From positions 1,248,001 through 1,312,000 of the forward strand of contig CBDFJF010000001.1 in the NCBI GenBank assembly GCA_965248265.1: DNA of 64,000 bases, read 5' to 3'. The notes beneath the pieces were generated by a model. That model worked only from the letters and a program-made list of their open reading frames with translations. It made no database searches and was not told the origin of the DNA. Position numbers and translations under genes: made by a program. This stretch comes from Candidatus Latescibacterota bacterium (GTDB lineage: Bacteria; Latescibacterota; UBA2968; UBA8231). Within the stretch, counting starts at the first letter, position 1. Each line of letters starts with the position of its first letter. Below, in pieces: positions 1 to 64,000 of this stretch.

Positions 1-1167
1 TGCGGCTGCAACATCACCGGCGCTCCTCTCGTCGTCAAAGACAAGGTCATCGTCGGCGTCACCGGTGGCGATTCCGCCCATCGCGGCTACCTCAACGCCT
101 TCGACACCAAAACGGGCAAACATGCCTGGCGCTTCTGGGCCATCCCGGGACCCGGAGAGAAAGGCAACGAAACCTGGTTGGGTGACAGCTGGAAATACGG
201 CGGCGGCTCCACCTGGCTGACCGGGTCCTACGACCCCGAGCTCAATCTCCTGTATTGGGGCGTCGGCAATCCCGCGGCTGATTTCTACGGCGACGCGCGT
301 GCTGGCGACAACCTGTACACCGACAGCATCGTCGCTCTGGATCTCGACAGCGGCGAGGTCCGTTGGCACAATCAGCTGATCCCCCATGACGTCTGGGATT
401 GGGATACTACCTATGAGCAAATCCTCATCGACCTGCCGGTGGACGGCGAAATGCGCAAGCTCCTCATCCACCCGAGCAAGGGAGGCTTCACCTGGATCCT
501 CGACCGCACCAACGGTGAATTCGTCGACGCCTGGCCACTCTCCGACAACATCAACTGGGTAAGCGGCATCGGCCCCAACGGCGAGCTGTTGGACCGCTTT
601 GATCCGCCACTCGGCGAGCCCTGCCTGATCTGCCCGGCGATCGGCGGCGGGCGCAGCTGGAATCACGCCGCCTACAGTCCGCGCACCGGACTCCTCTACC
701 AGACCGGTATCGAGTGGTGCCAGGAGCTGATCGTCGAGCAAGAGGACCCCAGACCCGGCGAGACGTTCTTTGGGGGTCTTTTCGAGCTCAAACCCACACC
801 TTCTGGAGATCAGGGCAGCCACTTCGACGCCTACGACCCGGTTACCGGTGAGAAGAAATGGAGCTACAAATCCAAATACCCGCTATTGGCTTCTTCCCTG
901 GCGACGGGAGGCGACCTCGTCTTCACCGGTGATCCAGAGGGTGATTTCATCGCCTTCGATGCCACCAACGGCGACAAGCTGTGGACCTTCAATACCGGCT
1001 CGGGACACAGAGGTTCGCCGGTAACCTATGCCGTCGATGGTACCCAGTACATCGCCGTGCCCTCCGGGTGGGGCTCTGCCGTTGCCGGCCTCCTGCCGCA
1101 GCTCTGGCCGGAAACCGAGGACTTCCCGGGCGGCGGCGCTCTCTTCGTCTTTGCTCTGAAGAAGTGA
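1..1167 (+). CDS. PQQ-dependent dehydrogenase, methanol/ethanol family (5' end outside window)
   Basis: Frame is open from base 1 (CGCNITGAPLVVKDKVIVG...). Contains YDPELNLLYWGVGNP, PHDVWDWD, GGRSWNHAAYSP, LATGGDLVFTG and SPVTYAVDGTQYIAV, typical of quinoprotein beta-propeller dehydrogenases. Confidence 0.92.
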   Translation, partial: CGCNITGAPLVVKDKVIVGVTGGDSAHRGYLNAFDTKTGKHAWRFWAIPGPGEKGNETWLGDSWKYGGGSTWLTGSYDPELNLLYWGVGNPAADFYGDARAGDNLYTDSIVALDLDSGEVRWHNQLIPHDVWDWDTTYEQILIDLPVDGEMRKLLIHPSKGGFTWILDRTNGEFVDAWPLSDNINWVSGIGPNGELLDRFDPPLGEPCLICPAIGGGRSWNHAAYSPRTGLLYQTGIEWCQELIVEQEDPRPGETFFGGLFELKPTPSGDQGSHFDAYDPVTGEKKWSYKSKYPLLASSLATGGDLVFTGDPEGDFIAFDATNGDKLWTFNTGSGHRGSPVTYAVDGTQYIAVPSGWGSAVAGLLPQLWPETEDFPGGGALFVFALKK

Positions 1168-2057
1168 AAGCGGCATCGTTCCGGGGCATCCTGCTGACGG
1201 GTATCGCTCTGGTTCTGTGCGGTCCGCGTGAGGTTGGCGCCGGATCCGACACCGTCACCGAAGGCGCCATCCTGTTCGCCAAGAACTGCTCCGTCGGCTA
1301 TTGCCACGGTAAGGAGGGCCGCGCCGGACGGGGGCCGCGGCTGCGGGGTCGCACCTTCTCAAACCGTTATCTGTACAGAATAATAGAAGAGGGCATCCCG
1401 GCCTCTTCCATGGGGGGATGGAAGGAAGTGCTTACCGAGGCTCAGATTGGGGCACTGGTGGCCTACATCCGCAGCCTGGCGGAGCCGCAACCTGCGCCTG
1501 GTGTCATCTCCAGTATCGGATCTGCGGTCGCGCCAGCCCCAACGGCGGCGAAGTGGACACCGCAGACCCCGGCGTTGGCTGGAGATCCCATCCTCGGGCG
1601 AGAGTTGTTCTTCGAGTCGACGCAGAACTCCCACAACTGTGGCAGCTGTCACCAGGTCGATGGCAGGGGCGGCACCGTCGGACCCGATCTTACCTCCCTC
1701 TCCGCCAGGTCCGCAGCTTCGATTCTCCTGGATATCGTGTTCCCTGACGCCGTGCTGTTGGACCGGTGGAAGCTGATCGAGGTACAGACGGTAGACGGCG
1801 AGAAACTCGAAGCCCTGCACGTTGGAGACTCCACCAGGCGCGTGAAGCTGTATGACGTCTCCAGTTCACCGCCGGTCTTGAGAGCCATCAAGAAAGAAAA
1901 AATACAGAGTACCAAGCCGCTGCGGCGCTCAGCCATGCCCGCCGACTATGGCGAACGCTACACCCTCAGGCAACTGCTCGATCTCGTCTCCTATTTGAAG
2001 ACGGGGACCGGGGCGTCCGTTGCGGTGACGGTCGAAGAACTGCTGTTGCAACCCTGA
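1164..2057 (+). CDS. Periplasmic di-heme c-type cytochrome / heme-binding domain protein
   Basis: GTG start overlaps the upstream stop (GTGA). Signal-like N-terminus; heme motifs CSVGYCHG (CX4CH) and CGSCH; GPDLT and S.MP motifs; 'LLDLVSYL' C-terminal helix. Confidence 0.85.
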   Translation: MKAASFRGILLTGIALVLCGPREVGAGSDTVTEGAILFAKNCSVGYCHGKEGRAGRGPRLRGRTFSNRYLYRIIEEGIPASSMGGWKEVLTEAQIGALVAYIRSLAEPQPAPGVISSIGSAVAPAPTAAKWTPQTPALAGDPILGRELFFESTQNSHNCGSCHQVDGRGGTVGPDLTSLSARSAASILLDIVFPDAVLLDRWKLIEVQTVDGEKLEALHVGDSTRRVKLYDVSSSPPVLRAIKKEKIQSTKPLRRSAMPADYGERYTLRQLLDLVSYLKTGTGASVAVTVEELLLQP

Positions 2058-2162
2058 TCTCCAGTCGGCACATAGCCTGAGGGCTGACCTTGACCATCGG
2101 TGCGACAGCCCGGTCCTTATTGGGGCAGACCCCGCAGTAAACACGATGAAAGTGGTGACCCA

Positions 2163-3539
2163 ATGACCGACTCTATTGCTGAACGCGTCAGTACTGACAG
2201 GTATCTGGCATCGCTCGAAGAAGTGGTTGCCGAATACACCGCCCGCAACCCGCTCTCGCACCAGATGCATCAACGTGCCCGGCGCTCCCTTCCCGGAGGG
2301 AACACTCGATCGGGCGTCAACGTCGACCCGTTTCCCATCTACGCGGACAGCGGCGAAGGGGTCTACCTGCGCAACCTGGACGGTCACCGACTGCTGGATT
2401 TCGTCAACAACGCCACCTCGCTCATTCTGGGACATGCCGATCCGATGATTGTCGAAGCGCTACAGAATCAGGTAGCGCGCGGCACCGCCTTCTCGCGGCC
2501 GCTCGCCATCGAGGTCGAGATGGCGGAACTGCTGCGGCAGCGCATGCCGGTCCTGGAGCTCCTGCGTTTCTCGAGTTCGGGAACGGAGGCCGTGCTGAAT
2601 GCCCTGAGAGTTGCCAGGGCCTTCACCGGGAAAACGATGATCGCCAAGTTCGAGGGGGCCTATCACGGCATCGACGACCAGGTCATGGTCAGCTACACAC
2701 CGCAGCTCGGACCGGAACTCGGCCCTGCGCAGCGCCCCAACCCGGTAGTTTCGACGGAGGGCCTCGCCTCGGGAACGGCGGAGAGCGTCCTCGTCCTGCC
2801 TTTTAATGATGCAGACACCACCGAGAGTTTGATCGGCGAGTACGCAAGCGAGTTGGCAGCCGTCGTCATCGACCCGTTGTCCACGGCAGCGGGACTGACG
2901 CTACCCGATGCTGATTTTCTCTCGCGTCTCAGGCAGGTTACCGAGCGGCACGGCATTCTCCTCATCTTCGACGAGATCGTCAGCTTCCGGGTACACCCGG
3001 GTGGGGCTCACTCCATGCTGGACGTGCGCCCGGATCTGGTCACGCTGGGTAAAGTCATCGCCGGCGGCACCCCCGCAGCCGCCTTCGGAGGCCGCCAGGA
3101 TGTCATGAAGTTATTCGATCCAAGTGAAGGTGGAGCGCGGATCTGGCAGTCGGGGACCTTCAATGCCAATCCCCTCAGCCTGACGGCCGGCCTGCTGACA
3201 CTCGAACGCCTGACCCCGGCCGTCTACGACGAAATCGACGCCCGAACCAGTCGACTGGCGGACTCGTTGCAAAGCGTATTCGACGAGGTCGGGCTTGCTG
3301 CCTGCGTCTGCGCCATCGGCTCACTATTCCGTATTTACTTCCTCGAAAAGGTACCTCGAAACTATCGCGAGGCGGCTGCGGATGACCGCGGCATGCATCG
3401 ATGGCTGTTTCTCAGCCTCCTCAACCGCGATATCTACTGGCGCAACGGCGGCATCAACGCCCTGTCCGTGCCGACGACGGACGACCACGTCGATCATCTA
3501 ACAGCGACGGTGGGCGATATACTGACCGGAGTCCTGTAG
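2163..3539 (+). CDS. Class III PLP aminotransferase (glutamate-1-semialdehyde aminomutase-like)
   Basis: SSGTEA, FEGAYHG, LIFDEIVSFR, TLGKVIAGG (PLP Lys), SGTFNANP. Confidence 0.9.
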   Translation: MTDSIAERVSTDRYLASLEEVVAEYTARNPLSHQMHQRARRSLPGGNTRSGVNVDPFPIYADSGEGVYLRNLDGHRLLDFVNNATSLILGHADPMIVEALQNQVARGTAFSRPLAIEVEMAELLRQRMPVLELLRFSSSGTEAVLNALRVARAFTGKTMIAKFEGAYHGIDDQVMVSYTPQLGPELGPAQRPNPVVSTEGLASGTAESVLVLPFNDADTTESLIGEYASELAAVVIDPLSTAAGLTLPDADFLSRLRQVTERHGILLIFDEIVSFRVHPGGAHSMLDVRPDLVTLGKVIAGGTPAAAFGGRQDVMKLFDPSEGGARIWQSGTFNANPLSLTAGLLTLERLTPAVYDEIDARTSRLADSLQSVFDEVGLAACVCAIGSLFRIYFLEKVPRNYREAAADDRGMHRWLFLSLLNRDIYWRNGGINALSVPTTDDHVDHLTATVGDILTGVL

Positions 3540-3583
3540 GCCACGTTCGCCTGACAGCGACGGTGCGCAACATACTGACCTAG
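3485..3583 (+). repeat. Degenerate tandem duplication of the aminotransferase 3' end
   Basis: ccacgt..acagcgacggtgggcgatatactgacc (3485-3527) vs ccacgt..acagcgacggtgcgcaacatactgacc (3541-3580); these encode LTATVGDILT and LTATVRNILT*. Confidence 0.75.
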
Positions 3584-3606
3584 GCTTTGTAGACCCAGTC
3601 AGGAAG

Positions 3607-4800
3607 TTAGAACTGTGCGTCCATCTTGAGCGCGACCTTGAAGAATGGGCTGCCCTCTTCGTCCGCTCCTCCCAGGAGTTTGGCTCCAAGATCGATGCTG
3701 CGATTGTAGGCGTAGATTAGTTCGGTGGAGGACTGTATATAGGTACCCTTGAATCGGTAGTCGGTTTCATCCAGATCCGGGTCGAGTAGGTTCGAGTCGT
3801 AGACCTCGAAGAAGGTGTTCCATCTCAGCCCGTCCACCCACGACTCGCTCAGATCGTAGTTGCCCTGGACGTAGAATCCGCGTGTTTCGACACCGAGGTG
3901 ATCGTTGTCCATCAGTATAAACTCACCCAGCATGGTGAAGTCGTAGGTCATGCGATAGCGGTAAGAGAGCCCCCATGCCACGGTGGGTTCGGCGTCACGG
4001 CCGACGTCGTGAAGGTAAACGTTGCCCGCCAGATCGAACCTCGACCACCCTGTTCCTACCTTTAAAACAATATCCTTGAAATCGTTGACGTCCTTGTTCT
4101 TCAAGGTGCTGCCGCCTTGAAGTACACCGGTCTCATAGGCGAACCTGCCAGCGTTGCCGAACACGGTGAAACCAAGATCGGCTCGCCGCAGGGCCACACC
4201 CAGTGTTACAGGATCGGTCTTCAGGGCGCTCAGATTTCTGAACAGAGAAAAGTCGTCCCAGAATCCGAAGGGATTGCGAACTCTGCCGAGTTTAACACCG
4301 AGATTGTCCGACAGATAAAAATTGACCGCCGCTCGTTCGAAGTGCCCTTTCTCGCTTGCCTCGTCCAGCTCGTTGATGCTTTCGGTGACGATCCGATCGA
4401 TCTCGAGGATGCGTGCGTCCGCGTCTTCGTCGTCGGAGCCGATGCCCTCGAGGGACTCGGCGATGGTCAAGAACCCCCCGAGCAGATACAGGTCAGATGT
4501 AAGGGGCTGGTACTCGACAGTGAAATCCGCTTGAGGGCCGAGGTCACCTTCGAGGTTCAAGAAGATGTTGTTAAAATAGAACCTGCTGTGCTCCTCGAAG
4601 TTTTCACGGATTCTTCCTGTCAGACTGTGCAGATAGATGGTCTCGATTCGTCCCGAAATCAATAAATCGTCAGACGACTCCTCAGGTGCGTCGCTCGACT
4701 CTGCGCCAGCACCACTCTGGCCGTGAAGCTCGAGCGGACCCTGCACCAGTAAGGCGACTACCCAAGCGACGAAATACAGACTGAAGGATCTATTTTTCAT
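3607..4800 (-). CDS. Outer-membrane beta-barrel / porin-like protein
   Basis: Signal peptide, alternating aromatic/hydrophobic strands, GRVRNPFG porin-like motif, C-terminal Phe (MDAQF). Confidence 0.7.
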   Translation of the reverse strand: MKNRSFSLYFVAWVVALLVQGPLELHGQSGAGAESSDAPEESSDDLLISGRIETIYLHSLTGRIRENFEEHSRFYFNNIFLNLEGDLGPQADFTVEYQPLTSDLYLLGGFLTIAESLEGIGSDDEDADARILEIDRIVTESINELDEASEKGHFERAAVNFYLSDNLGVKLGRVRNPFGFWDDFSLFRNLSALKTDPVTLGVALRRADLGFTVFGNAGRFAYETGVLQGGSTLKNKDVNDFKDIVLKVGTGWSRFDLAGNVYLHDVGRDAEPTVAWGLSYRYRMTYDFTMLGEFILMDNDHLGVETRGFYVQGNYDLSESWVDGLRWNTFFEVYDSNLLDPDLDETDYRFKGTYIQSSTELIYAYNRSIDLGAKLLGGADEEGSPFFKVALKMDAQF

Positions 4801-5140
4801 GGAATTCCCCGTCTTTGTATCGCTTGAGTATGAGCTTTGCCGCAGCCACCCTATCCAATTTTATCTCTACGATTTTACCGATCTCCTCGGACAGCTCCTG
4901 CGGCTTGAGCACGACAGCAGTTCCCAGGGAGATGTAGTTGTCTTCGAGATAGATTTGTAGTTTCATCGTAAAGAAACGAGCCTTGCCTTCGTGTTCCTTC
5001 TCCACCAGGCTCAGGATATGAGTCAGGGATTTGACCGAATTGACCCTCTTGGTTTCTGGCAGCGCCTGTACCAGCGCCGGCAGCAGACAGAGGTTGAGTA
5101 GCGCCGCGAGCACTGCTATGCGGCCGCAAAACCTGATCAC
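4790..5140 (-). CDS. Small secreted hypothetical protein
   Basis: Signal peptide (LLPALVQA); overlaps the start of the downstream barrel gene, implying an operon. Confidence 0.65.
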   Translation of the reverse strand: MIRFCGRIAVLAALLNLCLLPALVQALPETKRVNSVKSLTHILSLVEKEHEGKARFFTMKLQIYLEDNYISLGTAVVLKPQELSEEIGKIVEIKLDRVAAAKLILKRYKDGEFHEK

Positions 5141-5242
5141 TTCACGACCCTCATGGTCTTGTCCTCTGGGATTGAATGGGCTACCCGGAGCGCAGAGGCC
5201 CGTGCTGAAAGTTAATCAATTTATCACCTCCGGAGACACACG

Positions 5243-6694
5243 ATGTCGTCGTTTCCATTGCATAACTGGATCGCACGTCGCATCAAAAACAAGATCCTGT
5301 TCTCGGTGCTGTTCGTATTCGTCGTCCTCTATGGCGCCACTCTCAGCGTTACCTATTCCAGCTCCAGAGCCGATTTGCTCAAAGCAGCCAAAGACGAGGC
5401 CCAGAGCACTGCCGAAACGCTGGCGCTGACCTTCTGGAGGAATTACGAGCTCGGAAACGACAGTGACATCAGGAACATCCAGAGCTATCTGTTCGGACTC
5501 GAACGCATCATAAACCGGCGCCGGTCCGAGACGTCTGGCAGCACCTCCGTTTTGCTCGAAGTCAACGTCATCGATCCCGGCCTGGTAATTCAGAACAGCA
5601 CCAGAGACGACAAGCTGTTCACCACGGTTGAGGGTGAAATCTACCGCAAGGCCGTCGCCAATACGCCGACAGCACAGCTGGTCATAGACGATGAAGAAGT
5701 GCCCTTCGTACATGTCGTGTACCCGGTGACCGGCGATGCTGGGAAAGAGGGAGTCGTCGCCACTGGAGCCGTCGAACTGAAGTTCAGTCTCGAACGGCAG
5801 TTTCATTCCCTTGCGCTCCTGCGAGTCAGGACGGCGCTTGCCGGCATCGTCATTCTGCTGGCCATCACCGTCGTCATCACCATCATATCCAATTCCATCA
5901 CCAAACCGATTCAGAATCTCTACGCCGGGATGAATGCGGTCGATGAGAAGGGAGATCTCGCAGTACAGGTCCCGGTCATCAGCGAGGACGAGGTGGGGTA
6001 CTTAACCTCTTCCTTCAACCAAATGATCGATTCCGTCCGTGTCTCCAACGACAAGCTGGTGGAAATGGTTACCTCATCACAGCGATTCGTACCTGCGCAG
6101 TTCTTGAGCGCCCTGGGGCGCGGCGACATCACCGACGTGAAACTCGGTGATGCCATTCTCAGAGACATGAGTGTCTTTTTCATGGATATCCGGGGCTTCA
6201 CCGACATGTCTCAAAGAATGACTGCCGAGGAAAACCTGACGTTTCTGAATTCCCTGCTCGAACGCATCCTCCCTTCGATCGAGGACAACCACGGATTCGT
6301 CGACAAGTACATGGGGGACTCGATCATGGCCTTGTTTGAAGACTCGGATGACGCCCTGCTCGCCGCCGTCGATCTGCGACGGGAGGTACTCGCCTTCAAC
6401 CAGACACGCACCGAAGGAGATGTCGACGTCGGCATCGGCATTAACTCGGGCGAGCTCATCCTGGGCACCATGGGCACTTCGGGCCGGATCGAGACGACCG
6501 TCATCGGCAGCACCGTCAATGTAGCATCGAGACTGGAGTCGCTGACCAAGGAGTTCCAGGTGCCCATCATCATCGCAGAGTCCGTGTATGAAACGCTGTC
6601 AGAGGAGACCCTTGCAGAGTTCGACACCCGGGAGCTGGGGCCGACCAAGATCCGGGGGATCGATCGTGAAATGAACTTGTTCGGAGTGACCTAA
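5243..6694 (+). CDS. Membrane class III adenylate cyclase (2 TM, periplasmic sensor, HAMP)
   Basis: HAMP (ITKPI...DEVGYLTSSFNQM); FMDIRGFT, DKYMGD, GIGINSG, TVIGSTVNVASRLE. The Lys/Thr specificity residues point to ATP as substrate. Confidence 0.92.
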   Translation: MSSFPLHNWIARRIKNKILFSVLFVFVVLYGATLSVTYSSSRADLLKAAKDEAQSTAETLALTFWRNYELGNDSDIRNIQSYLFGLERIINRRRSETSGSTSVLLEVNVIDPGLVIQNSTRDDKLFTTVEGEIYRKAVANTPTAQLVIDDEEVPFVHVVYPVTGDAGKEGVVATGAVELKFSLERQFHSLALLRVRTALAGIVILLAITVVITIISNSITKPIQNLYAGMNAVDEKGDLAVQVPVISEDEVGYLTSSFNQMIDSVRVSNDKLVEMVTSSQRFVPAQFLSALGRGDITDVKLGDAILRDMSVFFMDIRGFTDMSQRMTAEENLTFLNSLLERILPSIEDNHGFVDKYMGDSIMALFEDSDDALLAAVDLRREVLAFNQTRTEGDVDVGIGINSGELILGTMGTSGRIETTVIGSTVNVASRLESLTKEFQVPIIIAESVYETLSEETLAEFDTRELGPTKIRGIDREMNLFGVT

Positions 6695-7776
6695 AAACGC
6701 ACCTGCGTCCACAGGTACAGCCGGTCGTCAGCAACGTTGTCGTCGGCATCACCCTCCTCCCAGCGAAACTCGTAGTTGAGCAGCACGCGAAAGGCGTCTT
6801 GCTGCTCGCCATAGTAAGCGCCCACGGTCCAGCGAGTATATTCGTCGAAGAATGCTTCGTAACGCAGCAACGGACCGAACGGTCGCGACGTCTTGCCGAT
6901 CGCCGTCAGGTAGTAGGCGTAGATCGTCTCCTCTTCGCCTAGCTCCTTCTGTGGCCCGATGGCGAACTCCCCATTGAGATCGACGCGTGAAGTTTCATAC
7001 AGAAAGTCGGTACCGACTCGTTTGAAATCGATGAAGTAGCCGGTGATTTCATCGGTGGAATCGGTCGCCGCGATGATCTCCTCAGGATCGTACTGTTCCC
7101 ACTGGTCACCCAGGCCGGCAGAGACTCCCCACATCCACCTGCGGTCGGCTCCCCTGGCGTTTCGCAAGCCGAAGCGGCCCCAGACATTCTTGGCCTTGTT
7201 GTTGTCATGCTGCGTATTCATGCCGGAACCGTTGACGACGGCAACGTCATAGCTGACTCGCGTGCCACCGCCGAATGACCCTCTGCCGCGCAGACTCACT
7301 CCGACATCCCGCAGGTTGACGCCGCGCGCCAGGTTGTCCGACAGCTCGGTTCGATTGACCATGTATAGTTTACTCGATGATACCTGATTCTCGTAACCGA
7401 AGATCGTCTTCTGCTGCCCGATGCGCAGCCTCATGTTGTTGTTGAGCTTGAGGTTGAAGTAGGCGTCGCGCATGAATCCGCCGATTTCAGGAGGGCGAGG
7501 ATCAATATCCATTTCGTAGGAGATGTACTCGTTGATGACGCCCTCCACCGAGAGGCGGGCTCGCTGAACCCTGGCTCGACCGGCGTCGGACTCGTTGTCC
7601 CCATTGGTGTCTACCGGCAGGTTGACGACCTGGACCTGCACATAGCCGTAGACCTTCGGTCCCTTGTTGAGTTCGGGATCGGACTTCAGAATTGAATCCT
7701 TTGCCGCGATGGCACTCTGACTGCATATCAGGAGTCCCACCGCTACCGAAATGATCGCTTTCGCTGTGATGCTCAT
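6691..7776 (-). CDS. Porin, OprO/OprP phosphate-selective porin-like
   Basis: Start MSITAK with GGAGG RBS; signal peptide; RARLSVEG, DAYFN, RIGQQK..FGYEN..SS, RDVGV, NGSG motifs; C-terminal Phe. Confidence 0.75.
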   Translation of the reverse strand: MSITAKAIISVAVGLLICSQSAIAAKDSILKSDPELNKGPKVYGYVQVQVVNLPVDTNGDNESDAGRARVQRARLSVEGVINEYISYEMDIDPRPPEIGGFMRDAYFNLKLNNNMRLRIGQQKTIFGYENQVSSSKLYMVNRTELSDNLARGVNLRDVGVSLRGRGSFGGGTRVSYDVAVVNGSGMNTQHDNNKAKNVWGRFGLRNARGADRRWMWGVSAGLGDQWEQYDPEEIIAATDSTDEITGYFIDFKRVGTDFLYETSRVDLNGEFAIGPQKELGEEETIYAYYLTAIGKTSRPFGPLLRYEAFFDEYTRWTVGAYYGEQQDAFRVLLNYEFRWEEGDADDNVADDRLYLWTQVRF

Positions 7777-7856
7777 GACTGCAATTCCTCCCCTTTTTTC
7801 CTTGCGACCAGTATCCCGGTCGGCTTTATAGTGTGTTGTATCCTTTTCTCTTGTTG

Positions 7857-7872
7857 AGCAACGATTGTGCCT
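7857..7872 (-). promoter_or_regulatory. sigma54 -24/-12 promoter for the porin gene
   Basis: Minus strand AGGCACAATCGTTGCT (GG-N10-GC), about 80 bp upstream of the ATG. Confidence 0.75.
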
Positions 7873-7944
7873 GAACGACACCGAACGCTGCCAGGCGAGA
7901 TTAGCCTGAGTTGCGTTGAAGACTCTATCTACCGGTGGGCAAGC

Positions 7945-7990
7945 GCGCAGAAGTCAGCGCTCGAAATTCAGCAGTGCTGGAGTTTCAGCA
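7945..7990. promoter_or_regulatory. Putative enhancer (UAS) sites for the 7872 promoter
   Basis: Minus strand TGCTGAATTTCGAGCGC (7957-7973) and imperfect palindrome TGCTGGAGTTTCAGCA (7975-7990), 85-120 bp upstream of the -24 box. Confidence 0.55.
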
Positions 7991-8016
7991 GGAAATCGTC
8001 AGAGGTAGGGCCGGTA

Positions 8017-9153
8017 TCAAAATCTGATCTCGGGACCGGCGAACACGATGTGATCGACGTAGTCGTTCGCGGCGAACGACGAGTCGTTCATACGGAACAG
8101 ATAGCGGAGCTTGAGATGCGTTGCATCCCGCCATTTGTATTTGAGGAAAACGGATGACAGAAACAGGAGATCGTCGCGGGCGTTCTGCAGAATGGTGATT
8201 TCCTCTTCGTCTTCCCACATCTTGGAGATGAGCTCCTCGTAGGCCGAAATCGTTACCTTGTCGCTGAGTCGGCGGGAGTAGAGCACCGTCGCCTTGTGTT
8301 TCTTGAGATCGAACTCCGCCTCACTGTCCTGCGAGTCCTCGTGCCCCTCGACGCCGCCAATCTGGTCCAGACTCATCGATGACGACGAATCGATCTGGTA
8401 CATGTAGGTGGCGCTCAGGGTCTGGCGGGAGGAAATCAACCAATCGAATCCGGTTCGAAGGGTGTGACGGGACCCTCCTTCAACGGCGGAGATATTCTGG
8501 AACTCCTGCGGATTGGCGGACCCTTCATAGAGTTGCAGATCGTACGAGTAATAGGAAGAGAAACTGAAGCTCCACGTCTTGTGTGCTTCGACAAAAGCCC
8601 CGTTGACATCGTAATCCAGAGAGCTCGATTGCGGATACCGGGTGAGGATGTTCTGATACCCGACGCTCAACTGCCATTGGGGCGACAGCGGTCTCTTGTA
8701 GGTCAAGATGCCGGTATGCCTGGTAAAGTCGAAGGTGTCTTTGTCGGGCACGGTGAAATGGCGCAATTCACTCGTCAGGTGCAGGCCGTTCTCTCCGAGC
8801 CGGCGCACCAGTGACAGCCGCGTTCGGTTGAAGAACCAGTTCTCTTCTTCATGTTCGCTGTGGAGGTTCGCATGTCCAGTGTAGGCCGCATCCAGCCACC
8901 AGTCGGGACCCCAAGACTTGGCCAGCTGCAGATTCGCCGTAGGCTCGCTGATGAACGCCTCCTTGGTTCCTGCCCCTGTCGTCTTGCCGTTGCTCAGATC
9001 CAGGTTGGTGTTGAACTTGGCGAAAACGGCGGCGTTGCCGCTGAATTTCCAGCTGTCCTCGGACGGACTGTCCGCGGATGCATCTTGAGCATGATTGCCC
9101 CCGGCTGCCGGGCCATAGATGCAGAGAATGAACAGGAGGAGAAGAGGGATCAT
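8017..9153 (-). CDS. Outer-membrane beta-barrel protein of unknown function
   Basis: Signal peptide, amphipathic strands throughout, ends GPEIRF. Confidence 0.72.
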   Translation of the reverse strand: MIPLLLLFILCIYGPAAGGNHAQDASADSPSEDSWKFSGNAAVFAKFNTNLDLSNGKTTGAGTKEAFISEPTANLQLAKSWGPDWWLDAAYTGHANLHSEHEEENWFFNRTRLSLVRRLGENGLHLTSELRHFTVPDKDTFDFTRHTGILTYKRPLSPQWQLSVGYQNILTRYPQSSSLDYDVNGAFVEAHKTWSFSFSSYYSYDLQLYEGSANPQEFQNISAVEGGSRHTLRTGFDWLISSRQTLSATYMYQIDSSSSMSLDQIGGVEGHEDSQDSEAEFDLKKHKATVLYSRRLSDKVTISAYEELISKMWEDEEEITILQNARDDLLFLSSVFLKYKWRDATHLKLRYLFRMNDSSFAANDYVDHIVFAGPEIRF

Positions 9154-9737
9154 CTAGACTCTGCCTCCCGACGCCTGAGTTCTGCCGCCTGCTTCTTGTA
9201 TTCAGTCACCATCTCAGTCAGTCCTCCCACCTCGATATCCAGCTCGCTGATCGACCGAGTCAGCAATTCCAACTGATTCGCTGCCACGTTACGTCCCTCG
9301 CGCATGCGATGCATACGTTGCTGCAACTGAAGGTCACCGCCCAGTTGCACCTTGGCCAGATCTTCCAACACCTCCAGCTGGATTTCCAGAGCGTCGTTCT
9401 TGTCAGACCATTCCTGCCGCGCCGTCGTCAGTTTTTCCCGCTCTTCGGACAGGTCGTCGATCCTGTCTCTGATGATGTCGGCCTTCTCCATGATATCTTC
9501 AGGTCCGTCCAGTCTCCGTAACTGGATCGCCCGGCTCAAATCGGTCCAGGTTTTCCAAATGTAGGCCGGGTCGACGAACGTCGCCGCCGACACCGAGTCC
9601 TGGGCGGTCGTATCCTTGAAAGCGGTCACCGTGTCCACCTCTGCTTGGACGGACTCGGTCTCACCTTGACCCAGCGCCCCGGAGGGAACCGCAGCGAATA
9701 AAGACAGACAGACGAGAAGGGCGAATCGTGCCTGCAT
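9150..9737 (-). CDS. Secreted/periplasmic coiled-coil protein
   Basis: Signal peptide MQARFALLVCLSLFAA; long heptad E/L/R-rich helices; stop overlaps the barrel gene start. Confidence 0.7.
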   Translation of the reverse strand: MQARFALLVCLSLFAAVPSGALGQGETESVQAEVDTVTAFKDTTAQDSVSAATFVDPAYIWKTWTDLSRAIQLRRLDGPEDIMEKADIIRDRIDDLSEEREKLTTARQEWSDKNDALEIQLEVLEDLAKVQLGGDLQLQQRMHRMREGRNVAANQLELLTRSISELDIEVGGLTEMVTEYKKQAAELRRREAESR

Positions 9738-9833
9738 GTTCAGTTTTTGGTAGAGTCCATCCTCCTGTTTGGTGCTGTCGGCGAAGACATCAGGCAATGC
9801 CGTGCGACATGGCATGCTCATTGCACCTGAACT

Positions 9834-9849
9834 TGCAAGATTTGTGCCA
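9834..9849 (-). promoter_or_regulatory. sigma54 -24/-12 promoter
   Basis: Minus strand TGGCACAAATCTTGCA, a consensus match, upstream of the coiled-coil/barrel operon. Confidence 0.85.
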
Positions 9850-9961
9850 TCTTCGTGTCATCTGTGTGTCGGGGTTCATTGACGGATGACCCGTGTCAGA
9901 GAAGGAGGAGACCTCTGCCCCGGTACCTGCAGGCTGTGGTTGGAACCTCGAGCCATCTAAA

Positions 9962-10007
9962 TGCTGAAAATTGAGCGCTCAAATATGCGCGTCGCTGATT
10001 ATTCACC
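9962..10007. promoter_or_regulatory. Putative enhancer (UAS) sites for the 9849 promoter
   Basis: TGCTGAAAATTGAGCGC (9962-9978), perfect palindrome TTGAGCGCTCAA (9971-9982), CGCTGATTATTCACC (9993-10007). Confidence 0.55.
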
Positions 10008-10059
10008 GGGGAAATGTCTCGTCATGGACGCAGAAAGCGATGTTTTCGACCTTCTGACC

Positions 10060-10752
10060 ATGCACACGAGCAAAATCCTGGAGGCAGATCATTTCCAATA
10101 CCGTTGTCTGGACCCGGATGGTGGACAAACCTCGGCTGTCAGCTTCCAGACCTTATGCCCGGACTACCACATCCTGGACCGGCTCGGCATCGTGTCCGTC
10201 CCGTTCGAAGCCGGGTTGCGCAGGACCGGCCTGGCTGTGCTGGCCTGGACTACCGCCTACTACGATGCCATGCGCGCCGCCCATCCGGACGGGTTCTTCA
10301 ACTACCCGCAGCATTACCTCTTCTACACCGAATCGGGAACGCTCACCGACAAGGCCCTGGGAAGCTGGGGGCATCTGGACGTCTGGCCGGACTGTAAACG
10401 GGTCGCTTCTCCAGACTCGGTGACCGGTATCGTTGAGAAGCTGTTCGACTACGAAATCAACCGCTTACTGTGGCCCCACTCCCTTTCCTCGGTAGAGGGT
10501 GAGACGCTACCAGACTATGTGAAGAGGATGCTGTGCACCCGGTTGAAGGCCGTCTATCTGTATGACAGCGACTCCCCCACATTCGAGATCCACGGAGCCG
10601 AACCCGCGGTACAATTGACGCGCGAAGCGCTCGAGAAGGCTGGCCTGGACGGCAGTAGTGACTCGTCAGAGGTATCTGTCGAAGCCTACCGGCAAATCGA
10701 CGTCGACCGCTTTCTCGAAACCTTCCTCGGTTCCGTCTTCGACCGATCCTGA
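10060..10752 (+). CDS. Conserved-looking hypothetical cytoplasmic protein (start uncertain: 9961, 9985 or 10060)
   Basis: Long ORF with protein-like composition (DRLGIV, T.AYYD, FFNYP, HLDVWP), 15 bp before the histidine kinase. Confidence 0.7.
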   Translation: MHTSKILEADHFQYRCLDPDGGQTSAVSFQTLCPDYHILDRLGIVSVPFEAGLRRTGLAVLAWTTAYYDAMRAAHPDGFFNYPQHYLFYTESGTLTDKALGSWGHLDVWPDCKRVASPDSVTGIVEKLFDYEINRLLWPHSLSSVEGETLPDYVKRMLCTRLKAVYLYDSDSPTFEIHGAEPAVQLTREALEKAGLDGSSDSSEVSVEAYRQIDVDRFLETFLGSVFDRS

Positions 10753-10767
10753 CATCATCACATCAGC

Positions 10768-12228
10768 ATGTTCGCACGCCTGCAACAGTTCGGCCGCTCC
10801 ATCTTCCTCAAGCAGGTGCTGCTTTACATCCTCATTATCATGCTGATTTCCGGTGTCATCGGATTCCTTTTCTTTACTACGGCGCGGCAGCATGACGAGG
10901 AGGAGATCGGCCGCAAACTGCAGTCAGTCGCCCGCATCAGTGCGCGTGACACACCATTCGAGCGTCTCGAACTGATTCGCCTCGGGCATGACCAGACGCG
11001 CAACGTCCTGAACATGAAGAGTAAGCTCGAGGACATCCGTCAGGCCACGGGCGTTGCCAACATTCATGTGTTCAGATCCGATCGCAGCTCACTGCTGGAC
11101 CTGGATGGACGCTTTCGCATCGGTTCGACGCGCCGGTTACCCCAGTTCGATGCCGCACTCACCGCCGCGTTGACCACCGGTGAGCCGGCGCACTCCAAAA
11201 GCTACCGCAACGCTCGAGATGAGCTGATCATGTCGGCCTATGCACCGATCATGGATCTCGACGGACAACTGTTCGCCATCGTGGGGGTCGACGGCGGGGC
11301 TGGTGAACTCGCCATCATCGAGCAAATGGGAATCCGACTCTCCTGGATCACCGTCGTCGCCATCGGTGTTGCCTGTCTGCTCGCACTGTTCTTTGCTCGC
11401 AGCATCACCTCACCCGTGCGCGAGATCGCACACACGGCCGAGCGCCTGGGTCGGGGGGATTACCAGGCGCGAGTAGCGATTCGCTCGAGGGATGAGCTGG
11501 GGGTGCTGGCCGACTCGATAAACCGCATGGCGGAGGCGGTGCGCGAGCGCGACGCGGCGCTCAAGGAGATGGCGGCGACGGTCGCTCACGAAATCCGCAA
11601 TCCGCTCAACTCAATGAAGCTCCTGCTGTCCCTCCTGGATGAAGAGCTGCAGGAGGGAGCGACACCAGTATCGACACTGCGTACACTGGAGTACGAAATT
11701 GGCAAGCTCAATCGCTTCACAGAGGAGTTTCTCACCTACTCCCGGCCCGTGACACTCATTCGCGATCAGGTCGCGGTGTCCAGCCTTGTCACCTCCGTCC
11801 TCGACATGGCGGCTGCGGCTGCACGGGAAGCTGACGTGGCGTTGACCTATAATGCGGGAGACGATGACGACATCGAGGTCTTCGTCGATCGATTACGGTT
11901 GGAACAGACATTGCTGAACATCGTCTTGAATGCCGTCGAAGCGTGCGGTGGCGGTGGAGAAGTCACCTTGCGCGCCGTGAGACCACAACAGGACGGGTTG
12001 CAACTTATCATCGAGGATACGGGTTCCGGCCTGGACCCGGAGGTGTTGCCGCAGATTTTCGACCCCTTCTTTACTACCAGAGCTGACGGCACCGGGCTGG
12101 GATTGGCCAACGCTCTCAAGATCATTGAGGAACACGAAGGCTCCGTGCACGCAGAGAACAGGCCCGAAGGGGGAGCACGCATGACCGTATACCTGCCAGC
12201 CGATCGGCTGGTCTTTGACAAAGGCTGA
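10768..12228 (+). CDS. Sensor histidine kinase (2 TM, Cache-like, HAMP, HisKA, HATPase)
   Basis: H-box AHEIRNPLN; N box LLNIVLNAVEA; DTGSG; FDPFFTTR; GTGLGL. Confidence 0.95.
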   Translation: MFARLQQFGRSIFLKQVLLYILIIMLISGVIGFLFFTTARQHDEEEIGRKLQSVARISARDTPFERLELIRLGHDQTRNVLNMKSKLEDIRQATGVANIHVFRSDRSSLLDLDGRFRIGSTRRLPQFDAALTAALTTGEPAHSKSYRNARDELIMSAYAPIMDLDGQLFAIVGVDGGAGELAIIEQMGIRLSWITVVAIGVACLLALFFARSITSPVREIAHTAERLGRGDYQARVAIRSRDELGVLADSINRMAEAVRERDAALKEMAATVAHEIRNPLNSMKLLLSLLDEELQEGATPVSTLRTLEYEIGKLNRFTEEFLTYSRPVTLIRDQVAVSSLVTSVLDMAAAAAREADVALTYNAGDDDDIEVFVDRLRLEQTLLNIVLNAVEACGGGGEVTLRAVRPQQDGLQLIIEDTGSGLDPEVLPQIFDPFFTTRADGTGLGLANALKIIEEHEGSVHAENRPEGGARMTVYLPADRLVFDKG

Positions 12229-12231
12229 AAC

Positions 12232-13614
12232 ATGACGGCCATATTGATTGCCGACGACAACAGATCGACAACCCAGACCCTGAGTGCCCTCGTCGAACGC
12301 TGGGGTCACACCGCCCTGCCAGCCTTCGACGGCACCCAGGCACTGGCGTTGTTGGAAGCGGAGACCGTCGACATTCTGTTGACTGACTTGCGCATGCCGA
12401 ACCTCGACGGCATGGAATTGTTGACCATCGTCAAGGAGCGCTGGCCGGAGATCGTCGTCATCGTCGTCACCGCCTTCGGCAGCATTGAGACGGCAGTCAC
12501 GGCGATGCAGTCAGGGGCTTTTGATTTTCTCACCAAGCCCTATGACAGCGACGAGCTCAGAGTAAAACTCGCCAAAGCCGGGGCACAGCGTGAGATGATC
12601 GTGAAAATGGAGCGCCTCAACGCCCGCATCGCATCCTTCGAGGACGAGGCCCAGCTCCAACTGGGCATGGGCGAGATCATCGGCACCAGCCAGGCAATGC
12701 AGAGCGTCTTCGAGAACATCCGCAAGGTGGCTCCGACGGAATCCACGGTGTTGATCCAGGGTGAAAGCGGCACCGGCAAGGAACTGGTCGCCCGCGCCAT
12801 CCACAAACAGAGCCCGCGCCGGGACAAGGCCTTCGTTGCCGCGCATTGTCCGGCCTACGCCGAGGGGGTCCTCGAGAGCGAGCTGTTCGGGCATGAAAAA
12901 GGCGCCTTCACTGGAGCATATGCTCGCAAGATCGGACGGCTGAAACTGGCTGACGAAGGCACGCTGTTCCTGGATGAGGTCGGTGATATCTCGCCGGCGG
13001 TCCAGGTCAAGTTGCTGCGGGTACTTCAGGAGAGAGAGTTCGAACGCGTCGGGGGTACCAAGACCATCCACACGCAAAACCGCACGGTCGCGGCCACCAA
13101 TCGTGACCTGAGTGCCGCGATCGCCAGCGGCGAATTCCGTGAGGACCTGTTCTACCGGCTGAACGTGTTCTCGATCATGCTGCCACCTCTGAGAAACCGC
13201 AAGGAAGACATCCCCAGCTTGATCGAGACCTTCTGCCGTCACCAATCCGAGCGCCTCAACCGGCCGATATCCGGACTGTCACAACGGGCCGTCGAGACCA
13301 TGATGGCCTATGACTGGCCGGGCAACATCCGTGAACTCCAGAACGTGATCGAACGCGCCGCCATCGTAACCGAGAGTGGCGAAATCGACGTCGAAAACCT
13401 TCCCGTGGGCGTGGACGCAACGGAAAACCGCACACACGTCTCATTGCCAGAGGACGATGTCAACTTCGACGACGAGATGGAGCAATTCGAACGCCGGCTC
13501 ATCTTGCATGCCTACGAGAAGTCCGGCAAGGTCAAAGCCCGAACCGCCAAGATGCTCGGCATCGACCGCAATCGCCTGCGGTACAAACTGAAAAAGTATG
13601 GCATCGACGATTGA
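12232..13614 (+). CDS. sigma54-dependent response regulator (NtrC/AtoC family: REC-AAA+-Fis HTH)
   Basis: ADD and TDLRMP receiver motifs; GESGTGKE; [15 protein letters not shown]; LFLDEVGD; [11 protein letters not shown]; WPGNIREL; HTH. Confidence 0.96.
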
Positions 13615-13640
13615 AGCCCTCAACCCTGCGTCCATGTCCT

Positions 13641-13674
13641 GCCTAGAATTCAGCAGGTGCTGATTTCTTAGCGC
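13641..13674. promoter_or_regulatory. Putative enhancer (UAS) sites for the 13832 promoter
   Basis: TGCTGATTTCTTAGCGC (13658-13674) and an inverted TGCTGAATTCTAGGC (13641-13655); AT-rich stretch 13741-13780 lies between these and the promoter. Confidence 0.5.
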
Positions 13675-13831
13675 GCGATTTTCGCTCCGTCCGCCTGCTC
13701 CAAAACCCACGCTGCACCCTGATCGCTCCGAAATCGATCGGATAATTTCTCTCTCATCCTGTTGTTAATAATCGCTTTATAGGATACTGGCCCGTCTGAA
13801 TCTCAGTGTTGGGGTCAGTCTTGTTGTCGCG

Positions 13832-13847
13832 CGGTATGAGCCTTGCT
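13832..13847 (+). promoter_or_regulatory. sigma54 -24/-12 promoter upstream of PAP2-VTC-DUF4956
   Basis: CGGTATGAGCCTTGCT (GG-N10-GC, TTGCT -12 box), 80 bp before the ATG. Confidence 0.65.
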
Positions 13848-13927
13848 ATCGATACCTACCGTGGACGAGATCCGTTCGCCAAGCAAGGGAATTTTGATTG
13901 GAATGAGCTGGAGCAGGAGTCTCTGAT

Positions 13928-14632
13928 ATGATCGGAGCCGACACCGCCGTGATCGCACTCGCCCTGCTGCTGCAGGGCCCCGGTGTGGACCGCGATGCCA
14001 GGGACCTGGCCTCGCAGCAGAATGCCCTCATCGGAGCGGGCGGACTCTTGCTGGCAGCCGGAGCCTACGTAGCCGCGGACGATCCGCGCGACCAACTGGA
14101 AGGCCACTGGCTCACCGACAACCCCTCCAAACTCACCAACGTTTACGGTGCCAGCCGTTTCAACCTGCCAGCTTCGCTGAGCGTATGGACTCTCGGTACG
14201 GTGGGTCACAACCCTGGCTTGCGTGATCTGGGGGCTGATCTGACCCGGACCTTGACGCTGACTCAGTTGGCCGTTGGACCAATCAAACTAGCTACGCGGC
14301 GGCGGCGCCCCGATGGCTCCAATCGTCTCTCGTTCCCGTCCGGCCACACCGCCAACTCTTTTGCCGTGGCTCGCATGATCCAGCGCAAGTACAGCCTCAA
14401 ACTCGCCTGGCCGCTCTACGTCCTGGGTGGATTCACCGGCTCCGGCCGGGTGGCCGGCGGACATCACTACGTATCGGATGTCGTCATGGGGGCTGCCGCC
14501 GGAATAATCGTTGGCAGCACAGTCCGCATCCGCAATCCGGCTGCCACACGAGGCTCTACACTTGAAAGACTGACCTTCGTCCCCCACATCGGCGCGGGCG
14601 GTGGTTTCCTGCATCTGGCAGTGAGTTTCTAA
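13928..14632 (+). CDS. PAP2 family phosphatase
   Basis: C1 K..T.R.RP, C2 FPSGH, C3 SGR...GHHYVSDV. Confidence 0.9.
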   Translation: MIGADTAVIALALLLQGPGVDRDARDLASQQNALIGAGGLLLAAGAYVAADDPRDQLEGHWLTDNPSKLTNVYGASRFNLPASLSVWTLGTVGHNPGLRDLGADLTRTLTLTQLAVGPIKLATRRRRPDGSNRLSFPSGHTANSFAVARMIQRKYSLKLAWPLYVLGGFTGSGRVAGGHHYVSDVVMGAAAGIIVGSTVRIRNPAATRGSTLERLTFVPHIGAGGGFLHLAVSF

Positions 14633-14844
14633 ACAGGAATTGCGATGAAATCTCGATCCCGTGTCGGTCACTGTGCTGCATTCCGCGAGAAGCGTTCCCG
14701 CCTCAATATTGGGGATGCGACCCTCCCACTCGTGGGACTTCGCCCCCGGACCGGCCGCGAGGGCGGTCCGCATGGACCAGGGTGTCGGGCACGGGGCTGG
14801 CACGCGGATCTCTTGTCCAGCTCCCGGGAACCAGGAGCAAGCAC

Positions 14845-15594
14845 ATGAAGCGCTTCAATCGCTTCGAACTGAAGTATTCCATCACGGCTGCTCAATGTGA
14901 AGCAGTAAAGCGCGACCTTGCCGACCATATGCTTCCCGACGGCAACAGCGCGGATGACGGCTTCTACGATATTGCCAGTCTCTACTACGATACACCGGAC
15001 CTGGCCTTCATGCGCTCCAAGCGTGAAGGCATCAAGTTCAGGCGTAAACTGCGCATCCGCCACTACGGAACGGCGGAGGGAGCAGCCGATGACAACCAGC
15101 CCGTGTACGTCGAGATCAAACAGCGAATCAATCGCACTACACAGAAGAGACGCCTGACACTGCCACTCCATGCCGCCTACGTGCTGTGCGACGGTCACCT
15201 CGAGGAAACCATCGACGACGCCACTGACTCGCAGGCAGCGGACGAGGTGCTCTTCCTTGCTCGCAGTCTGGACCTGCAGCCGACCTGTCTTGTGGGCTAT
15301 CGGCGGGAGGCCTTCGTGGGGTCACGCTACGAACCCGGGCTTCGTGTCACCTTCGACAACTCCCTCTGGGCGGCTCAGCCGGAGGGCGGCCTGTCACTAC
15401 CCGCAACGCGGCACGCGATGACACCTCCACAGGCCTTCTTGATGGAGGTGAAAGCCAATAACGCGGTGCCGGTGTGGCTGGCCAGCATGCTGGCGCGTCA
15501 CCAATGCACCCTCGTGAGGTACAGCAAGTACTGCGCCGCGGTGGCCCGGTTAGATGAGCTGGATCTGCTTGCGCTTCCCGCCGCAGCATCGTAG
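14845..15594 (+). CDS. VTC-domain (polyphosphate polymerase-like, TTM/CYTH tunnel) protein
   Basis: RFELKY, SLYYDT, RRKLRIRHY, VEIKQR, YRREAF, LRVTFD, MEVK, YSKY; AGGAG RBS. Confidence 0.9.
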   Translation: MKRFNRFELKYSITAAQCEAVKRDLADHMLPDGNSADDGFYDIASLYYDTPDLAFMRSKREGIKFRRKLRIRHYGTAEGAADDNQPVYVEIKQRINRTTQKRRLTLPLHAAYVLCDGHLEETIDDATDSQAADEVLFLARSLDLQPTCLVGYRREAFVGSRYEPGLRVTFDNSLWAAQPEGGLSLPATRHAMTPPQAFLMEVKANNAVPVWLASMLARHQCTLVRYSKYCAAVARLDELDLLALPAAAS

Positions 15595-15641
15595 CGATCG
15601 TTGATCGAGCCAGTACCCCTGGGAAAAGACAGAGGCGGAAC

Positions 15642-16337
15642 ATGGATGAGCTGATCAAGGAAATGGAACGTTTTCGCGACCTCACCAGCGTGTTCACCTT
15701 CACGGATGTCGCTATCGTGTTGCTGCTCAGCTTCGCATCATCGATGGTGATGGGCCTGGTGTATCGTGCCACTCACCGCGGCACCTCCTACGCACAATCC
15801 TTTGCGCAGACCCTCGTCATCATGGGTATGGTCACCGCTCTTATCATGCTCATCATCGGATCGAATATCGCGCGCGCCTTCTCCCTCGTCGGTGCTCTGT
15901 CAGTCATCCGGTTTCGCAACGCGGTGAAGGAAACCCGCGATATCGGCTTCATGTTCCTGGTCATGGCCATAGGCATGGCCTGCGGGACGCGGTTCTACAT
16001 GCTGGCAGCCTTTGCCACGGCGGTGTTCACCGTCGTTATCAGCGGCATGCACAAGCTGGACGTTTTCAGTAAACACGTGACCGAGCGCATCCTACGGGTG
16101 CGACTGCCCCTGGGTCGTGACAGCGAAGAAACATTGGAGCCGATATTTCGTGAGTACTTGACTGAGAGTCGGCTGGTGGCGATGGAGTCGGTAGCAGGGG
16201 GGGTCCTGCAGGAACTCGTCTACGTTGTTCTGCTGAAGGACGAGGGCGCTCCGGATACCTTCGTCGAGGCTGTGCGCACGGCTGCGAACAACAACAAAGT
16301 GGCTCTGGTAATGGGTCAACAAGAAGTGGATTTGTAG
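15642..16337 (+). CDS. DUF4956 family membrane protein
   Basis: IGSNIARAFSLVGALSVIRFRNAVKETRD and MAIGMACG; several TM helices plus a C-terminal soluble domain; typical VTC neighbour. Confidence 0.88.
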   Translation: MDELIKEMERFRDLTSVFTFTDVAIVLLLSFASSMVMGLVYRATHRGTSYAQSFAQTLVIMGMVTALIMLIIGSNIARAFSLVGALSVIRFRNAVKETRDIGFMFLVMAIGMACGTRFYMLAAFATAVFTVVISGMHKLDVFSKHVTERILRVRLPLGRDSEETLEPIFREYLTESRLVAMESVAGGVLQELVYVVLLKDEGAPDTFVEAVRTAANNNKVALVMGQQEVDL

Positions 16338-16358
16338 ATAGTAGTTCATCGGACCGAC

Positions 16359-16393
16359 AAAAAACGAGCCCGGAGTCTATTGATTCCGGGCCC
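16359..16393 (-). terminator. Rho-independent terminator of the XRE gene (possibly bidirectional)
   Basis: Stem GAGCCCGGAGTC-tatt-GATTCCGGGCCC with a plus-strand A-tract, which is a U-tract on the minus strand. Confidence 0.7.
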
Positions 16394-16417
16394 ATATGCT
16401 TTCTGCTTTGCGCTCCG

Positions 16418-16849
16418 TCAAACAGCCCCAAGCAGGGCCTGTGCGTCCTTTTTTCCCAGTTTTCTCACCTCGGCCAATGCGTGGCGATTGCTGCCTCGCG
16501 GTGCAGACCTTCCGGATTCCCAGAACACAACCGTGGTCGTACTCACGCCCAGCAGTTGACCCAGCTGAGCCTGAGACAACTTCATACGCTTGCGATGGTT
16601 TCTGATTGACGTCGGGCTGATGCGTACGGCCTTGGATTTCTCTTCCTCGAGACTCTTCCCGTTCGCCGCCGCTCCTGCCTTGCGCGAAGCAGTTAGGGCT
16701 TTCTGCAAACCGGCAACCTGACCGCGCAGGACTTTGATTCCACTTTTTAGATCTCTGATCTGCTTGCTTTGGACACTCGTCGCGAATTTAACCTCCTTGC
16801 GAGCGAGACGACGGATCTCCTCCCGGAGGACTGATGCAACATCTGGCAT
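16418..16849 (-). CDS. XRE-family HTH regulator with N-terminal coiled coil
   Basis: RKRMKLSQAQLGQLLGVSTTTVVFWESGRSAP HTH_3 motif. Confidence 0.85.
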   Translation of the reverse strand: MPDVASVLREEIRRLARKEVKFATSVQSKQIRDLKSGIKVLRGQVAGLQKALTASRKAGAAANGKSLEEEKSKAVRISPTSIRNHRKRMKLSQAQLGQLLGVSTTTVVFWESGRSAPRGSNRHALAEVRKLGKKDAQALLGAV

Positions 16850-16989
16850 GTGATCGAATACTCCTCTAGTTTAGTAGTCAACTTAACAGTTATTGGGGCA
16901 CTTCCACCTTGAATAACATACAAATTGCCCTTAAAATCGCCAAAAAAAACGGCCCTCGAATCGACAGCCATAACTCGTAAAGGAGATCC

Positions 16990-18066
16990 ATGCTACCTGT
17001 TCGCATCGGAATAGTAGGCTCAGGCGCCATAGCCCAGGTCCATCATCTGCCGAATCTGGTGGCTCTACGGGAGGAATTCAGCGTCGAGATCCTCTGCGAC
17101 CTGTCACCAGCTCTCGCGCAGAGCGTCGCCGAGCGGTTTCATATTCCGCACTACGTGACCGACTATCGCGAACTACTCGCCGCTGACCTTGATGCAGTAC
17201 TGATCTGCTGTGTGGACCCCAAGACGGAGGTCGCGCGTGCCGCCTTTGACGCCGGCCTCCACGTTTTCATCGAGAAGCCGTTTTGCTACACCCTCGATGA
17301 CGCTGACTCCATCATCCAGGCTGCCAATGCCACCGGACGCGTCGGCCAGCTGGGATACATGAAGGTATTTGACCCGGCGTTCGAGCTGGTCGAGCGGCAG
17401 GTACAGAGCATGGAGGACATCCGTTACATCCAGGTCAATCACTTGCATACCGACAACAGCCATCACTTGAGGCACTTTGACTTGGAGCGCGCCACAGACC
17501 TACCCGAGACCCACGCGAAACGCACTGAAGAGCTGCGGAAGGCTGGCCTGCAGGCAAACTTTGGAGATATGGCCCCAGAAGCGGAGAGAGCTTTTTACAT
17601 TGTGGCAGGCAGTCTGGTTCACGACCTGTACGGTCTGCGGCATCTTTTCGGCCCACCAGCGAAGGTCCTCAGCACTGAAATCTGGCGTGACGGCTACGGT
17701 ATCACGACGGTCCTGGAGTACGCCATGGGGGCACGTTGCGTGGCGACGTGGATCGAACTACCGCACATCCTCGAGTTCAGGGAGACCTTGGAAATCAATT
17801 CGGGTAGCCGCAGAGTCTCACTCTCCTATCCCACCGGCTTCGCACGGGGGCTGTTATCTGACGTCCGCATCGACGGGGTGGACGACGACGGACGGGCTTT
17901 CTCCAAGGAACTCGCGGTGGAATGGGAGAGCCCGTTCTCGAGGGAGTTGCAGCACTTCCACCAATGCATAACTGCTGGTACCCCCTGTCGCACTCCGATT
18001 GAATCCGGACGCCACGAGGTCTCGTTGACCATCGACATCATTAACCGCTATCTCGAACGGAATTAA
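16990..18066 (+). CDS. Gfo/Idh/MocA family oxidoreductase
   Basis: GIVGSGAIA, HVFIEKP, SLVHDL. Confidence 0.9.
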   Translation: MLPVRIGIVGSGAIAQVHHLPNLVALREEFSVEILCDLSPALAQSVAERFHIPHYVTDYRELLAADLDAVLICCVDPKTEVARAAFDAGLHVFIEKPFCYTLDDADSIIQAANATGRVGQLGYMKVFDPAFELVERQVQSMEDIRYIQVNHLHTDNSHHLRHFDLERATDLPETHAKRTEELRKAGLQANFGDMAPEAERAFYIVAGSLVHDLYGLRHLFGPPAKVLSTEIWRDGYGITTVLEYAMGARCVATWIELPHILEFRETLEINSGSRRVSLSYPTGFARGLLSDVRIDGVDDDGRAFSKELAVEWESPFSRELQHFHQCITAGTPCRTPIESGRHEVSLTIDIINRYLERN

Positions 18067-18070
18067 AGCG

Positions 18071-18730
18071 ATGAGCAGCCGTAACCCTTACATAGATGAA
18101 AAACTGTACGACTACATCCTCGGAACCTCTCTGCGGGATTCACCCCTGCTGGTCCGCCTCAGGGAGGAGACCTCGGAGATGCCCAATGGAGAGATGCAGA
18201 TCTCTCCCGACCAAGGTCAGTTCATGAGCCTGCTGGTCAAGTTGATCGGGGCGCACAAGATCATCGAAGTCGGTTGCTTTACTGGTTACAGCAGTACGGT
18301 CATGGCTCAGGCCCTTCCCGACGACGGAGTTCTGATTACGTGTGATATCAGCGAAGAATTCACCACCGTGGCCCAGCGTTACTGGCGTGAAGCTGGAGTG
18401 GCCGGCAAGATTGAGCTGCGACTGGGCGCGGCGACGAAGACGTTGACCGAATTGTCGGTGGAGGAAGCCGGAACCTTCGATCTGGCCTTCATCGACGCTG
18501 ACAAGACCAGTTACGCCGCTTATGTCGACGCGTGCCTGCAGCTGCTTCGGCCTGGCGGCCTGATGCTGATCGATAATGTGCTCTGGCAGGGAAGGGTGGC
18601 TGACGCTGATGAAAAGGACGAAACGACTGTCGCGATCCGAAAGCTGAATACCGCGTTGCGGGATGACGAGCGCGTGGACCTGTCACTGCTCTCGATCGGC
18701 GACGGTCTCACGCTTGCGCGCAAGCGCTGA
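18071..18730 (+). CDS. SAM-dependent O-methyltransferase (caffeoyl-CoA OMT family)
   Basis: MQISPDQGQF, EVGCFTGYS, FIDADK, DNVLWQG, GDGLTL. Confidence 0.93.
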   Translation: MSSRNPYIDEKLYDYILGTSLRDSPLLVRLREETSEMPNGEMQISPDQGQFMSLLVKLIGAHKIIEVGCFTGYSSTVMAQALPDDGVLITCDISEEFTTVAQRYWREAGVAGKIELRLGAATKTLTELSVEEAGTFDLAFIDADKTSYAAYVDACLQLLRPGGLMLIDNVLWQGRVADADEKDETTVAIRKLNTALRDDERVDLSLLSIGDGLTLARKR

Positions 18731-18754
18731 ATCGCCACCTCGAGTCCGGAGAAT

Positions 18755-19600
18755 TCACTCCAGAACGTCGCTGTGCTCGACCTGGAATACCTGTGAGTGC
18801 AGGTTGGCCAGCCACTGTTTCCCGTCCTGCGTCGCCTGGAGGAATCTGGTTGCGTGCTGGATGTAAGGGCTGACTTCCTTCCAGAAGAAACTGGCGTACC
18901 CGCGCCGCATGTCATCGGGGGTTTTATACCCGGCCTCGGCGTTGCCCCCACTCTGTTCGAACTCGTAGAACAGCGCTGGGATCTTGCGCAGATAATCGGG
19001 GTCTCCCAGTTGTCCGATAAAGTCGGCGGCACGGAGAAGACCTGCGAAACTCTGCGTGTCCTTGTAGTCCGGGTCGTCCGGTACCGGAAAACGAGTCGTT
19101 TCGATGTAGGAAGCGATGATCTCAGGATCGAGGTCCAGGAGAGTCTTCCCGCCAAAGCGCTCCCGTACGAATTGCTTGCTGCGGTCGACGTGGTACGGCG
19201 TCAACGAGGCATCGGTTCCGCCCGGAGGGAGTTTGATCGTCTTTTTGCCCACCCCGGTCGCGTAGGTGCCAACCCCATCGAGCTTGCACACGCCACGCAC
19301 GTATCCGATGTCGTGACAGAGTAGGGCCGTGATGAAATGGGCCCACTCGCGCGGCGACACGCCACCGGCCGTCAGGTGTTTGCCGATCAGAATCTGCTGT
19401 CCCACTGTGGTCACCAGCATCGTATGCTCAATGTCGTGGTAAAGCATGTCGGAGTTGGCGATGTTTTCCAGCGCGAAGCGTCCCACCCAGTTGACGTAGC
19501 CACTGTAGGACGATTCCAGGTCTCCGAAGGCGTCCTTGTAGTCTGCCTCCAGACTCTGACTGAACCGCTTTATGGTTAGGTATTTGAAATTGAATAACAT
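18755..19600 (-). CDS. HD-domain metal-dependent phosphohydrolase (Npun_R2479-like)
   Basis: YHDIEHT, LCHDIGY, PYHVDRS, TRFP, RAADFIGQ. Confidence 0.85.
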   Translation of the reverse strand: MLFNFKYLTIKRFSQSLEADYKDAFGDLESSYSGYVNWVGRFALENIANSDMLYHDIEHTMLVTTVGQQILIGKHLTAGGVSPREWAHFITALLCHDIGYVRGVCKLDGVGTYATGVGKKTIKLPPGGTDASLTPYHVDRSKQFVRERFGGKTLLDLDPEIIASYIETTRFPVPDDPDYKDTQSFAGLLRAADFIGQLGDPDYLRKIPALFYEFEQSGGNAEAGYKTPDDMRRGYASFFWKEVSPYIQHATRFLQATQDGKQWLANLHSQVFQVEHSDVLE

Positions 19601-19709
19601 GCGGGGCTGCCCTTCAGTTTTGGTAATATCGACGGTAATTGAGAATCTAGGCGGTTTGGACACCTGGCGCCACGGCAATCCCGCTTGTCGCTGAAAGGAG
19701 CCGATCGCG

Positions 19710-20543
19710 ATGACCTACATTGATGCCCACGTACATGTGTGGACGGACGACTACGCCCGCTTCCCTTTCCCTGGCACTCAGGGCCAGGGCACGATCGAAC
19801 CTCGGGTCTTTCTCCCTGTCGATATCCTGGCACACGCGAACCCCTGTGGGGTGGAGCGAATCGTGCTGGTGCAGATGAGTTACTACGCGACCGACAATTC
19901 CTACATGCTCCACGTCATCGAAGAGTATCCGGATGTTTTTACCGGCATCGGCATCGTCGATCCCACGGTAGGCGAACCAGATGTTGAGATGATGCGGTTG
20001 CAGGAACGGGGAGTCAGAGGGTTTCGCGTCAGCCCGAGGCAATCGCCCGAATCGTGGCTCGATGGCGAGGGCTTTGAACGCATGTTTCGTGCTGGAGCTG
20101 ACCACAACCTGGCGATCTGCCCGCTCATCAATCCCGAGGCCTTGCCCGCACTCGAGCGCCAGTGCGAGCGCTTTTCACAAACCCCCGTCATCATCGATCA
20201 CCTCTGCCGCATCGGTGCGGACGGCGAGATCAGGGCACACGACGTGGAGTCCCTGTGCGCACTTGCCCGCTTCCCCAGGGTCATGGTGAAGGTTTCCGCA
20301 TTCTACGCGCTGGGCGGGAAGCAACCGCCCTACGACGACCTGGCGCCGTTGATTCGCCAGGTGTACGAGTCCTTTGGGCCGGAGCGCTTGATGTGGGCAA
20401 GTGACTGTCCTTACCAGGTCGCCGCACCACACACATATGAAAACGGTGTCAATCTCGTGCGGACCCGGCTCGACTTCCTCTCCGACGCGGATCGCGATCA
20501 GATACTCGGAGCAACCGCCGAGGCGTTCTTCTTCGATACGTGA
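19710..20543 (+). CDS. Amidohydrolase_2 family hydrolase (lactonase-like)
   Basis: IDAHVHVW, VRGFR, IIDHL, LMWASDCP. Confidence 0.88.
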   Translation: MTYIDAHVHVWTDDYARFPFPGTQGQGTIEPRVFLPVDILAHANPCGVERIVLVQMSYYATDNSYMLHVIEEYPDVFTGIGIVDPTVGEPDVEMMRLQERGVRGFRVSPRQSPESWLDGEGFERMFRAGADHNLAICPLINPEALPALERQCERFSQTPVIIDHLCRIGADGEIRAHDVESLCALARFPRVMVKVSAFYALGGKQPPYDDLAPLIRQVYESFGPERLMWASDCPYQVAAPHTYENGVNLVRTRLDFLSDADRDQILGATAEAFFFDT

Positions 20544-20554
20544 TCTCGAATTCG

Positions 20555-21082
20555 TCAGAATCCCCAGTTCACTATCGGCAGGAAGCCTCTGGGCGTACCG
20601 CTTTTGTTGAAATTGAGAATGCCGACCTGCAACGCGCCATCCAGACTCTCAGCGGTGTTCCAGATCCCCAGTTGCAGCCCGTGTAGCTCGCCTGCCTGAT
20701 TGTAGAATGCTGTCTGCAATCCCGAGGTACGACCACCGGTTATGTTGACGACGCCGGTCTGCCAACCTTTGAATTCGCCATTCACACGGTTGTACACCCC
20801 GTCCTGAAGGCCCGACGCGTTGCCGTCCACTATATTGACCAGCCCTGACTGCAGACCAACGAAATCACCTGTCGTCTTGGTCACCAGGCCGAGATCCAGA
20901 CCGGTGACGTCATGATTGACACCGTAGATCAAACTCAACCTGAGACCCTTCACCGATTCGTCTGCGGAGACAATCTGAGCAGGCGTGTAGAGCGCGACCT
21001 GGATCGGTGATTCTGCTCCTACCTGGGTGGCAAGGCAGGCGGTGAGAACGATCATGGGTGCTGTACCATATATCCGTTTCAT
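20555..21082 (-). CDS. Surface-repeat protein (LA_2272-like G-x-Q-x-G-x-x-N repeats)
   Basis: Repeats GLQSGLVN, GLQDGVYN, GWQTGVVN, GLQTAFYN, GLQLGIWN; ends FLPIVNWGF. Confidence 0.8.
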   Translation of the reverse strand: MKRIYGTAPMIVLTACLATQVGAESPIQVALYTPAQIVSADESVKGLRLSLIYGVNHDVTGLDLGLVTKTTGDFVGLQSGLVNIVDGNASGLQDGVYNRVNGEFKGWQTGVVNITGGRTSGLQTAFYNQAGELHGLQLGIWNTAESLDGALQVGILNFNKSGTPRGFLPIVNWGF

Positions 21083-21192
21083 CGGTTTGCTCCCGTTCGG
21101 TGTGGTTGAGCGCAACCTACTCTATCCTCGCCTCTCTTCTTCCACTCTTCCGTGTCAGTGCTCTCGTGAGATCGATCATCCGGAGCGCGAGG

Positions 21193-21221
21193 AGTATAGC
21201 TAGCAGGAGCTGAGTTTGCCA
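21193..21221 (-). promoter_or_regulatory. Possible sigma70 promoter for the surface-repeat gene
   Basis: Minus strand TGGCAA-N17-TATACT. Confidence 0.35.
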
Positions 21222-21371
21222 CATCCCCACGGACCCCCACCAGCCTACTGCATTGACGTCTACCCGTATAATGGTGTAGGATACGCCCAGCGATCGCGAC
21301 ATCTGTTCATGAACTCAAACGAACTTAGCCCCGCCGGCACCTGACGGCCGGTGCTAACGTGGAGCAACTGC

Positions 21372-22307
21372 ATGGCTCGTGTTGTCTATTTCAACGGTGA
21401 CTTCATCCCCGAAATCGATGCTCGGATCTCCATTTTCGATTCTGCCCTCATGGTCGGGGACATGGTCTTCGAAATGACGCGGACCTTCAATCAGAAGCCG
21501 TTTCAGCTGCGGCACCACCTGGAGCGCCTGTATTCATCGCTCGAGTACGCGCAGATCGAATGCGGACTCACCATCGACGAGATGGAAACGGCCACCCACG
21601 AACCCATCGAGCGCAATCTGCCCAGACTGGAGGACTTCGATATCCAGATCATGCACGACGTGTCGCGGGGTGCCCTGGATCTGTATGAAACACTGGTGCG
21701 GGAAGGAACGCGACCGATCGTTTCGATCAACGTCCTGCCCCTGGTGCGGCACATCGGCCGCTCGGCGAATGCCTATGAGACGGGCGTGCACTTCGTCATT
21801 ACGCCTCAGCTGTCGGTGCCAGCGCGCTATATCGACCCCAAAGCCAAGAACCGGAGTCGCATTTATTACAAAATCGCCGAGCTGCAGGCAGCCCAGATCG
21901 AGGCGGGCGCCTACGCGCTGCTGCGGGACGAGCGCGGCTTCATCACCGAGGGCACGGGCAACAACTTCTTCATGGTCCGCAACAGCGAGATCCTCACACC
22001 ACGGCCGCACGATATTTTGCGTGGTGTTTCACGCGAATTCTGCATGGGATTGGCGAGCAGGCTCGGGATCCCCGTTCACGAGGCCGATATCGAGCCGTAT
22101 GATGTCCGCGAAGCCGACGAAGCCTGGTACACCAGCACCACCGTCTGTATGGTACCGGTGACGCGCTTTGACCTGCGTCCGGTAGGCGACGGCATCCCGG
22201 GCCCCGTCTACCAAAGGCTGCTGGCCGCTTGGTCAAATGAGGTCGATGTCGACATCGCCGAACAGGCAAGGGATTACGGCAAGATCGCTGATGAGTGGAC
22301 ACCCTAA
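21372..22307 (+). CDS. Class IV PLP aminotransferase (BCAT/D-amino-acid aminotransferase family)
   Basis: YFNGDF, GDMVFEMTR, HLERL, AKNRSR (PLP Lys), EGTGNNFF, ILRGVSR. Confidence 0.9.
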   Translation: MARVVYFNGDFIPEIDARISIFDSALMVGDMVFEMTRTFNQKPFQLRHHLERLYSSLEYAQIECGLTIDEMETATHEPIERNLPRLEDFDIQIMHDVSRGALDLYETLVREGTRPIVSINVLPLVRHIGRSANAYETGVHFVITPQLSVPARYIDPKAKNRSRIYYKIAELQAAQIEAGAYALLRDERGFITEGTGNNFFMVRNSEILTPRPHDILRGVSREFCMGLASRLGIPVHEADIEPYDVREADEAWYTSTTVCMVPVTRFDLRPVGDGIPGPVYQRLLAAWSNEVDVDIAEQARDYGKIADEWTP

Positions 22308-22841
22308 GATGTCACTTGCTCAGGTTGAACAGAAAATCCACCTGTGTATAGATCTGAGCCACCGAGTCGTCGCCGTTTACCAGCGCGTACCTGACTCCCC
22401 CAAGCACACGCCGGGATGACCCAAGCCGTCTCAACAGACCCGCCTTCAAGCCAACCAGGCCACCGCGACGATCGACGTCGTACAAGGACTCTCCCGCTGT
22501 AAAGAAAACCCAGCGCCGCAACCGAAAGAACCAGTGAGACTGCGCGATTGTCGCCGCGAATAGCTCCCAGTGCCATTCCAGCTGCCGCACACGTGGTACA
22601 TGTGATCATGACCTTTATAGAATCCTCCCGAGTGTCGCAGATCCGATTCCACAGGTAGATACTCGCTCATGGCCGCCAGGCATGCCGTGCGAGAAGGCCA
22701 CTCCGGCTCGACTCTCGGCAGCGGAAGATCGTGGACGTGTGCGCACGGGCATATGGCCTATAATATGTCGCGCACTCCATTGATAAATTTCGCACTCCAT
22801 GCTGGACAAGCTCGCCTGGCGTGCATTCGAGAAATGGGACC

Positions 22842-24146
22842 ATGACGGAAACAGAAACTGAAGCGGAATCTGGCAATGACCAGCCGACGGCACTGCTGAT
22901 CATCCCGGGGGGAGGCGGCAAGTCTGAACAGGCTCTGTCCAAATTCCTCCAGATGATATTGGAGTACCGCTACGGGCTCGAGGTTGAATTGATAACCAAT
23001 GTGCGCCTCGTGGTCTCGGTCCTGAAGGAGCACAAGGCCCTGCACTCGGTTTACCTGATACAGGGCCAACCGGTCAGTGTCAACAGCACCGTTCCGATAC
23101 TCACGGCGAAAGGCACACTCCCCCTGTTCATCATTCAACCCAAACGCATCGCCCAGGATCAGATGGAGCAAAGCAAGGATGTGGAAGGGGTCCACGTTTG
23201 CGCCTGGGAATCGGCCTTCGGTCACAGCGATGCCTGCCTGGCGCGGACGGTCTCCCGAGGCCTCTCCCTGGCGGACCGCAGCTCAGGTAGTTCAGGTGAG
23301 GACGACGCGGAGCGGCTACGAGAGCGCCTGGCCAAGCTGGACACCCTGCCCAGCCTGCCGACGGTCGTGGGCCGGCTGATGCAGCTCATCCAGGATCCCA
23401 AATCGACGATGTCAGAGCTCGAAGTGCTCCTCGACTCCGACCCCGCCATTGCCCTCAAAGTCAGACAGGTGGCCAACTCCGCCGCCGTCGCCGGTGCCTC
23501 CGCCAAGGGCGCTGGCTCGCTGAAAGACGCCATCACGCGGTTGGGTACCAGAAAGGTTGGCGCCATCGCCCAGCAAATCGCCTTGATCAACTCGATGGTG
23601 CAACCCGACGCCAGCGACTTCGACTTGCGCAAGTTCTGGGGCCACTCGCTGGCCTGCGCCATCGTCGCCGACCGCGTGCACGACGGCGAGTTCGTCGACT
23701 GGGAGGAGAGGGTGCCGTTCAACGACTACTGGATTGCAGCACTGCTGCACGACTGCGGCAAAGCCATACAGGGGTTCTTCTTCTGGGACTGGTTCGAGCG
23801 TATCACTGAAACCATGGAGGAAGAAGAGTGCTCGTTCTACGATGCTGAAACCGCGCTCGGGGACGGCCTGATCACCCACGACCAGATCAGCGAGATGATG
23901 CTGCAGAAGGCGGAAATGCCAGAGGAACTGGTCGAGGCTGTGGGACTTCATCACGAACCGGGTGAAGCACCTACACCGTTGGTTGCCCTCATTCATGTGG
24001 CCGACGCTCTGTGCAATGATATGGGCTTTGGCTACAACGACACGATCAAAGTGAAATACGACCGGAAGGCGCTCAAAACGCTGGGACTGACCAAAGAAAC
24101 GGTTTCGGAAATGGTCGAAACCCTGCGCGAGCCGGTTGCCAAGTAG
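22842..24146 (+). CDS. HDOD domain signalling protein with N-terminal receiver-like region
   Basis: LPSLPTV, DPAIALKV..VANS, AITRLG, FWGHSLA, LLHDCGK, HHEP, VADAL. Confidence 0.88.
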   Translation: MTETETEAESGNDQPTALLIIPGGGGKSEQALSKFLQMILEYRYGLEVELITNVRLVVSVLKEHKALHSVYLIQGQPVSVNSTVPILTAKGTLPLFIIQPKRIAQDQMEQSKDVEGVHVCAWESAFGHSDACLARTVSRGLSLADRSSGSSGEDDAERLRERLAKLDTLPSLPTVVGRLMQLIQDPKSTMSELEVLLDSDPAIALKVRQVANSAAVAGASAKGAGSLKDAITRLGTRKVGAIAQQIALINSMVQPDASDFDLRKFWGHSLACAIVADRVHDGEFVDWEERVPFNDYWIAALLHDCGKAIQGFFFWDWFERITETMEEEECSFYDAETALGDGLITHDQISEMMLQKAEMPEELVEAVGLHHEPGEAPTPLVALIHVADALCNDMGFGYNDTIKVKYDRKALKTLGLTKETVSEMVETLREPVAK

Positions 24147-24305
24147 ATCGTGGAACTGGTCAGCCAGTGCCTGGGCGACTCACCATCCGACTGAGTCGCG
24201 GCCTCGTCTCGACCGTGCCGCACTCGCAGATTTTCTTCGTTACCGTCCTTCTCTGCATCATCGCATCCGCCCTCTTGGTAGAAAGTCGCGCCACCACAGT
24301 CGGGG

Positions 24306-25223
24306 TTATCGATTGATCAGGATGATACCGATGACGATGATGATTGCGCCGGTAGTGGCTGTCAGCAGACTTGCCGGTACCTGGAGACCCAGACCCGGCG
24401 CGATGGCGTCGACGGTAATCTGCAGGACAAAGGTCATGAAGACGGAGCTGAGAAACAGGATGGAGCAGCGTGAGGCGCCGATGTGGGGCATCGCGGCGTT
24501 GTAGGTCAACCAGGAGATGCCCAGCAGGAAGCCTCTGATGATGATGACGAAGAGCACTGGCCAGACGATTGTTCTGACTGGGGTTGCCGTAACAGTGGCA
24601 ACCAACGGAGCCACCCCCAACACGAAGGGTAGCATGAAGACGGAGCCGATGAGAAACCCGCCGGCAGTGACAAAGCGGGGATCGCGGCGATCGAGCAGCG
24701 GCTTGAGTGCAACAATGCCAGCGGCGAACGATGTCGCGGCGAGCAGGGTCAGCGCCTCCCCAGTTCCCAGCTGCAGCTCCCAGATGGCGGGATCGAAGTT
24801 GACGAGACTCGTCCCACCCACAGCGAGGAAGGTGCCAAACCAGTGGCGGGCAGACCACTTCTCACCGAGAAAGAGCACGGCGAGGATGACGACGAAAATC
24901 GCTTCGAGTCGGCCGAGCATAACAGTTTTAGCGGCGCCGATGTGGTCGATGGCGAGGTAGTAGAGGACGAAGCCGACGCAGAAAATCGCCATGCCGCCCG
25001 CGAAGAGGCGAAACCAGTCCGCCGCAGGCCAGCGGCGCCAGGGGCGTGAGCCATCACTGAGGACGGGGATGAGGAGGAGGCCAAGTGCGGAGAGGTTGGA
25101 GAAGAAAGCGATCGACAGCGAGGTGACAGAGAACCTGAGCGCAATTTCAGTGAGAATGGCACCCAGGGCAGCGGCGGCGGCCGAAGCAAAGACGAACAGG
25201 GTGTAGCGGTTTTTTGGTGTCAC
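24306..25223 (-). CDS. DMT/EamA family transporter
   Basis: About 10 TM helices; 'IFVVILAVLFLGEK' EamA motif; GTG start inferred. Confidence 0.85.
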   Translation of the reverse strand: MTPKNRYTLFVFASAAAAALGAILTEIALRFSVTSLSIAFFSNLSALGLLLIPVLSDGSRPWRRWPAADWFRLFAGGMAIFCVGFVLYYLAIDHIGAAKTVMLGRLEAIFVVILAVLFLGEKWSARHWFGTFLAVGGTSLVNFDPAIWELQLGTGEALTLLAATSFAAGIVALKPLLDRRDPRFVTAGGFLIGSVFMLPFVLGVAPLVATVTATPVRTIVWPVLFVIIIRGFLLGISWLTYNAAMPHIGASRCSILFLSSVFMTFVLQITVDAIAPGLGLQVPASLLTATTGAIIIVIGIILINR

Positions 25224-25385
25224 TGATGCGGCTGCCCGTGGTGAGTTGGAGCCATAATCAAAGTACGCTACGGTTACAGAAGCAAACGCAGCCTGAAAGT
25301 CATGACGCCGGCGAGAAGCCCGAGGCGGCGGCGTGAGCTGCCACTGCTTTGAGCCCGCCAGGTGCTCATGCGAAGGATGGGACTG

Positions 25386-25653
25386 ATGATGTTGGACGGA
25401 AAAGTCGCGATCGTGACCGGAGCCTCGCGCGGATTGGGGGAAGGAATTACCCGGGCACTGGCGCATCGCCGGGACCCGCAGCTCCGAGCCGGAGCGCTAC
25501 CTGCGCGAGTTGGGCCAGGGTATGCCCCTCGGCCGGCTCGGCACGCCCGAAGACATGGGTGAGCTGACCGTGTTCCTGGCTTCGGATCGCTCGCGCTACA
25601 TCACCGGCACCGAAATCGTCATCGACGGAGGCAACGTCATCTGCGAGCATTGA
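25386..25653 (+). pseudogene. SDR oxidoreductase with large internal deletion
   Basis: N-terminus LDGKVAIVTGASRGLG joined out of frame to C-terminus MPLGRLGTPEDMGELTVFLASDRSRYITGTEIVIDGG; the catalytic core is missing. Confidence 0.85.
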
Positions 25654-25727
25654 GAGCGTAGAGCATTTTTGCGCGTGCGACGGCTCGGCTCGAAACCAAT
25701 CCGTGCAAGCAAGGAGAACAGAAATCC

Positions 25728-26660
25728 ATGCGCATAGCTGTCGTGGGACCGGGTGGCCTCGGAGGTCGATACGCCGTCCTATTGGCGCAGGCCGGTGAGG
25801 AAGTCTCCGTGATTGCCCGCGGTACCCACCTCGAGGCGATCCGGGAGAAGGGCCTCACCCTGCGGCGCTTCGAGGAAGAGGTGGCGACAGTCAAGATGCC
25901 GGCCACAGACGATCCCGGCGAGGTGGGCCCCGTCGATCTGGTCCTGTTCTGCGTCAAGGCCTACGACCTCGAGTCCGCTGCGACACGGGCCCTCCCCCTC
26001 GTCGCCGAGCATACCGTCATACTGCCGATCCAAAACGGTGTGACCATCGGTACCAGCTTGCGCCAGGTCGTTGGCGAGAACGCCGTGCTGGGCGGCGCCA
26101 CCTACGCCGACGGCACCATCGTAGAGCCCGGGGTAATCACCCACGGCCACATCGAAGCCCCGATCCTGTTCGGAGAGCTGGAGGGCGGCGAGAGCGAGCG
26201 CACCGCGATTATCCAGACTACGTTCGATAACGCCGGTCTGCAGGCGGAGGCAAGAACGGATATATCGGTGGTGTTGTGGGAGAAGTTCGTCGCTGTCTGC
26301 GCTACTGCTGGCGTCCTCGCGGTGCTTCGCCTTCCTCTCGGCACCGCCTTCGAGATTCCCGAGTGTGGCGAGCTGCTCCTCGGTGTCATGCGGGAAGTGG
26401 AAGCGCTATCGCACGCGAAGGGCATTGGCCTCGAAAAGGGCATCGCCGATCGTCAGTTCACCTATCTCCGAGACAAGGTTCCCCCGTCGACGCGCAGCTC
26501 GCAGCTCAACGACATCCTCAATGGCCGGCGGCTGGAGCTGGAGTATCTCAATGGCGCTGCCGTGAGGCTCGGCGAAGAGCTGGGCGTGCCGACCCCGTTG
26601 AACCGATTCTGTTACGCCGCCCTGAAGCCGCACGTCGACGGGGCGCCCGACCGCAAATGA
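25728..26660 (+). CDS. panE: 2-dehydropantoate 2-reductase (ketopantoate reductase family)
   Basis: GPGGLGG, FCVKAYD, QNGV, LWEKF, RSSQLND...GRRLELEYLNG, PTPLN. Confidence 0.88.
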   Translation: MRIAVVGPGGLGGRYAVLLAQAGEEVSVIARGTHLEAIREKGLTLRRFEEEVATVKMPATDDPGEVGPVDLVLFCVKAYDLESAATRALPLVAEHTVILPIQNGVTIGTSLRQVVGENAVLGGATYADGTIVEPGVITHGHIEAPILFGELEGGESERTAIIQTTFDNAGLQAEARTDISVVLWEKFVAVCATAGVLAVLRLPLGTAFEIPECGELLLGVMREVEALSHAKGIGLEKGIADRQFTYLRDKVPPSTRSSQLNDILNGRRLELEYLNGAAVRLGEELGVPTPLNRFCYAALKPHVDGAPDRK

Positions 26661-26955
26661 CTCACCGAGCACTGCGTCGATCAGCGTTGGGCCCGGTTTG
26701 GCAGCGTGAACCAAATACTGAGATACTCGGCGGTATGCGCTCTAGCGCTGGTGTTGGTCAACCGCTGTGCGCTGGCGGTTCAGGCGGACGGCGGCGGCCG
26801 GCATGGTGCCGGTTGGTGAGCAAGCGACGATCCAACCCTGTGTCCATCTGGTACGTCCCGCGCACCCGTGTCATGGTGTATCGACTAGCTCACGGTAGTG
26901 TGTTGATTCCTTCACACGGCGGTTGCGTTGCCTCGCTCAGACTCTGTTCGCCTGA

Positions 26956-27822
26956 TCACAGCTCCAACCGCAGCCCATCGTACGGCAGCTGCAACCCGCG
27001 TGCGGCCATCTCATCGGCGATATCGTCGTGCGGCGGCACGGTTTCCAGGCTCAGGTGTGAGAGCAGCACGACGGTGTTGTCGATGACCGTGCCGTAGCCG
27101 CGCAGTTCGGCGACCAACTCTTCGACGATGGCGAAATTCATGTGGCCGCTGCCGGTGAGATCGATCTCCATCGGTCCGAAAGTGGCATCGAGGACGGCCG
27201 CGTCAAAACGAAAATCCTGCATGCGTTCGATCGCCTCTGGTAGCGGGTAGGAAGAATCGAGACCGTAGAAGAAGGTCTTGCCATCCCGTTCGATGATGTA
27301 GTTGAGTGCCTGCTGCTCCGGGACCAGGTTGGTCTTGTCGATAAAATGATTGCTCGGCAGGACCGTGAACGAGGCGTCCGCCGCCATGAACGTATCACCC
27401 GGCCCGACGGTGTGATAGCGCACTTCGGCGGCGCTCTCCTGCTTGAAGAAGCGCCCCATGGCGGCATCCCACCGATGCGTTGCTGCAAACGCGATTGCCT
27501 CTCCGACCATGGTATTGCCGTAGATGTCGAGCCCTCCCGGTAACTTTGCTGCAAGCTCCAGAATGGCCTTCGGCCTGAAGTGGTCACCATGCCCGTGGGT
27601 CATGACAAGATGCGAGACCGCCTGCTCGCTTGCTCCAAATGACTCCACTGGCCCTGCGTCGTGGTAGTCGATGCGTATGTCCGGCTCGAGCAGGATCGAT
27701 GCCGGCCCACGCAGGTTTCGCCCTCCTAATTCGCGCACCCGTGGCAGGTACCCGTCCGTGATGGATTCGTCTGCTAACTTCGGCGTATCACCGGCGCCGG
27801 TCCCTACGAATAGGATTTTCAC
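26956..27822 (-). CDS. MBL-fold metallo-hydrolase (PhnP-like)
   Basis: FVGTGAG, THGHGDH, GLDS, GHM, LSHLS, PYDG. Confidence 0.85.
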   Translation of the reverse strand: MKILFVGTGAGDTPKLADESITDGYLPRVRELGGRNLRGPASILLEPDIRIDYHDAGPVESFGASEQAVSHLVMTHGHGDHFRPKAILELAAKLPGGLDIYGNTMVGEAIAFAATHRWDAAMGRFFKQESAAEVRYHTVGPGDTFMAADASFTVLPSNHFIDKTNLVPEQQALNYIIERDGKTFFYGLDSSYPLPEAIERMQDFRFDAAVLDATFGPMEIDLTGSGHMNFAIVEELVAELRGYGTVIDNTVVLLSHLSLETVPPHDDIADEMAARGLQLPYDGLRLEL

Positions 27823-28000
27823 TTTCCTCTCCCGCTTTGGTCTGCCGCTTTGGTTTCCATGCCTGTGGCCGCGGCAAGAATAAGGAGATTCTCATCGACG
27901 CGCCGACCCCGTTGACCGATAGTTGCGTACGGCGCTTGATTGGTCTCTACTTTACACCTGTTCCTATGTGTTGACAGCCACCAGGCGCATCCTCGGGCTT

Positions 28001-30421
28001 ATGAAACGGATACTGCTCGTCCTACTGGGATTCGGACCTGCTTCGATCGTGCCGGTTTGGGCACAGGCCGGGAGTCCTATCGCTGTGTCGCTGAGCGCGC
28101 TGAAAGCTGGCCTCGAGTTGAAGGACCCGTGGAAGTACCGCGCGGGCGATGGTCTGGAGTGGGCAGCCCTCACCTGGAATGACGCCTCCTGGGAAACCGC
28201 GACCACACTGCTCGAGCCCGACACCCTTCCCGCCGGGGGGTGGCCGCACATAGGTTGGTTCCGGTTACACGTCCGGACCGATTCGACCGTCGATGAAACG
28301 CCGTTGGCCCTCACCCTCAATCCACAATTCGGTGCGTCAGAAGTCTATCTCGATGGCCACTTGATCTATCGCGCTGGCAGCGTCGGCAGTTCCGCATCTG
28401 ACGAGGAAACGAGTCGAGTCCCCGAGCCCCACCTCATCCATCTGAATCCCGCCAGTGATCACGTGATCGCGGTCAGGCATTCGAATTTCTCAGCCGTCGC
28501 GTTGTCTCGCACCGACACGGATGCCGGCTTCACAGTGACATTGAGTACGTTGAGTAGTGCCATCGACCGTCACGTCGAAGCGGTGGAAACCTACCGCAGC
28601 TACCAGAGGTTTTTCACTGGCCTGCTGATCGCCTTCGCCCTGCTGCATCTGATCCTGTTCCTGTTCGATCGTAAACAGCGGACACATCTCGATTTCGCCC
28701 TCCTGTGTGGAGCACTGACCACCCTGGTTTTCATCAATTTCCAGATCCATTTCACTGCTGATCTGGTAGAGAGCACGCTCTATGAGAGGCTCTGGCGGGT
28801 GCTCGTGCTCGTGGTCGCCCTCCTGGGCCTGCGCGTCGTGTACTCCGTGTTCTCGGCTCGAAAGCCATCGCCGGCTCGAATGCCGCGCCAATTCTGGGTT
28901 TTCGCCGTGGTCGCCCTGATTCTGGGATTGACGGCTTGTGTTCGACTGTCGTTGCAGACCGTCATCTACCTGTTCGTTCTGGGCATCTGCGTGGAGATCC
29001 TTCGAGTAGTGATTGCGAAACTGATGCGACAACGGGCAACTGAAATGCGATCCACCGAGATCGACCTTCGCCTCAGCATCCAGCCCCTGTGGATCATCCC
29101 GCCTGGAGTGATCGGCTTCGCCTTGCTGAGCGGATATCAGATTCTCCTCAACTTGAAGATCCTCGAGGCTCCAACCGGACTCGAGTACCCCTATTTGTAC
29201 GGTGTGGTTCTGTTCCTTGTCTCATTGTCCGCGTACCTGTCCTTCGACTTCGCGCACACACACCGGGCACTGGAGTCCCAGCTGGCACGGACGAAATCAC
29301 TCTCGGACAGTTTGCTGGAGATCAACGAGAACCTGGAGCAGCGAGTCCGCGATCGGACCCGGGAGCTGGAGACGAGCAACACCGAGCTGGCGCAGAAGAA
29401 CAGGGAATTCGAGGAAGAAGCCGCGTTGCGAAAAGCACTGAAGGGGCAGTTATCGATGCTGTCGGAACGCGAGGCCGAGCATTGGGGTCTGGAAGGGTTT
29501 GTCGGCAGGAGCGCGACGATTCAGCGCATTTTCGAAGAGATTCGTCTGTTGCAGGAGAATCCGGCCACCTCTGTTCTGATAACCGGTGAGAACGGCACGG
29601 GAAAGGAACTGATCGCCCGCGCCATCCACTATGGCTCGGAGCGCCGGGAAGGTCCGTTCATCCCGGTCAACTGCGCGTCGATCCCTCACGAGCTCGCCGA
29701 CTCCCTGCTCTTCGGCCACCTCAAGGGCACCTTCACCGGGGCAGATGCTGATCGAGTCGGGTATTTCGAGATGGCCCACGAGGGCACGCTCTTCCTCGAT
29801 GAGTTGGGCGAAATGCCGGTGGAGCTGCAACCCAAGCTGTTGCGTGTACTCGAGGACGGTCTGGTTTGGCGCGTCGGCGCCCGCGAAGGCAGAAAAGTGG
29901 ACGTGCGCGCCGTGGCGGCGACGAATGTCGACTTACAGCGGCGCATCCAGGAGGAGCGCTTCCGTTCCGATCTCTATTTCCGCATCGCCCGCTTCACGGT
30001 GACGGCACCTCCGCTCCGGGACCGTCGCGAGGATATCCCCCCGCTGGCTCAGCACTTCCTGCAACTGGCGGCTGAAGAGATGGGGCATGACACGCCGGAG
30101 CTCAGTCCACAAGCTGTCGCCGAACTGATGAGCTACACGTTCCCGGGCAATGTTCGTGAGTTGATGAACATCATCCGGCGAGCCCTCATCGAGAGCCGCG
30201 GCACCGATGTGGAGCCGCGGCACCTTCATTTCGAGCAAGGTGGCGCAACACCGGGCAAGCCACTGCACACCCTGGAGGAACACGAAAGGCAGTACATCCA
30301 GTTGGTGCTGGAGCAGACGAACTGGGTCATCCGCGGCGACAGGGGAGCTGCCGCGCTACTCGGCATGAAGCCATCTACCCTTTACAGCCGCATGAAGAAA
30401 CTCGGAATCGAGCGCGGCTGA
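28001..30421 (+). CDS. Membrane-anchored one-component sigma54 activator (periplasmic jelly-roll-like sensor + ~7 TM + coiled coil + AAA+ + HTH)
   Basis: Signal peptide; WKYRAGD..W...W..GWFR (sugar-binding/7TM-DISM-like); ~7 hydrophobic helices; GENGTGKE, LFGHLKGTFTGA, LFLDELGE, FRSDLYFR, FPGNVREL, GAAALLG...STLYSRM. Confidence 0.9.
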   Translation: MKRILLVLLGFGPASIVPVWAQAGSPIAVSLSALKAGLELKDPWKYRAGDGLEWAALTWNDASWETATTLLEPDTLPAGGWPHIGWFRLHVRTDSTVDETPLALTLNPQFGASEVYLDGHLIYRAGSVGSSASDEETSRVPEPHLIHLNPASDHVIAVRHSNFSAVALSRTDTDAGFTVTLSTLSSAIDRHVEAVETYRSYQRFFTGLLIAFALLHLILFLFDRKQRTHLDFALLCGALTTLVFINFQIHFTADLVESTLYERLWRVLVLVVALLGLRVVYSVFSARKPSPARMPRQFWVFAVVALILGLTACVRLSLQTVIYLFVLGICVEILRVVIAKLMRQRATEMRSTEIDLRLSIQPLWIIPPGVIGFALLSGYQILLNLKILEAPTGLEYPYLYGVVLFLVSLSAYLSFDFAHTHRALESQLARTKSLSDSLLEINENLEQRVRDRTRELETSNTELAQKNREFEEEAALRKALKGQLSMLSEREAEHWGLEGFVGRSATIQRIFEEIRLLQENPATSVLITGENGTGKELIARAIHYGSERREGPFIPVNCASIPHELADSLLFGHLKGTFTGADADRVGYFEMAHEGTLFLDELGEMPVELQPKLLRVLEDGLVWRVGAREGRKVDVRAVAATNVDLQRRIQEERFRSDLYFRIARFTVTAPPLRDRREDIPPLAQHFLQLAAEEMGHDTPELSPQAVAELMSYTFPGNVRELMNIIRRALIESRGTDVEPRHLHFEQGGATPGKPLHTLEEHERQYIQLVLEQTNWVIRGDRGAAALLGMKPSTLYSRMKKLGIERG

Positions 30422-30444
30422 ATGACCATGTTGAGAGACTGCGC

Positions 30445-30528
30445 CGATATATCGACTGATTGATATAAAGCTCGTATAATCAATATGTTACTTGTCATAT
30501 AAGCAGACGTTGGCATCGATATATCGAC
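30445..30528. promoter_or_regulatory. Paired palindromic putative enhancer sites
   Basis: CGATATATCGAC at 30445-30456 and 30517-30528 (palindromic core CGATATATCG), 72 bp apart, AT-rich spacer. Confidence 0.65.
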
Positions 30529-30642
30529 GAACTGCTGATCGCGCCTGGTACTGTCCGCGCCTTGGATTGGGCCTCAAAATTCTCGTAACGCCGCTACTTA
30601 CAGCCACTTGGACTGCACAAATCCGGGTGGCTTTTTCTTTGT

Positions 30643-30658
30643 TGGCACCGAGGTTGCA
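30643..30658 (+). promoter_or_regulatory. sigma54 -24/-12 promoter
   Basis: TGGCACCGAGGTTGCA consensus match, 54 bp before an ATG with GGAGGA RBS. Confidence 0.85.
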
Positions 30659-30711
30659 ATACCACCACTGGAAACTGATATCGAACGCTATCACAAACAG
30701 TGGAGGACTCG

Positions 30712-31065
30712 ATGGATGGCCAGACGCTTTCGCAATTGAGATGGGTCGTGCTCGGCGGTGGAATCACGCTTTTTCTTTGCATGGCCTGTTTCGCCGTCCC
30801 ATTCCATCACCCGGGACCGCTGGCAGTGCTGATTGGCACCGCAATCCTCGCTGCACGGGGTTTTCGCACACACCGTGAGTTGGGGACCTCGGGGCAGGCG
30901 ACGGGGATTGGCGTTAGCGAATGGGTGCGCTCGCGCGATTGGAGCGCACTCGTCTACTGCGCGGCCGTTGGAGGGATCACCGCCGTTACACTCTACTGCT
31001 TGAGCAGAATCCTCGCTCGAGTCACAGCCCCCATCATGTCAGGACTCGGACACCACCCCCTATAA
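30712..31065 (+). CDS. Small 3-TM membrane protein
   Basis: Strong RBS, three hydrophobic segments, first gene after the sigma54 promoter. Confidence 0.65.
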   Translation: MDGQTLSQLRWVVLGGGITLFLCMACFAVPFHHPGPLAVLIGTAILAARGFRTHRELGTSGQATGIGVSEWVRSRDWSALVYCAAVGGITAVTLYCLSRILARVTAPIMSGLGHHPL

Positions 31066-31074
31066 GGTGCAATC

Positions 31075-32813
31075 ATGCCTGGACAACAAAACGGATCATT
31101 GCAGCAGCGTGTTGAGCGGTTGGAGAGTGCGGTGGAGGCCATCCAGCGCAGCCTGCACCGACCGCCTGAAACATCGGCGCAACCACAGATCTCGAAGGCC
31201 CCAGCGCGACCGCCGAATGCAAGACTCGCACCGGCCGCCAAACGGCGACTCAAGAATTCGGAGATCATGGGGAAGAGCGAGTCGTGGCTCAAAGTAGTCG
31301 GTATTGGGCTTCTTCTGCTTGGAGTCGGGTTCCTGTTCAAGTTTTCGATCGATCAAGGATGGATCACCGAGACAGTGCGCGTCGGGTTTGCCCTGGTTGT
31401 CGGGATTGCACTTTTCATTACGGGCCTCCGCATCGATGAAAGCCGACGAGCTTTCAGCCAGGTATTGTTGGGAGGCAGCGTCGCCACGTTCTATATCGCC
31501 GGGTTCGCGGCGTTCCAGCTCTATGCCCTTGTTTCTCACTCGACCGCACTCGGCTACATGGTATCCGTGACCGCACTCGCGTTTTTTCTGTCCCTTCGAC
31601 AGCATGAGCCGATTCTGTCCATCATTGGAGCGGTTGGGGGTCTCGGTACCCCGTTCCTCCTCCATACTGGTGCCGGAAATTTGGCCGGGCTCGTCGGATA
31701 TACCTGTCTCGTGCTGTGCGGTACCAGCACCATTTACATGTACCGAGGATGGCGTTCACTGCTGTGGACATCGATCGTTGGTGGCTGGGCCGTTCTCCTG
31801 ATCGGTCAAATCCAGGGTGATATCCATCTGATTATCACCGTTGGGCTCTCCAGGCGGGAATCGTATTCGCCTGGATCGCATTCTGGGCACTGCCGGTGGT
31901 GCGTGAAGTACTCTGGGAAAGAGATCCCAAGAGATGGCCACGCCCTTCGCTCGATGGCCTCGATCGAAGTCTCGGGAATCTCGCAACCAGTCACGTGCAC
32001 ACGTTGTCGGTTTCGACCCCGTTGATTGCTCTGGTGATGTCGAGGCTGCTCTGGTCGCTGCCTCCCGAAACCTGGGGGTGGATCTCGATGGGAGGCGCCT
32101 TAGTCTACGGGGTCGCGGCGGAAAGCTTGAGGCGTATCGGTATCAGCAAGGCCCTGCCATACACCCAGGCCCTGGTGTCACTGCTCCTCCTGACGATTGC
32201 GCTGTGTCACCTTCTGCATGGCGACACCCTCTTCCTGGCCCTGGCAGCCGAAGCCGTCGTCCTCCACCTCATATGCCGTCGGTTGTCCGATCGTGGCACG
32301 GCCATAAGTGCGCATCTGTTGTTCGCAGCCATCGGAGTATGGCTTGCTGAACGCCTGTTGGTCACGCCGGTGGCAGGCATGGCAATACTCAATGTGAAGG
32401 CGCTGACGTACCTGGCCGTGATTGCAGCAGCGTCGGGGATTTCTGTAATACTTCGATCGCATACAGAGCAACTGGCGTATCGTCTTACGGCCCATGTTGC
32501 CCTCTTGGGATGGATTTTCAAGGAACTCTATTCGGTGGATGGCGGACAGGGGTACGTCACGGTTGTATGGGGCCTCTATGCGATCATACTTCTCCTTGCC
32601 GGACTCCGTCAGAATCTCAACCAACTCGTCGTCGTCGCCATGGGAACCCTGCTTCTGGTGGTGGGAAAGCTCTTCGTGGTTGATCTAGCCGAGGTAGAAA
32701 CGATCTGGCGTATCCTTCTGTTCCTGGGATTTGGTGGCATCTTTCTGGTGCTCAGCTACTATTTCCAGCACCTGTGGAAACGCCCATCGGAGTCCGCAGA
32801 GGAACCAACGTGA
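31075..32813 (+). pseudogene. DUF2339-like polytopic membrane protein split by a frameshift near 31820
   Basis: WL..VGIGLLLLGVGFLFKFSIDQGWITETVR in the first half and KLFVVDL...WRILLFLGFG at the C-terminus lie in different frames; the second frame reads SDYHRWALQAGIVFAW right after the junction. Confidence 0.8.
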
Positions 32814-32998
32814 ATTCAAGATTTGCAGATTTTGCTGATAAAACAGAATATGCTGCAGGGAGCACAGACCCGATGACCCGTGGAGGAGGCTGGAGTTCCA
32901 TCCATCCGGCCTACGTGCGCCTCACCAGCCACCACGCAACAAATGCCGAGTTCTCCTACACCACCGGATTCCGCTGTGCATGGGCTGCAGGTAAATAA
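32810..32998 (+). pseudogene. C-terminal remnant of an FGE-sulfatase (SUMF1) domain
   Basis: RGGGWSS...VR......GFRCA is the hallmark C-terminus of the domain; the rest is absent. Confidence 0.6.
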
Positions 32999-34336
32999 GT
33001 GAACGACGATGTGAGAAACGATCGGCGAACCATCTTCGGTTGGGCCATGTACGACTGGGCAAACTCGGCCTACGCCACAACCACGATGGCCGCAGTCCTG
33101 CCCGCCGTGTTCTCGGGATCGATCGTTCCCGAGGGCGGCTACGCGCTCTTCGGTCACCTCTGGGACGGCCAGACACTGTGGGCCTTTCTGGTGAGCTTCG
33201 CTGCATTCCTCGTGTTCCTGCTGGCGCCGGTTCTGGGTGCCATCGCGGATTTCACTGCTGCCAAGAAACGTTTCCTGCGCGTTTTCGCATACGGTGGAGC
33301 ACTGTTTGCGACCCTGCTGTGCTTTGTCGGAACCGGGGACGTGATGCTTACCATGGCGCTGTTTCTGATCTCGCAGATGGGTTTTGTCAGTGCCAATGTC
33401 TTTTACGACGGTTTCCTTCCGGACATATCCACTCCCGACACCATCGACCAGGTCTCAGCCAAAGGCTACGCGTTTGGCTATCTGGGTGGTGGCTTGCAGT
33501 TCGCTATGTCATTGATCTTGATCAAATTGCACGCTCATTTTGGGATCTCCGAAACAACCGCTGTGCAGCTGGCCTTGGCCATGGTCGGCGTGTGGTGGTT
33601 CGCGTTCTCTACCATCGCGTTCTCACGCTTGCGGGAAACGGGTGAGAGCCGCGAGTTGCCAGCGACCTACAGCAGCCGGCCGAAGTTGATCTCCTTCGTC
33701 AACGTTGGCTTTGACCGCACCTGGGACACGGCGCGCAAACTCCTCGGTTTTCGGCAACTGAGTCTGTTCCTGCTCGCCTACATGATCTACAACGACGGCG
33801 TGCAAACGGTGATCGCGATGGCCTCTTCCTACGCTACCGACACTTTGAAGCTCGAGATGTGGGTGATCATGGCGGCCATGCTGGTAATTCAGGTCGTCGC
33901 GTTCGTTGGGGCACTCGTCTTCGGTGTGCTCGCCGACCGGATGGGAGCGCAACGAGCGGTACTGGTGTCGCTGGCGTTGTGGAGCCTGGCGGTCGTCAAC
34001 GCTTTCTTCCTGCCGGAAGGAGCCGCCGTGAGGTTTCTGGTACTTGGGGCCTTCGTCGGTCTGGTGCTGGGAGGGACTCAGTCGCTGAGTCGCAGCTTGT
34101 ACGGCTCGATGATTCCGGAGCAGGCCTCGGCTGAGTTCTACGGTTTCTATTCCGTGTTCTCGAAATTCTCCGCTATCTGGGGGCCTTTCATTTTCGGGTT
34201 GGTCAGTTACTCGACGGGCTCGGGACGCTACGCCATCCTGTCTATCGTCATCCTCCTGGTCGCGGGCGCCGTACTATTGGCCAAAGTGAATATCGAAGAG
34301 GCTCGGGCATCGCGGCTGCAGTGGAAGTTCGATTGA
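32999..34336 (+). CDS. MFS transporter (UMF1/ATG22 family)
   Basis: WAMYDWANSAY, FYDGFL, GYAFGYLGG, YNDGVQT, QSLSRSLY, EFYGFY. Confidence 0.92.
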   Translation: MNDDVRNDRRTIFGWAMYDWANSAYATTTMAAVLPAVFSGSIVPEGGYALFGHLWDGQTLWAFLVSFAAFLVFLLAPVLGAIADFTAAKKRFLRVFAYGGALFATLLCFVGTGDVMLTMALFLISQMGFVSANVFYDGFLPDISTPDTIDQVSAKGYAFGYLGGGLQFAMSLILIKLHAHFGISETTAVQLALAMVGVWWFAFSTIAFSRLRETGESRELPATYSSRPKLISFVNVGFDRTWDTARKLLGFRQLSLFLLAYMIYNDGVQTVIAMASSYATDTLKLEMWVIMAAMLVIQVVAFVGALVFGVLADRMGAQRAVLVSLALWSLAVVNAFFLPEGAAVRFLVLGAFVGLVLGGTQSLSRSLYGSMIPEQASAEFYGFYSVFSKFSAIWGPFIFGLVSYSTGSGRYAILSIVILLVAGAVLLAKVNIEEARASRLQWKFD

Positions 34337-34338
34337 GC

Positions 34339-35676
34339 ATGCTGACGCACATCGTGCATCCCGTCTTGCGCCTGGCCTTGTGGGTGTTCTTTCGCAACAT
34401 CGACGTCAGAGGTCGCGACACGGTCCCCTCGGATAGACCGCTCATCTACGTGGCCAATCATCCCAACGTGATGATGGACCCCCTCATCATCGGTCTCAAC
34501 ACTCCTGGCAAGATCCCCCACTTTCTCGGCAAGGGCACGCTCTTCAACTATCGCCTGTTGGCCTGGTTCTTGCGCAAACTGGGTGTGATCGCCGTGGCCC
34601 GCGCCCGGGATAAGGACTCCCGCATGTCCTCCAACCGGGACATGCTGCGCGCTTCCTACCAGGTCCTGGGGCGTGGTGAAGCGCTGGCGATCTTCCCCGA
34701 AGGCATCAGCCATGCGCTCATGCGCGTCCACGAGCTGGAACCGGGCGTTGCCCGTATCGCGCTGAAGGCAGAAACGGACCACGCAAATGGGGCTGGAGTA
34801 CACATCGTCCCGATCGGACTGTCCTACGCCGATCCCGGTGTTTTTCGCAGTGACGTCGATGTCCATTTTGGCGAGGCCATCGTGGTGCGTCCGTTCGTGA
34901 AAACGACCCAGGAGAGTCGTCGTGCCGCGGAGAAGGAGTTGACCGCGCTGATTCACGAACGTCTGGCAGCACTGACGCCGCACGTCGAGGGCACCGATCT
35001 CGAAGCCATCATCAGAGACTTGTCTGCTATCTATGCCGACGAGGTAATGGCGCAACTGCCCGAATCGGAGGAGTTGAGCAAGAGATTGCGCGCGGACCAG
35101 GAAATCATCCGCGGTGTACAGTATTTCTCGGAGACCGAACCGGAATTGGTACAGACATTCGCTAGGAGGCTACGCGCACACCGGCGCAAGATCAGCCGCC
35201 TGGGGTTGGGTCTTGATTCGTTGTCAGTGCGAGACACTCCGTGGCAACCGTTGCGCCTCCTGCTCGCCATGATACTGTCGCCGCTAGCTGTTTACGGGTT
35301 CGTCCACAACGCCCTGCCGTACTACGTCCCTCGCCTTCTCGCGCGCCGCTATCGACAGGAGCCGGAAATGATCGCGACCGTCAAGATGACTACTGGCGCC
35401 GGTTTGTTCATTCTATGGTACCTCATTCTCGCGGTAGCCGCGGTAGTCATTCTAGGAACTGTGGGTGCTTTGTTTTACGCTCTCTCACTGCCTTTGAGTG
35501 GTCTCCTGACTCTTGCTTATGATGAACAGATCCTGCAGAAATTGTCGCTTTGGAAAGGGGCCGGATGGGGTGGCAGTAGGCGGCGGCGCCATCTTCGGAG
35601 ACTGGCAGACGAGCGGACCGCAATCATCGCCGACCTCGACGCGCTTAAGGATCGCTATGTGGCGGCGGAAGCCTGA
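34339..35676 (+). CDS. Lysophospholipid/glycerol-3-phosphate acyltransferase family protein
   Basis: ANHPNVMMDP (HX4D-type), IFPEGISH, IVPIGL; C-terminal TM helices. Confidence 0.88.
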   Translation: MLTHIVHPVLRLALWVFFRNIDVRGRDTVPSDRPLIYVANHPNVMMDPLIIGLNTPGKIPHFLGKGTLFNYRLLAWFLRKLGVIAVARARDKDSRMSSNRDMLRASYQVLGRGEALAIFPEGISHALMRVHELEPGVARIALKAETDHANGAGVHIVPIGLSYADPGVFRSDVDVHFGEAIVVRPFVKTTQESRRAAEKELTALIHERLAALTPHVEGTDLEAIIRDLSAIYADEVMAQLPESEELSKRLRADQEIIRGVQYFSETEPELVQTFARRLRAHRRKISRLGLGLDSLSVRDTPWQPLRLLLAMILSPLAVYGFVHNALPYYVPRLLARRYRQEPEMIATVKMTTGAGLFILWYLILAVAAVVILGTVGALFYALSLPLSGLLTLAYDEQILQKLSLWKGAGWGGSRRRRHLRRLADERTAIIADLDALKDRYVAAEA

Positions 35677-35737
35677 ATCTTCATTATTGTAGGTTGCGTT
35701 CTGTCAATGCTTGCCGATTCGCTAAAGGAGACCCGCC

Positions 35738-37174
35738 ATGCCTGACTCTCCGAATGTCCTGCTGATCAGCACCGACCACTGGCCGGGCCTGCTGATGGGT
35801 GCGGCCGGACATGACCGTATTCTGACGCCGACGCTGGATCAGCTGGCCGCCAACGGGGTGCGCTTTTCTCAGGCCTATACCGCCACGCCTACTTGTATAC
35901 CCGCCCGGCGCGCTCTGATGACGGGGACGTCCGCGAAAACGCACGGCGACCGGACTTTCGATGAGCACCTGCCCATGGACCCGAACCTGCCGACGATGCC
36001 GCAGGTGTTCCGCGATGCCGGTTATCAGGCCAAGGCTGTCGGCAAGCTCCACGTCTATCCCCAACGCGACCGCATAGGTTTTGATGAAGTGATTCTGTGC
36101 GAAGAAGGCCGTCATCACCTGGGTGGGGACGACGATGACTTCGAACGCTTTCTCAAGCGCGAGGGCTATCCGGGCCAGGAACTCACCCACGCCATGGGCA
36201 ACAACACCTACGACGTGCGGCCGTGGCATTTACCCGAACACTGTCATCCCACCAACTGGACCGTGCGGGAAATGTGCCAGCAGATCCAGCGCCGTGATCC
36301 AACCCGGCCGGCCTTCTGGTATTGCTCCTTCATCACCCCACATCCACCCGTGACTCCACCGCGTGACTACCTGGATCTCTATCATCGCCTCGGCGTGGAC
36401 GAACCCGTTGTCGCTGACTGGGCCCGCGACCTCGACAACCTGCCCTACCCCCTCCACCGTTACCGAGCACTTACACCGCAGGACCCGACCAGTACGATGC
36501 TGGCGCGCCAGGGCTTCTACGCACAGTGCTCCTACATCGACCACCAGATTCGGCTGCTGATCGGCCAGCTGCGCGAAGATGGGCTCCTCGACGACACCAT
36601 CGTCATGTTCGTATCCGACCACGGCGACATGCTCGGCAACCACGGCCTCTGGGCCAAACCGCCGATGTACGAGTGGTCGGCGAAGATCCCGATGATCCTG
36701 ATGCCCACCGCGGCCTATGATCGCTTCGGCCACCACCAGACGGACGACCGCTTGGTGGAACTGCGCGACGTCATGCCGACCCTCCTCGACCTGTGCGGTG
36801 TCGATATTCCGGATACCGTTGAAGGGATGTCATTGGTAGGCGAACAGCAGCGCGAACATCTCTACTGCGAGCATTTCGAGGTCGCGGAAATGGCCCTGCG
36901 CATGATCAGGGCCGGGAACCATAAACTGATCTGGTACCCTTGTGGCAATCGCCTGCAGCTGTTCGATCTGGAGAGTGACCCACAGGAGATGCGGGACCTC
37001 GCCGCGGACCCCAGCTGCGCCCCTGTGTTGGAACGATTGACGGCGTTACTGGTATCCGAGCTGTATGGAAGCGATCTGGACTGGGTGGAGAACGGCAAGC
37101 TGGTGGGAGCGCCTGCTCCGAACTTTGAGCCCCAGCCCAATCGACGTCTGTCCGGTCAGCGAGGATGGAGATAA
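35738..37174 (+). CDS. Cys-type sulfatase (choline/arylsulfatase-like)
   Basis: PTCIPARRALMTG (CxPxR), GKLH, PHPP, SDHGDMLG.HG.WAK. Confidence 0.92.
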   Translation: MPDSPNVLLISTDHWPGLLMGAAGHDRILTPTLDQLAANGVRFSQAYTATPTCIPARRALMTGTSAKTHGDRTFDEHLPMDPNLPTMPQVFRDAGYQAKAVGKLHVYPQRDRIGFDEVILCEEGRHHLGGDDDDFERFLKREGYPGQELTHAMGNNTYDVRPWHLPEHCHPTNWTVREMCQQIQRRDPTRPAFWYCSFITPHPPVTPPRDYLDLYHRLGVDEPVVADWARDLDNLPYPLHRYRALTPQDPTSTMLARQGFYAQCSYIDHQIRLLIGQLREDGLLDDTIVMFVSDHGDMLGNHGLWAKPPMYEWSAKIPMILMPTAAYDRFGHHQTDDRLVELRDVMPTLLDLCGVDIPDTVEGMSLVGEQQREHLYCEHFEVAEMALRMIRAGNHKLIWYPCGNRLQLFDLESDPQEMRDLAADPSCAPVLERLTALLVSELYGSDLDWVENGKLVGAPAPNFEPQPNRRLSGQRGWR

Positions 37175-37229
37175 CTCCTGCCCCGCCTGAGCTTGCGAGA
37201 AGTTGGAGCCGTGGTACGAAACGTTTCCT

Positions 37230-37505
37230 TCAGGACGCAGGGTCGGCATCGCCGGGCTGCACCGCGATGCCCAAACTCTTGTACAGATCCACCTCCACTG
37301 CATCACTCAGGTAGATCCAGCTGTCCACCGGTTTGACCAGGATCATCTCACCGAAATCGCGGTCGATGACGTGCTTGGGAGTGGACAGCCAGTCGTGGAT
37401 CTCCGCGCTCAACGGTGCGGGACCCTCAACCGTGCAGGTGCAGCTTTTCTCGTCATAGCGGACGAGCCACTGATCGCTGCCTTTCTTTAACCTCAGAAAC
37501 TTCAT
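37230..37505 (-). CDS. Small hypothetical protein
   Basis: Protein-like ORF (MKFLRLKKGSDQWLVRYD...) filling the gap between two genes. Confidence 0.5.
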   Translation of the reverse strand: MKFLRLKKGSDQWLVRYDEKSCTCTVEGPAPLSAEIHDWLSTPKHVIDRDFGEMILVKPVDSWIYLSDAVEVDLYKSLGIAVQPGDADPAS

Positions 37506-37624
37506 CAATCCGGTCGCCTGTGGTGAGCGGTTGCTGCCAGGACGCAGATTTGTGTTCGCTGGATAGGGTACGCAGATTTCCACGCCAGACCAAGTAACTC
37601 AAAACCTAGACAAATACAGGAAAA

Positions 37625-38596
37625 ATGGCTGATTATACCAGCAAGCGAATTTTGTCTACAGCTCCCATAACGGATGAATCTATACAGATCCTCGAGCAGG
37701 TGGCCCCCGTCGTAACCGCGTCCTCCCCCGACGAGGACACCTTGATGGGGTACCTGGAAAACACGGTCGGCATTGTCTGTCGCGGTGAAGGAGTCGTCAC
37801 CGCCCGCATGATCGAGGCGGCGCCAGACCTGAGGGTCATCGGCCGACCGGGAGCCGGGTACGACACCGTCGATCTGGAAGCCGCAGGTGCCAGGAAAATC
37901 CCCCTCGTCTACGCGCCGATTGGCGGCTTCGCCGTCGCCGAGGGCACCGTCGGTCTATTGCTGTCGCTGGTCAAGCGCTTGTCCATCACCGACCGCGCCC
38001 TGCGGGCCGGCGACTGGAACGTGCGCTACGAGGTGCCGACAGGGGATCTCGTTACCCGGACCCTCGGTATCGTCGGCCTGGGCCGCATCGGCTCCCAGGT
38101 GGCGCGCTTGATCAGACCTTTCGACATGCGGGTACTGGGGTGCGATCCGTTAGTCGATCCAAAAACGGTCGCCGAGCTGGGCGTCGAGCTCGTCGATTTT
38201 GACACTCTGCTGGGCGAAAGTGACTACGTCACCCTTCACGTTCCACTGGAAGACGGTACCCGTGGTCTCATCGATCGGGCCGCCATCGCCCGTATGAGAG
38301 AGGGCGCGTTCCTGCTCAACCTCGCGCGTGGGGGCGTCGTCGAAAGTCTGGATGCGCTTTCCGAAGGACTCGAAAGTGGTCAGCTTGGAGGAGTCGCCCT
38401 CGATGTATTCCCCACCGAGCCACCTGATTTCACCCACCGCATCTTTCAGGATGAACACTGCATCTTCACCGCGCACAACATCGGCACCAGCAAGGTCGCC
38501 CTCAAGCGCATCCTGGATTCAATGTCGACGAGTATGGTCAACGTCCTCAACGGCAAGGCACCTGAGTACTGCGTCAATCCGGAAGTATTGGACTAG
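37625..38596 (+). CDS. D-2-hydroxyacid dehydrogenase (phosphoglycerate dehydrogenase-like, no ACT domain)
   Basis: GAGYDTVD, GIVGLGRIG, LHVPL, NLARG, LDVFPTEP, TAHNIG. Confidence 0.9.
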   Translation: MADYTSKRILSTAPITDESIQILEQVAPVVTASSPDEDTLMGYLENTVGIVCRGEGVVTARMIEAAPDLRVIGRPGAGYDTVDLEAAGARKIPLVYAPIGGFAVAEGTVGLLLSLVKRLSITDRALRAGDWNVRYEVPTGDLVTRTLGIVGLGRIGSQVARLIRPFDMRVLGCDPLVDPKTVAELGVELVDFDTLLGESDYVTLHVPLEDGTRGLIDRAAIARMREGAFLLNLARGGVVESLDALSEGLESGQLGGVALDVFPTEPPDFTHRIFQDEHCIFTAHNIGTSKVALKRILDSMSTSMVNVLNGKAPEYCVNPEVLD

Positions 38597-38762
38597 GAGC
38601 CTGTCCGAGTATTCGCTTTGATAGGCGAGGGGGCGTCATTGTCGTCGATGGCAAGGCGCGTGATCGATCTGAATTGACGAATTCAGAGAGAGAGACGGAA
38701 CGCTGGCAGCGGCGGCAATGACGCCCCCGCAGCCCAAATGGGATACTCGGACAGGCTCCTAG
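38593..38762. mobile_element. MITE (162 bp, 38597-38758) with 16-bp perfect TIRs flanked by CTAG
   Basis: GAGCCTGTCCGAGTAT ... ATACTCGGACAGGCTC; CTAG on both sides; internal IR GGGGGCGTCATTG/CAATGACGCCCCC; lies between convergent genes. Confidence 0.85.
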
Positions 38763-38764
38763 CC

Positions 38765-39661
38765 TCAGCGCACGAACCAGCGCATCGCACACCGCATCTG
38801 AGTGTCGGTGGTTGCAAGTGTGTAGGGGTCGTGGATACGGCGCTCGACAAAGCCATCGGTCCGGCACATCAGCCAGCCGAAATCCCACGCCTTGCTGGCG
38901 TAGCGCATCGGCACCGCAGGCCGCACCCGCACCAGAGGATGCGTCCCGGCGTTGAGGAGCCGCTTCCCGGTGTAGTAGTAGCAGGCTCCTACCTTTACGA
39001 AGACCTCGTGCTGTAGCGGCGATTCGCCTTCCGCAGCCAGATCGGCGCATAGCCCGGTGATGCCTACCTTGACGTCGCGGCCAGCGATCACCGCCGCCTC
39101 CAATGCATCGATCGATCCCTCCGAGTGACCGTCGGCCGAGTGACTGAACACCTCCTCCCAGCTGTCGCGGACCCAGTAGCGGAAAACCTCAAAGTCATAG
39201 ACGAAGTTTTGACTGGGAGCCTTGGTGTCCAGGTCGACGTTGTCGATGACATGGTGTTTCGGCATCGCCGGCGACGGCTTGGCCAGCTTATCCTCCCTCT
39301 GGCGACCGGCCGGTGAATCTTCGAAAATCGGCCGTGCGATCGCCTGTTCGCCGTTCTGGTTGTACATGAAGAAGGACATCGAGGACCCAGGCCCGAACCC
39401 TGGCAGCAATGACACGGGCTGTCTCAGATTGATTACACCGGCGCTCCACCGATCATCGATCAGATAGGTGATCCCGAAATCGGCTACCTCCTCCACCACC
39501 TCGTCGCTACCTGAATCTGGATCGATGTGCTCGCCGTGGAGAAACTGGGTGCCGATGCGCAGATCGGCACCACCACGGATGGCGTCCGCCAGTACCCCTT
39601 CGCTGCCGGCTGCAACCGCTCTGTCTTGATCGAGCTCCAGTACCTTCATCCACTCTGACAT
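38765..39661 (-). CDS. Hypothetical protein with internal duplication (paralog of 48501-49334)
   Basis: Repeated W..V......GS...L..A(I/V)..G.D(L/V)(R/K) module; similar over its full length to the second copy. Confidence 0.8.
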   Translation of the reverse strand: MSEWMKVLELDQDRAVAAGSEGVLADAIRGGADLRIGTQFLHGEHIDPDSGSDEVVEEVADFGITYLIDDRWSAGVINLRQPVSLLPGFGPGSSMSFFMYNQNGEQAIARPIFEDSPAGRQREDKLAKPSPAMPKHHVIDNVDLDTKAPSQNFVYDFEVFRYWVRDSWEEVFSHSADGHSEGSIDALEAAVIAGRDVKVGITGLCADLAAEGESPLQHEVFVKVGACYYYTGKRLLNAGTHPLVRVRPAVPMRYASKAWDFGWLMCRTDGFVERRIHDPYTLATTDTQMRCAMRWFVR

Positions 39662-39707
39662 TCAGTCACCCCTTCAAAGATTGGTATTGAGTTGCAGCGG
39701 TGATGAA

Positions 39708-40088
39708 TCATCCGCCGAGGATCGCGTAGGCTTCGATTTCGACCACCAGATCGGGATGCCCCAACGCCGCGACTTGCACCAGCGTCGACGCCGGCTTGAT
39801 CTCCCCGAACACCGCGCTGTGAGCCCGCGCCACCGCATCCATGTCCGCCATGTCGGTGACGTAGACGACCGTGCGGACCACGTCGCTGAAAGAAGCACCA
39901 GCTTCATCCAGAGCCTTGCCGATGATGCCGAGGGCGGCCGTCGACTGCTCGTGGGCGTCGCCGGTGGTATGGGGCGCCTGCGCGCAGGTACCTGCCACGT
40001 GCACGTGATCGCCGACCCGGACAGCACGCGAATAACCGAACGTCGACTCAAACGGTCCGCCACTGGAGATATTCTGTCGCTTCGCCAC
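39708..40088 (-). CDS. RidA/YjgF family protein
   Basis: GYSRAVRVG, VVRTVVYVTD, PASTLVQV..L..P...VEIEA. Confidence 0.9.
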   Translation of the reverse strand: MAKRQNISSGGPFESTFGYSRAVRVGDHVHVAGTCAQAPHTTGDAHEQSTAALGIIGKALDEAGASFSDVVRTVVYVTDMADMDAVARAHSAVFGEIKPASTLVQVAALGHPDLVVEIEAYAILGG

Positions 40089-40116
40089 TTTGCTCCTCCT
40101 TGATCTCAGCATTGTT

Positions 40117-40170
40117 GTGCCCTGTCACGGAAGTAGGCCGAATACAAGAATACTTTTCGTGACAGGGCAC
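40117..40170. repeat. Short inverted-repeat element (mini-MITE/REP-like)
   Basis: GTGCCCTGTCACGGAAGTA ... TACTTTTCGTGACAGGGCAC; the left arm recurs identically at 45362-45380. Confidence 0.75.
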
Positions 40171-40280
40171 TGATTTGCGGCCACGCCGCAGATGTGGTAT
40201 CTACCATACGCGGCGGCCGGGCTCATCGCCAGAATTGCCCTTCACCTCCACCCACCCCAGACACGCTACGGAGAAGCAGC

Positions 40281-41054
40281 ATGCGCAGAAGCAAGACGCT
40301 AGAAAAACTACGAGCCGGCAAACTGGTGCGAATTTGCGGACTCGGCCACTACATCCCCTCGTTCGTGCGCCACGCCGCCCATTTTGACTTCGACTGTATC
40401 TGGCTCGATCTCGAGCACCGGGCCATGAGCGACAACGATGTGCGCTCGTTGCTGGGATTCTGTCATCAATTCGATATTGATTGCATGGTCCGTTCTCCAA
40501 CACTGGAGCGCGTTCGCATCTACCGCTATCTCGAGGATGGCGCCGCTGGATTGATGTTCCCGCACGTGACCACTCAGGAAGATGCCGAGCGCCTTGTTGA
40601 GGCCGCCAAATTCCCTCCGCTTGGCAATCGCGGTCTCGACGGGGCCGGCCTCGACACCGACTTCTTCCTTCAAGGCGGTCCCGGGTACACCGATGATGCC
40701 AACCGGGAGACCTTCGTGGTAGCGCAGATCGAATCGCCACAGGCCGTCGAGAATGTCGAAGCCATCGCCGCCGTCGAGGGCATCGACGCCGTGTTCATCG
40801 GGCCGGCGGATTTGGGGTTGCGACTCCAGCACCACGCCGGCTCCATGACCATGGAAGAGGCCACCCAACGCGTTGCCGCCGCCGCCGCTGCCAACGGCAA
40901 GCCCTGGGGCCGGCCAGCCGGCACCCCCGAATTGCTGCAGGAACTCTACGATCAAGGTGCGCGCCTGCTCGCCCAGGGCGGCGAATTTATCGCCATCCTG
41001 CAGATGCTGGAGGCCGCGTCCAAGGTTTTTACCGGAGTTGAACCTGTAGAATGA
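40281..41054 (+). CDS. HpcH/HpaI aldolase family protein
   Basis: WLDLEH, KFPPLGNRG, AQIES, FIGPADL. Confidence 0.9.
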   Translation: MRRSKTLEKLRAGKLVRICGLGHYIPSFVRHAAHFDFDCIWLDLEHRAMSDNDVRSLLGFCHQFDIDCMVRSPTLERVRIYRYLEDGAAGLMFPHVTTQEDAERLVEAAKFPPLGNRGLDGAGLDTDFFLQGGPGYTDDANRETFVVAQIESPQAVENVEAIAAVEGIDAVFIGPADLGLRLQHHAGSMTMEEATQRVAAAAAANGKPWGRPAGTPELLQELYDQGARLLAQGGEFIAILQMLEAASKVFTGVEPVE

Positions 41055-41131
41055 ACGACTCGCCGATCAACTACCTCGAGGGCGAGCTGATGCCCCGGGA
41101 AGAAGCGAAGCGGGCGAACTCACCCACCTGA
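41051..41131 (+). pseudogene. N-terminal stub of a class IV aminotransferase
   Basis: ATGA-coupled start; MNDSPINYLEGELMPREEAK resembles the BCAT N-terminus (compare YFNGDFIPEIDAR at 21372); stops after 26 codons. Confidence 0.5.
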
Positions 41132-42271
41132 GGGCCAGTTGCGATAGACCCGTCCGCCCTTCACCACAGTTGCTGGTTCGAGCTTCTGCTTGCCCGTGCG
41201 GGATTCGAAGCGGGAGTCCTCGAGGTTGAATTCTCCGTCTCGCAACTCGAAGACGACCGCGTCCCCGCAGCTACCCTCAGCCAGTGTTCCCAGTCTGTCC
41301 TCATGCAACACATCCCGTGCAGGCACCGAGGTCACCTTCGCCAGAGCGTCGTCCAGCGTCAGCCCCAGATGTAGGAACTTGGTAATCACGTTGGCCAGAT
41401 CGTAGACGGGGCCGTTGACGTTGTAGACATGCAGATCAGAGGAAATCGTCTGCGGCAACACACCCTGCTCGAGCGCCGCTTCTACGACGGACCACGAGAA
41501 CGAGCCGGCGCCGTGACCGACGTCCATGATCACCCCCCGCTCGATCGCGGCATGTACCGAGTCCCGCACTCGGCCGGTCTCGTCGAGGATTCCCGTCGCC
41601 ATGTCATGAAAACAGTGCGTCAGTACGTCACCTCCCTTGAAGACGCCCAGCACGTCGTCCAGGGACTCGCACCAGGCGGCTTGCGGGTGCACCATGATCG
41701 GCAACCCGGCTGCATCCGCCGCCTCCCGCGCCCGGTGCAATGGAATCATGCCGGCGTCCGCGGAAACGATTGTATCCTTGGTCAGCCTCACCTTGACCCC
41801 GAGGATCAGATCCCGGTTGGCCTCGATCATCTTGCAGGCGACATCGACGTTGGCGTATTCGGGCAGGGCGAACTCCCCGACCTCCTGGCTGACCATCCCC
41901 TGCGAGGAGATGTTCAGGTACGCGCGAATGCGCGTCTGCGAAACTTCGATGACGTACTTGCGGAATCCGGGGAACGTGTCGGCCCCAGCGGATCCGGCAT
42001 CGACGACCGTCGTCGCTCCCCGCGCCAGACAGGTCGAATCGGGTTCAATGCCATAATGGGACACGCCTGGATAGACGTGCACGTGGATGTCGATGAAACC
42101 CGGTGAGACATATCTATCGCTGGCGTCGATGACCTCGCGCGCCTCGACCGCCGGTAAATCATCGTCAACGGCGGCGACGGCACCCTGTGCGAAGGCTACG
42201 TCCCTTAACGCGTGAATGCCCTGAGCCGGGTCGATCAGAGTTCCATTCTTGATTAACAAATCGTATTTCAT
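41120..42271 (-). CDS. Amidohydrolase/deacetylase family metallohydrolase (dihydroorotase-like)
   Basis: PGFIDIHVH, GATTVVDAGSAG, GVKVR, MVH, LTHCF, DVGHGAGSF, TISSDLH. Confidence 0.88.
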   Translation of the reverse strand: MKYDLLIKNGTLIDPAQGIHALRDVAFAQGAVAAVDDDLPAVEAREVIDASDRYVSPGFIDIHVHVYPGVSHYGIEPDSTCLARGATTVVDAGSAGADTFPGFRKYVIEVSQTRIRAYLNISSQGMVSQEVGEFALPEYANVDVACKMIEANRDLILGVKVRLTKDTIVSADAGMIPLHRAREAADAAGLPIMVHPQAAWCESLDDVLGVFKGGDVLTHCFHDMATGILDETGRVRDSVHAAIERGVIMDVGHGAGSFSWSVVEAALEQGVLPQTISSDLHVYNVNGPVYDLANVITKFLHLGLTLDDALAKVTSVPARDVLHEDRLGTLAEGSCGDAVVFELRDGEFNLEDSRFESRTGKQKLEPATVVKGGRVYRNWPSGG

Positions 42272-42286
42272 CTTGTGCCCTCTGTA

Positions 42287-43033
42287 TCAACGCAGAAAAT
42301 CGTGGACCACTTCGCCGTAGTTTTCAGTGTAGTCCATCTCGGTGTAATAGGCTCCTAGATATTCAACAGGAGCAAAATCGGACAGATCGTAAGTCGGCAC
42401 CGCCTCGAACTGCACGGTTCCATTCCCTGCCCGGCACACGTGCACGGTTACATCGGATGTCGCCTTGCCGGCGTCGACGAGTTGCATCACCTCCGGTCCC
42501 GACCCGTCGACTTTGGGGATCACCTTCAGACGCCACGAGGGTGTCAACTGCGGAAGATCCTCGATGCTGGCCTCCTTGTGCATCGTCGAACGGATGCATA
42601 TGGCGTTGCCGCCTCCCACCTGGGTATTCGTCACCATGACGCGCTCCTCCATATGCACGTCCATGTCGGCGTAAACCTTCGGCGTACCGTAAATCTCGCG
42701 CCCGGCCGGGATACTGCCACGTGAATTGAGAAATACCACAGGGGCAAAATAACCGAGCTGGCCTTCGTAACGGCACTGGACCACCAGGATGCTCTCATCA
42801 AAGGCGCCGTAATTACCCGACCACCCGACGGTGAGGCCGATGGCGACGCACAGACCGCCATCCGCCGGTGCGAAGCAGGCGGGCAGCACACGGTCGATCG
42901 CTGCCGGCTCAGCGCGAAAACAAACAAACTGAAAACAGGCATTCCGGTACCGTGCGGGCGGCATAGGATAGTACGGCGAAAACGCCGGCATGTTGGCGAT
43001 CTGATCCAGAGGTATCGTCATCTCGATTGTCAT
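42287..43033 (-). CDS. Acetoacetate decarboxylase-like family protein
   Basis: YYPMPPARY and AGREIYGTPK (Schiff-base Lys motif); GGAGG RBS. Confidence 0.85.
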   Translation of the reverse strand: MTIEMTIPLDQIANMPAFSPYYPMPPARYRNACFQFVCFRAEPAAIDRVLPACFAPADGGLCVAIGLTVGWSGNYGAFDESILVVQCRYEGQLGYFAPVVFLNSRGSIPAGREIYGTPKVYADMDVHMEERVMVTNTQVGGGNAICIRSTMHKEASIEDLPQLTPSWRLKVIPKVDGSGPEVMQLVDAGKATSDVTVHVCRAGNGTVQFEAVPTYDLSDFAPVEYLGAYYTEMDYTENYGEVVHDFLR

Positions 43034-43196
43034 CCTCCACTCTTGGGGCAGAATTGCCACCACACACATCGGTAACATCGACACATGCGAACAGAGCCGC
43101 CATCGGGAGTCTGGATCTTGCCTTTACGCGCAGCCGCGATTGGGTTAACATCCAGCCTTCATTTGGACGAGCAGGCACGAATTCAGGAGGAAAAGG

Positions 43197-43634
43197 ATGC
43201 TCAATATCGGCGACCAGGCGCCCGGGTTCGCGGTTCAGGACCACACCGGTGCCATCATCAACCTGAACGACTACGCGGACAAGAGGGTCGTTCTCTGGTT
43301 TTACCCCCGCGCCAGTACCGGTGGGTGAACGGCTCAAGGGATTGGATTCCGTGACCGAATCCAGGAATATGAGGACAAGAACGTACAAATACTCGGCGTC
43401 AGCACCGACGATGTTGAAGCCAACGCCAGGTTCGCTCAAGAGAACGAGTTCCCCTATCCGCTCCTGTGCGATACCGATCGCACAATCTGCGTCGCCTATG
43501 GCGCCTGCGACAGCAATGACGCCAAATCCGCCAATCGTATCACCTACGTGATCGATCCGGGCGGAGCGATCGTGCAGGCCCATGCCGAGGTGGATGCTCG
43601 GAAGCAACCGAAGGAGCTGATAGAAACACTCTGA
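43197..43634 (+). CDS. bcp: Selenocysteine-containing peroxiredoxin (BCP/PrxQ), 145 aa; not in the ORF track
   Basis: MLNIGDQAPGF...VVLWFYPRASTGG-UGA(43326)-TAQG...ILGVSTD...FPYPLLCD...RITYVIDPGG. The UGA sits exactly at the peroxidatic position of PxxxTxxC; AGGAGG RBS. Confidence 0.9.
43343..43363 (+). promoter_or_regulatory. Bacterial SECIS-like hairpin
   Basis: TGGATTC-CGTGACC-GAATCCA, 14 nt after the UGA, with GU near the start of the apical loop. Confidence 0.75.
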
Positions 43635-43752
43635 GGAGCTGGCGTGGGATTCGAAATGAGCAGATGTCCACACACGGCATCTGCCCATGTGCATTCGGGC
43701 ACGGTATTACCTGCGAATTGACCAGAATTCGAGCGTAGGTAGCCTTTCCCTC

Positions 43753-44505
43753 TCAGACCAGCAGCGCGCCTCCATTGACATGGAGGGTCGCCCCGGTGAT
43801 ATAGCTTGAATGGTCGGAGACCAGAAACAGAATCGTGTCCGCCAACTCTGAAGCCGCCGCCTGGCGCTTGAGCAGCGAAGCCTCACGCAATTGGCGCGCG
43901 CCGTCTTCCCCGAACGTGGCCGTCATCGGCGTGTCGATCGATCCCGGCGCCACCGCGTTCACGAGAATGCCGTCGGCAGCGTATTTCTTGGCCACTGATT
44001 TCATCAGCGGGATCAAGCCGCCCTTGCTGACGCCGTAGGCGACACTGGCGATGATACTGCCGGTGAATGCGGCTAGCGACGAAATATAGACGATGCGGCC
44101 GGACTTGCGCTTCTGCATGTGGGGTGCCACCGCCTTCGTGCACAGGAACGGACCGGAGAGGTTGACCTGCAGGATCTTGTTCCAGTCATCCAGCGTCGTC
44201 TCCTCCCAACTCACCAAGGGACAGATGCCGGCGTTGTTTATGAGAATGTCGATGCGGTCGAACTGCTCGGCTGTCTGCGTGGCCATGGCCTCCACCTGGT
44301 GTTGATCCGAGACGTCGACGGCGATCGGAATGGCCTCACAGTCGTATCGGGAATTCAAATCCTCGGCCACCTTCCCGGCCGCCTCGATGTTGACGTCGGC
44401 AATGGTCAGTCCGGCGATTCCCGCCTTGGCGAAGCGCTCCGCGAATGCTGCTCCCATGCCAGAGCCTGACCCGGTGATGATGGCAACCTGATCATTCAGC
44501 TTCAT
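43753..44505 (-). CDS. SDR family oxidoreductase (FabG-like)
   Basis: TGSGSGMG, NNAGI, YGVSK, NAVAPG. Confidence 0.92.
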   Translation of the reverse strand: MKLNDQVAIITGSGSGMGAAFAERFAKAGIAGLTIADVNIEAAGKVAEDLNSRYDCEAIPIAVDVSDQHQVEAMATQTAEQFDRIDILINNAGICPLVSWEETTLDDWNKILQVNLSGPFLCTKAVAPHMQKRKSGRIVYISSLAAFTGSIIASVAYGVSKGGLIPLMKSVAKKYAADGILVNAVAPGSIDTPMTATFGEDGARQLREASLLKRQAAASELADTILFLVSDHSSYITGATLHVNGGALLV

Positions 44506-44527
44506 CCGTCCTTCTCCTGTTTTCTTT

Positions 44528-45229
44528 TCACGTGATCAGCTCGTCCGGCAGGTGTTCGGTGCGGGCCATGTAATGCATCTGCAGGTTACCCTCGGTGAAT
44601 TTCAGGTGGGTGATGGCAGTGTTGTGATGCGACAAGCCCACGTGCTGACTGGGCAGCAGGTGGAGTAGCGCCTTCAACAGTGAATCGATGAATCCGCCAT
44701 GAGCCACCAGAGCGATACGGCTCTCCTCCGCGGCGCGTTCCCACAGCGCCTCGGCCACCCCGATCGCCCTGCCATGCGCGGAGGCCGTCTGTTCCTGCCC
44801 GCGGCTGGGATCCCACCAGCCGTCGTCGCTAATCGTCGCGGGTACCACATACCCGTTGAAGCGCTCCTCGATGTCGCTGCGGTTCATCCCGGGGTAACCG
44901 ACGATTCCGCGCTCGTCCCCATGGTCGAGGAAGATTCCACCCCACTCGTGGATGTCCACCCATACCTCCGGGGCCATGTTCAGCGCTCGCCCGATAGGCT
45001 GAGCGGTCTGCAGCGTCCTCAGCATCGGACTGCAATAGATATGGTCGAGCAGCGGTGTCCCGTTGGACCGCTCTGCGGCCAGCAGATGACGGCCTTCGGC
45101 CAGGTAGTCGGCCACCCGATCGGCTTGCTTCTCACCTGGGTCTGTCAACGGTGGATCCTCGACGCGCTCCTTGGGATCCTCCAGTGCATTATTAAACGAT
45201 TGCCCGTGACGAATTATGAACAGATCCAT
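44528..45229 (-). CDS. Histidine phosphatase family protein
   Basis: IIRHGQS, CSPMLRT.QTA, VAHGG, NTAIT. Confidence 0.9.
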   Translation of the reverse strand: MDLFIIRHGQSFNNALEDPKERVEDPPLTDPGEKQADRVADYLAEGRHLLAAERSNGTPLLDHIYCSPMLRTLQTAQPIGRALNMAPEVWVDIHEWGGIFLDHGDERGIVGYPGMNRSDIEERFNGYVVPATISDDGWWDPSRGQEQTASAHGRAIGVAEALWERAAEESRIALVAHGGFIDSLLKALLHLLPSQHVGLSHHNTAITHLKFTEGNLQMHYMARTEHLPDELIT

Positions 45230-45361
45230 TCTCTCTCCTTTGAGGGCCTTTGATTGCTTCGATAGACGTAAGCGGTAGCCCACCGTGCGGTCAAGGCGTC
45301 ATAGTCTGTGGGTGGGAAGTCCTTGACGACTGCTCCGTCACTACCGTCTGTACCTGCGGTA

Positions 45362-45380
45362 GTGCCCTGTCACGGAAGTA
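45362..45380. repeat. Solo copy of the 40117 repeat arm
   Basis: GTGCCCTGTCACGGAAGTA, identical to 40117-40135, preceded by TA. Confidence 0.7.
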
Positions 45381-45420
45381 TCATCGACCTCACCGATCGA
45401 TCGTACACGGAGACTACGGT

Positions 45421-46272
45421 TTGAGCCATGTAACAGATGCAGATGTCGATTCGTATCACGAGAACGGATTCCTCGTCGTCCGAGGATTGGCAACCCCGGA
45501 AGAGGTTGCCGTGCTGCGGGAGGATGCTACCCGGGTCTGCCGGGGCGAGTACTCGCACTCCAGGTTGCCACCCAGCGATCCCGGGGAGTCCGATGAGCAG
45601 GTGCTGGCAAGATTTCTGTGCATCCATCAGCCGCACAAGATCAGTCCGGTCCTGCTGGAGACCGGGGTCAAGCACGCTGGCATGGCCGCGGTTTTGGCTC
45701 GCCTTATTGGACCGGACGTCAAGTGTATGCAATCCATGCTGTTCATCAAGCCGCCGGGGTTCCAGGGACAGGGGTGGCATCAGGATGAGATCTATATCCC
45801 GACGCGGGACCGCAGCCTCACCGGCGGCTGGATTGCCCTGGATGACGCCACCGAAGAAAACGGCTGTTTGCGGGTGCTTCCCGGCTCGCACAAAGGAGTA
45901 TTGTACGAACAGCGAGACCATAACAATCCGGATGAGTTTGACGGCAACGTCGAGTCATATGGCTTCGATCCGTCAGATGAGATTGCTGTCGAGGCCAAAA
46001 CCGGCGACATCGTCTTCTTCCATGGGTACTTGCTGCATCGCTCCTTCAAGAACCGGAGCTCGGCCTACCGCCGTGTCCTGGTCAACCACTACATGAATGC
46101 CTGGTCCCTTCTTCCCTGGCGCGTGCCGGAAGGACAGACCGCAGCCAGAGCCGACTTCAGAGACATCGTCATGGTAGCGGGTTCCGATCCGTATGGATGG
46201 AAGGGAATGGAAAACACCAGCGACATCAGCGTCCGGCAGTGCAAGGCATCGCAAGAGCTGCAGGCCGGCTGA
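45421..46272 (+). CDS. Phytanoyl-CoA dioxygenase (PhyH) family Fe/2OG enzyme
   Basis: KPPG...WHQD, WIALDDAT.ENGCL.V.PGSH, LLHRS..N.S...RR; TTG start inferred. Confidence 0.9.
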   Translation: MSHVTDADVDSYHENGFLVVRGLATPEEVAVLREDATRVCRGEYSHSRLPPSDPGESDEQVLARFLCIHQPHKISPVLLETGVKHAGMAAVLARLIGPDVKCMQSMLFIKPPGFQGQGWHQDEIYIPTRDRSLTGGWIALDDATEENGCLRVLPGSHKGVLYEQRDHNNPDEFDGNVESYGFDPSDEIAVEAKTGDIVFFHGYLLHRSFKNRSSAYRRVLVNHYMNAWSLLPWRVPEGQTAARADFRDIVMVAGSDPYGWKGMENTSDISVRQCKASQELQAG

Positions 46273-46288
46273 AGAGGCACACCTGGCG

Positions 46289-46855
46289 ATGGCCGATTCC
46301 TCCCTATTCCGACTCAGCGTAGATGACGACGTCGAACTTCGTATAATGTCGGAATCCGACAGCGAGGATTTTCATCGCTTGAACTCCACCGACAACGCCA
46401 CCATGAAGCAGTGGCTTCCGGCCAGAGATACCGAACGCACCCTCGAGGAGACCCGCGAGTTTATCGCACAACTCAAGGCTGGATTCATCGATGACAAGGG
46501 AATCGCCGTGGGTATCTGGTATCAGGAACGCCTGGCGGGATTCCTGGATGCCCAGCGCATCAAATGGACTCACAAGAAAACAGAACTGGGATTCTGGCTG
46601 GGCACCTCGTTCGAAGGCAAGGGCATCATGACTCGCTCCTGCAGCGCCCTCATCGATCACAATTTCCGCGAATTCGGTCTCAATCGGGTCGAGATGGAAT
46701 GCGCCTCCGGCAATTCCGGGAGTCGTATGGTGGCCAAGCGTCTGGGATTCAGACAGGAGGGCAAGATGCGCCAGGCCGCCTGGCTCAACGACCGCTTCGT
46801 CGATTACGTGATCTATGGCCTGCTGGCTGACGAGTGGCGTGCAGCCAGCTCATGA
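46289..46855 (+). CDS. GNAT RimJ/RimL family N-acetyltransferase
   Basis: ELGFWL...FEGKGIMT, LNRVE, N..SR.VA.RLGF..EG, YGLL..EW. Confidence 0.9.
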   Translation: MADSSLFRLSVDDDVELRIMSESDSEDFHRLNSTDNATMKQWLPARDTERTLEETREFIAQLKAGFIDDKGIAVGIWYQERLAGFLDAQRIKWTHKKTELGFWLGTSFEGKGIMTRSCSALIDHNFREFGLNRVEMECASGNSGSRMVAKRLGFRQEGKMRQAAWLNDRFVDYVIYGLLADEWRAASS

Positions 46856-47160
46856 GCGCCACCCCTGAAACAACAACCGGGGGCACGGTTCTCCTCGAAC
46901 CCCAGTGGAGCCGCTTGTTGTGTCTCGACGCCCTCAGCCAGGTCGATATGCCGGCCGAAGAGGCGGCGGTGGTGGCGGACAGCCTTCTGGATGCCAGCCT
47001 GCGAGGTGTGGACAGCCACGGCCTGGCATTGTTGCCTTTATATATAGAGAGAATTCGCTCTGGACAGATCGTTCCGGGCCGGAGTTCACTGGTTCGACGC
47101 AACGACGAGACCACTGCCCTCCTTAGGGCCTGCGGTCGCGGCTGGTCGATTGTGGGGTGA
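46852..47160 (+). pseudogene. Truncated Ldh_2 (malate/L-lactate/ureidoglycolate dehydrogenase family) gene
   Basis: A..VADSLLDASLRGVDSHGL..LP.Y..RI..G N-terminal motif; ends after about 100 codons. Confidence 0.82.
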
Positions 47161-47201
47161 CCCCCCCCTGACTTTGCCAGATCAGCATTCATGAGGAGTT
47201 C

Positions 47202-48485
47202 ATGATGCGGCTTTCAACCTTCCGAACCGTTGTCACACCCCCATTTGGCCATTCACTCTGTGGCGGGTGGATCCTGCCGGCACAGTACGTCACGACTGCC
47301 CTCTACGCCCAGGGAATCGTGCTCCAGGATGATGCCCAGGCTCCCGTCGTTCTGTGCGCCGTTGACTGGTGTGAACTACGAGCCGCCGACCATGTACTGT
47401 GGAGACAGACCATCGCCGCGGCCGTCGGCACTGACCCGGAGCGTGTCGCCGTTCAATGCGTGCATCAACACAATGCGCCGATCGTCGACCAACTCGCCCA
47501 AAGCCTGACAACACCTCACGGAATGCCGGACTTCGCGGATGAAGCCTGGACCGCGTCCTGCGCCGGCCAGGTCGCCCTCTTCGCTCAGGATTCGATGCGC
47601 AAGACTCGGGAAGTCACCGACATCGGCGTCGGCCAGGCGCCCGTGGACCGGGTGGCCTCAAACCGGCGCGTCCACAAGGTCGATGGAAAACTGGTTGAAA
47701 TGCGTTTCAGTAGCTGTACGGACCCGGAGTTGCGCGGGATGGAAGAAGGCCAGATTGACCCGATGCTGAAAGCGATCAGTTTCTGGTCCGAAAACGAGAA
47801 ATTGGTCTGCCTCCACTACTACGCCACGCACCCGATGAGCTACTACTATGACGGACTCGTCAACCACGATTTCGTCGGCATGGCCCGCGAGCGCCGCACC
47901 GCCGAGGACGACGCCCTCCACATCTATTTCACCGGTTGCGCCGGCGACATCAGTGCCGGCAAGTACAACGATGGCTCGGTGGAAGCCCGCCCCATGCTTG
48001 CCGAGCGCATCTACCAGGGCATGCTCGCGGCGGAAGCGGCGGCGAAGCGATCACCCCAGGCCGGATTTTCGTGGCAAACCGAGAACGTGGCGCTGCCGCC
48101 GGGACCACAGTTCGAGGAGGAATCGCTGCTGGCGACGATCGCCGACTCCGGCTTGGGCGACGATTTTCGCAAACACGCCGCCATGGCCCTCGTCCACCTG
48201 CGCTGGGTGCGGGTGGGAAAGACGACGCCACTGACCAGCCTGCGTCTGGGCGACGACATCAGGATCATTCACCTGCCCGGCGAGCCGTTCATCGATTACC
48301 AGCTCTACGTGCAGGAAAGTTATCCTCAGAAATTCATTGCCGTAGCCGGCTATGGGGACGGCATCCCGGGGTACATTCCGTTGGCAGAATCCTTCGCCGA
48401 AGGGGGCTACGAAATCCGCACGTCCTATGTCGGGCCCGATGTCGAGCAGGAGCTGAAACAGCTGCTGATGACGCTGGCCGTCTGA
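47202..48485 (+). CDS. Hypothetical metallo-hydrolase (neutral ceramidase N-terminal-like)
   Basis: VHQHNAP, YATHP, FTGCAGD, HLPGEPF, AGYG..GYIP...GGYE motifs. Confidence 0.65.
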   Translation: MMRLSTFRTVVTPPFGHSLCGGWILPAQYVTTALYAQGIVLQDDAQAPVVLCAVDWCELRAADHVLWRQTIAAAVGTDPERVAVQCVHQHNAPIVDQLAQSLTTPHGMPDFADEAWTASCAGQVALFAQDSMRKTREVTDIGVGQAPVDRVASNRRVHKVDGKLVEMRFSSCTDPELRGMEEGQIDPMLKAISFWSENEKLVCLHYYATHPMSYYYDGLVNHDFVGMARERRTAEDDALHIYFTGCAGDISAGKYNDGSVEARPMLAERIYQGMLAAEAAAKRSPQAGFSWQTENVALPPGPQFEEESLLATIADSGLGDDFRKHAAMALVHLRWVRVGKTTPLTSLRLGDDIRIIHLPGEPFIDYQLYVQESYPQKFIAVAGYGDGIPGYIPLAESFAEGGYEIRTSYVGPDVEQELKQLLMTLAV

Positions 48486-48500
48486 CTGAGGGTCCTCGAC

Positions 48501-49334
48501 TCATCTGGCGAACCACCGGACCCCGTAGCGGGACCATGTTTGTTCCCACTTGAGTGTTGATACGTTCAGCGTCTGCCGTCGCACTCGCCCGTCCGTGCGC
48601 ACCAGGAGCCATCCCGGCTCGATGATATCGTCGCGGAACTTCAAGGGGATGTCCGGCCGCACCAGAAAAGTCGGTGTGGTCAGTGCCCCGAAGAAGCCTC
48701 CGTCGACGTGAGCGAACTGGGTTCCACACGATGTAAAGACTTCATGATCGACCCGATCTTCTCCCGGAGAGGCCAGGTGGCTCCACAGATTGCGAATGCC
48801 GACTTTCAGCTCGCAGCCGTCGTTGGCGGCGCTGCGCACCTCTTCCCAGCTTCCCTTTGAGGGAGTGCCGTGTTCGTCGTGACAGCATACCTCTTCCCAT
48901 TCGTTCCGAACCCACCAGTGGTATTGCTTCGAGAGCCACTCCTGGTCCAGGGCCCGCTCGAAGGGGGTGTTGTCTACACGGATCCAGCTGGCCGTGGCCC
49001 CATCCGCGGGTTGTCCGTCAAGGGGGACCATGGCCGAGGAGGAAGGCGCGGCCACGTTGAAGATCCAGTATGCGATCGTAGGCCGCGCCCAGAAATCGAG
49101 GCCACAATCCACCGGGTGACGGAGAGTCGACAGCCCACCGACATGGTCGTCATCGATGACCCATGTCGTCTGCAGCGACATCGTCTCCTCCACCAACCCC
49201 GTCGATTCCGGATCGTAAGTCGAAAACCGGCGCAGGTCGGCACCACGGCGGACAGCTTCTGCAACGGCCCCGACACTACCCTCGGCCGGGCGAAAGTCCT
49301 CCCTGACGCTGCATATCCTGGTCCAGTTCGACAT
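48501..49334 (-). CDS. Hypothetical protein with internal duplication (paralog of 38765-39661)
   Basis: Shared blocks GADLR, IDD, LR.PV, WVR..WEEV, KVGI, HEVF, GWL..RTDG, RWF.R. Confidence 0.8.
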   Translation of the reverse strand: MSNWTRICSVREDFRPAEGSVGAVAEAVRRGADLRRFSTYDPESTGLVEETMSLQTTWVIDDDHVGGLSTLRHPVDCGLDFWARPTIAYWIFNVAAPSSSAMVPLDGQPADGATASWIRVDNTPFERALDQEWLSKQYHWWVRNEWEEVCCHDEHGTPSKGSWEEVRSAANDGCELKVGIRNLWSHLASPGEDRVDHEVFTSCGTQFAHVDGGFFGALTTPTFLVRPDIPLKFRDDIIEPGWLLVRTDGRVRRQTLNVSTLKWEQTWSRYGVRWFAR

Positions 49335-49420
49335 GTCTTCCCTTTTCACGATGGGCGTTAGTCGATACACTCACCATCACCTGCGCACAAATTGGGCCCT
49401 GACCATCCGGAGCGCCACCG

Positions 49421-50998
49421 ATGACGCGCTGCCAGCACGGAAACTTGATCCTGAACGAGCCCTGCAGCGTCGGCTTCATGATTCTCAAGCCGCCCTTCGA
49501 GCCCGAGCAGATCTATCCGATCGTCGACCGCCTGGTGGGCACGCAGGTCGACGTATTCAGTTTCTCACTCAGTCGCGGCGGAGACAACTATGGCCATCGC
49601 AGCAAGGTGGCACCCTGGCTACGCGCAGCAGATGATGTCTGGGAAGGAGCCGACTCGTTCTGGAAGTTCGGCCTGATGTACCGCAACCAGATCGCGGTGC
49701 AGGAGGCGGGGTGGGATCCGCTGAGCGTCGTCGTGGAGCGGGCCCATGAGAACGGTCTGCGGCTGTGGGGCGCGTTCCGCATGAACGAAATACACGAGGA
49801 CTGGCCGGAGGCGGCCGTCTACCGTAGCGACTTCAAGAAAGAGCATCCCGAGCTTCTGTTGGGTTCGCCCTACCCGGAACCCCATGTCCGCGGCAACCTC
49901 GATTCTGATTTTTGCTGGGGTTGGAATTACGCCATGCCCGAAGTGCGCGAGCGCCGCCTTGCCGTGATCGAGGAGGTCGCCAACGACTACGATGTCGACG
50001 GCATCGAGCTCGATTTCATGCGCCACACGTTCTACTTCAAGACCGAGGAGCGCGAGCTCGGCATGCCTCTGATGAATGACTTCATGCAGCAGGTGCGGCA
50101 GGTGATGGATCGGGCGTCGGAGCGCAAGGGCCGCCCACTGACGCTGGCCGTGCGTGTCGACCGTAATTTCGCCGAAAACAGGGCCCTCGGACTGGATGTG
50201 CTCACCTGGATCGAGGAAGAGCTTGCGGATCTGTTGATACCCATGGACTGTGGCCGCATGGACATGCAGGCGGATGTCAAAGGTTTCGTGGAGGCCGCTC
50301 GGAACACGAGGTGTGAAATCGCCGGTGGCATCGAAAACAGGACCTACGGCCCCTATGGTTACCTCGCAGACGACGACACCGATTTCTGGCGTTTCGGAAC
50401 ACTGCCCATGCTGCGCGCCGCTGCGCTGGGTTACTACCGGCAGGGCGCCGGCAGTATCTACCTGTACAATTACTTGTACATCCGGGATCATACACAGGTC
50501 GAACCCGATCCTGACGCCTACGCTCGCGATGCATGGCAGGCGCTTTCCGAGATAGGAGCACCCGAGGAGATAGAGCACAAGAGCAAGTGCTATACCGTTA
50601 CAGTCGACCCGATCCCCTTGTACACCGGCGCGCTCGCCAGCGACCGCATGCAATTGCCACGGGTGCTCGAGCACCCAGGCGATTCGCTGACATTCACTCT
50701 CTTCGTCGGTGACGAGCTCGAAACCGCAAGACAGGATGGCATCCTCGATTCCGTGCGCTTGCGCATCACGGCCCAGGACTTCCGGTATCCGGGCGATGCG
50801 CTGACCGTGCGCCTCAACGGCGAGGTAATCGAGTCGATTCGTTATCCATGGCGGCCGCTGGCCCTGATCTACGACGATGTTCCGGCCAGGCTTGGTGAAA
50901 ACTCGGTGACTATCGTGCTCGAGAAACGCCGTCCTGGGCGGCCGGAGCCGATCCAGCTTCAGGGACTGGAATTGCTGATTCTCTACGAAGAGCACTGA
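49421..50998 (+). CDS. Glycoside hydrolase-like (GHL10-type TIM barrel) hypothetical protein
   Basis: FRMNE.H, W.YA.PEVRE, YDVDGIELDFMR, W..E.L.D, G..SIYLYN; C-terminal beta domain. Confidence 0.65.
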   Translation: MTRCQHGNLILNEPCSVGFMILKPPFEPEQIYPIVDRLVGTQVDVFSFSLSRGGDNYGHRSKVAPWLRAADDVWEGADSFWKFGLMYRNQIAVQEAGWDPLSVVVERAHENGLRLWGAFRMNEIHEDWPEAAVYRSDFKKEHPELLLGSPYPEPHVRGNLDSDFCWGWNYAMPEVRERRLAVIEEVANDYDVDGIELDFMRHTFYFKTEERELGMPLMNDFMQQVRQVMDRASERKGRPLTLAVRVDRNFAENRALGLDVLTWIEEELADLLIPMDCGRMDMQADVKGFVEAARNTRCEIAGGIENRTYGPYGYLADDDTDFWRFGTLPMLRAAALGYYRQGAGSIYLYNYLYIRDHTQVEPDPDAYARDAWQALSEIGAPEEIEHKSKCYTVTVDPIPLYTGALASDRMQLPRVLEHPGDSLTFTLFVGDELETARQDGILDSVRLRITAQDFRYPGDALTVRLNGEVIESIRYPWRPLALIYDDVPARLGENSVTIVLEKRRPGRPEPIQLQGLELLILYEEH

Positions 50999-51023
50999 GC
51001 GTCAGGATCAATGAAAGGAAAAC

Positions 51024-52022
51024 ATGGCATACCGTAGAATCGGCGTGATCGGATGTGGAGGAATCGGCGTGGAGCACGTCAAGGGCCTGGTGGGAATGGA
51101 CAGTGCTGAATTGGTGGCCTGTTGCGACCTCAATCAGGACGTCCTTTCCGCCTTCGGCGAACACTGGTCGGATACCTGGAAGGGCATCGCGCCATACACG
51201 GATTACCACACGATGTTGACCGAACAGAATCTCGATGTGGTGACGATCGCCACCCCGGACAATCGGCATGCTGACGTTGTCGTGGATGCGGCCAATGCCG
51301 GCATCAAGGCAATTTTCTGCGAGAAACCGCTCTGTACCAGCATGGAGGATGCCTACCGCATGCGGGATGCCGTCCAATCCAATGGGGTCGTCTTCTCGGT
51401 CGATCACACCCGGCGCTGGCAACCGCTGTGGACGCACATGAAGGAGCAGGTCATCAAGGGTGGTCAGATCGGCGAGGTACAGTATGTCGTCGGTACCCTG
51501 AGTGGCGGGCGCGCGGCGCTGTTTCGCAACGGCACCCACTTGATCGACGCCCTGTGTTACCTGGCGGACTCCGATCCTGCTTGGGTATTCGCGGAACTCG
51601 AAGAGGGGTTTGAGGACTACACCGAATACCGCGGCAACGGAGGACGCGATCCCACCCTGGAGCCCTCAGCCAGCGGCTACATCCACTTCCACAGCGGAGT
51701 CCGCGGCTTCTACACCGGCACCTCCAAGCAGACGGCTGGACCCAAGTGGCGTTTTGAGATCGTGGGCAGCGAGGGGCGAATCCTCGTGGGTAAAGAAGCG
51801 CGGCTGCTGCGCAGCGGAGAGGACGGGGAGACCATCGTCGCCCCGGAGACGGAGATGAGCGGCATACCAGCAGGGGTGCGCGAATTGATCCATGCCCTGG
51901 ACGAGGGGCGCCAAACCAAGTCGCCGATGCCCGCGGCCATGAACGTGATGGAAGTCATCTTCGGCTTCCTGGAGTCCCAGCGACGGGGCAATTCCCGCGT
52001 CGACCTGCCACTGGCCAGGTGA
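51024..52022 (+). CDS. Gfo/Idh/MocA family oxidoreductase
   Basis: GVIGCGGIG, ATPD..H, IFCEKP, NGTHLID. Confidence 0.9.
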   Translation: MAYRRIGVIGCGGIGVEHVKGLVGMDSAELVACCDLNQDVLSAFGEHWSDTWKGIAPYTDYHTMLTEQNLDVVTIATPDNRHADVVVDAANAGIKAIFCEKPLCTSMEDAYRMRDAVQSNGVVFSVDHTRRWQPLWTHMKEQVIKGGQIGEVQYVVGTLSGGRAALFRNGTHLIDALCYLADSDPAWVFAELEEGFEDYTEYRGNGGRDPTLEPSASGYIHFHSGVRGFYTGTSKQTAGPKWRFEIVGSEGRILVGKEARLLRSGEDGETIVAPETEMSGIPAGVRELIHALDEGRQTKSPMPAAMNVMEVIFGFLESQRRGNSRVDLPLAR

Positions 52023-52028
52023 CCGGCG

Positions 52029-52808
52029 ATGAAAGTCAGCTACATCAGCGCGGAGATGTCGGACGATTTCGAACGAGCCGTGCGCCTCGGTGCCCAGGCG
52101 GGGTCGTCAACGGTGTCACTCCGCTCCAAGGTATTCGGCAAGGGCCTCGAGGATCTCACCGAAGACGAGGTGCTGCAAGCACGTCAGATCCTCGCGGACA
52201 ACAATATGTGTCCCGGCATGGTGTTGTCCCCGGTCGGCAAATGCGATATCGAAGATGATACCGCGATCTCGGCTCAAGGTGACATCCTCAAGCGCACGAT
52301 CGCTGTCGCCGACGGTCTGGGTACAAAAACGATCCGTGTCTTCCCTTTCCGTCCGCCCGATCCGGTCCCGTATGGCGATTCCAGGTTGCGTGAGTACGGC
52401 GACCGCATAGTCGAGTGCTGGACGCCGTGGCTGGACATGGCAGCCGAGGCCGGCATCGATTTGTGTTTCGAATGGGTCGGTACCACCCTGGCTCTGACCT
52501 GTGTTCAGATCCGCCAGGTCATCGACGCCCTCGGTTCGCCGGACCACATCGGCGTGATCTGGGAAATCGATGTCTCAGCCCAGGCGGGTGAATCGCCCGA
52601 CGTTGGCTATCCGCATATCCGCGATCTGATTCGCGACGTTCACATCAAGCGCTTCGGCGAGGGAGCCACGCGCGACGAGTACGCCACGGCGTTCAGGCTC
52701 CTACAGACGGGCGGCTACGAGGGCCCGTTGACGGTCGAGCATTGGGGTGGTGAGGAAGAGACTCTCGAGGGTGTCGCGGAAGTACAGGAACTGGTCGACG
52801 AATCGTAG
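52029..52808 (+). CDS. Sugar phosphate isomerase/epimerase (xylose-isomerase-like TIM barrel)
   Basis: IRVF, LCFE, VHIK, YEGPLTVE. Confidence 0.75.
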   Translation: MKVSYISAEMSDDFERAVRLGAQAGSSTVSLRSKVFGKGLEDLTEDEVLQARQILADNNMCPGMVLSPVGKCDIEDDTAISAQGDILKRTIAVADGLGTKTIRVFPFRPPDPVPYGDSRLREYGDRIVECWTPWLDMAAEAGIDLCFEWVGTTLALTCVQIRQVIDALGSPDHIGVIWEIDVSAQAGESPDVGYPHIRDLIRDVHIKRFGEGATRDEYATAFRLLQTGGYEGPLTVEHWGGEEETLEGVAEVQELVDES

Positions 52809-52811
52809 AAG

Positions 52812-53651
52812 CTATTCGGCTGCTGCCCTCGTTATTGCCGCGATCTTATCCGCGAACCTGATCTGGCTGTTGTCCTCGGGGGCATAACCGATGACACGGC
52901 GCGCGTTGGCAATGCTCCAGAAATTGTGGGTGTTGCCGCTGACCCCGTAGAAGATCTGGAACGGCACTCCGTTTTCGTCGGTGATGTCTTCCGTCTCGAT
53001 GCTCTTGACGGTCAATTGCACCTGGTCGCGTACGCTCAGGTAGGCCCCAAGTGCTCGGTGCATTCTCTTCAGGTTCTCAGGTCCGCACGAGTCGATATCG
53101 GTTTCGCGCGGACCGCCGATCCGCAGTTGCACATTCTCCAGCTTGCGACCGTCGCTCACCCCTCCCGTCGCGAAAGCAAAACCCAGAAGCTCGTACGCGG
53201 CCTTTGCCCAACCATAGAAATTGTCAGACAGCGGCTGCATTCCCGGGGTAACCCACTCCATCTTGTCCGCCCAGATCAAATGCTCGTAGTAGTCGGCGGC
53301 ATGGTTGGAGCTGACCACTACCGCCCGCCTCACGCCCTCTTCCACGCAGGTCCGGTAGACGTTGTGAGCCATGTTCACGTTGTCCATTTCCGCCCAGTAA
53401 GCGTCCTCGGGTTTGTCGGCAACCGTGAACCCACAGTGCACGACGGCATCCGCGCCGCGGAAATTCTCCCGGTAGACGTCACGGTCACGCTCCAACAAGT
53501 CGACGACGGTGACATCCTGCACCTCTGCGCCCTGGCGATCCGTGGTCTTGATATCCAGCAACGTCAGGTCGTAGCGTTCCCGCAGCGCCGGCAGTATTCT
53601 CCCGGCGACATAGCCGCAAGCGCCCGTGATCACCACCTTGCGTTTAGCCAC
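52812..53651 (-). CDS. NAD-dependent epimerase/dehydratase (uronate dehydrogenase-like)
   Basis: ITGACGYVA, VSSNHA, NFYGWAKAAYE, LRIG, LS.RD, GVSGN, IGYAPED. Confidence 0.85.
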   Translation of the reverse strand: MAKRKVVITGACGYVAGRILPALRERYDLTLLDIKTTDRQGAEVQDVTVVDLLERDRDVYRENFRGADAVVHCGFTVADKPEDAYWAEMDNVNMAHNVYRTCVEEGVRRAVVVSSNHAADYYEHLIWADKMEWVTPGMQPLSDNFYGWAKAAYELLGFAFATGGVSDGRKLENVQLRIGGPRETDIDSCGPENLKRMHRALGAYLSVRDQVQLTVKSIETEDITDENGVPFQIFYGVSGNTHNFWSIANARRVIGYAPEDNSQIRFADKIAAITRAAAE

Positions 53652-53677
53652 TGATTCTCTCCCTTGCCGCGACACCC

Positions 53678-54520
53678 TCAACCTCGATCCACAAAACCGT
53701 AGGCCTTCTTCGCATTCTTCCACCAGTACTTCTCAGCCGCGTCCGCTCCCTTGGCTTCGAAATACGAGCGTACGACAGATATGACCGTCGCGTAGTCAGC
53801 GTACGCGTCGGACACCGGCCAGTTGCTTCCGTAGACGATCCGATCTTCGCCGAAGGCCTCCCAGATGGCGTCCAGGGTAGGCACGTAATAGCCGGGATCC
53901 GTCGGTGCGGGTTTCACCGCCGTCGTCTCGACGAGCCCTGAACCCTTCATGTAGACCTGGGTGAACTCGCCGGCCCGGTTCATGCACTCGACCCAATGCG
54001 GATCGGGCGGATTGCCGTCGACGGGGACCAGGGCGATGTGGTTGATGACGATCGACAGATCCGGCAACCGCTTCGCCAGCTCACACAGTCCGTCCCAGTT
54101 GTCCGTGTTCATCAGGACATCAAGCTGCAACCCCTTCTTCGCCAGCAATTCCATATCACTCATGAAACTACCGGCGTCGAGATCCTGGAAGGCGTCCCCC
54201 CCGACGCGGATTCCACGGAAGAGCGGGTTGGCGCTCAAGCGCTCGATATCGCCGCCGAACTCGGCCCGGTTGGGATTCACGTGGCCGACCAGACCGACGA
54301 TCCACGGATCATCTGCGGCGATATCCAGAATCCACTGATTGTCATCCAGCCAGGCGCTGGCCTCGACGACCACCGTCCCGGTCACCCCCTCCGAGCCAGA
54401 TAAATTCCTGTGGTGCTCCGGCAGCACGGTCCGGTAGAGCAGCTCGTTGTCCTCCGGTGGCCAGGGTACGCCCTGAGGACGGCTGGGGTCGTAGAAATGC
54501 GTATGCGTATCGATGATCAT
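53678..54520 (-). CDS. Amidohydrolase_2 family (L-fuconolactonase-like)
   Basis: IDTHTHFYD, FRGIR, INH, FGEDRIVYGSNWPV. Confidence 0.88.
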   Translation of the reverse strand: MIIDTHTHFYDPSRPQGVPWPPEDNELLYRTVLPEHHRNLSGSEGVTGTVVVEASAWLDDNQWILDIAADDPWIVGLVGHVNPNRAEFGGDIERLSANPLFRGIRVGGDAFQDLDAGSFMSDMELLAKKGLQLDVLMNTDNWDGLCELAKRLPDLSIVINHIALVPVDGNPPDPHWVECMNRAGEFTQVYMKGSGLVETTAVKPAPTDPGYYVPTLDAIWEAFGEDRIVYGSNWPVSDAYADYATVISVVRSYFEAKGADAAEKYWWKNAKKAYGFVDRG

Positions 54521-54553
54521 CGGCTCTCGCTCGTTTTGGGGTTTCTCTCTCTG

Positions 54554-54752
54554 TCACTCCTGATACCATTCCTGCCTCTTGAGCATCTCCTGCTGCTCGG
54601 CGGGCAGCGCATCGATTGTTGATTTCATCCGTCCACGCTGCGTCAATCTGACCGCCGGTATAGACGCCTGCTTTCAGCCGCTCGAAACCGAATGCATCCC
54701 GGAGTCGTGTCTGCTCCGAGGTCTCGACCACTTCCAGCGCCAGATGCTCGGG
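54554..54752 (-). pseudogene. Degraded C-terminal fragment, probably of an RraA/HMG-aldolase family protein
   Basis: PEHLALEVVETSEQTRLRDAFGFERLKAGVYTGGQIDAAWTDEI, then a frameshift to IDALPAEQQEMLKRQEWYQE*; family assignment from recall. Confidence 0.5.
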
Positions 54753-54870
54753 ATCGTAGGGGTCGTCGTCATGAATCCGTGGTCCTCCTGTCATCAAGCG
54801 CACCATCACACATATATTCGCGCTTGCCGAAGCAGCCGTTCCCTTGCCTGTGAATCGCCGAGCAGACCTC

Positions 54871-56832
54871 ATGTCAACACGGCACGACACGGACGACCTG
54901 GTCACTATCAGAGCATCTGGTGTTTCAGCTCCCCCGGGCTGGGCGCTGATGCAACGTCAGCTCATGGACCTCAACGACGAGGGGGCTGAGCTGTTCTGCC
55001 AAACATACAACGAGCGGGCAGGTGGAATCTACTGGGCCGATTGCGTCGATGATTTCTATGAGCGCTACTACAACTGGGGCCTTCATTTTTCCCTGGGCGG
55101 TGATGAAAACGTCCTGTTCCGGGCACTCGAGGGGTGGAACGCCGTCACCCGCACCGGTGATGACAGCATCGTACACCGCCCCAAGCATCAGTGGTTCTAC
55201 CATGGGGACAAAGCCCGTCGCCGCTTCACGCAGCAAATCCACCGCGAGTACTTCAACAAGCAGTCAAAGTCGGGCGCCGGCTCCGCCGAATGGCACCACA
55301 TGGGTGAGGCCAACATGGCCTTCTACCACCTTGGACTCGCCGATCCGACTATTTCCGAAAACCTGCGGCGCGCCAAATCCTTCGCAGCCATGTTCATGGG
55401 AAGAGACCCGCTAGCTCCCAACTTCGACCCGCAGCTGGGGCAGTTCCGCTCCAACATCCAGAGCAGCGAAGGCCCGGTCCTCGACAACGACGTCGCTCGC
55501 ACGGTCTGGTGGCTTCAGGGCATCGCCTACGGCAAGCCGATGCGGGCCTACATCAACGGCCAGGGGGGACGTTCATCTCTGTGGCCGGCGATAAAGGATC
55601 TGCCGATTGACTGGTTCGAGGACGAGCAGCTGCGTGACCATGTCGTCAACACATTCGAAAAGGCCGTGCTGCAGGGAGATTCGCCTCAGAGTCTGGCGGC
55701 CACCGCTCTCATCACCAATGCCTATCTGTACACGGGTGAAGACGAGTACCGCCAATGGGTCCTCGACTATATCGAGATGTGGATGGGCAAGATTGAGCAG
55801 AACTCGGGAATAGTCCCCGACAACATCGGACCCAGCGGCAAGATCGGCGAGTACAAGGACGGCACCTGGTGGGGCGGCATCTACGGCTGGAATGGGCGCG
55901 GCTACACCAACATCTTCCACTCGCTGACGATCGGCGCCGAGTGCGCCCTGCTGCTGACCGGAGACTACGGGTACCTCGACCTGCTGCGATCCCAGGTCGA
56001 AATGCTGCTCGACAACGCGATCGTGACCGAAGACGGTACTCTGCTCGCCGCCAACAAGCATGGACCCGACGGTTGGTACGACCACGCACCACTCCGAGTA
56101 AAAGAAGCCGCCCACCTCTACCACGCCTCGCAAAGCGAACAGGACCACGCCCTGTTGCTCCGCCTGCGCGAGGGCGACCCCGGCACCGACTGGAGGATCC
56201 TCGAGGATGAGGGGGAGACGGGGCAGGATCGCAACGAGAAGGCACGCTTCATGTACTATGAGGGTGAAAACCCCTCCTGGCCGGAAGACCTCATGCGCGC
56301 CGAGGTGAAACGGACCCTCGAGAACCATCAGTTCATGCTTTCGGACGAGCGCACCCCCGAGCAAATCATCGCTCAGAACCGGGAAGCGGCTAATCCGGTG
56401 GCAACGAAAGGCCTGACGAACGTGGCTCTCGGCGCCCCCCAGGCGGTCTACAACGGAGGTCTGGTCCGTGCTACCGTCCGCTACTTCGACGCCGAGCGCC
56501 GCCGGCCCGGCCTGCCACTGGATGTTGCTGCCTTCGTCGATCGCATCGCCGATCGCGATGTTGGCGTGCACCTGGTGAACACGAGTGTCAAAGAGGAACA
56601 CACGGTAATTCTTCAGGCTGGTGCCTTCGGTGAGCACAACTTCAAGACGGCACGCGCGCGCGCTGACGAATCGCGCCACCAGGCCGATATCAATGGCAAG
56701 TACCTCGCCGTCGCCTTGCCGCCGAGCACCTCGATACAGATCGACGTTGCCATGGACCGCTTCGTCAATCAACCCAGCTACGCTTTTCCCTGGCACGCTG
56801 AGGGCATTCCCATACCCTTCCAAAACGATTGA
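54871..56832 (+). CDS. Large hypothetical protein (Trp/Asp-rich, possible (alpha/alpha)6 lyase/hydrolase)
   Basis: About 650-aa ORF with DDFYE, WHHMGE, PDNIG, WWGG.YGW, R..VRYFD...RRPGLP.DVAA motifs; overlaps the sulfatase ORF. Confidence 0.75.
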   Translation: MSTRHDTDDLVTIRASGVSAPPGWALMQRQLMDLNDEGAELFCQTYNERAGGIYWADCVDDFYERYYNWGLHFSLGGDENVLFRALEGWNAVTRTGDDSIVHRPKHQWFYHGDKARRRFTQQIHREYFNKQSKSGAGSAEWHHMGEANMAFYHLGLADPTISENLRRAKSFAAMFMGRDPLAPNFDPQLGQFRSNIQSSEGPVLDNDVARTVWWLQGIAYGKPMRAYINGQGGRSSLWPAIKDLPIDWFEDEQLRDHVVNTFEKAVLQGDSPQSLAATALITNAYLYTGEDEYRQWVLDYIEMWMGKIEQNSGIVPDNIGPSGKIGEYKDGTWWGGIYGWNGRGYTNIFHSLTIGAECALLLTGDYGYLDLLRSQVEMLLDNAIVTEDGTLLAANKHGPDGWYDHAPLRVKEAAHLYHASQSEQDHALLLRLREGDPGTDWRILEDEGETGQDRNEKARFMYYEGENPSWPEDLMRAEVKRTLENHQFMLSDERTPEQIIAQNREAANPVATKGLTNVALGAPQAVYNGGLVRATVRYFDAERRRPGLPLDVAAFVDRIADRDVGVHLVNTSVKEEHTVILQAGAFGEHNFKTARARADESRHQADINGKYLAVALPPSTSIQIDVAMDRFVNQPSYAFPWHAEGIPIPFQND

Positions 56833-56843
56833 TCAAGAAGAAT

Positions 56844-58262
56844 ATGCCGACCAAGTCAACTGACAAACCCAACATCCTGTATTTGGTTGCCGACCAGCAG
56901 AAGGCAAACGCGACAGCCCCCTACGGCAATCGCCTGATCGACTGCCCCTGCACGGAGCGTTTCGCGCGCGATGGGGTCGTCTTCGGCAACGCTCACGTGG
57001 TCAGCACCATCTGCACCCCTAGCCGGGCGTCCGTCATGACCGGCGTCCACCCCCTCGTGCACCAAGTCACCTGCTGGCAGAACAACGCCCCCTGGAACCT
57101 GCCGCAACTGGCCGAGTTGTTTGCTGCTGGAGGCTACTACACTGGTGTGGCCGGCCACTACGAACTCGGTCAAAACCTGGGCCGAGGATGGCACGAGCAA
57201 GCCGATCTGTTCGCGCGCGGTGGTGGTTTTGGCGAGGCCCTCGACCACAAGTACTCCCGCGGCCGCGCTGATTGTGGCTATTCCAGTGGCAGCATCGACA
57301 TCCACGCCAGCGAAGGACATTCAGCACTGCTGGGCAGCAAGGGCATTCAGATGATCGACAACGCGCAGGTTGCCGGTGCCCCCTTCTTCATTCACGTGTC
57401 GTTCAACGATCCGCACCCACCCTACTTCGCGCCACCACCCTTCGATACCCTCGTCGATCCTGAATCCGTGACGCTGCCGGACCCTGGTGGTGCTGGCCGG
57501 CCACAATGGCAGTCGCGCGCACGTGCCGAAGTCGGGTATGAAACGGCGTCTCCCGCTGAGCTACGACAGGCCCTGGCTGTCTACTACGGCATGATCGCTT
57601 ACGTCGACACCCAGATGGAACAAATATACCAGGCGCTGGAAGCCCGAGACCTGCTGGAGAGCACGTGGATCCTCTTCGCCGCCGACCACGGCGACTTCAT
57701 GGGCGAAAAGGGACTGTTCGAGAAGTGCGAGGTGCCGTACGGCTGTCTGACCCACGTGCCGCTCATCATCGTGCCACCGAGGGGGCAACCTCAACCGGGT
57801 CCCGACAGAGTTGACCACTTGGTGCAGAGCGTCGATTTCTTCCCGACCCTTCTCGGCTTGGCTGGTCTCGAAGTGGCCTCCTATACGCAGGGCAAAGACC
57901 TTCTTCCATGGTTGAGAGAGGGAGCCCGCGAACCGTTGCACGAATGCCTCTTCGCCCAGGTAGGCGATTACCAGGGGGATCTCAAGAACACGTTTCCCGG
58001 TGGCACCTTCGAATCAGGACGCCGGAAGGCCCTGGTCCAATCTGCCAGAACCACCGAGCATCTCTACATCCGTGATGACGAATGCGGTAATGAGGCCTAT
58101 GATCTGGGTGCGGATCCTTCCGAACTGCACAACGAGCTATCAGCCGGTGGCTCGGAACCGGTGTGGACCGATTCCATGCTAGGACGTGTGGATGATTGGG
58201 AGCAAAAGTGCCTGGAGCTGCGCGCGCAGCTGGGTGTGGTTCCAGGGGAACGGGGCTTTTAA
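56844..58262 (+). CDS. Cys-type sulfatase
   Basis: ICTPSRASVMTG, DPHPP, ADHGDFMGEKG..EK. Confidence 0.9.
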   Translation: MPTKSTDKPNILYLVADQQKANATAPYGNRLIDCPCTERFARDGVVFGNAHVVSTICTPSRASVMTGVHPLVHQVTCWQNNAPWNLPQLAELFAAGGYYTGVAGHYELGQNLGRGWHEQADLFARGGGFGEALDHKYSRGRADCGYSSGSIDIHASEGHSALLGSKGIQMIDNAQVAGAPFFIHVSFNDPHPPYFAPPPFDTLVDPESVTLPDPGGAGRPQWQSRARAEVGYETASPAELRQALAVYYGMIAYVDTQMEQIYQALEARDLLESTWILFAADHGDFMGEKGLFEKCEVPYGCLTHVPLIIVPPRGQPQPGPDRVDHLVQSVDFFPTLLGLAGLEVASYTQGKDLLPWLREGAREPLHECLFAQVGDYQGDLKNTFPGGTFESGRRKALVQSARTTEHLYIRDDECGNEAYDLGADPSELHNELSAGGSEPVWTDSMLGRVDDWEQKCLELRAQLGVVPGERGF

Positions 58263-58310
58263 CATTGCGCGGGTGCGCCGGTGACGAGGATCGTCGACTC
58301 AGTATCGTAA

Positions 58311-59036
58311 TCAACCGTGTGACAGGTACGGCGTGGGATCGGGCTCGACTTCGGCGAAGAGTGTGTCGACGAAGTCCGCGATACTGAAAAGACGGCAGTC
58401 GGAGGCCCCCACCAGCCCGCGTCGCATTCTACCCAATCCATCCCAGAAAGCACCGAGTGTTGGCCGGTCGAGATGGGAGAAAGGCACGTCAGAATCGAGT
58501 GCACGCTGTCGGCTCCAGACCATGGCCTCTACGACGTGACAATAGGTCGAAGACTCGTAGTCGACGCCGAGCATGAGCAGTTTACCCCCGCGCTGGTAGG
58601 CTCTGTACATGGGCGAGTGGGTCCCGTAGGTTCGCCCCCATGGCTCGAGATCCCAGGGCGAAACCAGTCCGTGCGAGCTGCGGTGGTCAGCGACGAAGAC
58701 GGCGGCGGCGGGACCGCGGGCGGCCACTGAATGGGAGTAGTGATCAGAGCGGACGGTGCCTGGCAGCTTGCGGAAATACTCCGTGATCCATCCGACCGTC
58801 GACCGTGTCGAGGAGATGTTCCAGTCGCGGCGCAAGGCCAGCGTGTTCCTCAAGTTGAACGAGGGCAAGAGGAGCAAGCCGCCGGGACCAACGGCAGCCT
58901 CGAGCGCTCGCACGACGGTCGCGACCCCTCCGTCGACCGCCCCAAGGCTCTTGAAGGATGAGTGGATGAACAGGAGGTCGCCCGGATGGATCCCGAGCCT
59001 CCTGAGATCGTTTTGCAGTCGTTCTTGCGTCCACAT
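58311..59036 (-). CDS. AAC(3)/YokD family N-acetyltransferase
   Basis: LGI.PGD.L.IHSS.KSLG, G.ITEYFR..PG..RS.H..HS.AA.G, LGV.Y.SST..H..E. Confidence 0.88.
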   Translation of the reverse strand: MWTQERLQNDLRRLGIHPGDLLFIHSSFKSLGAVDGGVATVVRALEAAVGPGGLLLLPSFNLRNTLALRRDWNISSTRSTVGWITEYFRKLPGTVRSDHYSHSVAARGPAAAVFVADHRSSHGLVSPWDLEPWGRTYGTHSPMYRAYQRGGKLLMLGVDYESSTYCHVVEAMVWSRQRALDSDVPFSHLDRPTLGAFWDGLGRMRRGLVGASDCRLFSIADFVDTLFAEVEPDPTPYLSHG

Positions 59037-59052
59037 GTGGGTTACCGGAGCC

Positions 59053-60087
59053 TCAATTTCTCTGACCCGATGCGAAGCGGGGCATCACCGACCTGGCAAA
59101 CAGATCCAGCCCATCCGTTTCTGGGGCATCCGTGAACCACAGAATGAAATGACTGATGCCCAGTTCGACATAGCGCGACAATTGTTGAGTGACCTCGTCG
59201 GGCGTACCGATCAACCAGGTCGATGCGATCGACTCGGGTAGCTCATCGGTTGAGCCGCTCAGATAAGAGCTCAAATCCGGGTCAGGGCTCTGGCTTGGGT
59301 CTATATTCGCCATTGCCCTCAGTTGCTCCCTGACGTTGTCCGGGCTCTCCACTACAAGAATCTGGATCTCGAGACTGCGCTCGATCTCGTCGACATCGCG
59401 GCCCACCTGCTCACAGGCCGCAGCCAACAGAGCCAGACTTTGTTGCAGCGACTCACTGTCCGTCGGTACGCTGTTCCAGCCCTGACCGTAACGCGCACAG
59501 GCTGCCAGGATATGCGGATGCGCCTCGCCAAACCATACGGGCGGATGGGGGCGTTGCACCGGCCGAGGATGACACACCGCCTCTTTTGTCTGGTAGCGGG
59601 GCCCGTTGAAGGTGACCGGTGATTCACTCTGCCACAGGGCCAGAGTCAACTCCAGGCCCTCGACCGTGGCCGCAATCCGCTCTTCAGCTGTATCCGGATA
59701 GGGCAGCCCATAGGCATAGTGTTCGGCCTCACCGAAGGCGGGATCGGCGAAAAAGATGAACCGTCCCCCCGATATTTGGTCCAGGGTAGCGCCCATCTTG
59801 GCCGCCAATGCCGGATGGCGGAAAAAGTGTGCTTGGTGCAGCAGTCCCAGCCGCGCTTGTTGGGTGGAACCGGCCAGGGCAGCCAGGGTTGTCCATCCTT
59901 CCAGAACCGCGTCATCGCGGCCAAGTATCAAGTGATCTGCCACCCACAGTGAGTGGTATCCCAGCTGGTCTGCCCGCCGAGCCAGTTCCAGCGTGTCAGC
60001 AGTCGACAGCTCCGGGTAGTTGGGGGTCCGAAACAGTCGAGGGCCGGGCATGGCGAAAATTGGGACACTGTAACCGAATTGGATCAT
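59053..60087 (-). CDS. LLM-class flavin (possibly F420)-dependent oxidoreductase
   Basis: LWVADH, EGWTTLAALA, RHPALAAKM.ATLD.ISGGR, PRPVQRPHPPVW, IGTPDEV. Confidence 0.88.
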   Translation of the reverse strand: MIQFGYSVPIFAMPGPRLFRTPNYPELSTADTLELARRADQLGYHSLWVADHLILGRDDAVLEGWTTLAALAGSTQQARLGLLHQAHFFRHPALAAKMGATLDQISGGRFIFFADPAFGEAEHYAYGLPYPDTAEERIAATVEGLELTLALWQSESPVTFNGPRYQTKEAVCHPRPVQRPHPPVWFGEAHPHILAACARYGQGWNSVPTDSESLQQSLALLAAACEQVGRDVDEIERSLEIQILVVESPDNVREQLRAMANIDPSQSPDPDLSSYLSGSTDELPESIASTWLIGTPDEVTQQLSRYVELGISHFILWFTDAPETDGLDLFARSVMPRFASGQRN

Positions 60088-60095
60088 GTGGCGAA

Positions 60096-61286
60096 TCACA
60101 CCTTCTGCTTTGTCGTGAGTATCGTCCTGCGGCGATATTCTGTCGAGGAGCGGTAGAGAGCAACGGCGCAGAAAAGGGCGACCAGCATCAGCCCCACGCT
60201 GATCGCGAACGGCTGCGCGGAACTGACGTCCATGAGGTACCCCCCGCCGAGACCGCCGGTGAGCATGCCGGCGCTCCACACGAAGTGGGCAAAACCGACG
60301 AGACGGCCCTGCTCGCCGGGTCTGGCCACCAGCTGGAGGAGGCCCGGCATCGTCGTCGAGAGAGACCAGGCTGATGCGGTCGCCAGCGTGCCGAATACGT
60401 AGATTCCCGTGATCGAATCAGAATAGAAAACCAGACCGAGGGCACTGAGTGTCTCGAGTGCTGCGGCGACGAAGATGGGTCGCCACCTTCCGATTCGGTC
60501 ACAGAGACGGCCGGTGGCGATCTGACAGAGGGCGGCGATGGCGAGTGTGGCAGCGCTGAATGTCGACACGGCCGTGTTCGACTCGGTCAGGCGGAAGATG
60601 AGAAGCGGGAGAATGAGCGTCACGGCTCCCCAGTAGCACGTCGGTAGATAGCGCAGGCCCATAAGGAACCAGATTTCCCGACGTGCACTGAGGGAGGTTC
60701 GCCGCTCTTCCGCTTTGGCCTCCGGTCGATCGGCTTCGATAGCGGGAAGGACAAGACCGGCAACCAGGACAAGCCCGACCGACCCGGCTATGAACAGACG
60801 TCCCAGGTAATCATACCCGTGGGCATCCGCGATGGGACCGGCGAAGAGATTGCCCAGCGACGTGCCCAGGGTGTTGCCGATGAAGTATCCGGCAGAGGCG
60901 GTACCGATACGCTTCGCGCCGACGGCGCTGATGAGATAGCTCTGGCCACCCGCACTGTCGAACCCGGCAGTCACCCCGATGCCGATGCATAAGAGCGCCA
61001 GCGACGCCGGATCCCCGGTCAGGAAGACAGCTCCGCCGATCAGCGGGCCGACCGTGCCGATGAGGTAGGCGCGCTTGGGGCCCCAGCGATCGGCGAGGCG
61101 GCCCGCGATGAGGGCGATGACACCACCAAGGATCAGGAACGTGGATCGTAGTCCAGCCGCGAAGAACGGGCTGCGGGCGAGATCGGCGTCGACGTAGACC
61201 GGCAGCAGCGCGTATCTTGGCGCACTCAGGAAACTGATCAGGAAAGAAACGAAGAGCAGGGCGAGGAAGCGTCGGTTGCGTAGCAT
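60096..61286 (-). CDS. MFS transporter
   Basis: GRLADRWGPKR and GRLCDRIGR motif A; about 12 TM helices. Confidence 0.88.
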   Translation of the reverse strand: MLRNRRFLALLFVSFLISFLSAPRYALLPVYVDADLARSPFFAAGLRSTFLILGGVIALIAGRLADRWGPKRAYLIGTVGPLIGGAVFLTGDPASLALLCIGIGVTAGFDSAGGQSYLISAVGAKRIGTASAGYFIGNTLGTSLGNLFAGPIADAHGYDYLGRLFIAGSVGLVLVAGLVLPAIEADRPEAKAEERRTSLSARREIWFLMGLRYLPTCYWGAVTLILPLLIFRLTESNTAVSTFSAATLAIAALCQIATGRLCDRIGRWRPIFVAAALETLSALGLVFYSDSITGIYVFGTLATASAWSLSTTMPGLLQLVARPGEQGRLVGFAHFVWSAGMLTGGLGGGYLMDVSSAQPFAISVGLMLVALFCAVALYRSSTEYRRRTILTTKQKV

Positions 61287-61416
61287 GGAGCAAATATGCT
61301 GGCACGCGATGGCCGCGTCGATGTGGACGGCAGGGGCTGAGGTTGCCACAACAGGTCGATGTGACGTTTCTTACATGCCTCTATCGTGACAATCACCCCT
61401 TTGGACGGAGGAACGG

Positions 61417-62184
61417 ATGTACCCCAATCCCCTTAAAGAAAAGATTCACTCTGGCAACCTTGTCCTGGGTACGTCGTTGCCAGTGTTTACCCCGCACTTC
61501 GCTGGCGTGGTCATAGCCACGAATCCCGAGTTCCTGTGGATCGATACCGAGCATTCGCCGTATGGGATCGAAGCTCTGGACGTGATTCCGGTTCTGGCGC
61601 GGAACAAGGGAGTGGCCCCCATGATACGGGTCGCGTGGAACGACCCTACACTCATCAAGAAAGCCTACGATGCTGGCGCTGTTGCCGTGATGGTACCGCA
61701 GGTGGATACGGCCGAAGACGCCGCCCGCGCCGTGCAGTACGCCAAGTACCCACCCGAGGGCAATCGTGGACTGACCCCGTCCTGGACGCGGGTGGCGGGT
61801 GAGGACTTCGGTCACGTGATCAGGACCGCCAATGAAGAAACCGTGGTCGTGTTGCAGGTTGAGAGCCGGGAGGCCTTCGACAACCTGGAGGACATGGCCA
61901 AGGTACCTGGAGTGGATGTCCTGTTCGTCGGCCCGCTGGACCTTTCCGCCTCAGTGGGGACGATTACGGAAACGAATTCCGCCCAAGTTCGTGAGATCAT
62001 GAAGGAGGTGCCGCGCATACTCTCCGGCACCCCGGTAGCGCCGGGAACTACCTGCGCCGATGTGGCCGATGCCCAGGAAAAAATCGGGTGGGGGTATCGC
62101 TACGTGAGCGTCAGCCATGTGTTGAACGCAGGGGCACAGCTGGTGAAAAACGCGTTGGAAACCGTCAGAGACAGCGCTCCGTGA
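61417..62184 (+). CDS. HpcH/HpaI aldolase family protein
   Basis: WIDTEH, YDAGA..VMVP.V, KYPPEGNRG, QVES, FVGPLDLS. Confidence 0.9.
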   Translation: MYPNPLKEKIHSGNLVLGTSLPVFTPHFAGVVIATNPEFLWIDTEHSPYGIEALDVIPVLARNKGVAPMIRVAWNDPTLIKKAYDAGAVAVMVPQVDTAEDAARAVQYAKYPPEGNRGLTPSWTRVAGEDFGHVIRTANEETVVVLQVESREAFDNLEDMAKVPGVDVLFVGPLDLSASVGTITETNSAQVREIMKEVPRILSGTPVAPGTTCADVADAQEKIGWGYRYVSVSHVLNAGAQLVKNALETVRDSAP

Positions 62185-62206
62185 CGGGCACTAGCGCCGC
62201 AAGGCT

Positions 62207-63454
62207 CTAGTGCCTGCCAGGTAGATCGAGGCAGACGATCTCCGCCATATTACGCAGGTACAACCGCCCGCCCGCCAGACTGGGCGTCGTCCAGCACCGG
62301 TCGCTCAACACCTGGGCGCTGGTTACCTCCACGTGGGCGTCGGGATTGGCCTCCACCATGGCGAGCTTGCCGTCGTCCCCCAGCACGATCAGGAGGCCAT
62401 CCGCCAGGATGAGGGTACCCTTGCCGTAGCCCCGGGCCTTCCATCGCTCATGGCCGGTCCGGGCATCCACGCACTTGAATATCGCCTCGTCGAAGCCGTA
62501 GATGGCTCCCTGGTGATACACCGACGTGCTGATGTGATTCTTCATTTGTTGGTTGAACCACACTTCCCTCACGCTCGGACCGGCTTCGGTAAGCTCCATC
62601 TGCAACACCGCGCCCCCCATGCCGTAACCGGAAGAAACGAAGACGCGGTCAGGGGCGATGAACACCGGCGTCGCCGGATGTTGGCCGAATTCGGTCGGCC
62701 ATTCGTGGCGCCAGTAAATCTGTCCGCTTGGCGATATTGACACCAGGGCCTTACTCGTAAAGAACAGAAGTTGCCTGAAACCCTGCGCATTCACGGCGAT
62801 CGGTGAGGAGTAGCCGACCGGGTCCCCCCCACTGGCCCACACGAGCTCGCCAGTCATCTTGTCGAAAGCCATGATCGCTCTTTCGTCTCCCCCGACTCCA
62901 GTATTCACCAGCACGGTATTGCCCTCGACAAGCGGCGACCCCGTGAACGCGAAGGCCGGCCGCTTGCGCCCGAACTCTGTGCGCAGATTGTGCTGCCAGA
63001 TCGTGCGACCGGAAGCGGCCTCCAGAGCCAGCAGCTCACCGTGCGCTCCCAGCGCGTAGACGCGGTCCCCATCGACGGTCGGCGTTGACCGCGGTCCGTT
63101 TCCGTACGTCTGCATGAACTTGTCCCCGCTGCGGCGCTTCCAGACTTCACTGCCGTCGGCGGCATCAAGGCTCACCACGAATTCGCCCGATTCGGTGGCA
63201 TGCATCGTGTAGACCCTCGAATTCGCGATCGACAAACCGGAAAAGCCCTCCCCGATGGGTCGGCGCCAGACCTCCTTCGGGCCGCTTTCCGGCCAGGCCC
63301 TTTCCAGACGCGCTGTGCGAGAGACGCCATCCCGGTTCGGGCCGCGCCATTGCGGCCAGTCCTGCGTCCCATCGACGCCCGGCTCATCTCCCGAGTCCCC
63401 ATGGGCGGGAAACCCAATCATCAGCGTGATTACCAGCAAGGCTCTGCGATTCAC
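62207..63454 (-). CDS. PQQ-binding-like beta-propeller repeat protein (secreted)
   Basis: DWPQWRGPNRDG, GFSG, STPTV.G, YSSP, TTPSLAGGRLYLR. Confidence 0.88.
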   Translation of the reverse strand: MNRRALLVITLMIGFPAHGDSGDEPGVDGTQDWPQWRGPNRDGVSRTARLERAWPESGPKEVWRRPIGEGFSGLSIANSRVYTMHATESGEFVVSLDAADGSEVWKRRSGDKFMQTYGNGPRSTPTVDGDRVYALGAHGELLALEAASGRTIWQHNLRTEFGRKRPAFAFTGSPLVEGNTVLVNTGVGGDERAIMAFDKMTGELVWASGGDPVGYSSPIAVNAQGFRQLLFFTSKALVSISPSGQIYWRHEWPTEFGQHPATPVFIAPDRVFVSSGYGMGGAVLQMELTEAGPSVREVWFNQQMKNHISTSVYHQGAIYGFDEAIFKCVDARTGHERWKARGYGKGTLILADGLLIVLGDDGKLAMVEANPDAHVEVTSAQVLSDRCWTTPSLAGGRLYLRNMAEIVCLDLPGRH

Positions 63455-64000
63455 TCAATCCCCCTGCCTTCCACTACCGTGAGGAACTGATTGGCGGCTA
63501 TGTCATCTAACCGATCCATCTCACCGCTCGGCCATCTGATCTCCACCGCATCGGCAATCATTCGATCGCCGAGCCCGAAGCTCACCCTCAGGTCATTCTG
63601 CGACAGATAGCTGTAGCTGCCCCTGACCTCCTTCACCTGGTGCAGGTCCCCCGCCCGAACGGCGATGCGAGCTCCTATGCTGTGCCGTTTGCTTCCGGCC
63701 TCGAGGGCGCTGATCGTCAGCCAGTTGTGGGCGTTGCCCCCATCGTTGCGCAACAGAGACGCCCGCTGGCCTGAGTTACCCACCAGGAAGTCCATGTCGC
63801 CATCGTTGTCATAGTCGCCGAACGCACACCCCCTGCCGACGTTTATCAGACGGAGACCAGGCCCCGCTGAATCAGACACGTCATCATAGCGGTATCGGCC
63901 CCGAACGTCGGGACCGTCGTTGCGCAGCAGCAGATCCTGTTGCGCGTAGGAAGTGAAGGAATCGACGGCTTTCGCTTGGTCTTGGACATGCCCGTTGACG
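63451..64000 (-). CDS. CRTAC1/ASPIC-UnbV (FG-GAP) family protein, 5' end outside window
   Basis: RGCAFGDYDNDGD.D, LLRND, IGARI, SYLSQND...FGLG, IRWPSG. Confidence 0.9.
   Translation of the reverse strand, partial: VNGHVQDQAKAVDSFTSYAQQDLLLRNDGPDVRGRYRYDDVSDSAGPGLRLINVGRGCAFGDYDNDGDMDFLVGNSGQRASLLRNDGGNAHNWLTISALEAGSKRHSIGARIAVRAGDLHQVKEVRGSYSYLSQNDLRVSFGLGDRMIADAVEIRWPSGEMDRLDDIAANQFLTVVEGRGIE

Follow-up and report, generated by a model that had tools for sequence, protein, structure and literature searches.

A porin–VTC–DUF4956 envelope locus in a Latescibacterota genome, possibly a rearranged module without CotH under sigma-54 two-component control

The genome of an uncultured Latescibacterota bacterium (7.3 Mb, 92% complete) contains a 13-kb gene cluster (positions 3607..16337 of the 64-kb stretch of DNA analysed here, hereafter referred to as the window) that brings together outer-membrane barrels, a nucleotide cyclase, a two-component system, a PAP2 phosphatase, a VTC-domain protein and a DUF4956 membrane protein. 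A previous sequence-only reading took these genes for one undescribed machine, induced through sigma-54, that makes, exports or processes polyphosphate (polyP). This raises the question of which of these genes belong together, and in what kind of system. The open reading frame (ORF) list, together with Pfam and NCBIfam searches, confirms the gene content of the region, and every gene in the earlier list (the barrels, cyclase, histidine kinase, response regulator, PAP2, VTC and DUF4956) is present. Their clustering exceeds chance: the whole set is found again, rearranged, in two related genomes, and a partial set in metagenome contigs. The 13 kb nevertheless comprises three layers rather than the single machine proposed: a porin/VTC/DUF4956 module that crosses phyla; a lineage-specific module of histidine kinase, response regulator, coiled-coil protein and barrel, with downstream genes that vary by genome; and a trio of cyclase, 116-aa protein and barrel A, for which we detected no regulatory link. 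What stands of the earlier reading is the porin–VTC–DUF4956 link, a shared promoter element and the catalytic residues of the VTC protein.

The VTC-domain protein (249 aa; 14845..15594, + strand; PF09359, E = 3.1e-42) is a candidate Vtc4-like triphosphate-tunnel polyP polymerase. Its profile (A1) matches the catalytic domain of Vtc4 (3g3q) at E = 3.6e-20 and the inactive Vtc2/Vtc3 at about 1e-7, and retrieves VTC subunits only among solved proteins at E values up to 0.01. In the profile A1–3g3q alignment, on which residue pairs were counted, K10, R70, R72, K92, K101, Y152, R154, R167, E201, K203, S227 and K228 correspond to Vtc4 K200, R264, R266, K281, K294, Y359, R361, R373, E426, K428, S457 and K458, respectively. 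All 12 are invariant in 19 sequences, and all except K10 in 76. Mutation of R264, R266 and E426 inactivates Vtc4 (PMC9911596). Because the Vtc4 catalytic residues are kept, the sequence does not indicate a dead protein or one acting only as a hydrolase, the latter being one of the outcomes that the sequence-only reading had named as refuting it. A canonical PPK1 is encoded elsewhere in the genome, and VTC would therefore be an additional, specialised enzyme. We infer that the VTC system may synthesize and export polyP; the literature searched yielded neither expression nor biochemical data on bacterial VTC/DUF4956 pairs, which counts against our main reading.

The adjoining gene encodes the DUF4956 membrane partner (15642..16337, + strand; PF16316, 2.3e-15; MgtC, 8e-4). 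In the structure model (pLDDT 82.4), five MgtC-like helices are followed by a C-terminal β-α-β-β-α-β domain of the ferredoxin/ACT-like kind. Conservation peaks in helix 3 and the following loop (G73–D100), including the invariant R78, R90, R92, K96 and R99. Against our main reading, the membrane domain has no look-alike among solved structures, so a channel role is suggested by analogy only. A DUF4956 match accompanies VTC within the stretch examined in 18 of 20 relatives' loci. Among the 80 closest VTC loci it does so in 78, and the two exceptions in this larger set are short contigs. The window VTC thus resembles eukaryotic VTC in its triphosphate-tunnel domain with conserved catalytic arginines, lysines and glutamate, and in its adjoining gene for an obligatory membrane-protein partner. 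Unlike eukaryotic VTC, it consists of the catalytic domain alone, lacking the SPX sensor and a fused transmembrane domain, and its partner combines the five-helix and ACT-like domains, in contrast to the Vtc1-type three-helix subunit of the Vtc1/Vtc3/Vtc4 channel. It also differs in its predicted transcriptional control by sigma-54 and its setting in a two-membrane envelope with a porin.

Gene-neighbourhood analysis, one of the checks that had been proposed for this locus, revealed that the porin–VTC–DUF4956 association recurs in two phyla among the 80 nearest VTC loci. Thirteen of the 80, from diderm Latescibacterota and Myxococcota, share the order CotH kinase, ~200-aa membrane protein, VTC and DUF4956, and a Porin_O_P gene adjoins ten of these 13 (nine firmly, the tenth scoring 20.3 bits where the cut-off is 20.9). 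We refer to this four-gene set plus the Porin_O_P porin as the diderm VTC envelope module. All 13 module loci encode CotH and the ~200-aa protein; searches of the present genome, at its 92% completeness, recovered neither, and the window therefore appears to be a derived version of the module. In a quick tree, the window VTC clusters with CotH-adjacent VTCs (SH-aLRT 96 and 99), a placement by which the loss of CotH in this lineage looks secondary. Against our main reading, the module may act differently here without these two proteins, or be decaying. In a related locus (L135), genes for the histidine kinase, response regulator, coiled-coil protein and barrel C are followed by those for the porin, CotH, 200-aa protein, VTC and DUF4956, and another (L130) tightly packs CotH, the 200-aa protein, the coiled-coil protein and a barrel C 87% identical to that of the window. 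The window shares the porin, VTC and DUF4956 families and the VTC grouping in the tree with the other diderm operons (L047–L052, L057, L060, L061, L063 and L112); it differs in splitting the operon into separate units, in losing CotH and the 200-aa protein, in a VTC unit that begins with PAP2, and in the extra barrels and cyclase alongside.

The description of the system as undescribed goes too far, since a trio of CotH, polyP polymerase and DUF4956 has been published beside Gram-positive pel loci (PMC7112168 and PMC12345266); deletion of two of the trio genes in such a locus reduces Pel (PMC12345266). The window likewise pairs the VTC and DUF4956 families, whose function is a prediction in both settings. 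In contrast to the pel loci, its genome has neither CotH nor a pel locus, and its genes lie in a diderm with Porin_O_P and a predicted dedicated sigma-54 regulon.

The porin of the window (361 aa; 6691..7776, − strand), with its start at ATG 7776 and not at GTG 7881, belongs to the Porin_O_P family (PF07396, 4.1e-12; bit score 46.5, cut-off 20.9). Only profile positions 3–129 of 370 are matched, one third of the profile, and the family assignment does not reveal an ion preference, a point against our main reading. It resembles Pseudomonas aeruginosa OprP and OprO in its PF07396 membership, and OprP (2o4v) is the sole PDB match of its profile (A7); unlike OprP and OprO, the match is weak (E = 9.6e-4) and confined to the N-terminal third, and the gene is not under PhoB. 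Its orthologue in L027 is 69% identical, with high-scoring segments of 45–52% in L028 and 47% in L029. The genome encodes three Porin_O_P genes including this one, of which a better, full-length example lies elsewhere.

The lineage-specific layer centres on a two-component system. The sensor histidine kinase (10768..12228, + strand) has periplasmic, HAMP, HisKA and HATPase domains in Pfam, and its sensor domain matched no family. The response regulator (12232..13614, + strand) is an NtrC-type sigma-54 activator with a receiver, Sigma54_activat (1.7e-69) and HTH_8, its translation contains GAFTGA, and rpoN is encoded in the genome. Orthologues are 54–64% identical for the kinase and 63–75% for the regulator. 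The closest NCBIfam models are AtoS and ZraS for the kinase and AtoC/ZraR for the regulator, all under their cut-offs. The pair thus resembles ZraSR/AtoSC in joining a HAMP–HisKA kinase to a receiver–AAA+–Fis-HTH activator with GAFTGA, and differs in scoring well under the equivalog cut-offs, in its sensor domain without a family, and in an operon that additionally carries the genes for the periplasmic coiled-coil protein and the 16-stranded barrel. The coiled-coil protein (195 aa from ATG 9737; 9150..9737, − strand) has a signal peptide and no match in family searches, and its gene overlaps the start of barrel C (378 aa; 8017..9153, − strand). Barrel C was modelled as a 16-stranded barrel (pLDDT 78.8) and resembles OmpC/OmpF/AlgE-type barrels in Foldseek (E about 1e-8); it falls in no named family, none of its 35 homologues being named. 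A coiled-coil match lies 5′ of barrel C in all nine loci with sequence upstream of it. Barrel C immediately follows the kinase, regulator and coiled-coil genes in L028, L029, L127, L132 and L135, and the regulator and coiled-coil genes in L131 and L133.

Preceding the kinase is a lineage-specific ORF of 263 aa (9961..10752, + strand), which has no family in Pfam, NCBIfam or further profile searches and was not found in the relatives' loci. A paralogue on another contig (C2) is 86% identical at the amino acid level, and the differences by codon position (20/10/48) indicate that the ORF is coding. It has no signal peptide and is therefore cytoplasmic; the "secreted hypotheticals" of the earlier list are the 195-aa and 116-aa proteins, not this one.

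PAP2 (13928..14632, + strand; PF01569, 1.4e-11) is a membrane enzyme of the lipid-phosphate-phosphatase type, in which the motifs Kx6RP, PSGH and Rx5Hx3D are intact and invariant across five orthologues. The closest solved relatives of its profile are LpxE (8.5e-8) and PgpB/YodM (3.3e-6), by which it is predicted to be an LpxE/PgpB-type lipid phosphatase, although it scores 25.8 bits against the NCBIfam LpxE cut-off of 177. PAP2, barrel C and the coiled-coil protein travel with the two-component system rather than with VTC; against our main reading, the system occurs with these genes and without a detected VTC in the stretches examined of L127 (genome G019), L132 and L137. The assignment of PAP2 to a polyP machine is thus not supported, given its likeness to LpxE and its following of the two-component system even where VTC was not found.

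The two layers appear to be joined at their promoters. A sigma-54-type −24/−12 element, AGGCACaatcgTTGCT (7857..7872, − strand), lies upstream of the porin, at a distance similar to that in L047, L048 and L050, and is preceded by tandem putative activator sites, TGCTGAATTTCGAGCGC and TGCTGAAACTCCAGCAC (7957..7990, − strand; exact motif match), within a TGCTGAA...TGCTGAA...AGCGCT block kept in four genomes (alignment A4). Upstream of the coiled-coil/barrel C pair is TGGCACaaatcTTGCA (9834..9849, − strand), one of two perfect sigma-54 consensus matches (0 mismatches) in the window, with a putative exact-motif activator site, TGCTGAAAATTGAGCGC (9962..9978, + strand), ~130 bp upstream; against our main reading, this site lies over the opening codons of the 263-aa ORF, and the C2 copy of that ORF carries it too. 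A further sigma-54-like element, TGGCATgctcaTTGCA (9810..9825, + strand; one mismatch), faces the 263-aa ORF, kinase and regulator; the kinase is preceded by a sigma-54-like element in L132 and by an activator-site pair in L135. Upstream of PAP2 lie another putative exact-motif site, TGCTGATTTCTTAGCGC (13658..13674, + strand), and, 81 nt before the gene, a weak sigma-54-like element, CGGTATgagccTTGCT (13832..13847, + strand), whose three mismatches count against our main reading and whose GG and GC cores are kept. The former overlaps a weak hairpin 36 bp past the regulator stop codon, whose role could rather be to end transcription of the regulator operon, as a weak terminator, again to the detriment of that reading. 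In L137 and L129, activator sites and sigma-54 elements likewise lie upstream of PAP2, with a PepSY-like ORF in between in the former and at about 660 bp in the latter. In relatives, a single activator site lies 5′ of a co-directional porin–CotH–200-aa–VTC–DUF4956–PAP2 run.

The activator-site motif, TGCTGAWWWYNNAGCGC, has four exact matches across the 7.3-Mb genome, where composition predicts 0.17. Three of them lie in the cluster, 106–180 bp upstream of −24/−12 elements (before the porin, the coiled-coil/barrel C pair and PAP2–VTC–DUF4956); the motif was built in part from two of these three sites, which counts against our main reading. At up to two mismatches, the window holds eight copies against 1.40 expected, a number reached in 0 of 100 shuffles. 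By contrast, the sigma-54 consensus at up to two mismatches is not enriched (28 observed against 28.6 expected across the whole window), which weighs against our main reading, so the argument draws on position and conservation alone. The shared promoter elements claimed earlier therefore extend to the porin and PAP2–VTC–DUF4956, with a conserved site before sigma-54-type promoters; motif searches gave no link for the cyclase trio (cyclase, 116-aa protein and Porin_O_P-like barrel A). The three units are apparently induced jointly by one two-component regulator, as predicted from these sites.

Taken together, we propose, at about even odds (a probability of roughly 0.5), that the window is a rearranged, CotH-less derivative of the diderm VTC envelope module that, in this Latescibacterota family, has come under sigma-54 two-component control. 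The kinase would detect some envelope signal through its periplasmic domain, and the phosphorylated regulator would bind the near-palindromic predicted sites (core GCTGAA-N2-TTCAGC) and turn on the three units: the porin; the coiled-coil protein and barrel C; and PAP2–VTC–DUF4956. Cytoplasmic VTC would use ATP to make polyP at the inner membrane, working on or through its five-helix partner DUF4956, and the anion-type Porin_O_P channel would offer phosphate polymers or their breakdown products an outer-membrane route. Co-induced PAP2 would remodel the envelope as a lipid-phosphate phosphatase, outside the polyP machinery. The gene content, conservation, catalytic residues and shared motif with its placement are established; that polyP is the product and DUF4956 its translocator, which way material passes through the porin, and what signal is sensed are assigned by inference. 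The module is a widespread gene set, and the novelty here is apparently its rearrangement without the usual CotH kinase and its sigma-54 two-component control.

The same genes could face inward, as a Pho-like phosphate-scavenging regulon in which phosphate, pyrophosphate or polyP enters through the porin, induced hydrolases including PAP2 release periplasmic phosphate, and VTC stores cytoplasmic polyP with DUF4956 as a mere membrane anchor or regulator. Phosphate limitation induces the uptake channels OprP and OprO (PMC9769906); in other lineages, the two-component module precedes TonB-dependent receptors, PAP2 and a sulfatase/phosphodiesterase-family enzyme, and VTC in other phyla adjoins PhoX (L059), a purple-acid-phosphatase-like protein (L055) or an Exo_endo_phos protein (L051). 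We nonetheless consider this account, including its hydrolase and storage parts, unlikely: uptake and storage explain poorly the exported CotH kinase and membrane protein of the cross-phylum operon, PPK1 and a better porin gene are already at hand, PAP2 is closest to lipid phosphatases and not to soluble acid phosphatases, and the regulator is an AtoC/ZraR-like activator, not PhoB. Those AtoS/ZraS and AtoC/ZraR top scores, under cut-off as they are, would suit an envelope or metal-stress regulon of the ZraSR/PmrAB kind, sensing cations or surface damage through co-regulated genes that form no conduit, as would the LpxE-like PAP2, the PepSY-like proteins and TonB-dependent receptors recurrent downstream of the module in relatives, and the variation of downstream genes by genome, which fits a regulon better than a machine. 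Here PAP2 would strip phosphates from lipid A or other lipids, the barrel set would change and polyP would serve as a metal chelator or chaperone. Such a regulon, with these roles, seems quite unlikely, because Myxococcota keep the porin–VTC–DUF4956 link mostly without this two-component system, Pfam revealed no metal-binding motif or metal transporter in the cluster, and the kinase sensor domain matched no family.

VTC might instead be a different kind of triphosphate-tunnel enzyme, one that hydrolyses tri- or polyphosphate, for instance, or makes another phosphoryl donor, in a cluster that handles a phosphorylated surface polymer and not polyP. Triphosphate-tunnel enzymes catalyse diverse reactions (PMC4641920), strand 1 of the bacterial VTC proteins keeps a glutamate (E8) at the position of a Vtc4 threonine, two VTC loci (L058 and L118) are flanked by glycosyltransferases, and the Gram-positive trio sits in polysaccharide loci where, as noted from PMC12345266, the two-gene deletion cuts Pel. 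Set against the far greater nearness of the profile to catalytic Vtc4, its matches, among solved proteins at E values up to 0.01, to VTC subunits only, and the conservation of all alignable Vtc4 tunnel residues, this appears very unlikely. We regard as highly improbable a patchwork of mere neighbours held together by descent in one family, with a common function for the VTC–DUF4956 pair only. The full set is indeed confined to the source genome, G021 and G008, all of one genus, the cyclase trio has no motif tying it to the rest, and the 263-aa ORF stems from a recent duplication; yet the set is retained while its order is shuffled, each split unit carries the same rare motif, and the porin adjacency is seen again in a second phylum.

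The third layer lies beside the proposed VTC derivative. Barrel A (397 aa; 3607..4800, − strand) has a signal peptide, a C-terminal F and a weak KdgM match; it is distantly Porin_O_P-like, with a language-model look-alike score of 0.97 to Porin_O_P/BBP2 clusters and an hhalign probability of 55% (E = 1.2e-4) against the porin profile A7. Its orthologues in G008 and G021 are 62% identical, with fragments in G004. The cyclase (5243..6694, + strand) joins a membrane sensor to HAMP and class III nucleotide cyclase domains and has two transmembrane segments (Pfam HAMP, 3.6e-10; Guanylate_cyc, 5.7e-18); in L028, L029 and L129, its orthologues (51–59%) are neighbours of barrel A and PAP2. The small secreted protein (116 aa; 4790..5140, − strand), which had no separate entry in the earlier reading, has a signal peptide and no match in family searches; its gene lies directly upstream of barrel A with an overlap of four codons, and its orthologues (57–65%) adjoin barrel A in L028 and L029.

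The gene content that the sequence-only reading gave for window positions 3607–16337 was borne out by an ORF list and by Pfam and NCBIfam scans. One end of the cluster encodes a 397-residue outer-membrane barrel with a signal peptide and a terminal phenylalanine (barrel A, 3607–4800, − strand), a 116-residue secreted protein with a signal peptide (4790–5140, −) and a membrane sensor with HAMP and class III cyclase domains by Pfam (5243–6694, +). Next come a Porin_O_P porin (6691–7776, −; E = 4.1e-12, 46.5 bits against a cut-off of 20.9, over profile positions 3–129 of 370 only), a 378-residue barrel assigned from its signal peptide, terminal phenylalanine and barrel model (barrel C, 8017–9153, −) and a secreted coiled-coil protein with a signal peptide (9150–9737, −). 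The remaining genes, all on the + strand, encode a 263-residue ORF product without a signal peptide (9961–10752), a HAMP histidine kinase (10768–12228; Pfam), an NtrC-type regulator with a GAFTGA motif (12232–13614; Pfam and translation), a PAP2 protein (13928–14632; Pfam), a VTC protein (14845–15594; E = 3.1e-42) and a DUF4956 protein (15642–16337; E = 2.3e-15, with a weak MgtC match). A signal peptide and a C-terminal phenylalanine are present in each of the three barrels. The 'two secreted hypotheticals' proposed earlier are the coiled-coil and 116-residue proteins, because these carry signal peptides, and the 263-residue product, which has none, is cytoplasmic.

Pfam searches at E ≤ 5 returned nothing meaningful for the two sensor domains, the coiled-coil, 116-residue and 263-residue proteins, the DUF4956 C terminus or the membrane protein of about 200 residues that lies beside CotH in sister loci (hereafter the 200-residue protein). 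The 116-residue protein likewise had no usable match in a language-model look-alike search, and BLASTP showed no relationship between the cyclase and kinase sensor domains (E = 2.7). Differences between the 263-residue ORF and its paralogue fall 20/10/48 by codon position, a pattern that marks the ORF as a real gene. A segmental duplicate of window positions 9960–10822, with 87.5% nucleotide identity, lies on another contig of the same genome (C2: 1841421–1842307); it includes this ORF, with an extra ADYS repeat near the N terminus, and extends ~55 nt into the kinase gene. In one relative (G021) the kinase comes after a HEAT-like gene; we rejected this as an equivalent of the ORF, the two being unrelated.

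The VTC protein (249 residues) is a VTC domain alone by Pfam, with no SPX domain and no fused membrane channel, and scores 145.2 bits against PF09359 (cut-off 23). Its similarity to solved proteins was seen by profile rather than by single-sequence search: phmmer with the single sequence found no match in the PDB, and a 19-sequence profile matched the Vtc4 catalytic domain (3g3q) at E = 3.6e-20 and the inactive Vtc2/Vtc3 at 6e-8 to 2e-6, with nothing besides VTC subunits at E ≤ 0.01. By our own count on the profile alignment, K10 of the window protein is the equivalent of K200, one of the aligned residues that we take to belong to the Vtc4 tunnel (K200, K281, K294, Y359, R361, R373, K428, S457 and K458). 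R70, R72 and E201 correspond in the same way to Vtc4 R264, R266 and E426, the residues that the available part of PMC9911596 describes as mutated for inactivation. All twelve Vtc4-equivalent residues, K10 being the twelfth, are invariant among the 19 sequences, and R70, R72, K92, K101, Y152, R154, R167, E201, K203, S227 and K228, a set that excludes K10, are invariant in 76 VTC sequences. The protein is therefore a candidate Vtc4-type polyphosphate (polyP) polymerase, with synthesis from ATP predicted. Bacterial polyP is attributed to PPK1 and PPK2; the genome also encodes PPK1, and PPK2 was not found in it.

Whereas the yeast VTC partner is a Vtc1-type membrane channel, the partner of the window VTC is the DUF4956/MgtC-like protein, encoded after a gap of 47 bp. 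Among GTDB species genomes, 78 of the 80 VTC loci closest to the window's had a DUF4956 match in the fetched stretch, the two misses being contigs of 3.5 and 1.5 kb. The predicted structure (pLDDT 82.4) comprises five membrane helices and a C-terminal β-α-β-β-α-β domain, and conservation peaks in helix 3 and the loop after it, with five invariant basic residues. Foldseek at E ≤ 1e-3 found no match for the model and no solved counterpart of its membrane part, and the C-terminal domain showed only generic ferredoxin-like similarity. A streptococcal homologue has an ACT domain and four predicted transmembrane segments, according to the accessible text of PMC12345266. A 1:1 complex prediction for VTC and DUF4956 from alignments scored 0.01, which gives no answer and speaks neither for nor against binding.

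The pair belongs to a wider module. The order CotH, 200-residue protein, VTC, DUF4956 occurs in 13 of the 80 loci (Latescibacterota, and Myxococcota or 'Deltaproteobacteria'), and four further loci have CotH with the 200-residue protein undetectable; CotH has a signal or anchor at its N terminus, and one membrane helix is present in the 200-residue protein. Across 14 diderm loci we called 129 ORFs and searched 96 with Pfam, the remainder being ORFs that tblastn had already named, along with some long ones on the opposite strand. Pfam and tblastn together place a Porin_O_P gene next to 10 of the 13 module loci (L047–L051, L057, L060, L063, L112 and L061, the last at 20.3 bits against the cut-off of 20.9); no adjacent one was found in L126, and L052 and L064 were covered in part, spurious long ORFs masking the remainder. 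A profile of the porin matched OprP (2o4v) at E = 9.6e-4 over 94 profile positions, too short a span to place the arginine ladder or the lysine cluster of phosphate or pyrophosphate selectivity. A DUF3108-like protein also recurs (L049, L051, L052 and L060). Downstream of the porin, one Myxococcota locus has a further CotH protein (L057, 13292–15085), shorter than the first, in which a MopE-like metal-binding motif accompanies a C-type lectin domain. VTC loci of other phyla have neighbours of the secreted phosphatase type, namely PhoX (L059, 7759–9732), a purple-acid-phosphatase-like gene (L055, 1289–2893) and Exo_endo_phos (L051, 14116–15147).

In a quick, midpoint-rooted tree, the window VTC groups with that of L048 (support 96) and next with L049 and L052 (99), all of them CotH-adjacent; a separate group is made up of the 60 rows that have no CotH in the vicinity (actinomycete, Chloroflexota, CPR and one archaeon). 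The window's own genome (7.3 Mb, 92% complete) gave no PF08757 (CotH) match, tblastn of that genome with the relatives' CotH and 200-residue protein returned nothing at E ≤ 1e-6, and tblastx upstream of the window VTC revealed no convincing remnant of either. Both genes persist on a metagenome contig (L130), immediately before those for the coiled-coil protein and a barrel C with 87% identity to that of the window, so that their absence here is most simply explained by recent loss.

The nearest named records to the window are Candidatus Latescibacterota MAGs. A VTC match occurs in 18 of the 61 genomes searched, which comprised the window's own and 60 relatives; an orthologue at 62–67% identity occurs only in G011, G021 and G008. 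We fetched 20 neighbourhoods and compared them by tblastn. The entire set is present in G021 and G008, which belong to one genus, in a different order: kinase, regulator, coiled-coil protein, barrel C, porin, CotH of ~900 residues, 200-residue protein, VTC, DUF4956, PAP2, cyclase (opposite strand), 116-residue protein and barrel A. The G011 locus holds only the porin, CotH, the 200-residue protein, VTC and DUF4956; the other 16 stretches have remoter VTC genes (26–35% by tblastn), accompanied in 14 of them by DUF4956 and no other cluster gene. Apparent frame splits in VTC and the kinase of G008 (L029), barrel A and the porin of G021 (L028) and DUF4956 of G011 (L027) are probably assembly indels in these long-contig MAGs rather than pseudogenes.

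The kinase, regulator, coiled-coil protein and barrel C constitute a separate module. G019, a genome in which no VTC was found, has a TonB-dependent receptor upstream of them; after them come an activator-like site, a perfect sigma-54 promoter and a gene for an unknown protein of 243 residues. On metagenome contigs they precede two TonB-dependent receptors, with PAP2 farther on (L132), a PepSY-like protein and PAP2 (L137), a sulfatase/phosphodiesterase-family enzyme (L136) or the full porin–CotH–VTC module (L135). The porin recurs with VTC and DUF4956 in other diderms; PAP2 tracks the two-component system instead, since the two occur together in the window, G021, G008, G004, G033, L132 and L137. 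TonB-dependent receptors with carboxypeptidase-regulatory-like N termini lie beside the kinase module at L127 (G019) 3301–6018, L128 (G033) 4161–6836 and L132 11356–16834, a hint that uptake genes may be under its control in other lineages.

The regulator has a receiver domain, an AAA+ domain with GAFTGA and a Fis-type helix-turn-helix, and rpoN is present in the genome, as for an NtrC-type sigma-54 enhancer-binding protein. Matches to the sigma-54 consensus in the window are at chance level (28 versus 28.6 expected); their placement, unlike their frequency, is telling. A perfect match precedes the coiled-coil/barrel C pair (9849–9834, −), one-mismatch matches precede the porin (7872–7857, −) and face the kinase operon (9810–9825, +), and a weak one precedes PAP2 (13832–13847, +). 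Alignment of porin upstream regions from four genomes revealed a conserved block, two TGCTGAA repeats and AGCGCT, upstream of each locus's −24/−12 elements. The resulting putative activator motif, TGCTGAWWWYNNAGCGC, which was defined partly on sites later counted, has eight window matches at ≤2 mismatches (1.4 expected) and four exact matches in the whole genome (0.17 expected): 7957, 9962, which falls in coding sequence, 13658, which overlaps a weak hairpin just past the regulator gene, and one on C2. We rejected the C2 site as a fourth regulon member, as it lies inside the duplicate of window 9960–10822 and is not independent.

The related near-palindrome GCTGAA-N2-TTCAGC, at ≤2 mismatches, has six of its seven window matches inside the cluster. 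It directly follows barrel C on metagenome contigs L132, L133, L136, L137 and L139, and in L135 lies 2.6 kb after barrel C, upstream of the porin. In relatives a single activator-type site precedes a co-directional run from porin to PAP2, and the proposed linkage through shared promoter elements is supported in the window for the three split units, each of which keeps the rare motif. Conservation and placement of the motif support a model in which the regulator would bind the upstream sites and activate the predicted −24/−12 promoters. The cyclase, 116-residue protein and barrel A, kept together in G021 and G008 and represented in G004 by cyclase and barrel A fragments beside PAP2, had no activator site or good sigma-54 element in the window. 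A weak half-match to the palindrome (two mismatches) in the divergent region between the 116-residue and cyclase genes (5204–5217) may be chance or mark a fourth site.

Barrel A is probably a distant Porin_O_P relative. Barrel C was modelled with 16 strands (pLDDT 78.8) and matches OmpC/OmpF/AlgE-type barrels; a Porin_O_P-like identity was rejected (hhalign probability 0.5%). Its family has 35 members among 5.8 billion proteins, none named, and only weak matches to DUF2490, DUF481 and BBP2_2, in two to three of 18 members. A DUF4956 gene of Bacteroides thetaiotaomicron is listed beside a DUF2490 barrel gene as iron-responsive in the portion of PMC10434189 available. The PAP2 motifs K120-R127-P128, P137-S-G-H140 and R174-H180-D184 (Kx6RP, PSGH and SRx5Hx3D, the last with glycine in place of serine) are invariant in five orthologues, and these motifs and solved relatives identify the protein as an LpxE/PgpB-type lipid phosphatase.

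The single envelope phosphate or polyP system of the sequence-only reading stands in its gene content and is partly supported in its interpretation. We favour, with a probability of about 0.5, a sigma-54 regulon of three units, at whose core a polyP polymerase would act together with DUF4956 at the inner membrane and be served by an anion porin dedicated to the system; the coiled-coil protein with barrel C, and also PAP2, would be co-induced envelope components outside any conduit. The yeast analogy and the exported CotH kinase of sister loci suggest that the polymer may be exported across the inner membrane. More tentatively, two-membrane bacteria might possess a polyP secretion route of their own, in which the Vtc4-like polymerase would pass the growing chain to an inner-membrane channel formed by DUF4956, as happens with the yeast VTC complex at the vacuole, and the dedicated Porin_O_P would then carry it across the outer membrane. 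In most lineages the polymer would serve as phosphoryl donor for the exported CotH kinase, there being no ATP outside the cell; here, with the kinase lost, the polymer induced by the sigma-54 two-component system would itself be the cell-surface product.

An inward phosphate-scavenging regulon is an unlikely alternative to the three-unit reading: receptors beside the kinase module in other lineages favour it, and the exported kinase of sister loci counts against it. We give still less credence to a regulon for envelope or metal stress that forms no conduit, against which stands the porin's recurrence beside VTC and DUF4956 in Myxococcota. That VTC is a tunnel enzyme other than a polymerase, working for a surface polymer that is phosphorylated, is improbable, given that the residues mutated to inactivate Vtc4 are conserved. 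It is very improbable that the genes are mere neighbours, different as their order is in relatives, with the motif before each unit.

This type of module is already known, though uncharacterized. To our knowledge, no bacterial mechanism is known for delivering polyP or phosphoryl groups outside the cytoplasm; such delivery is suggested by a second, yeast-type polymerase whose constant companion is a membrane protein, joined in diderms by a phosphate-type porin. The available text of PMC7112168 lists CotH, a 'poly-phosphate polymerase' and DUF4956 as accessory genes of Gram-positive pel operons, and that of PMC12345266 reports weaker Pel-dependent aggregation of Streptococcus intermedius once its CotH-like and DUF4956-like genes are deleted. 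The literature searched gave no biochemical work on VTC or DUF4956 proteins from bacteria. Novel features of the window are the lack of CotH, the division into three units that all carry one rare motif, and the connection with a defined two-component module. The locus offers a natural case in which porin, VTC and DUF4956 are retained without the kinase, and the defined motif and regulator make the inducing signal searchable by reporter fusions and the regulon traceable in other genomes.

Directly downstream of DUF4956, on the opposite strand, lies a gene for an MqsA/Xre-type helix-turn-helix protein (16418–16849, −), followed within a few kilobases by genes for an Npun_R2479-family HD-domain metalloprotein, just under the NCBIfam cut-off (18755–19678, −), and a VC2662/LA_2272-type surface-repeat lipoprotein (20555–21115, −).
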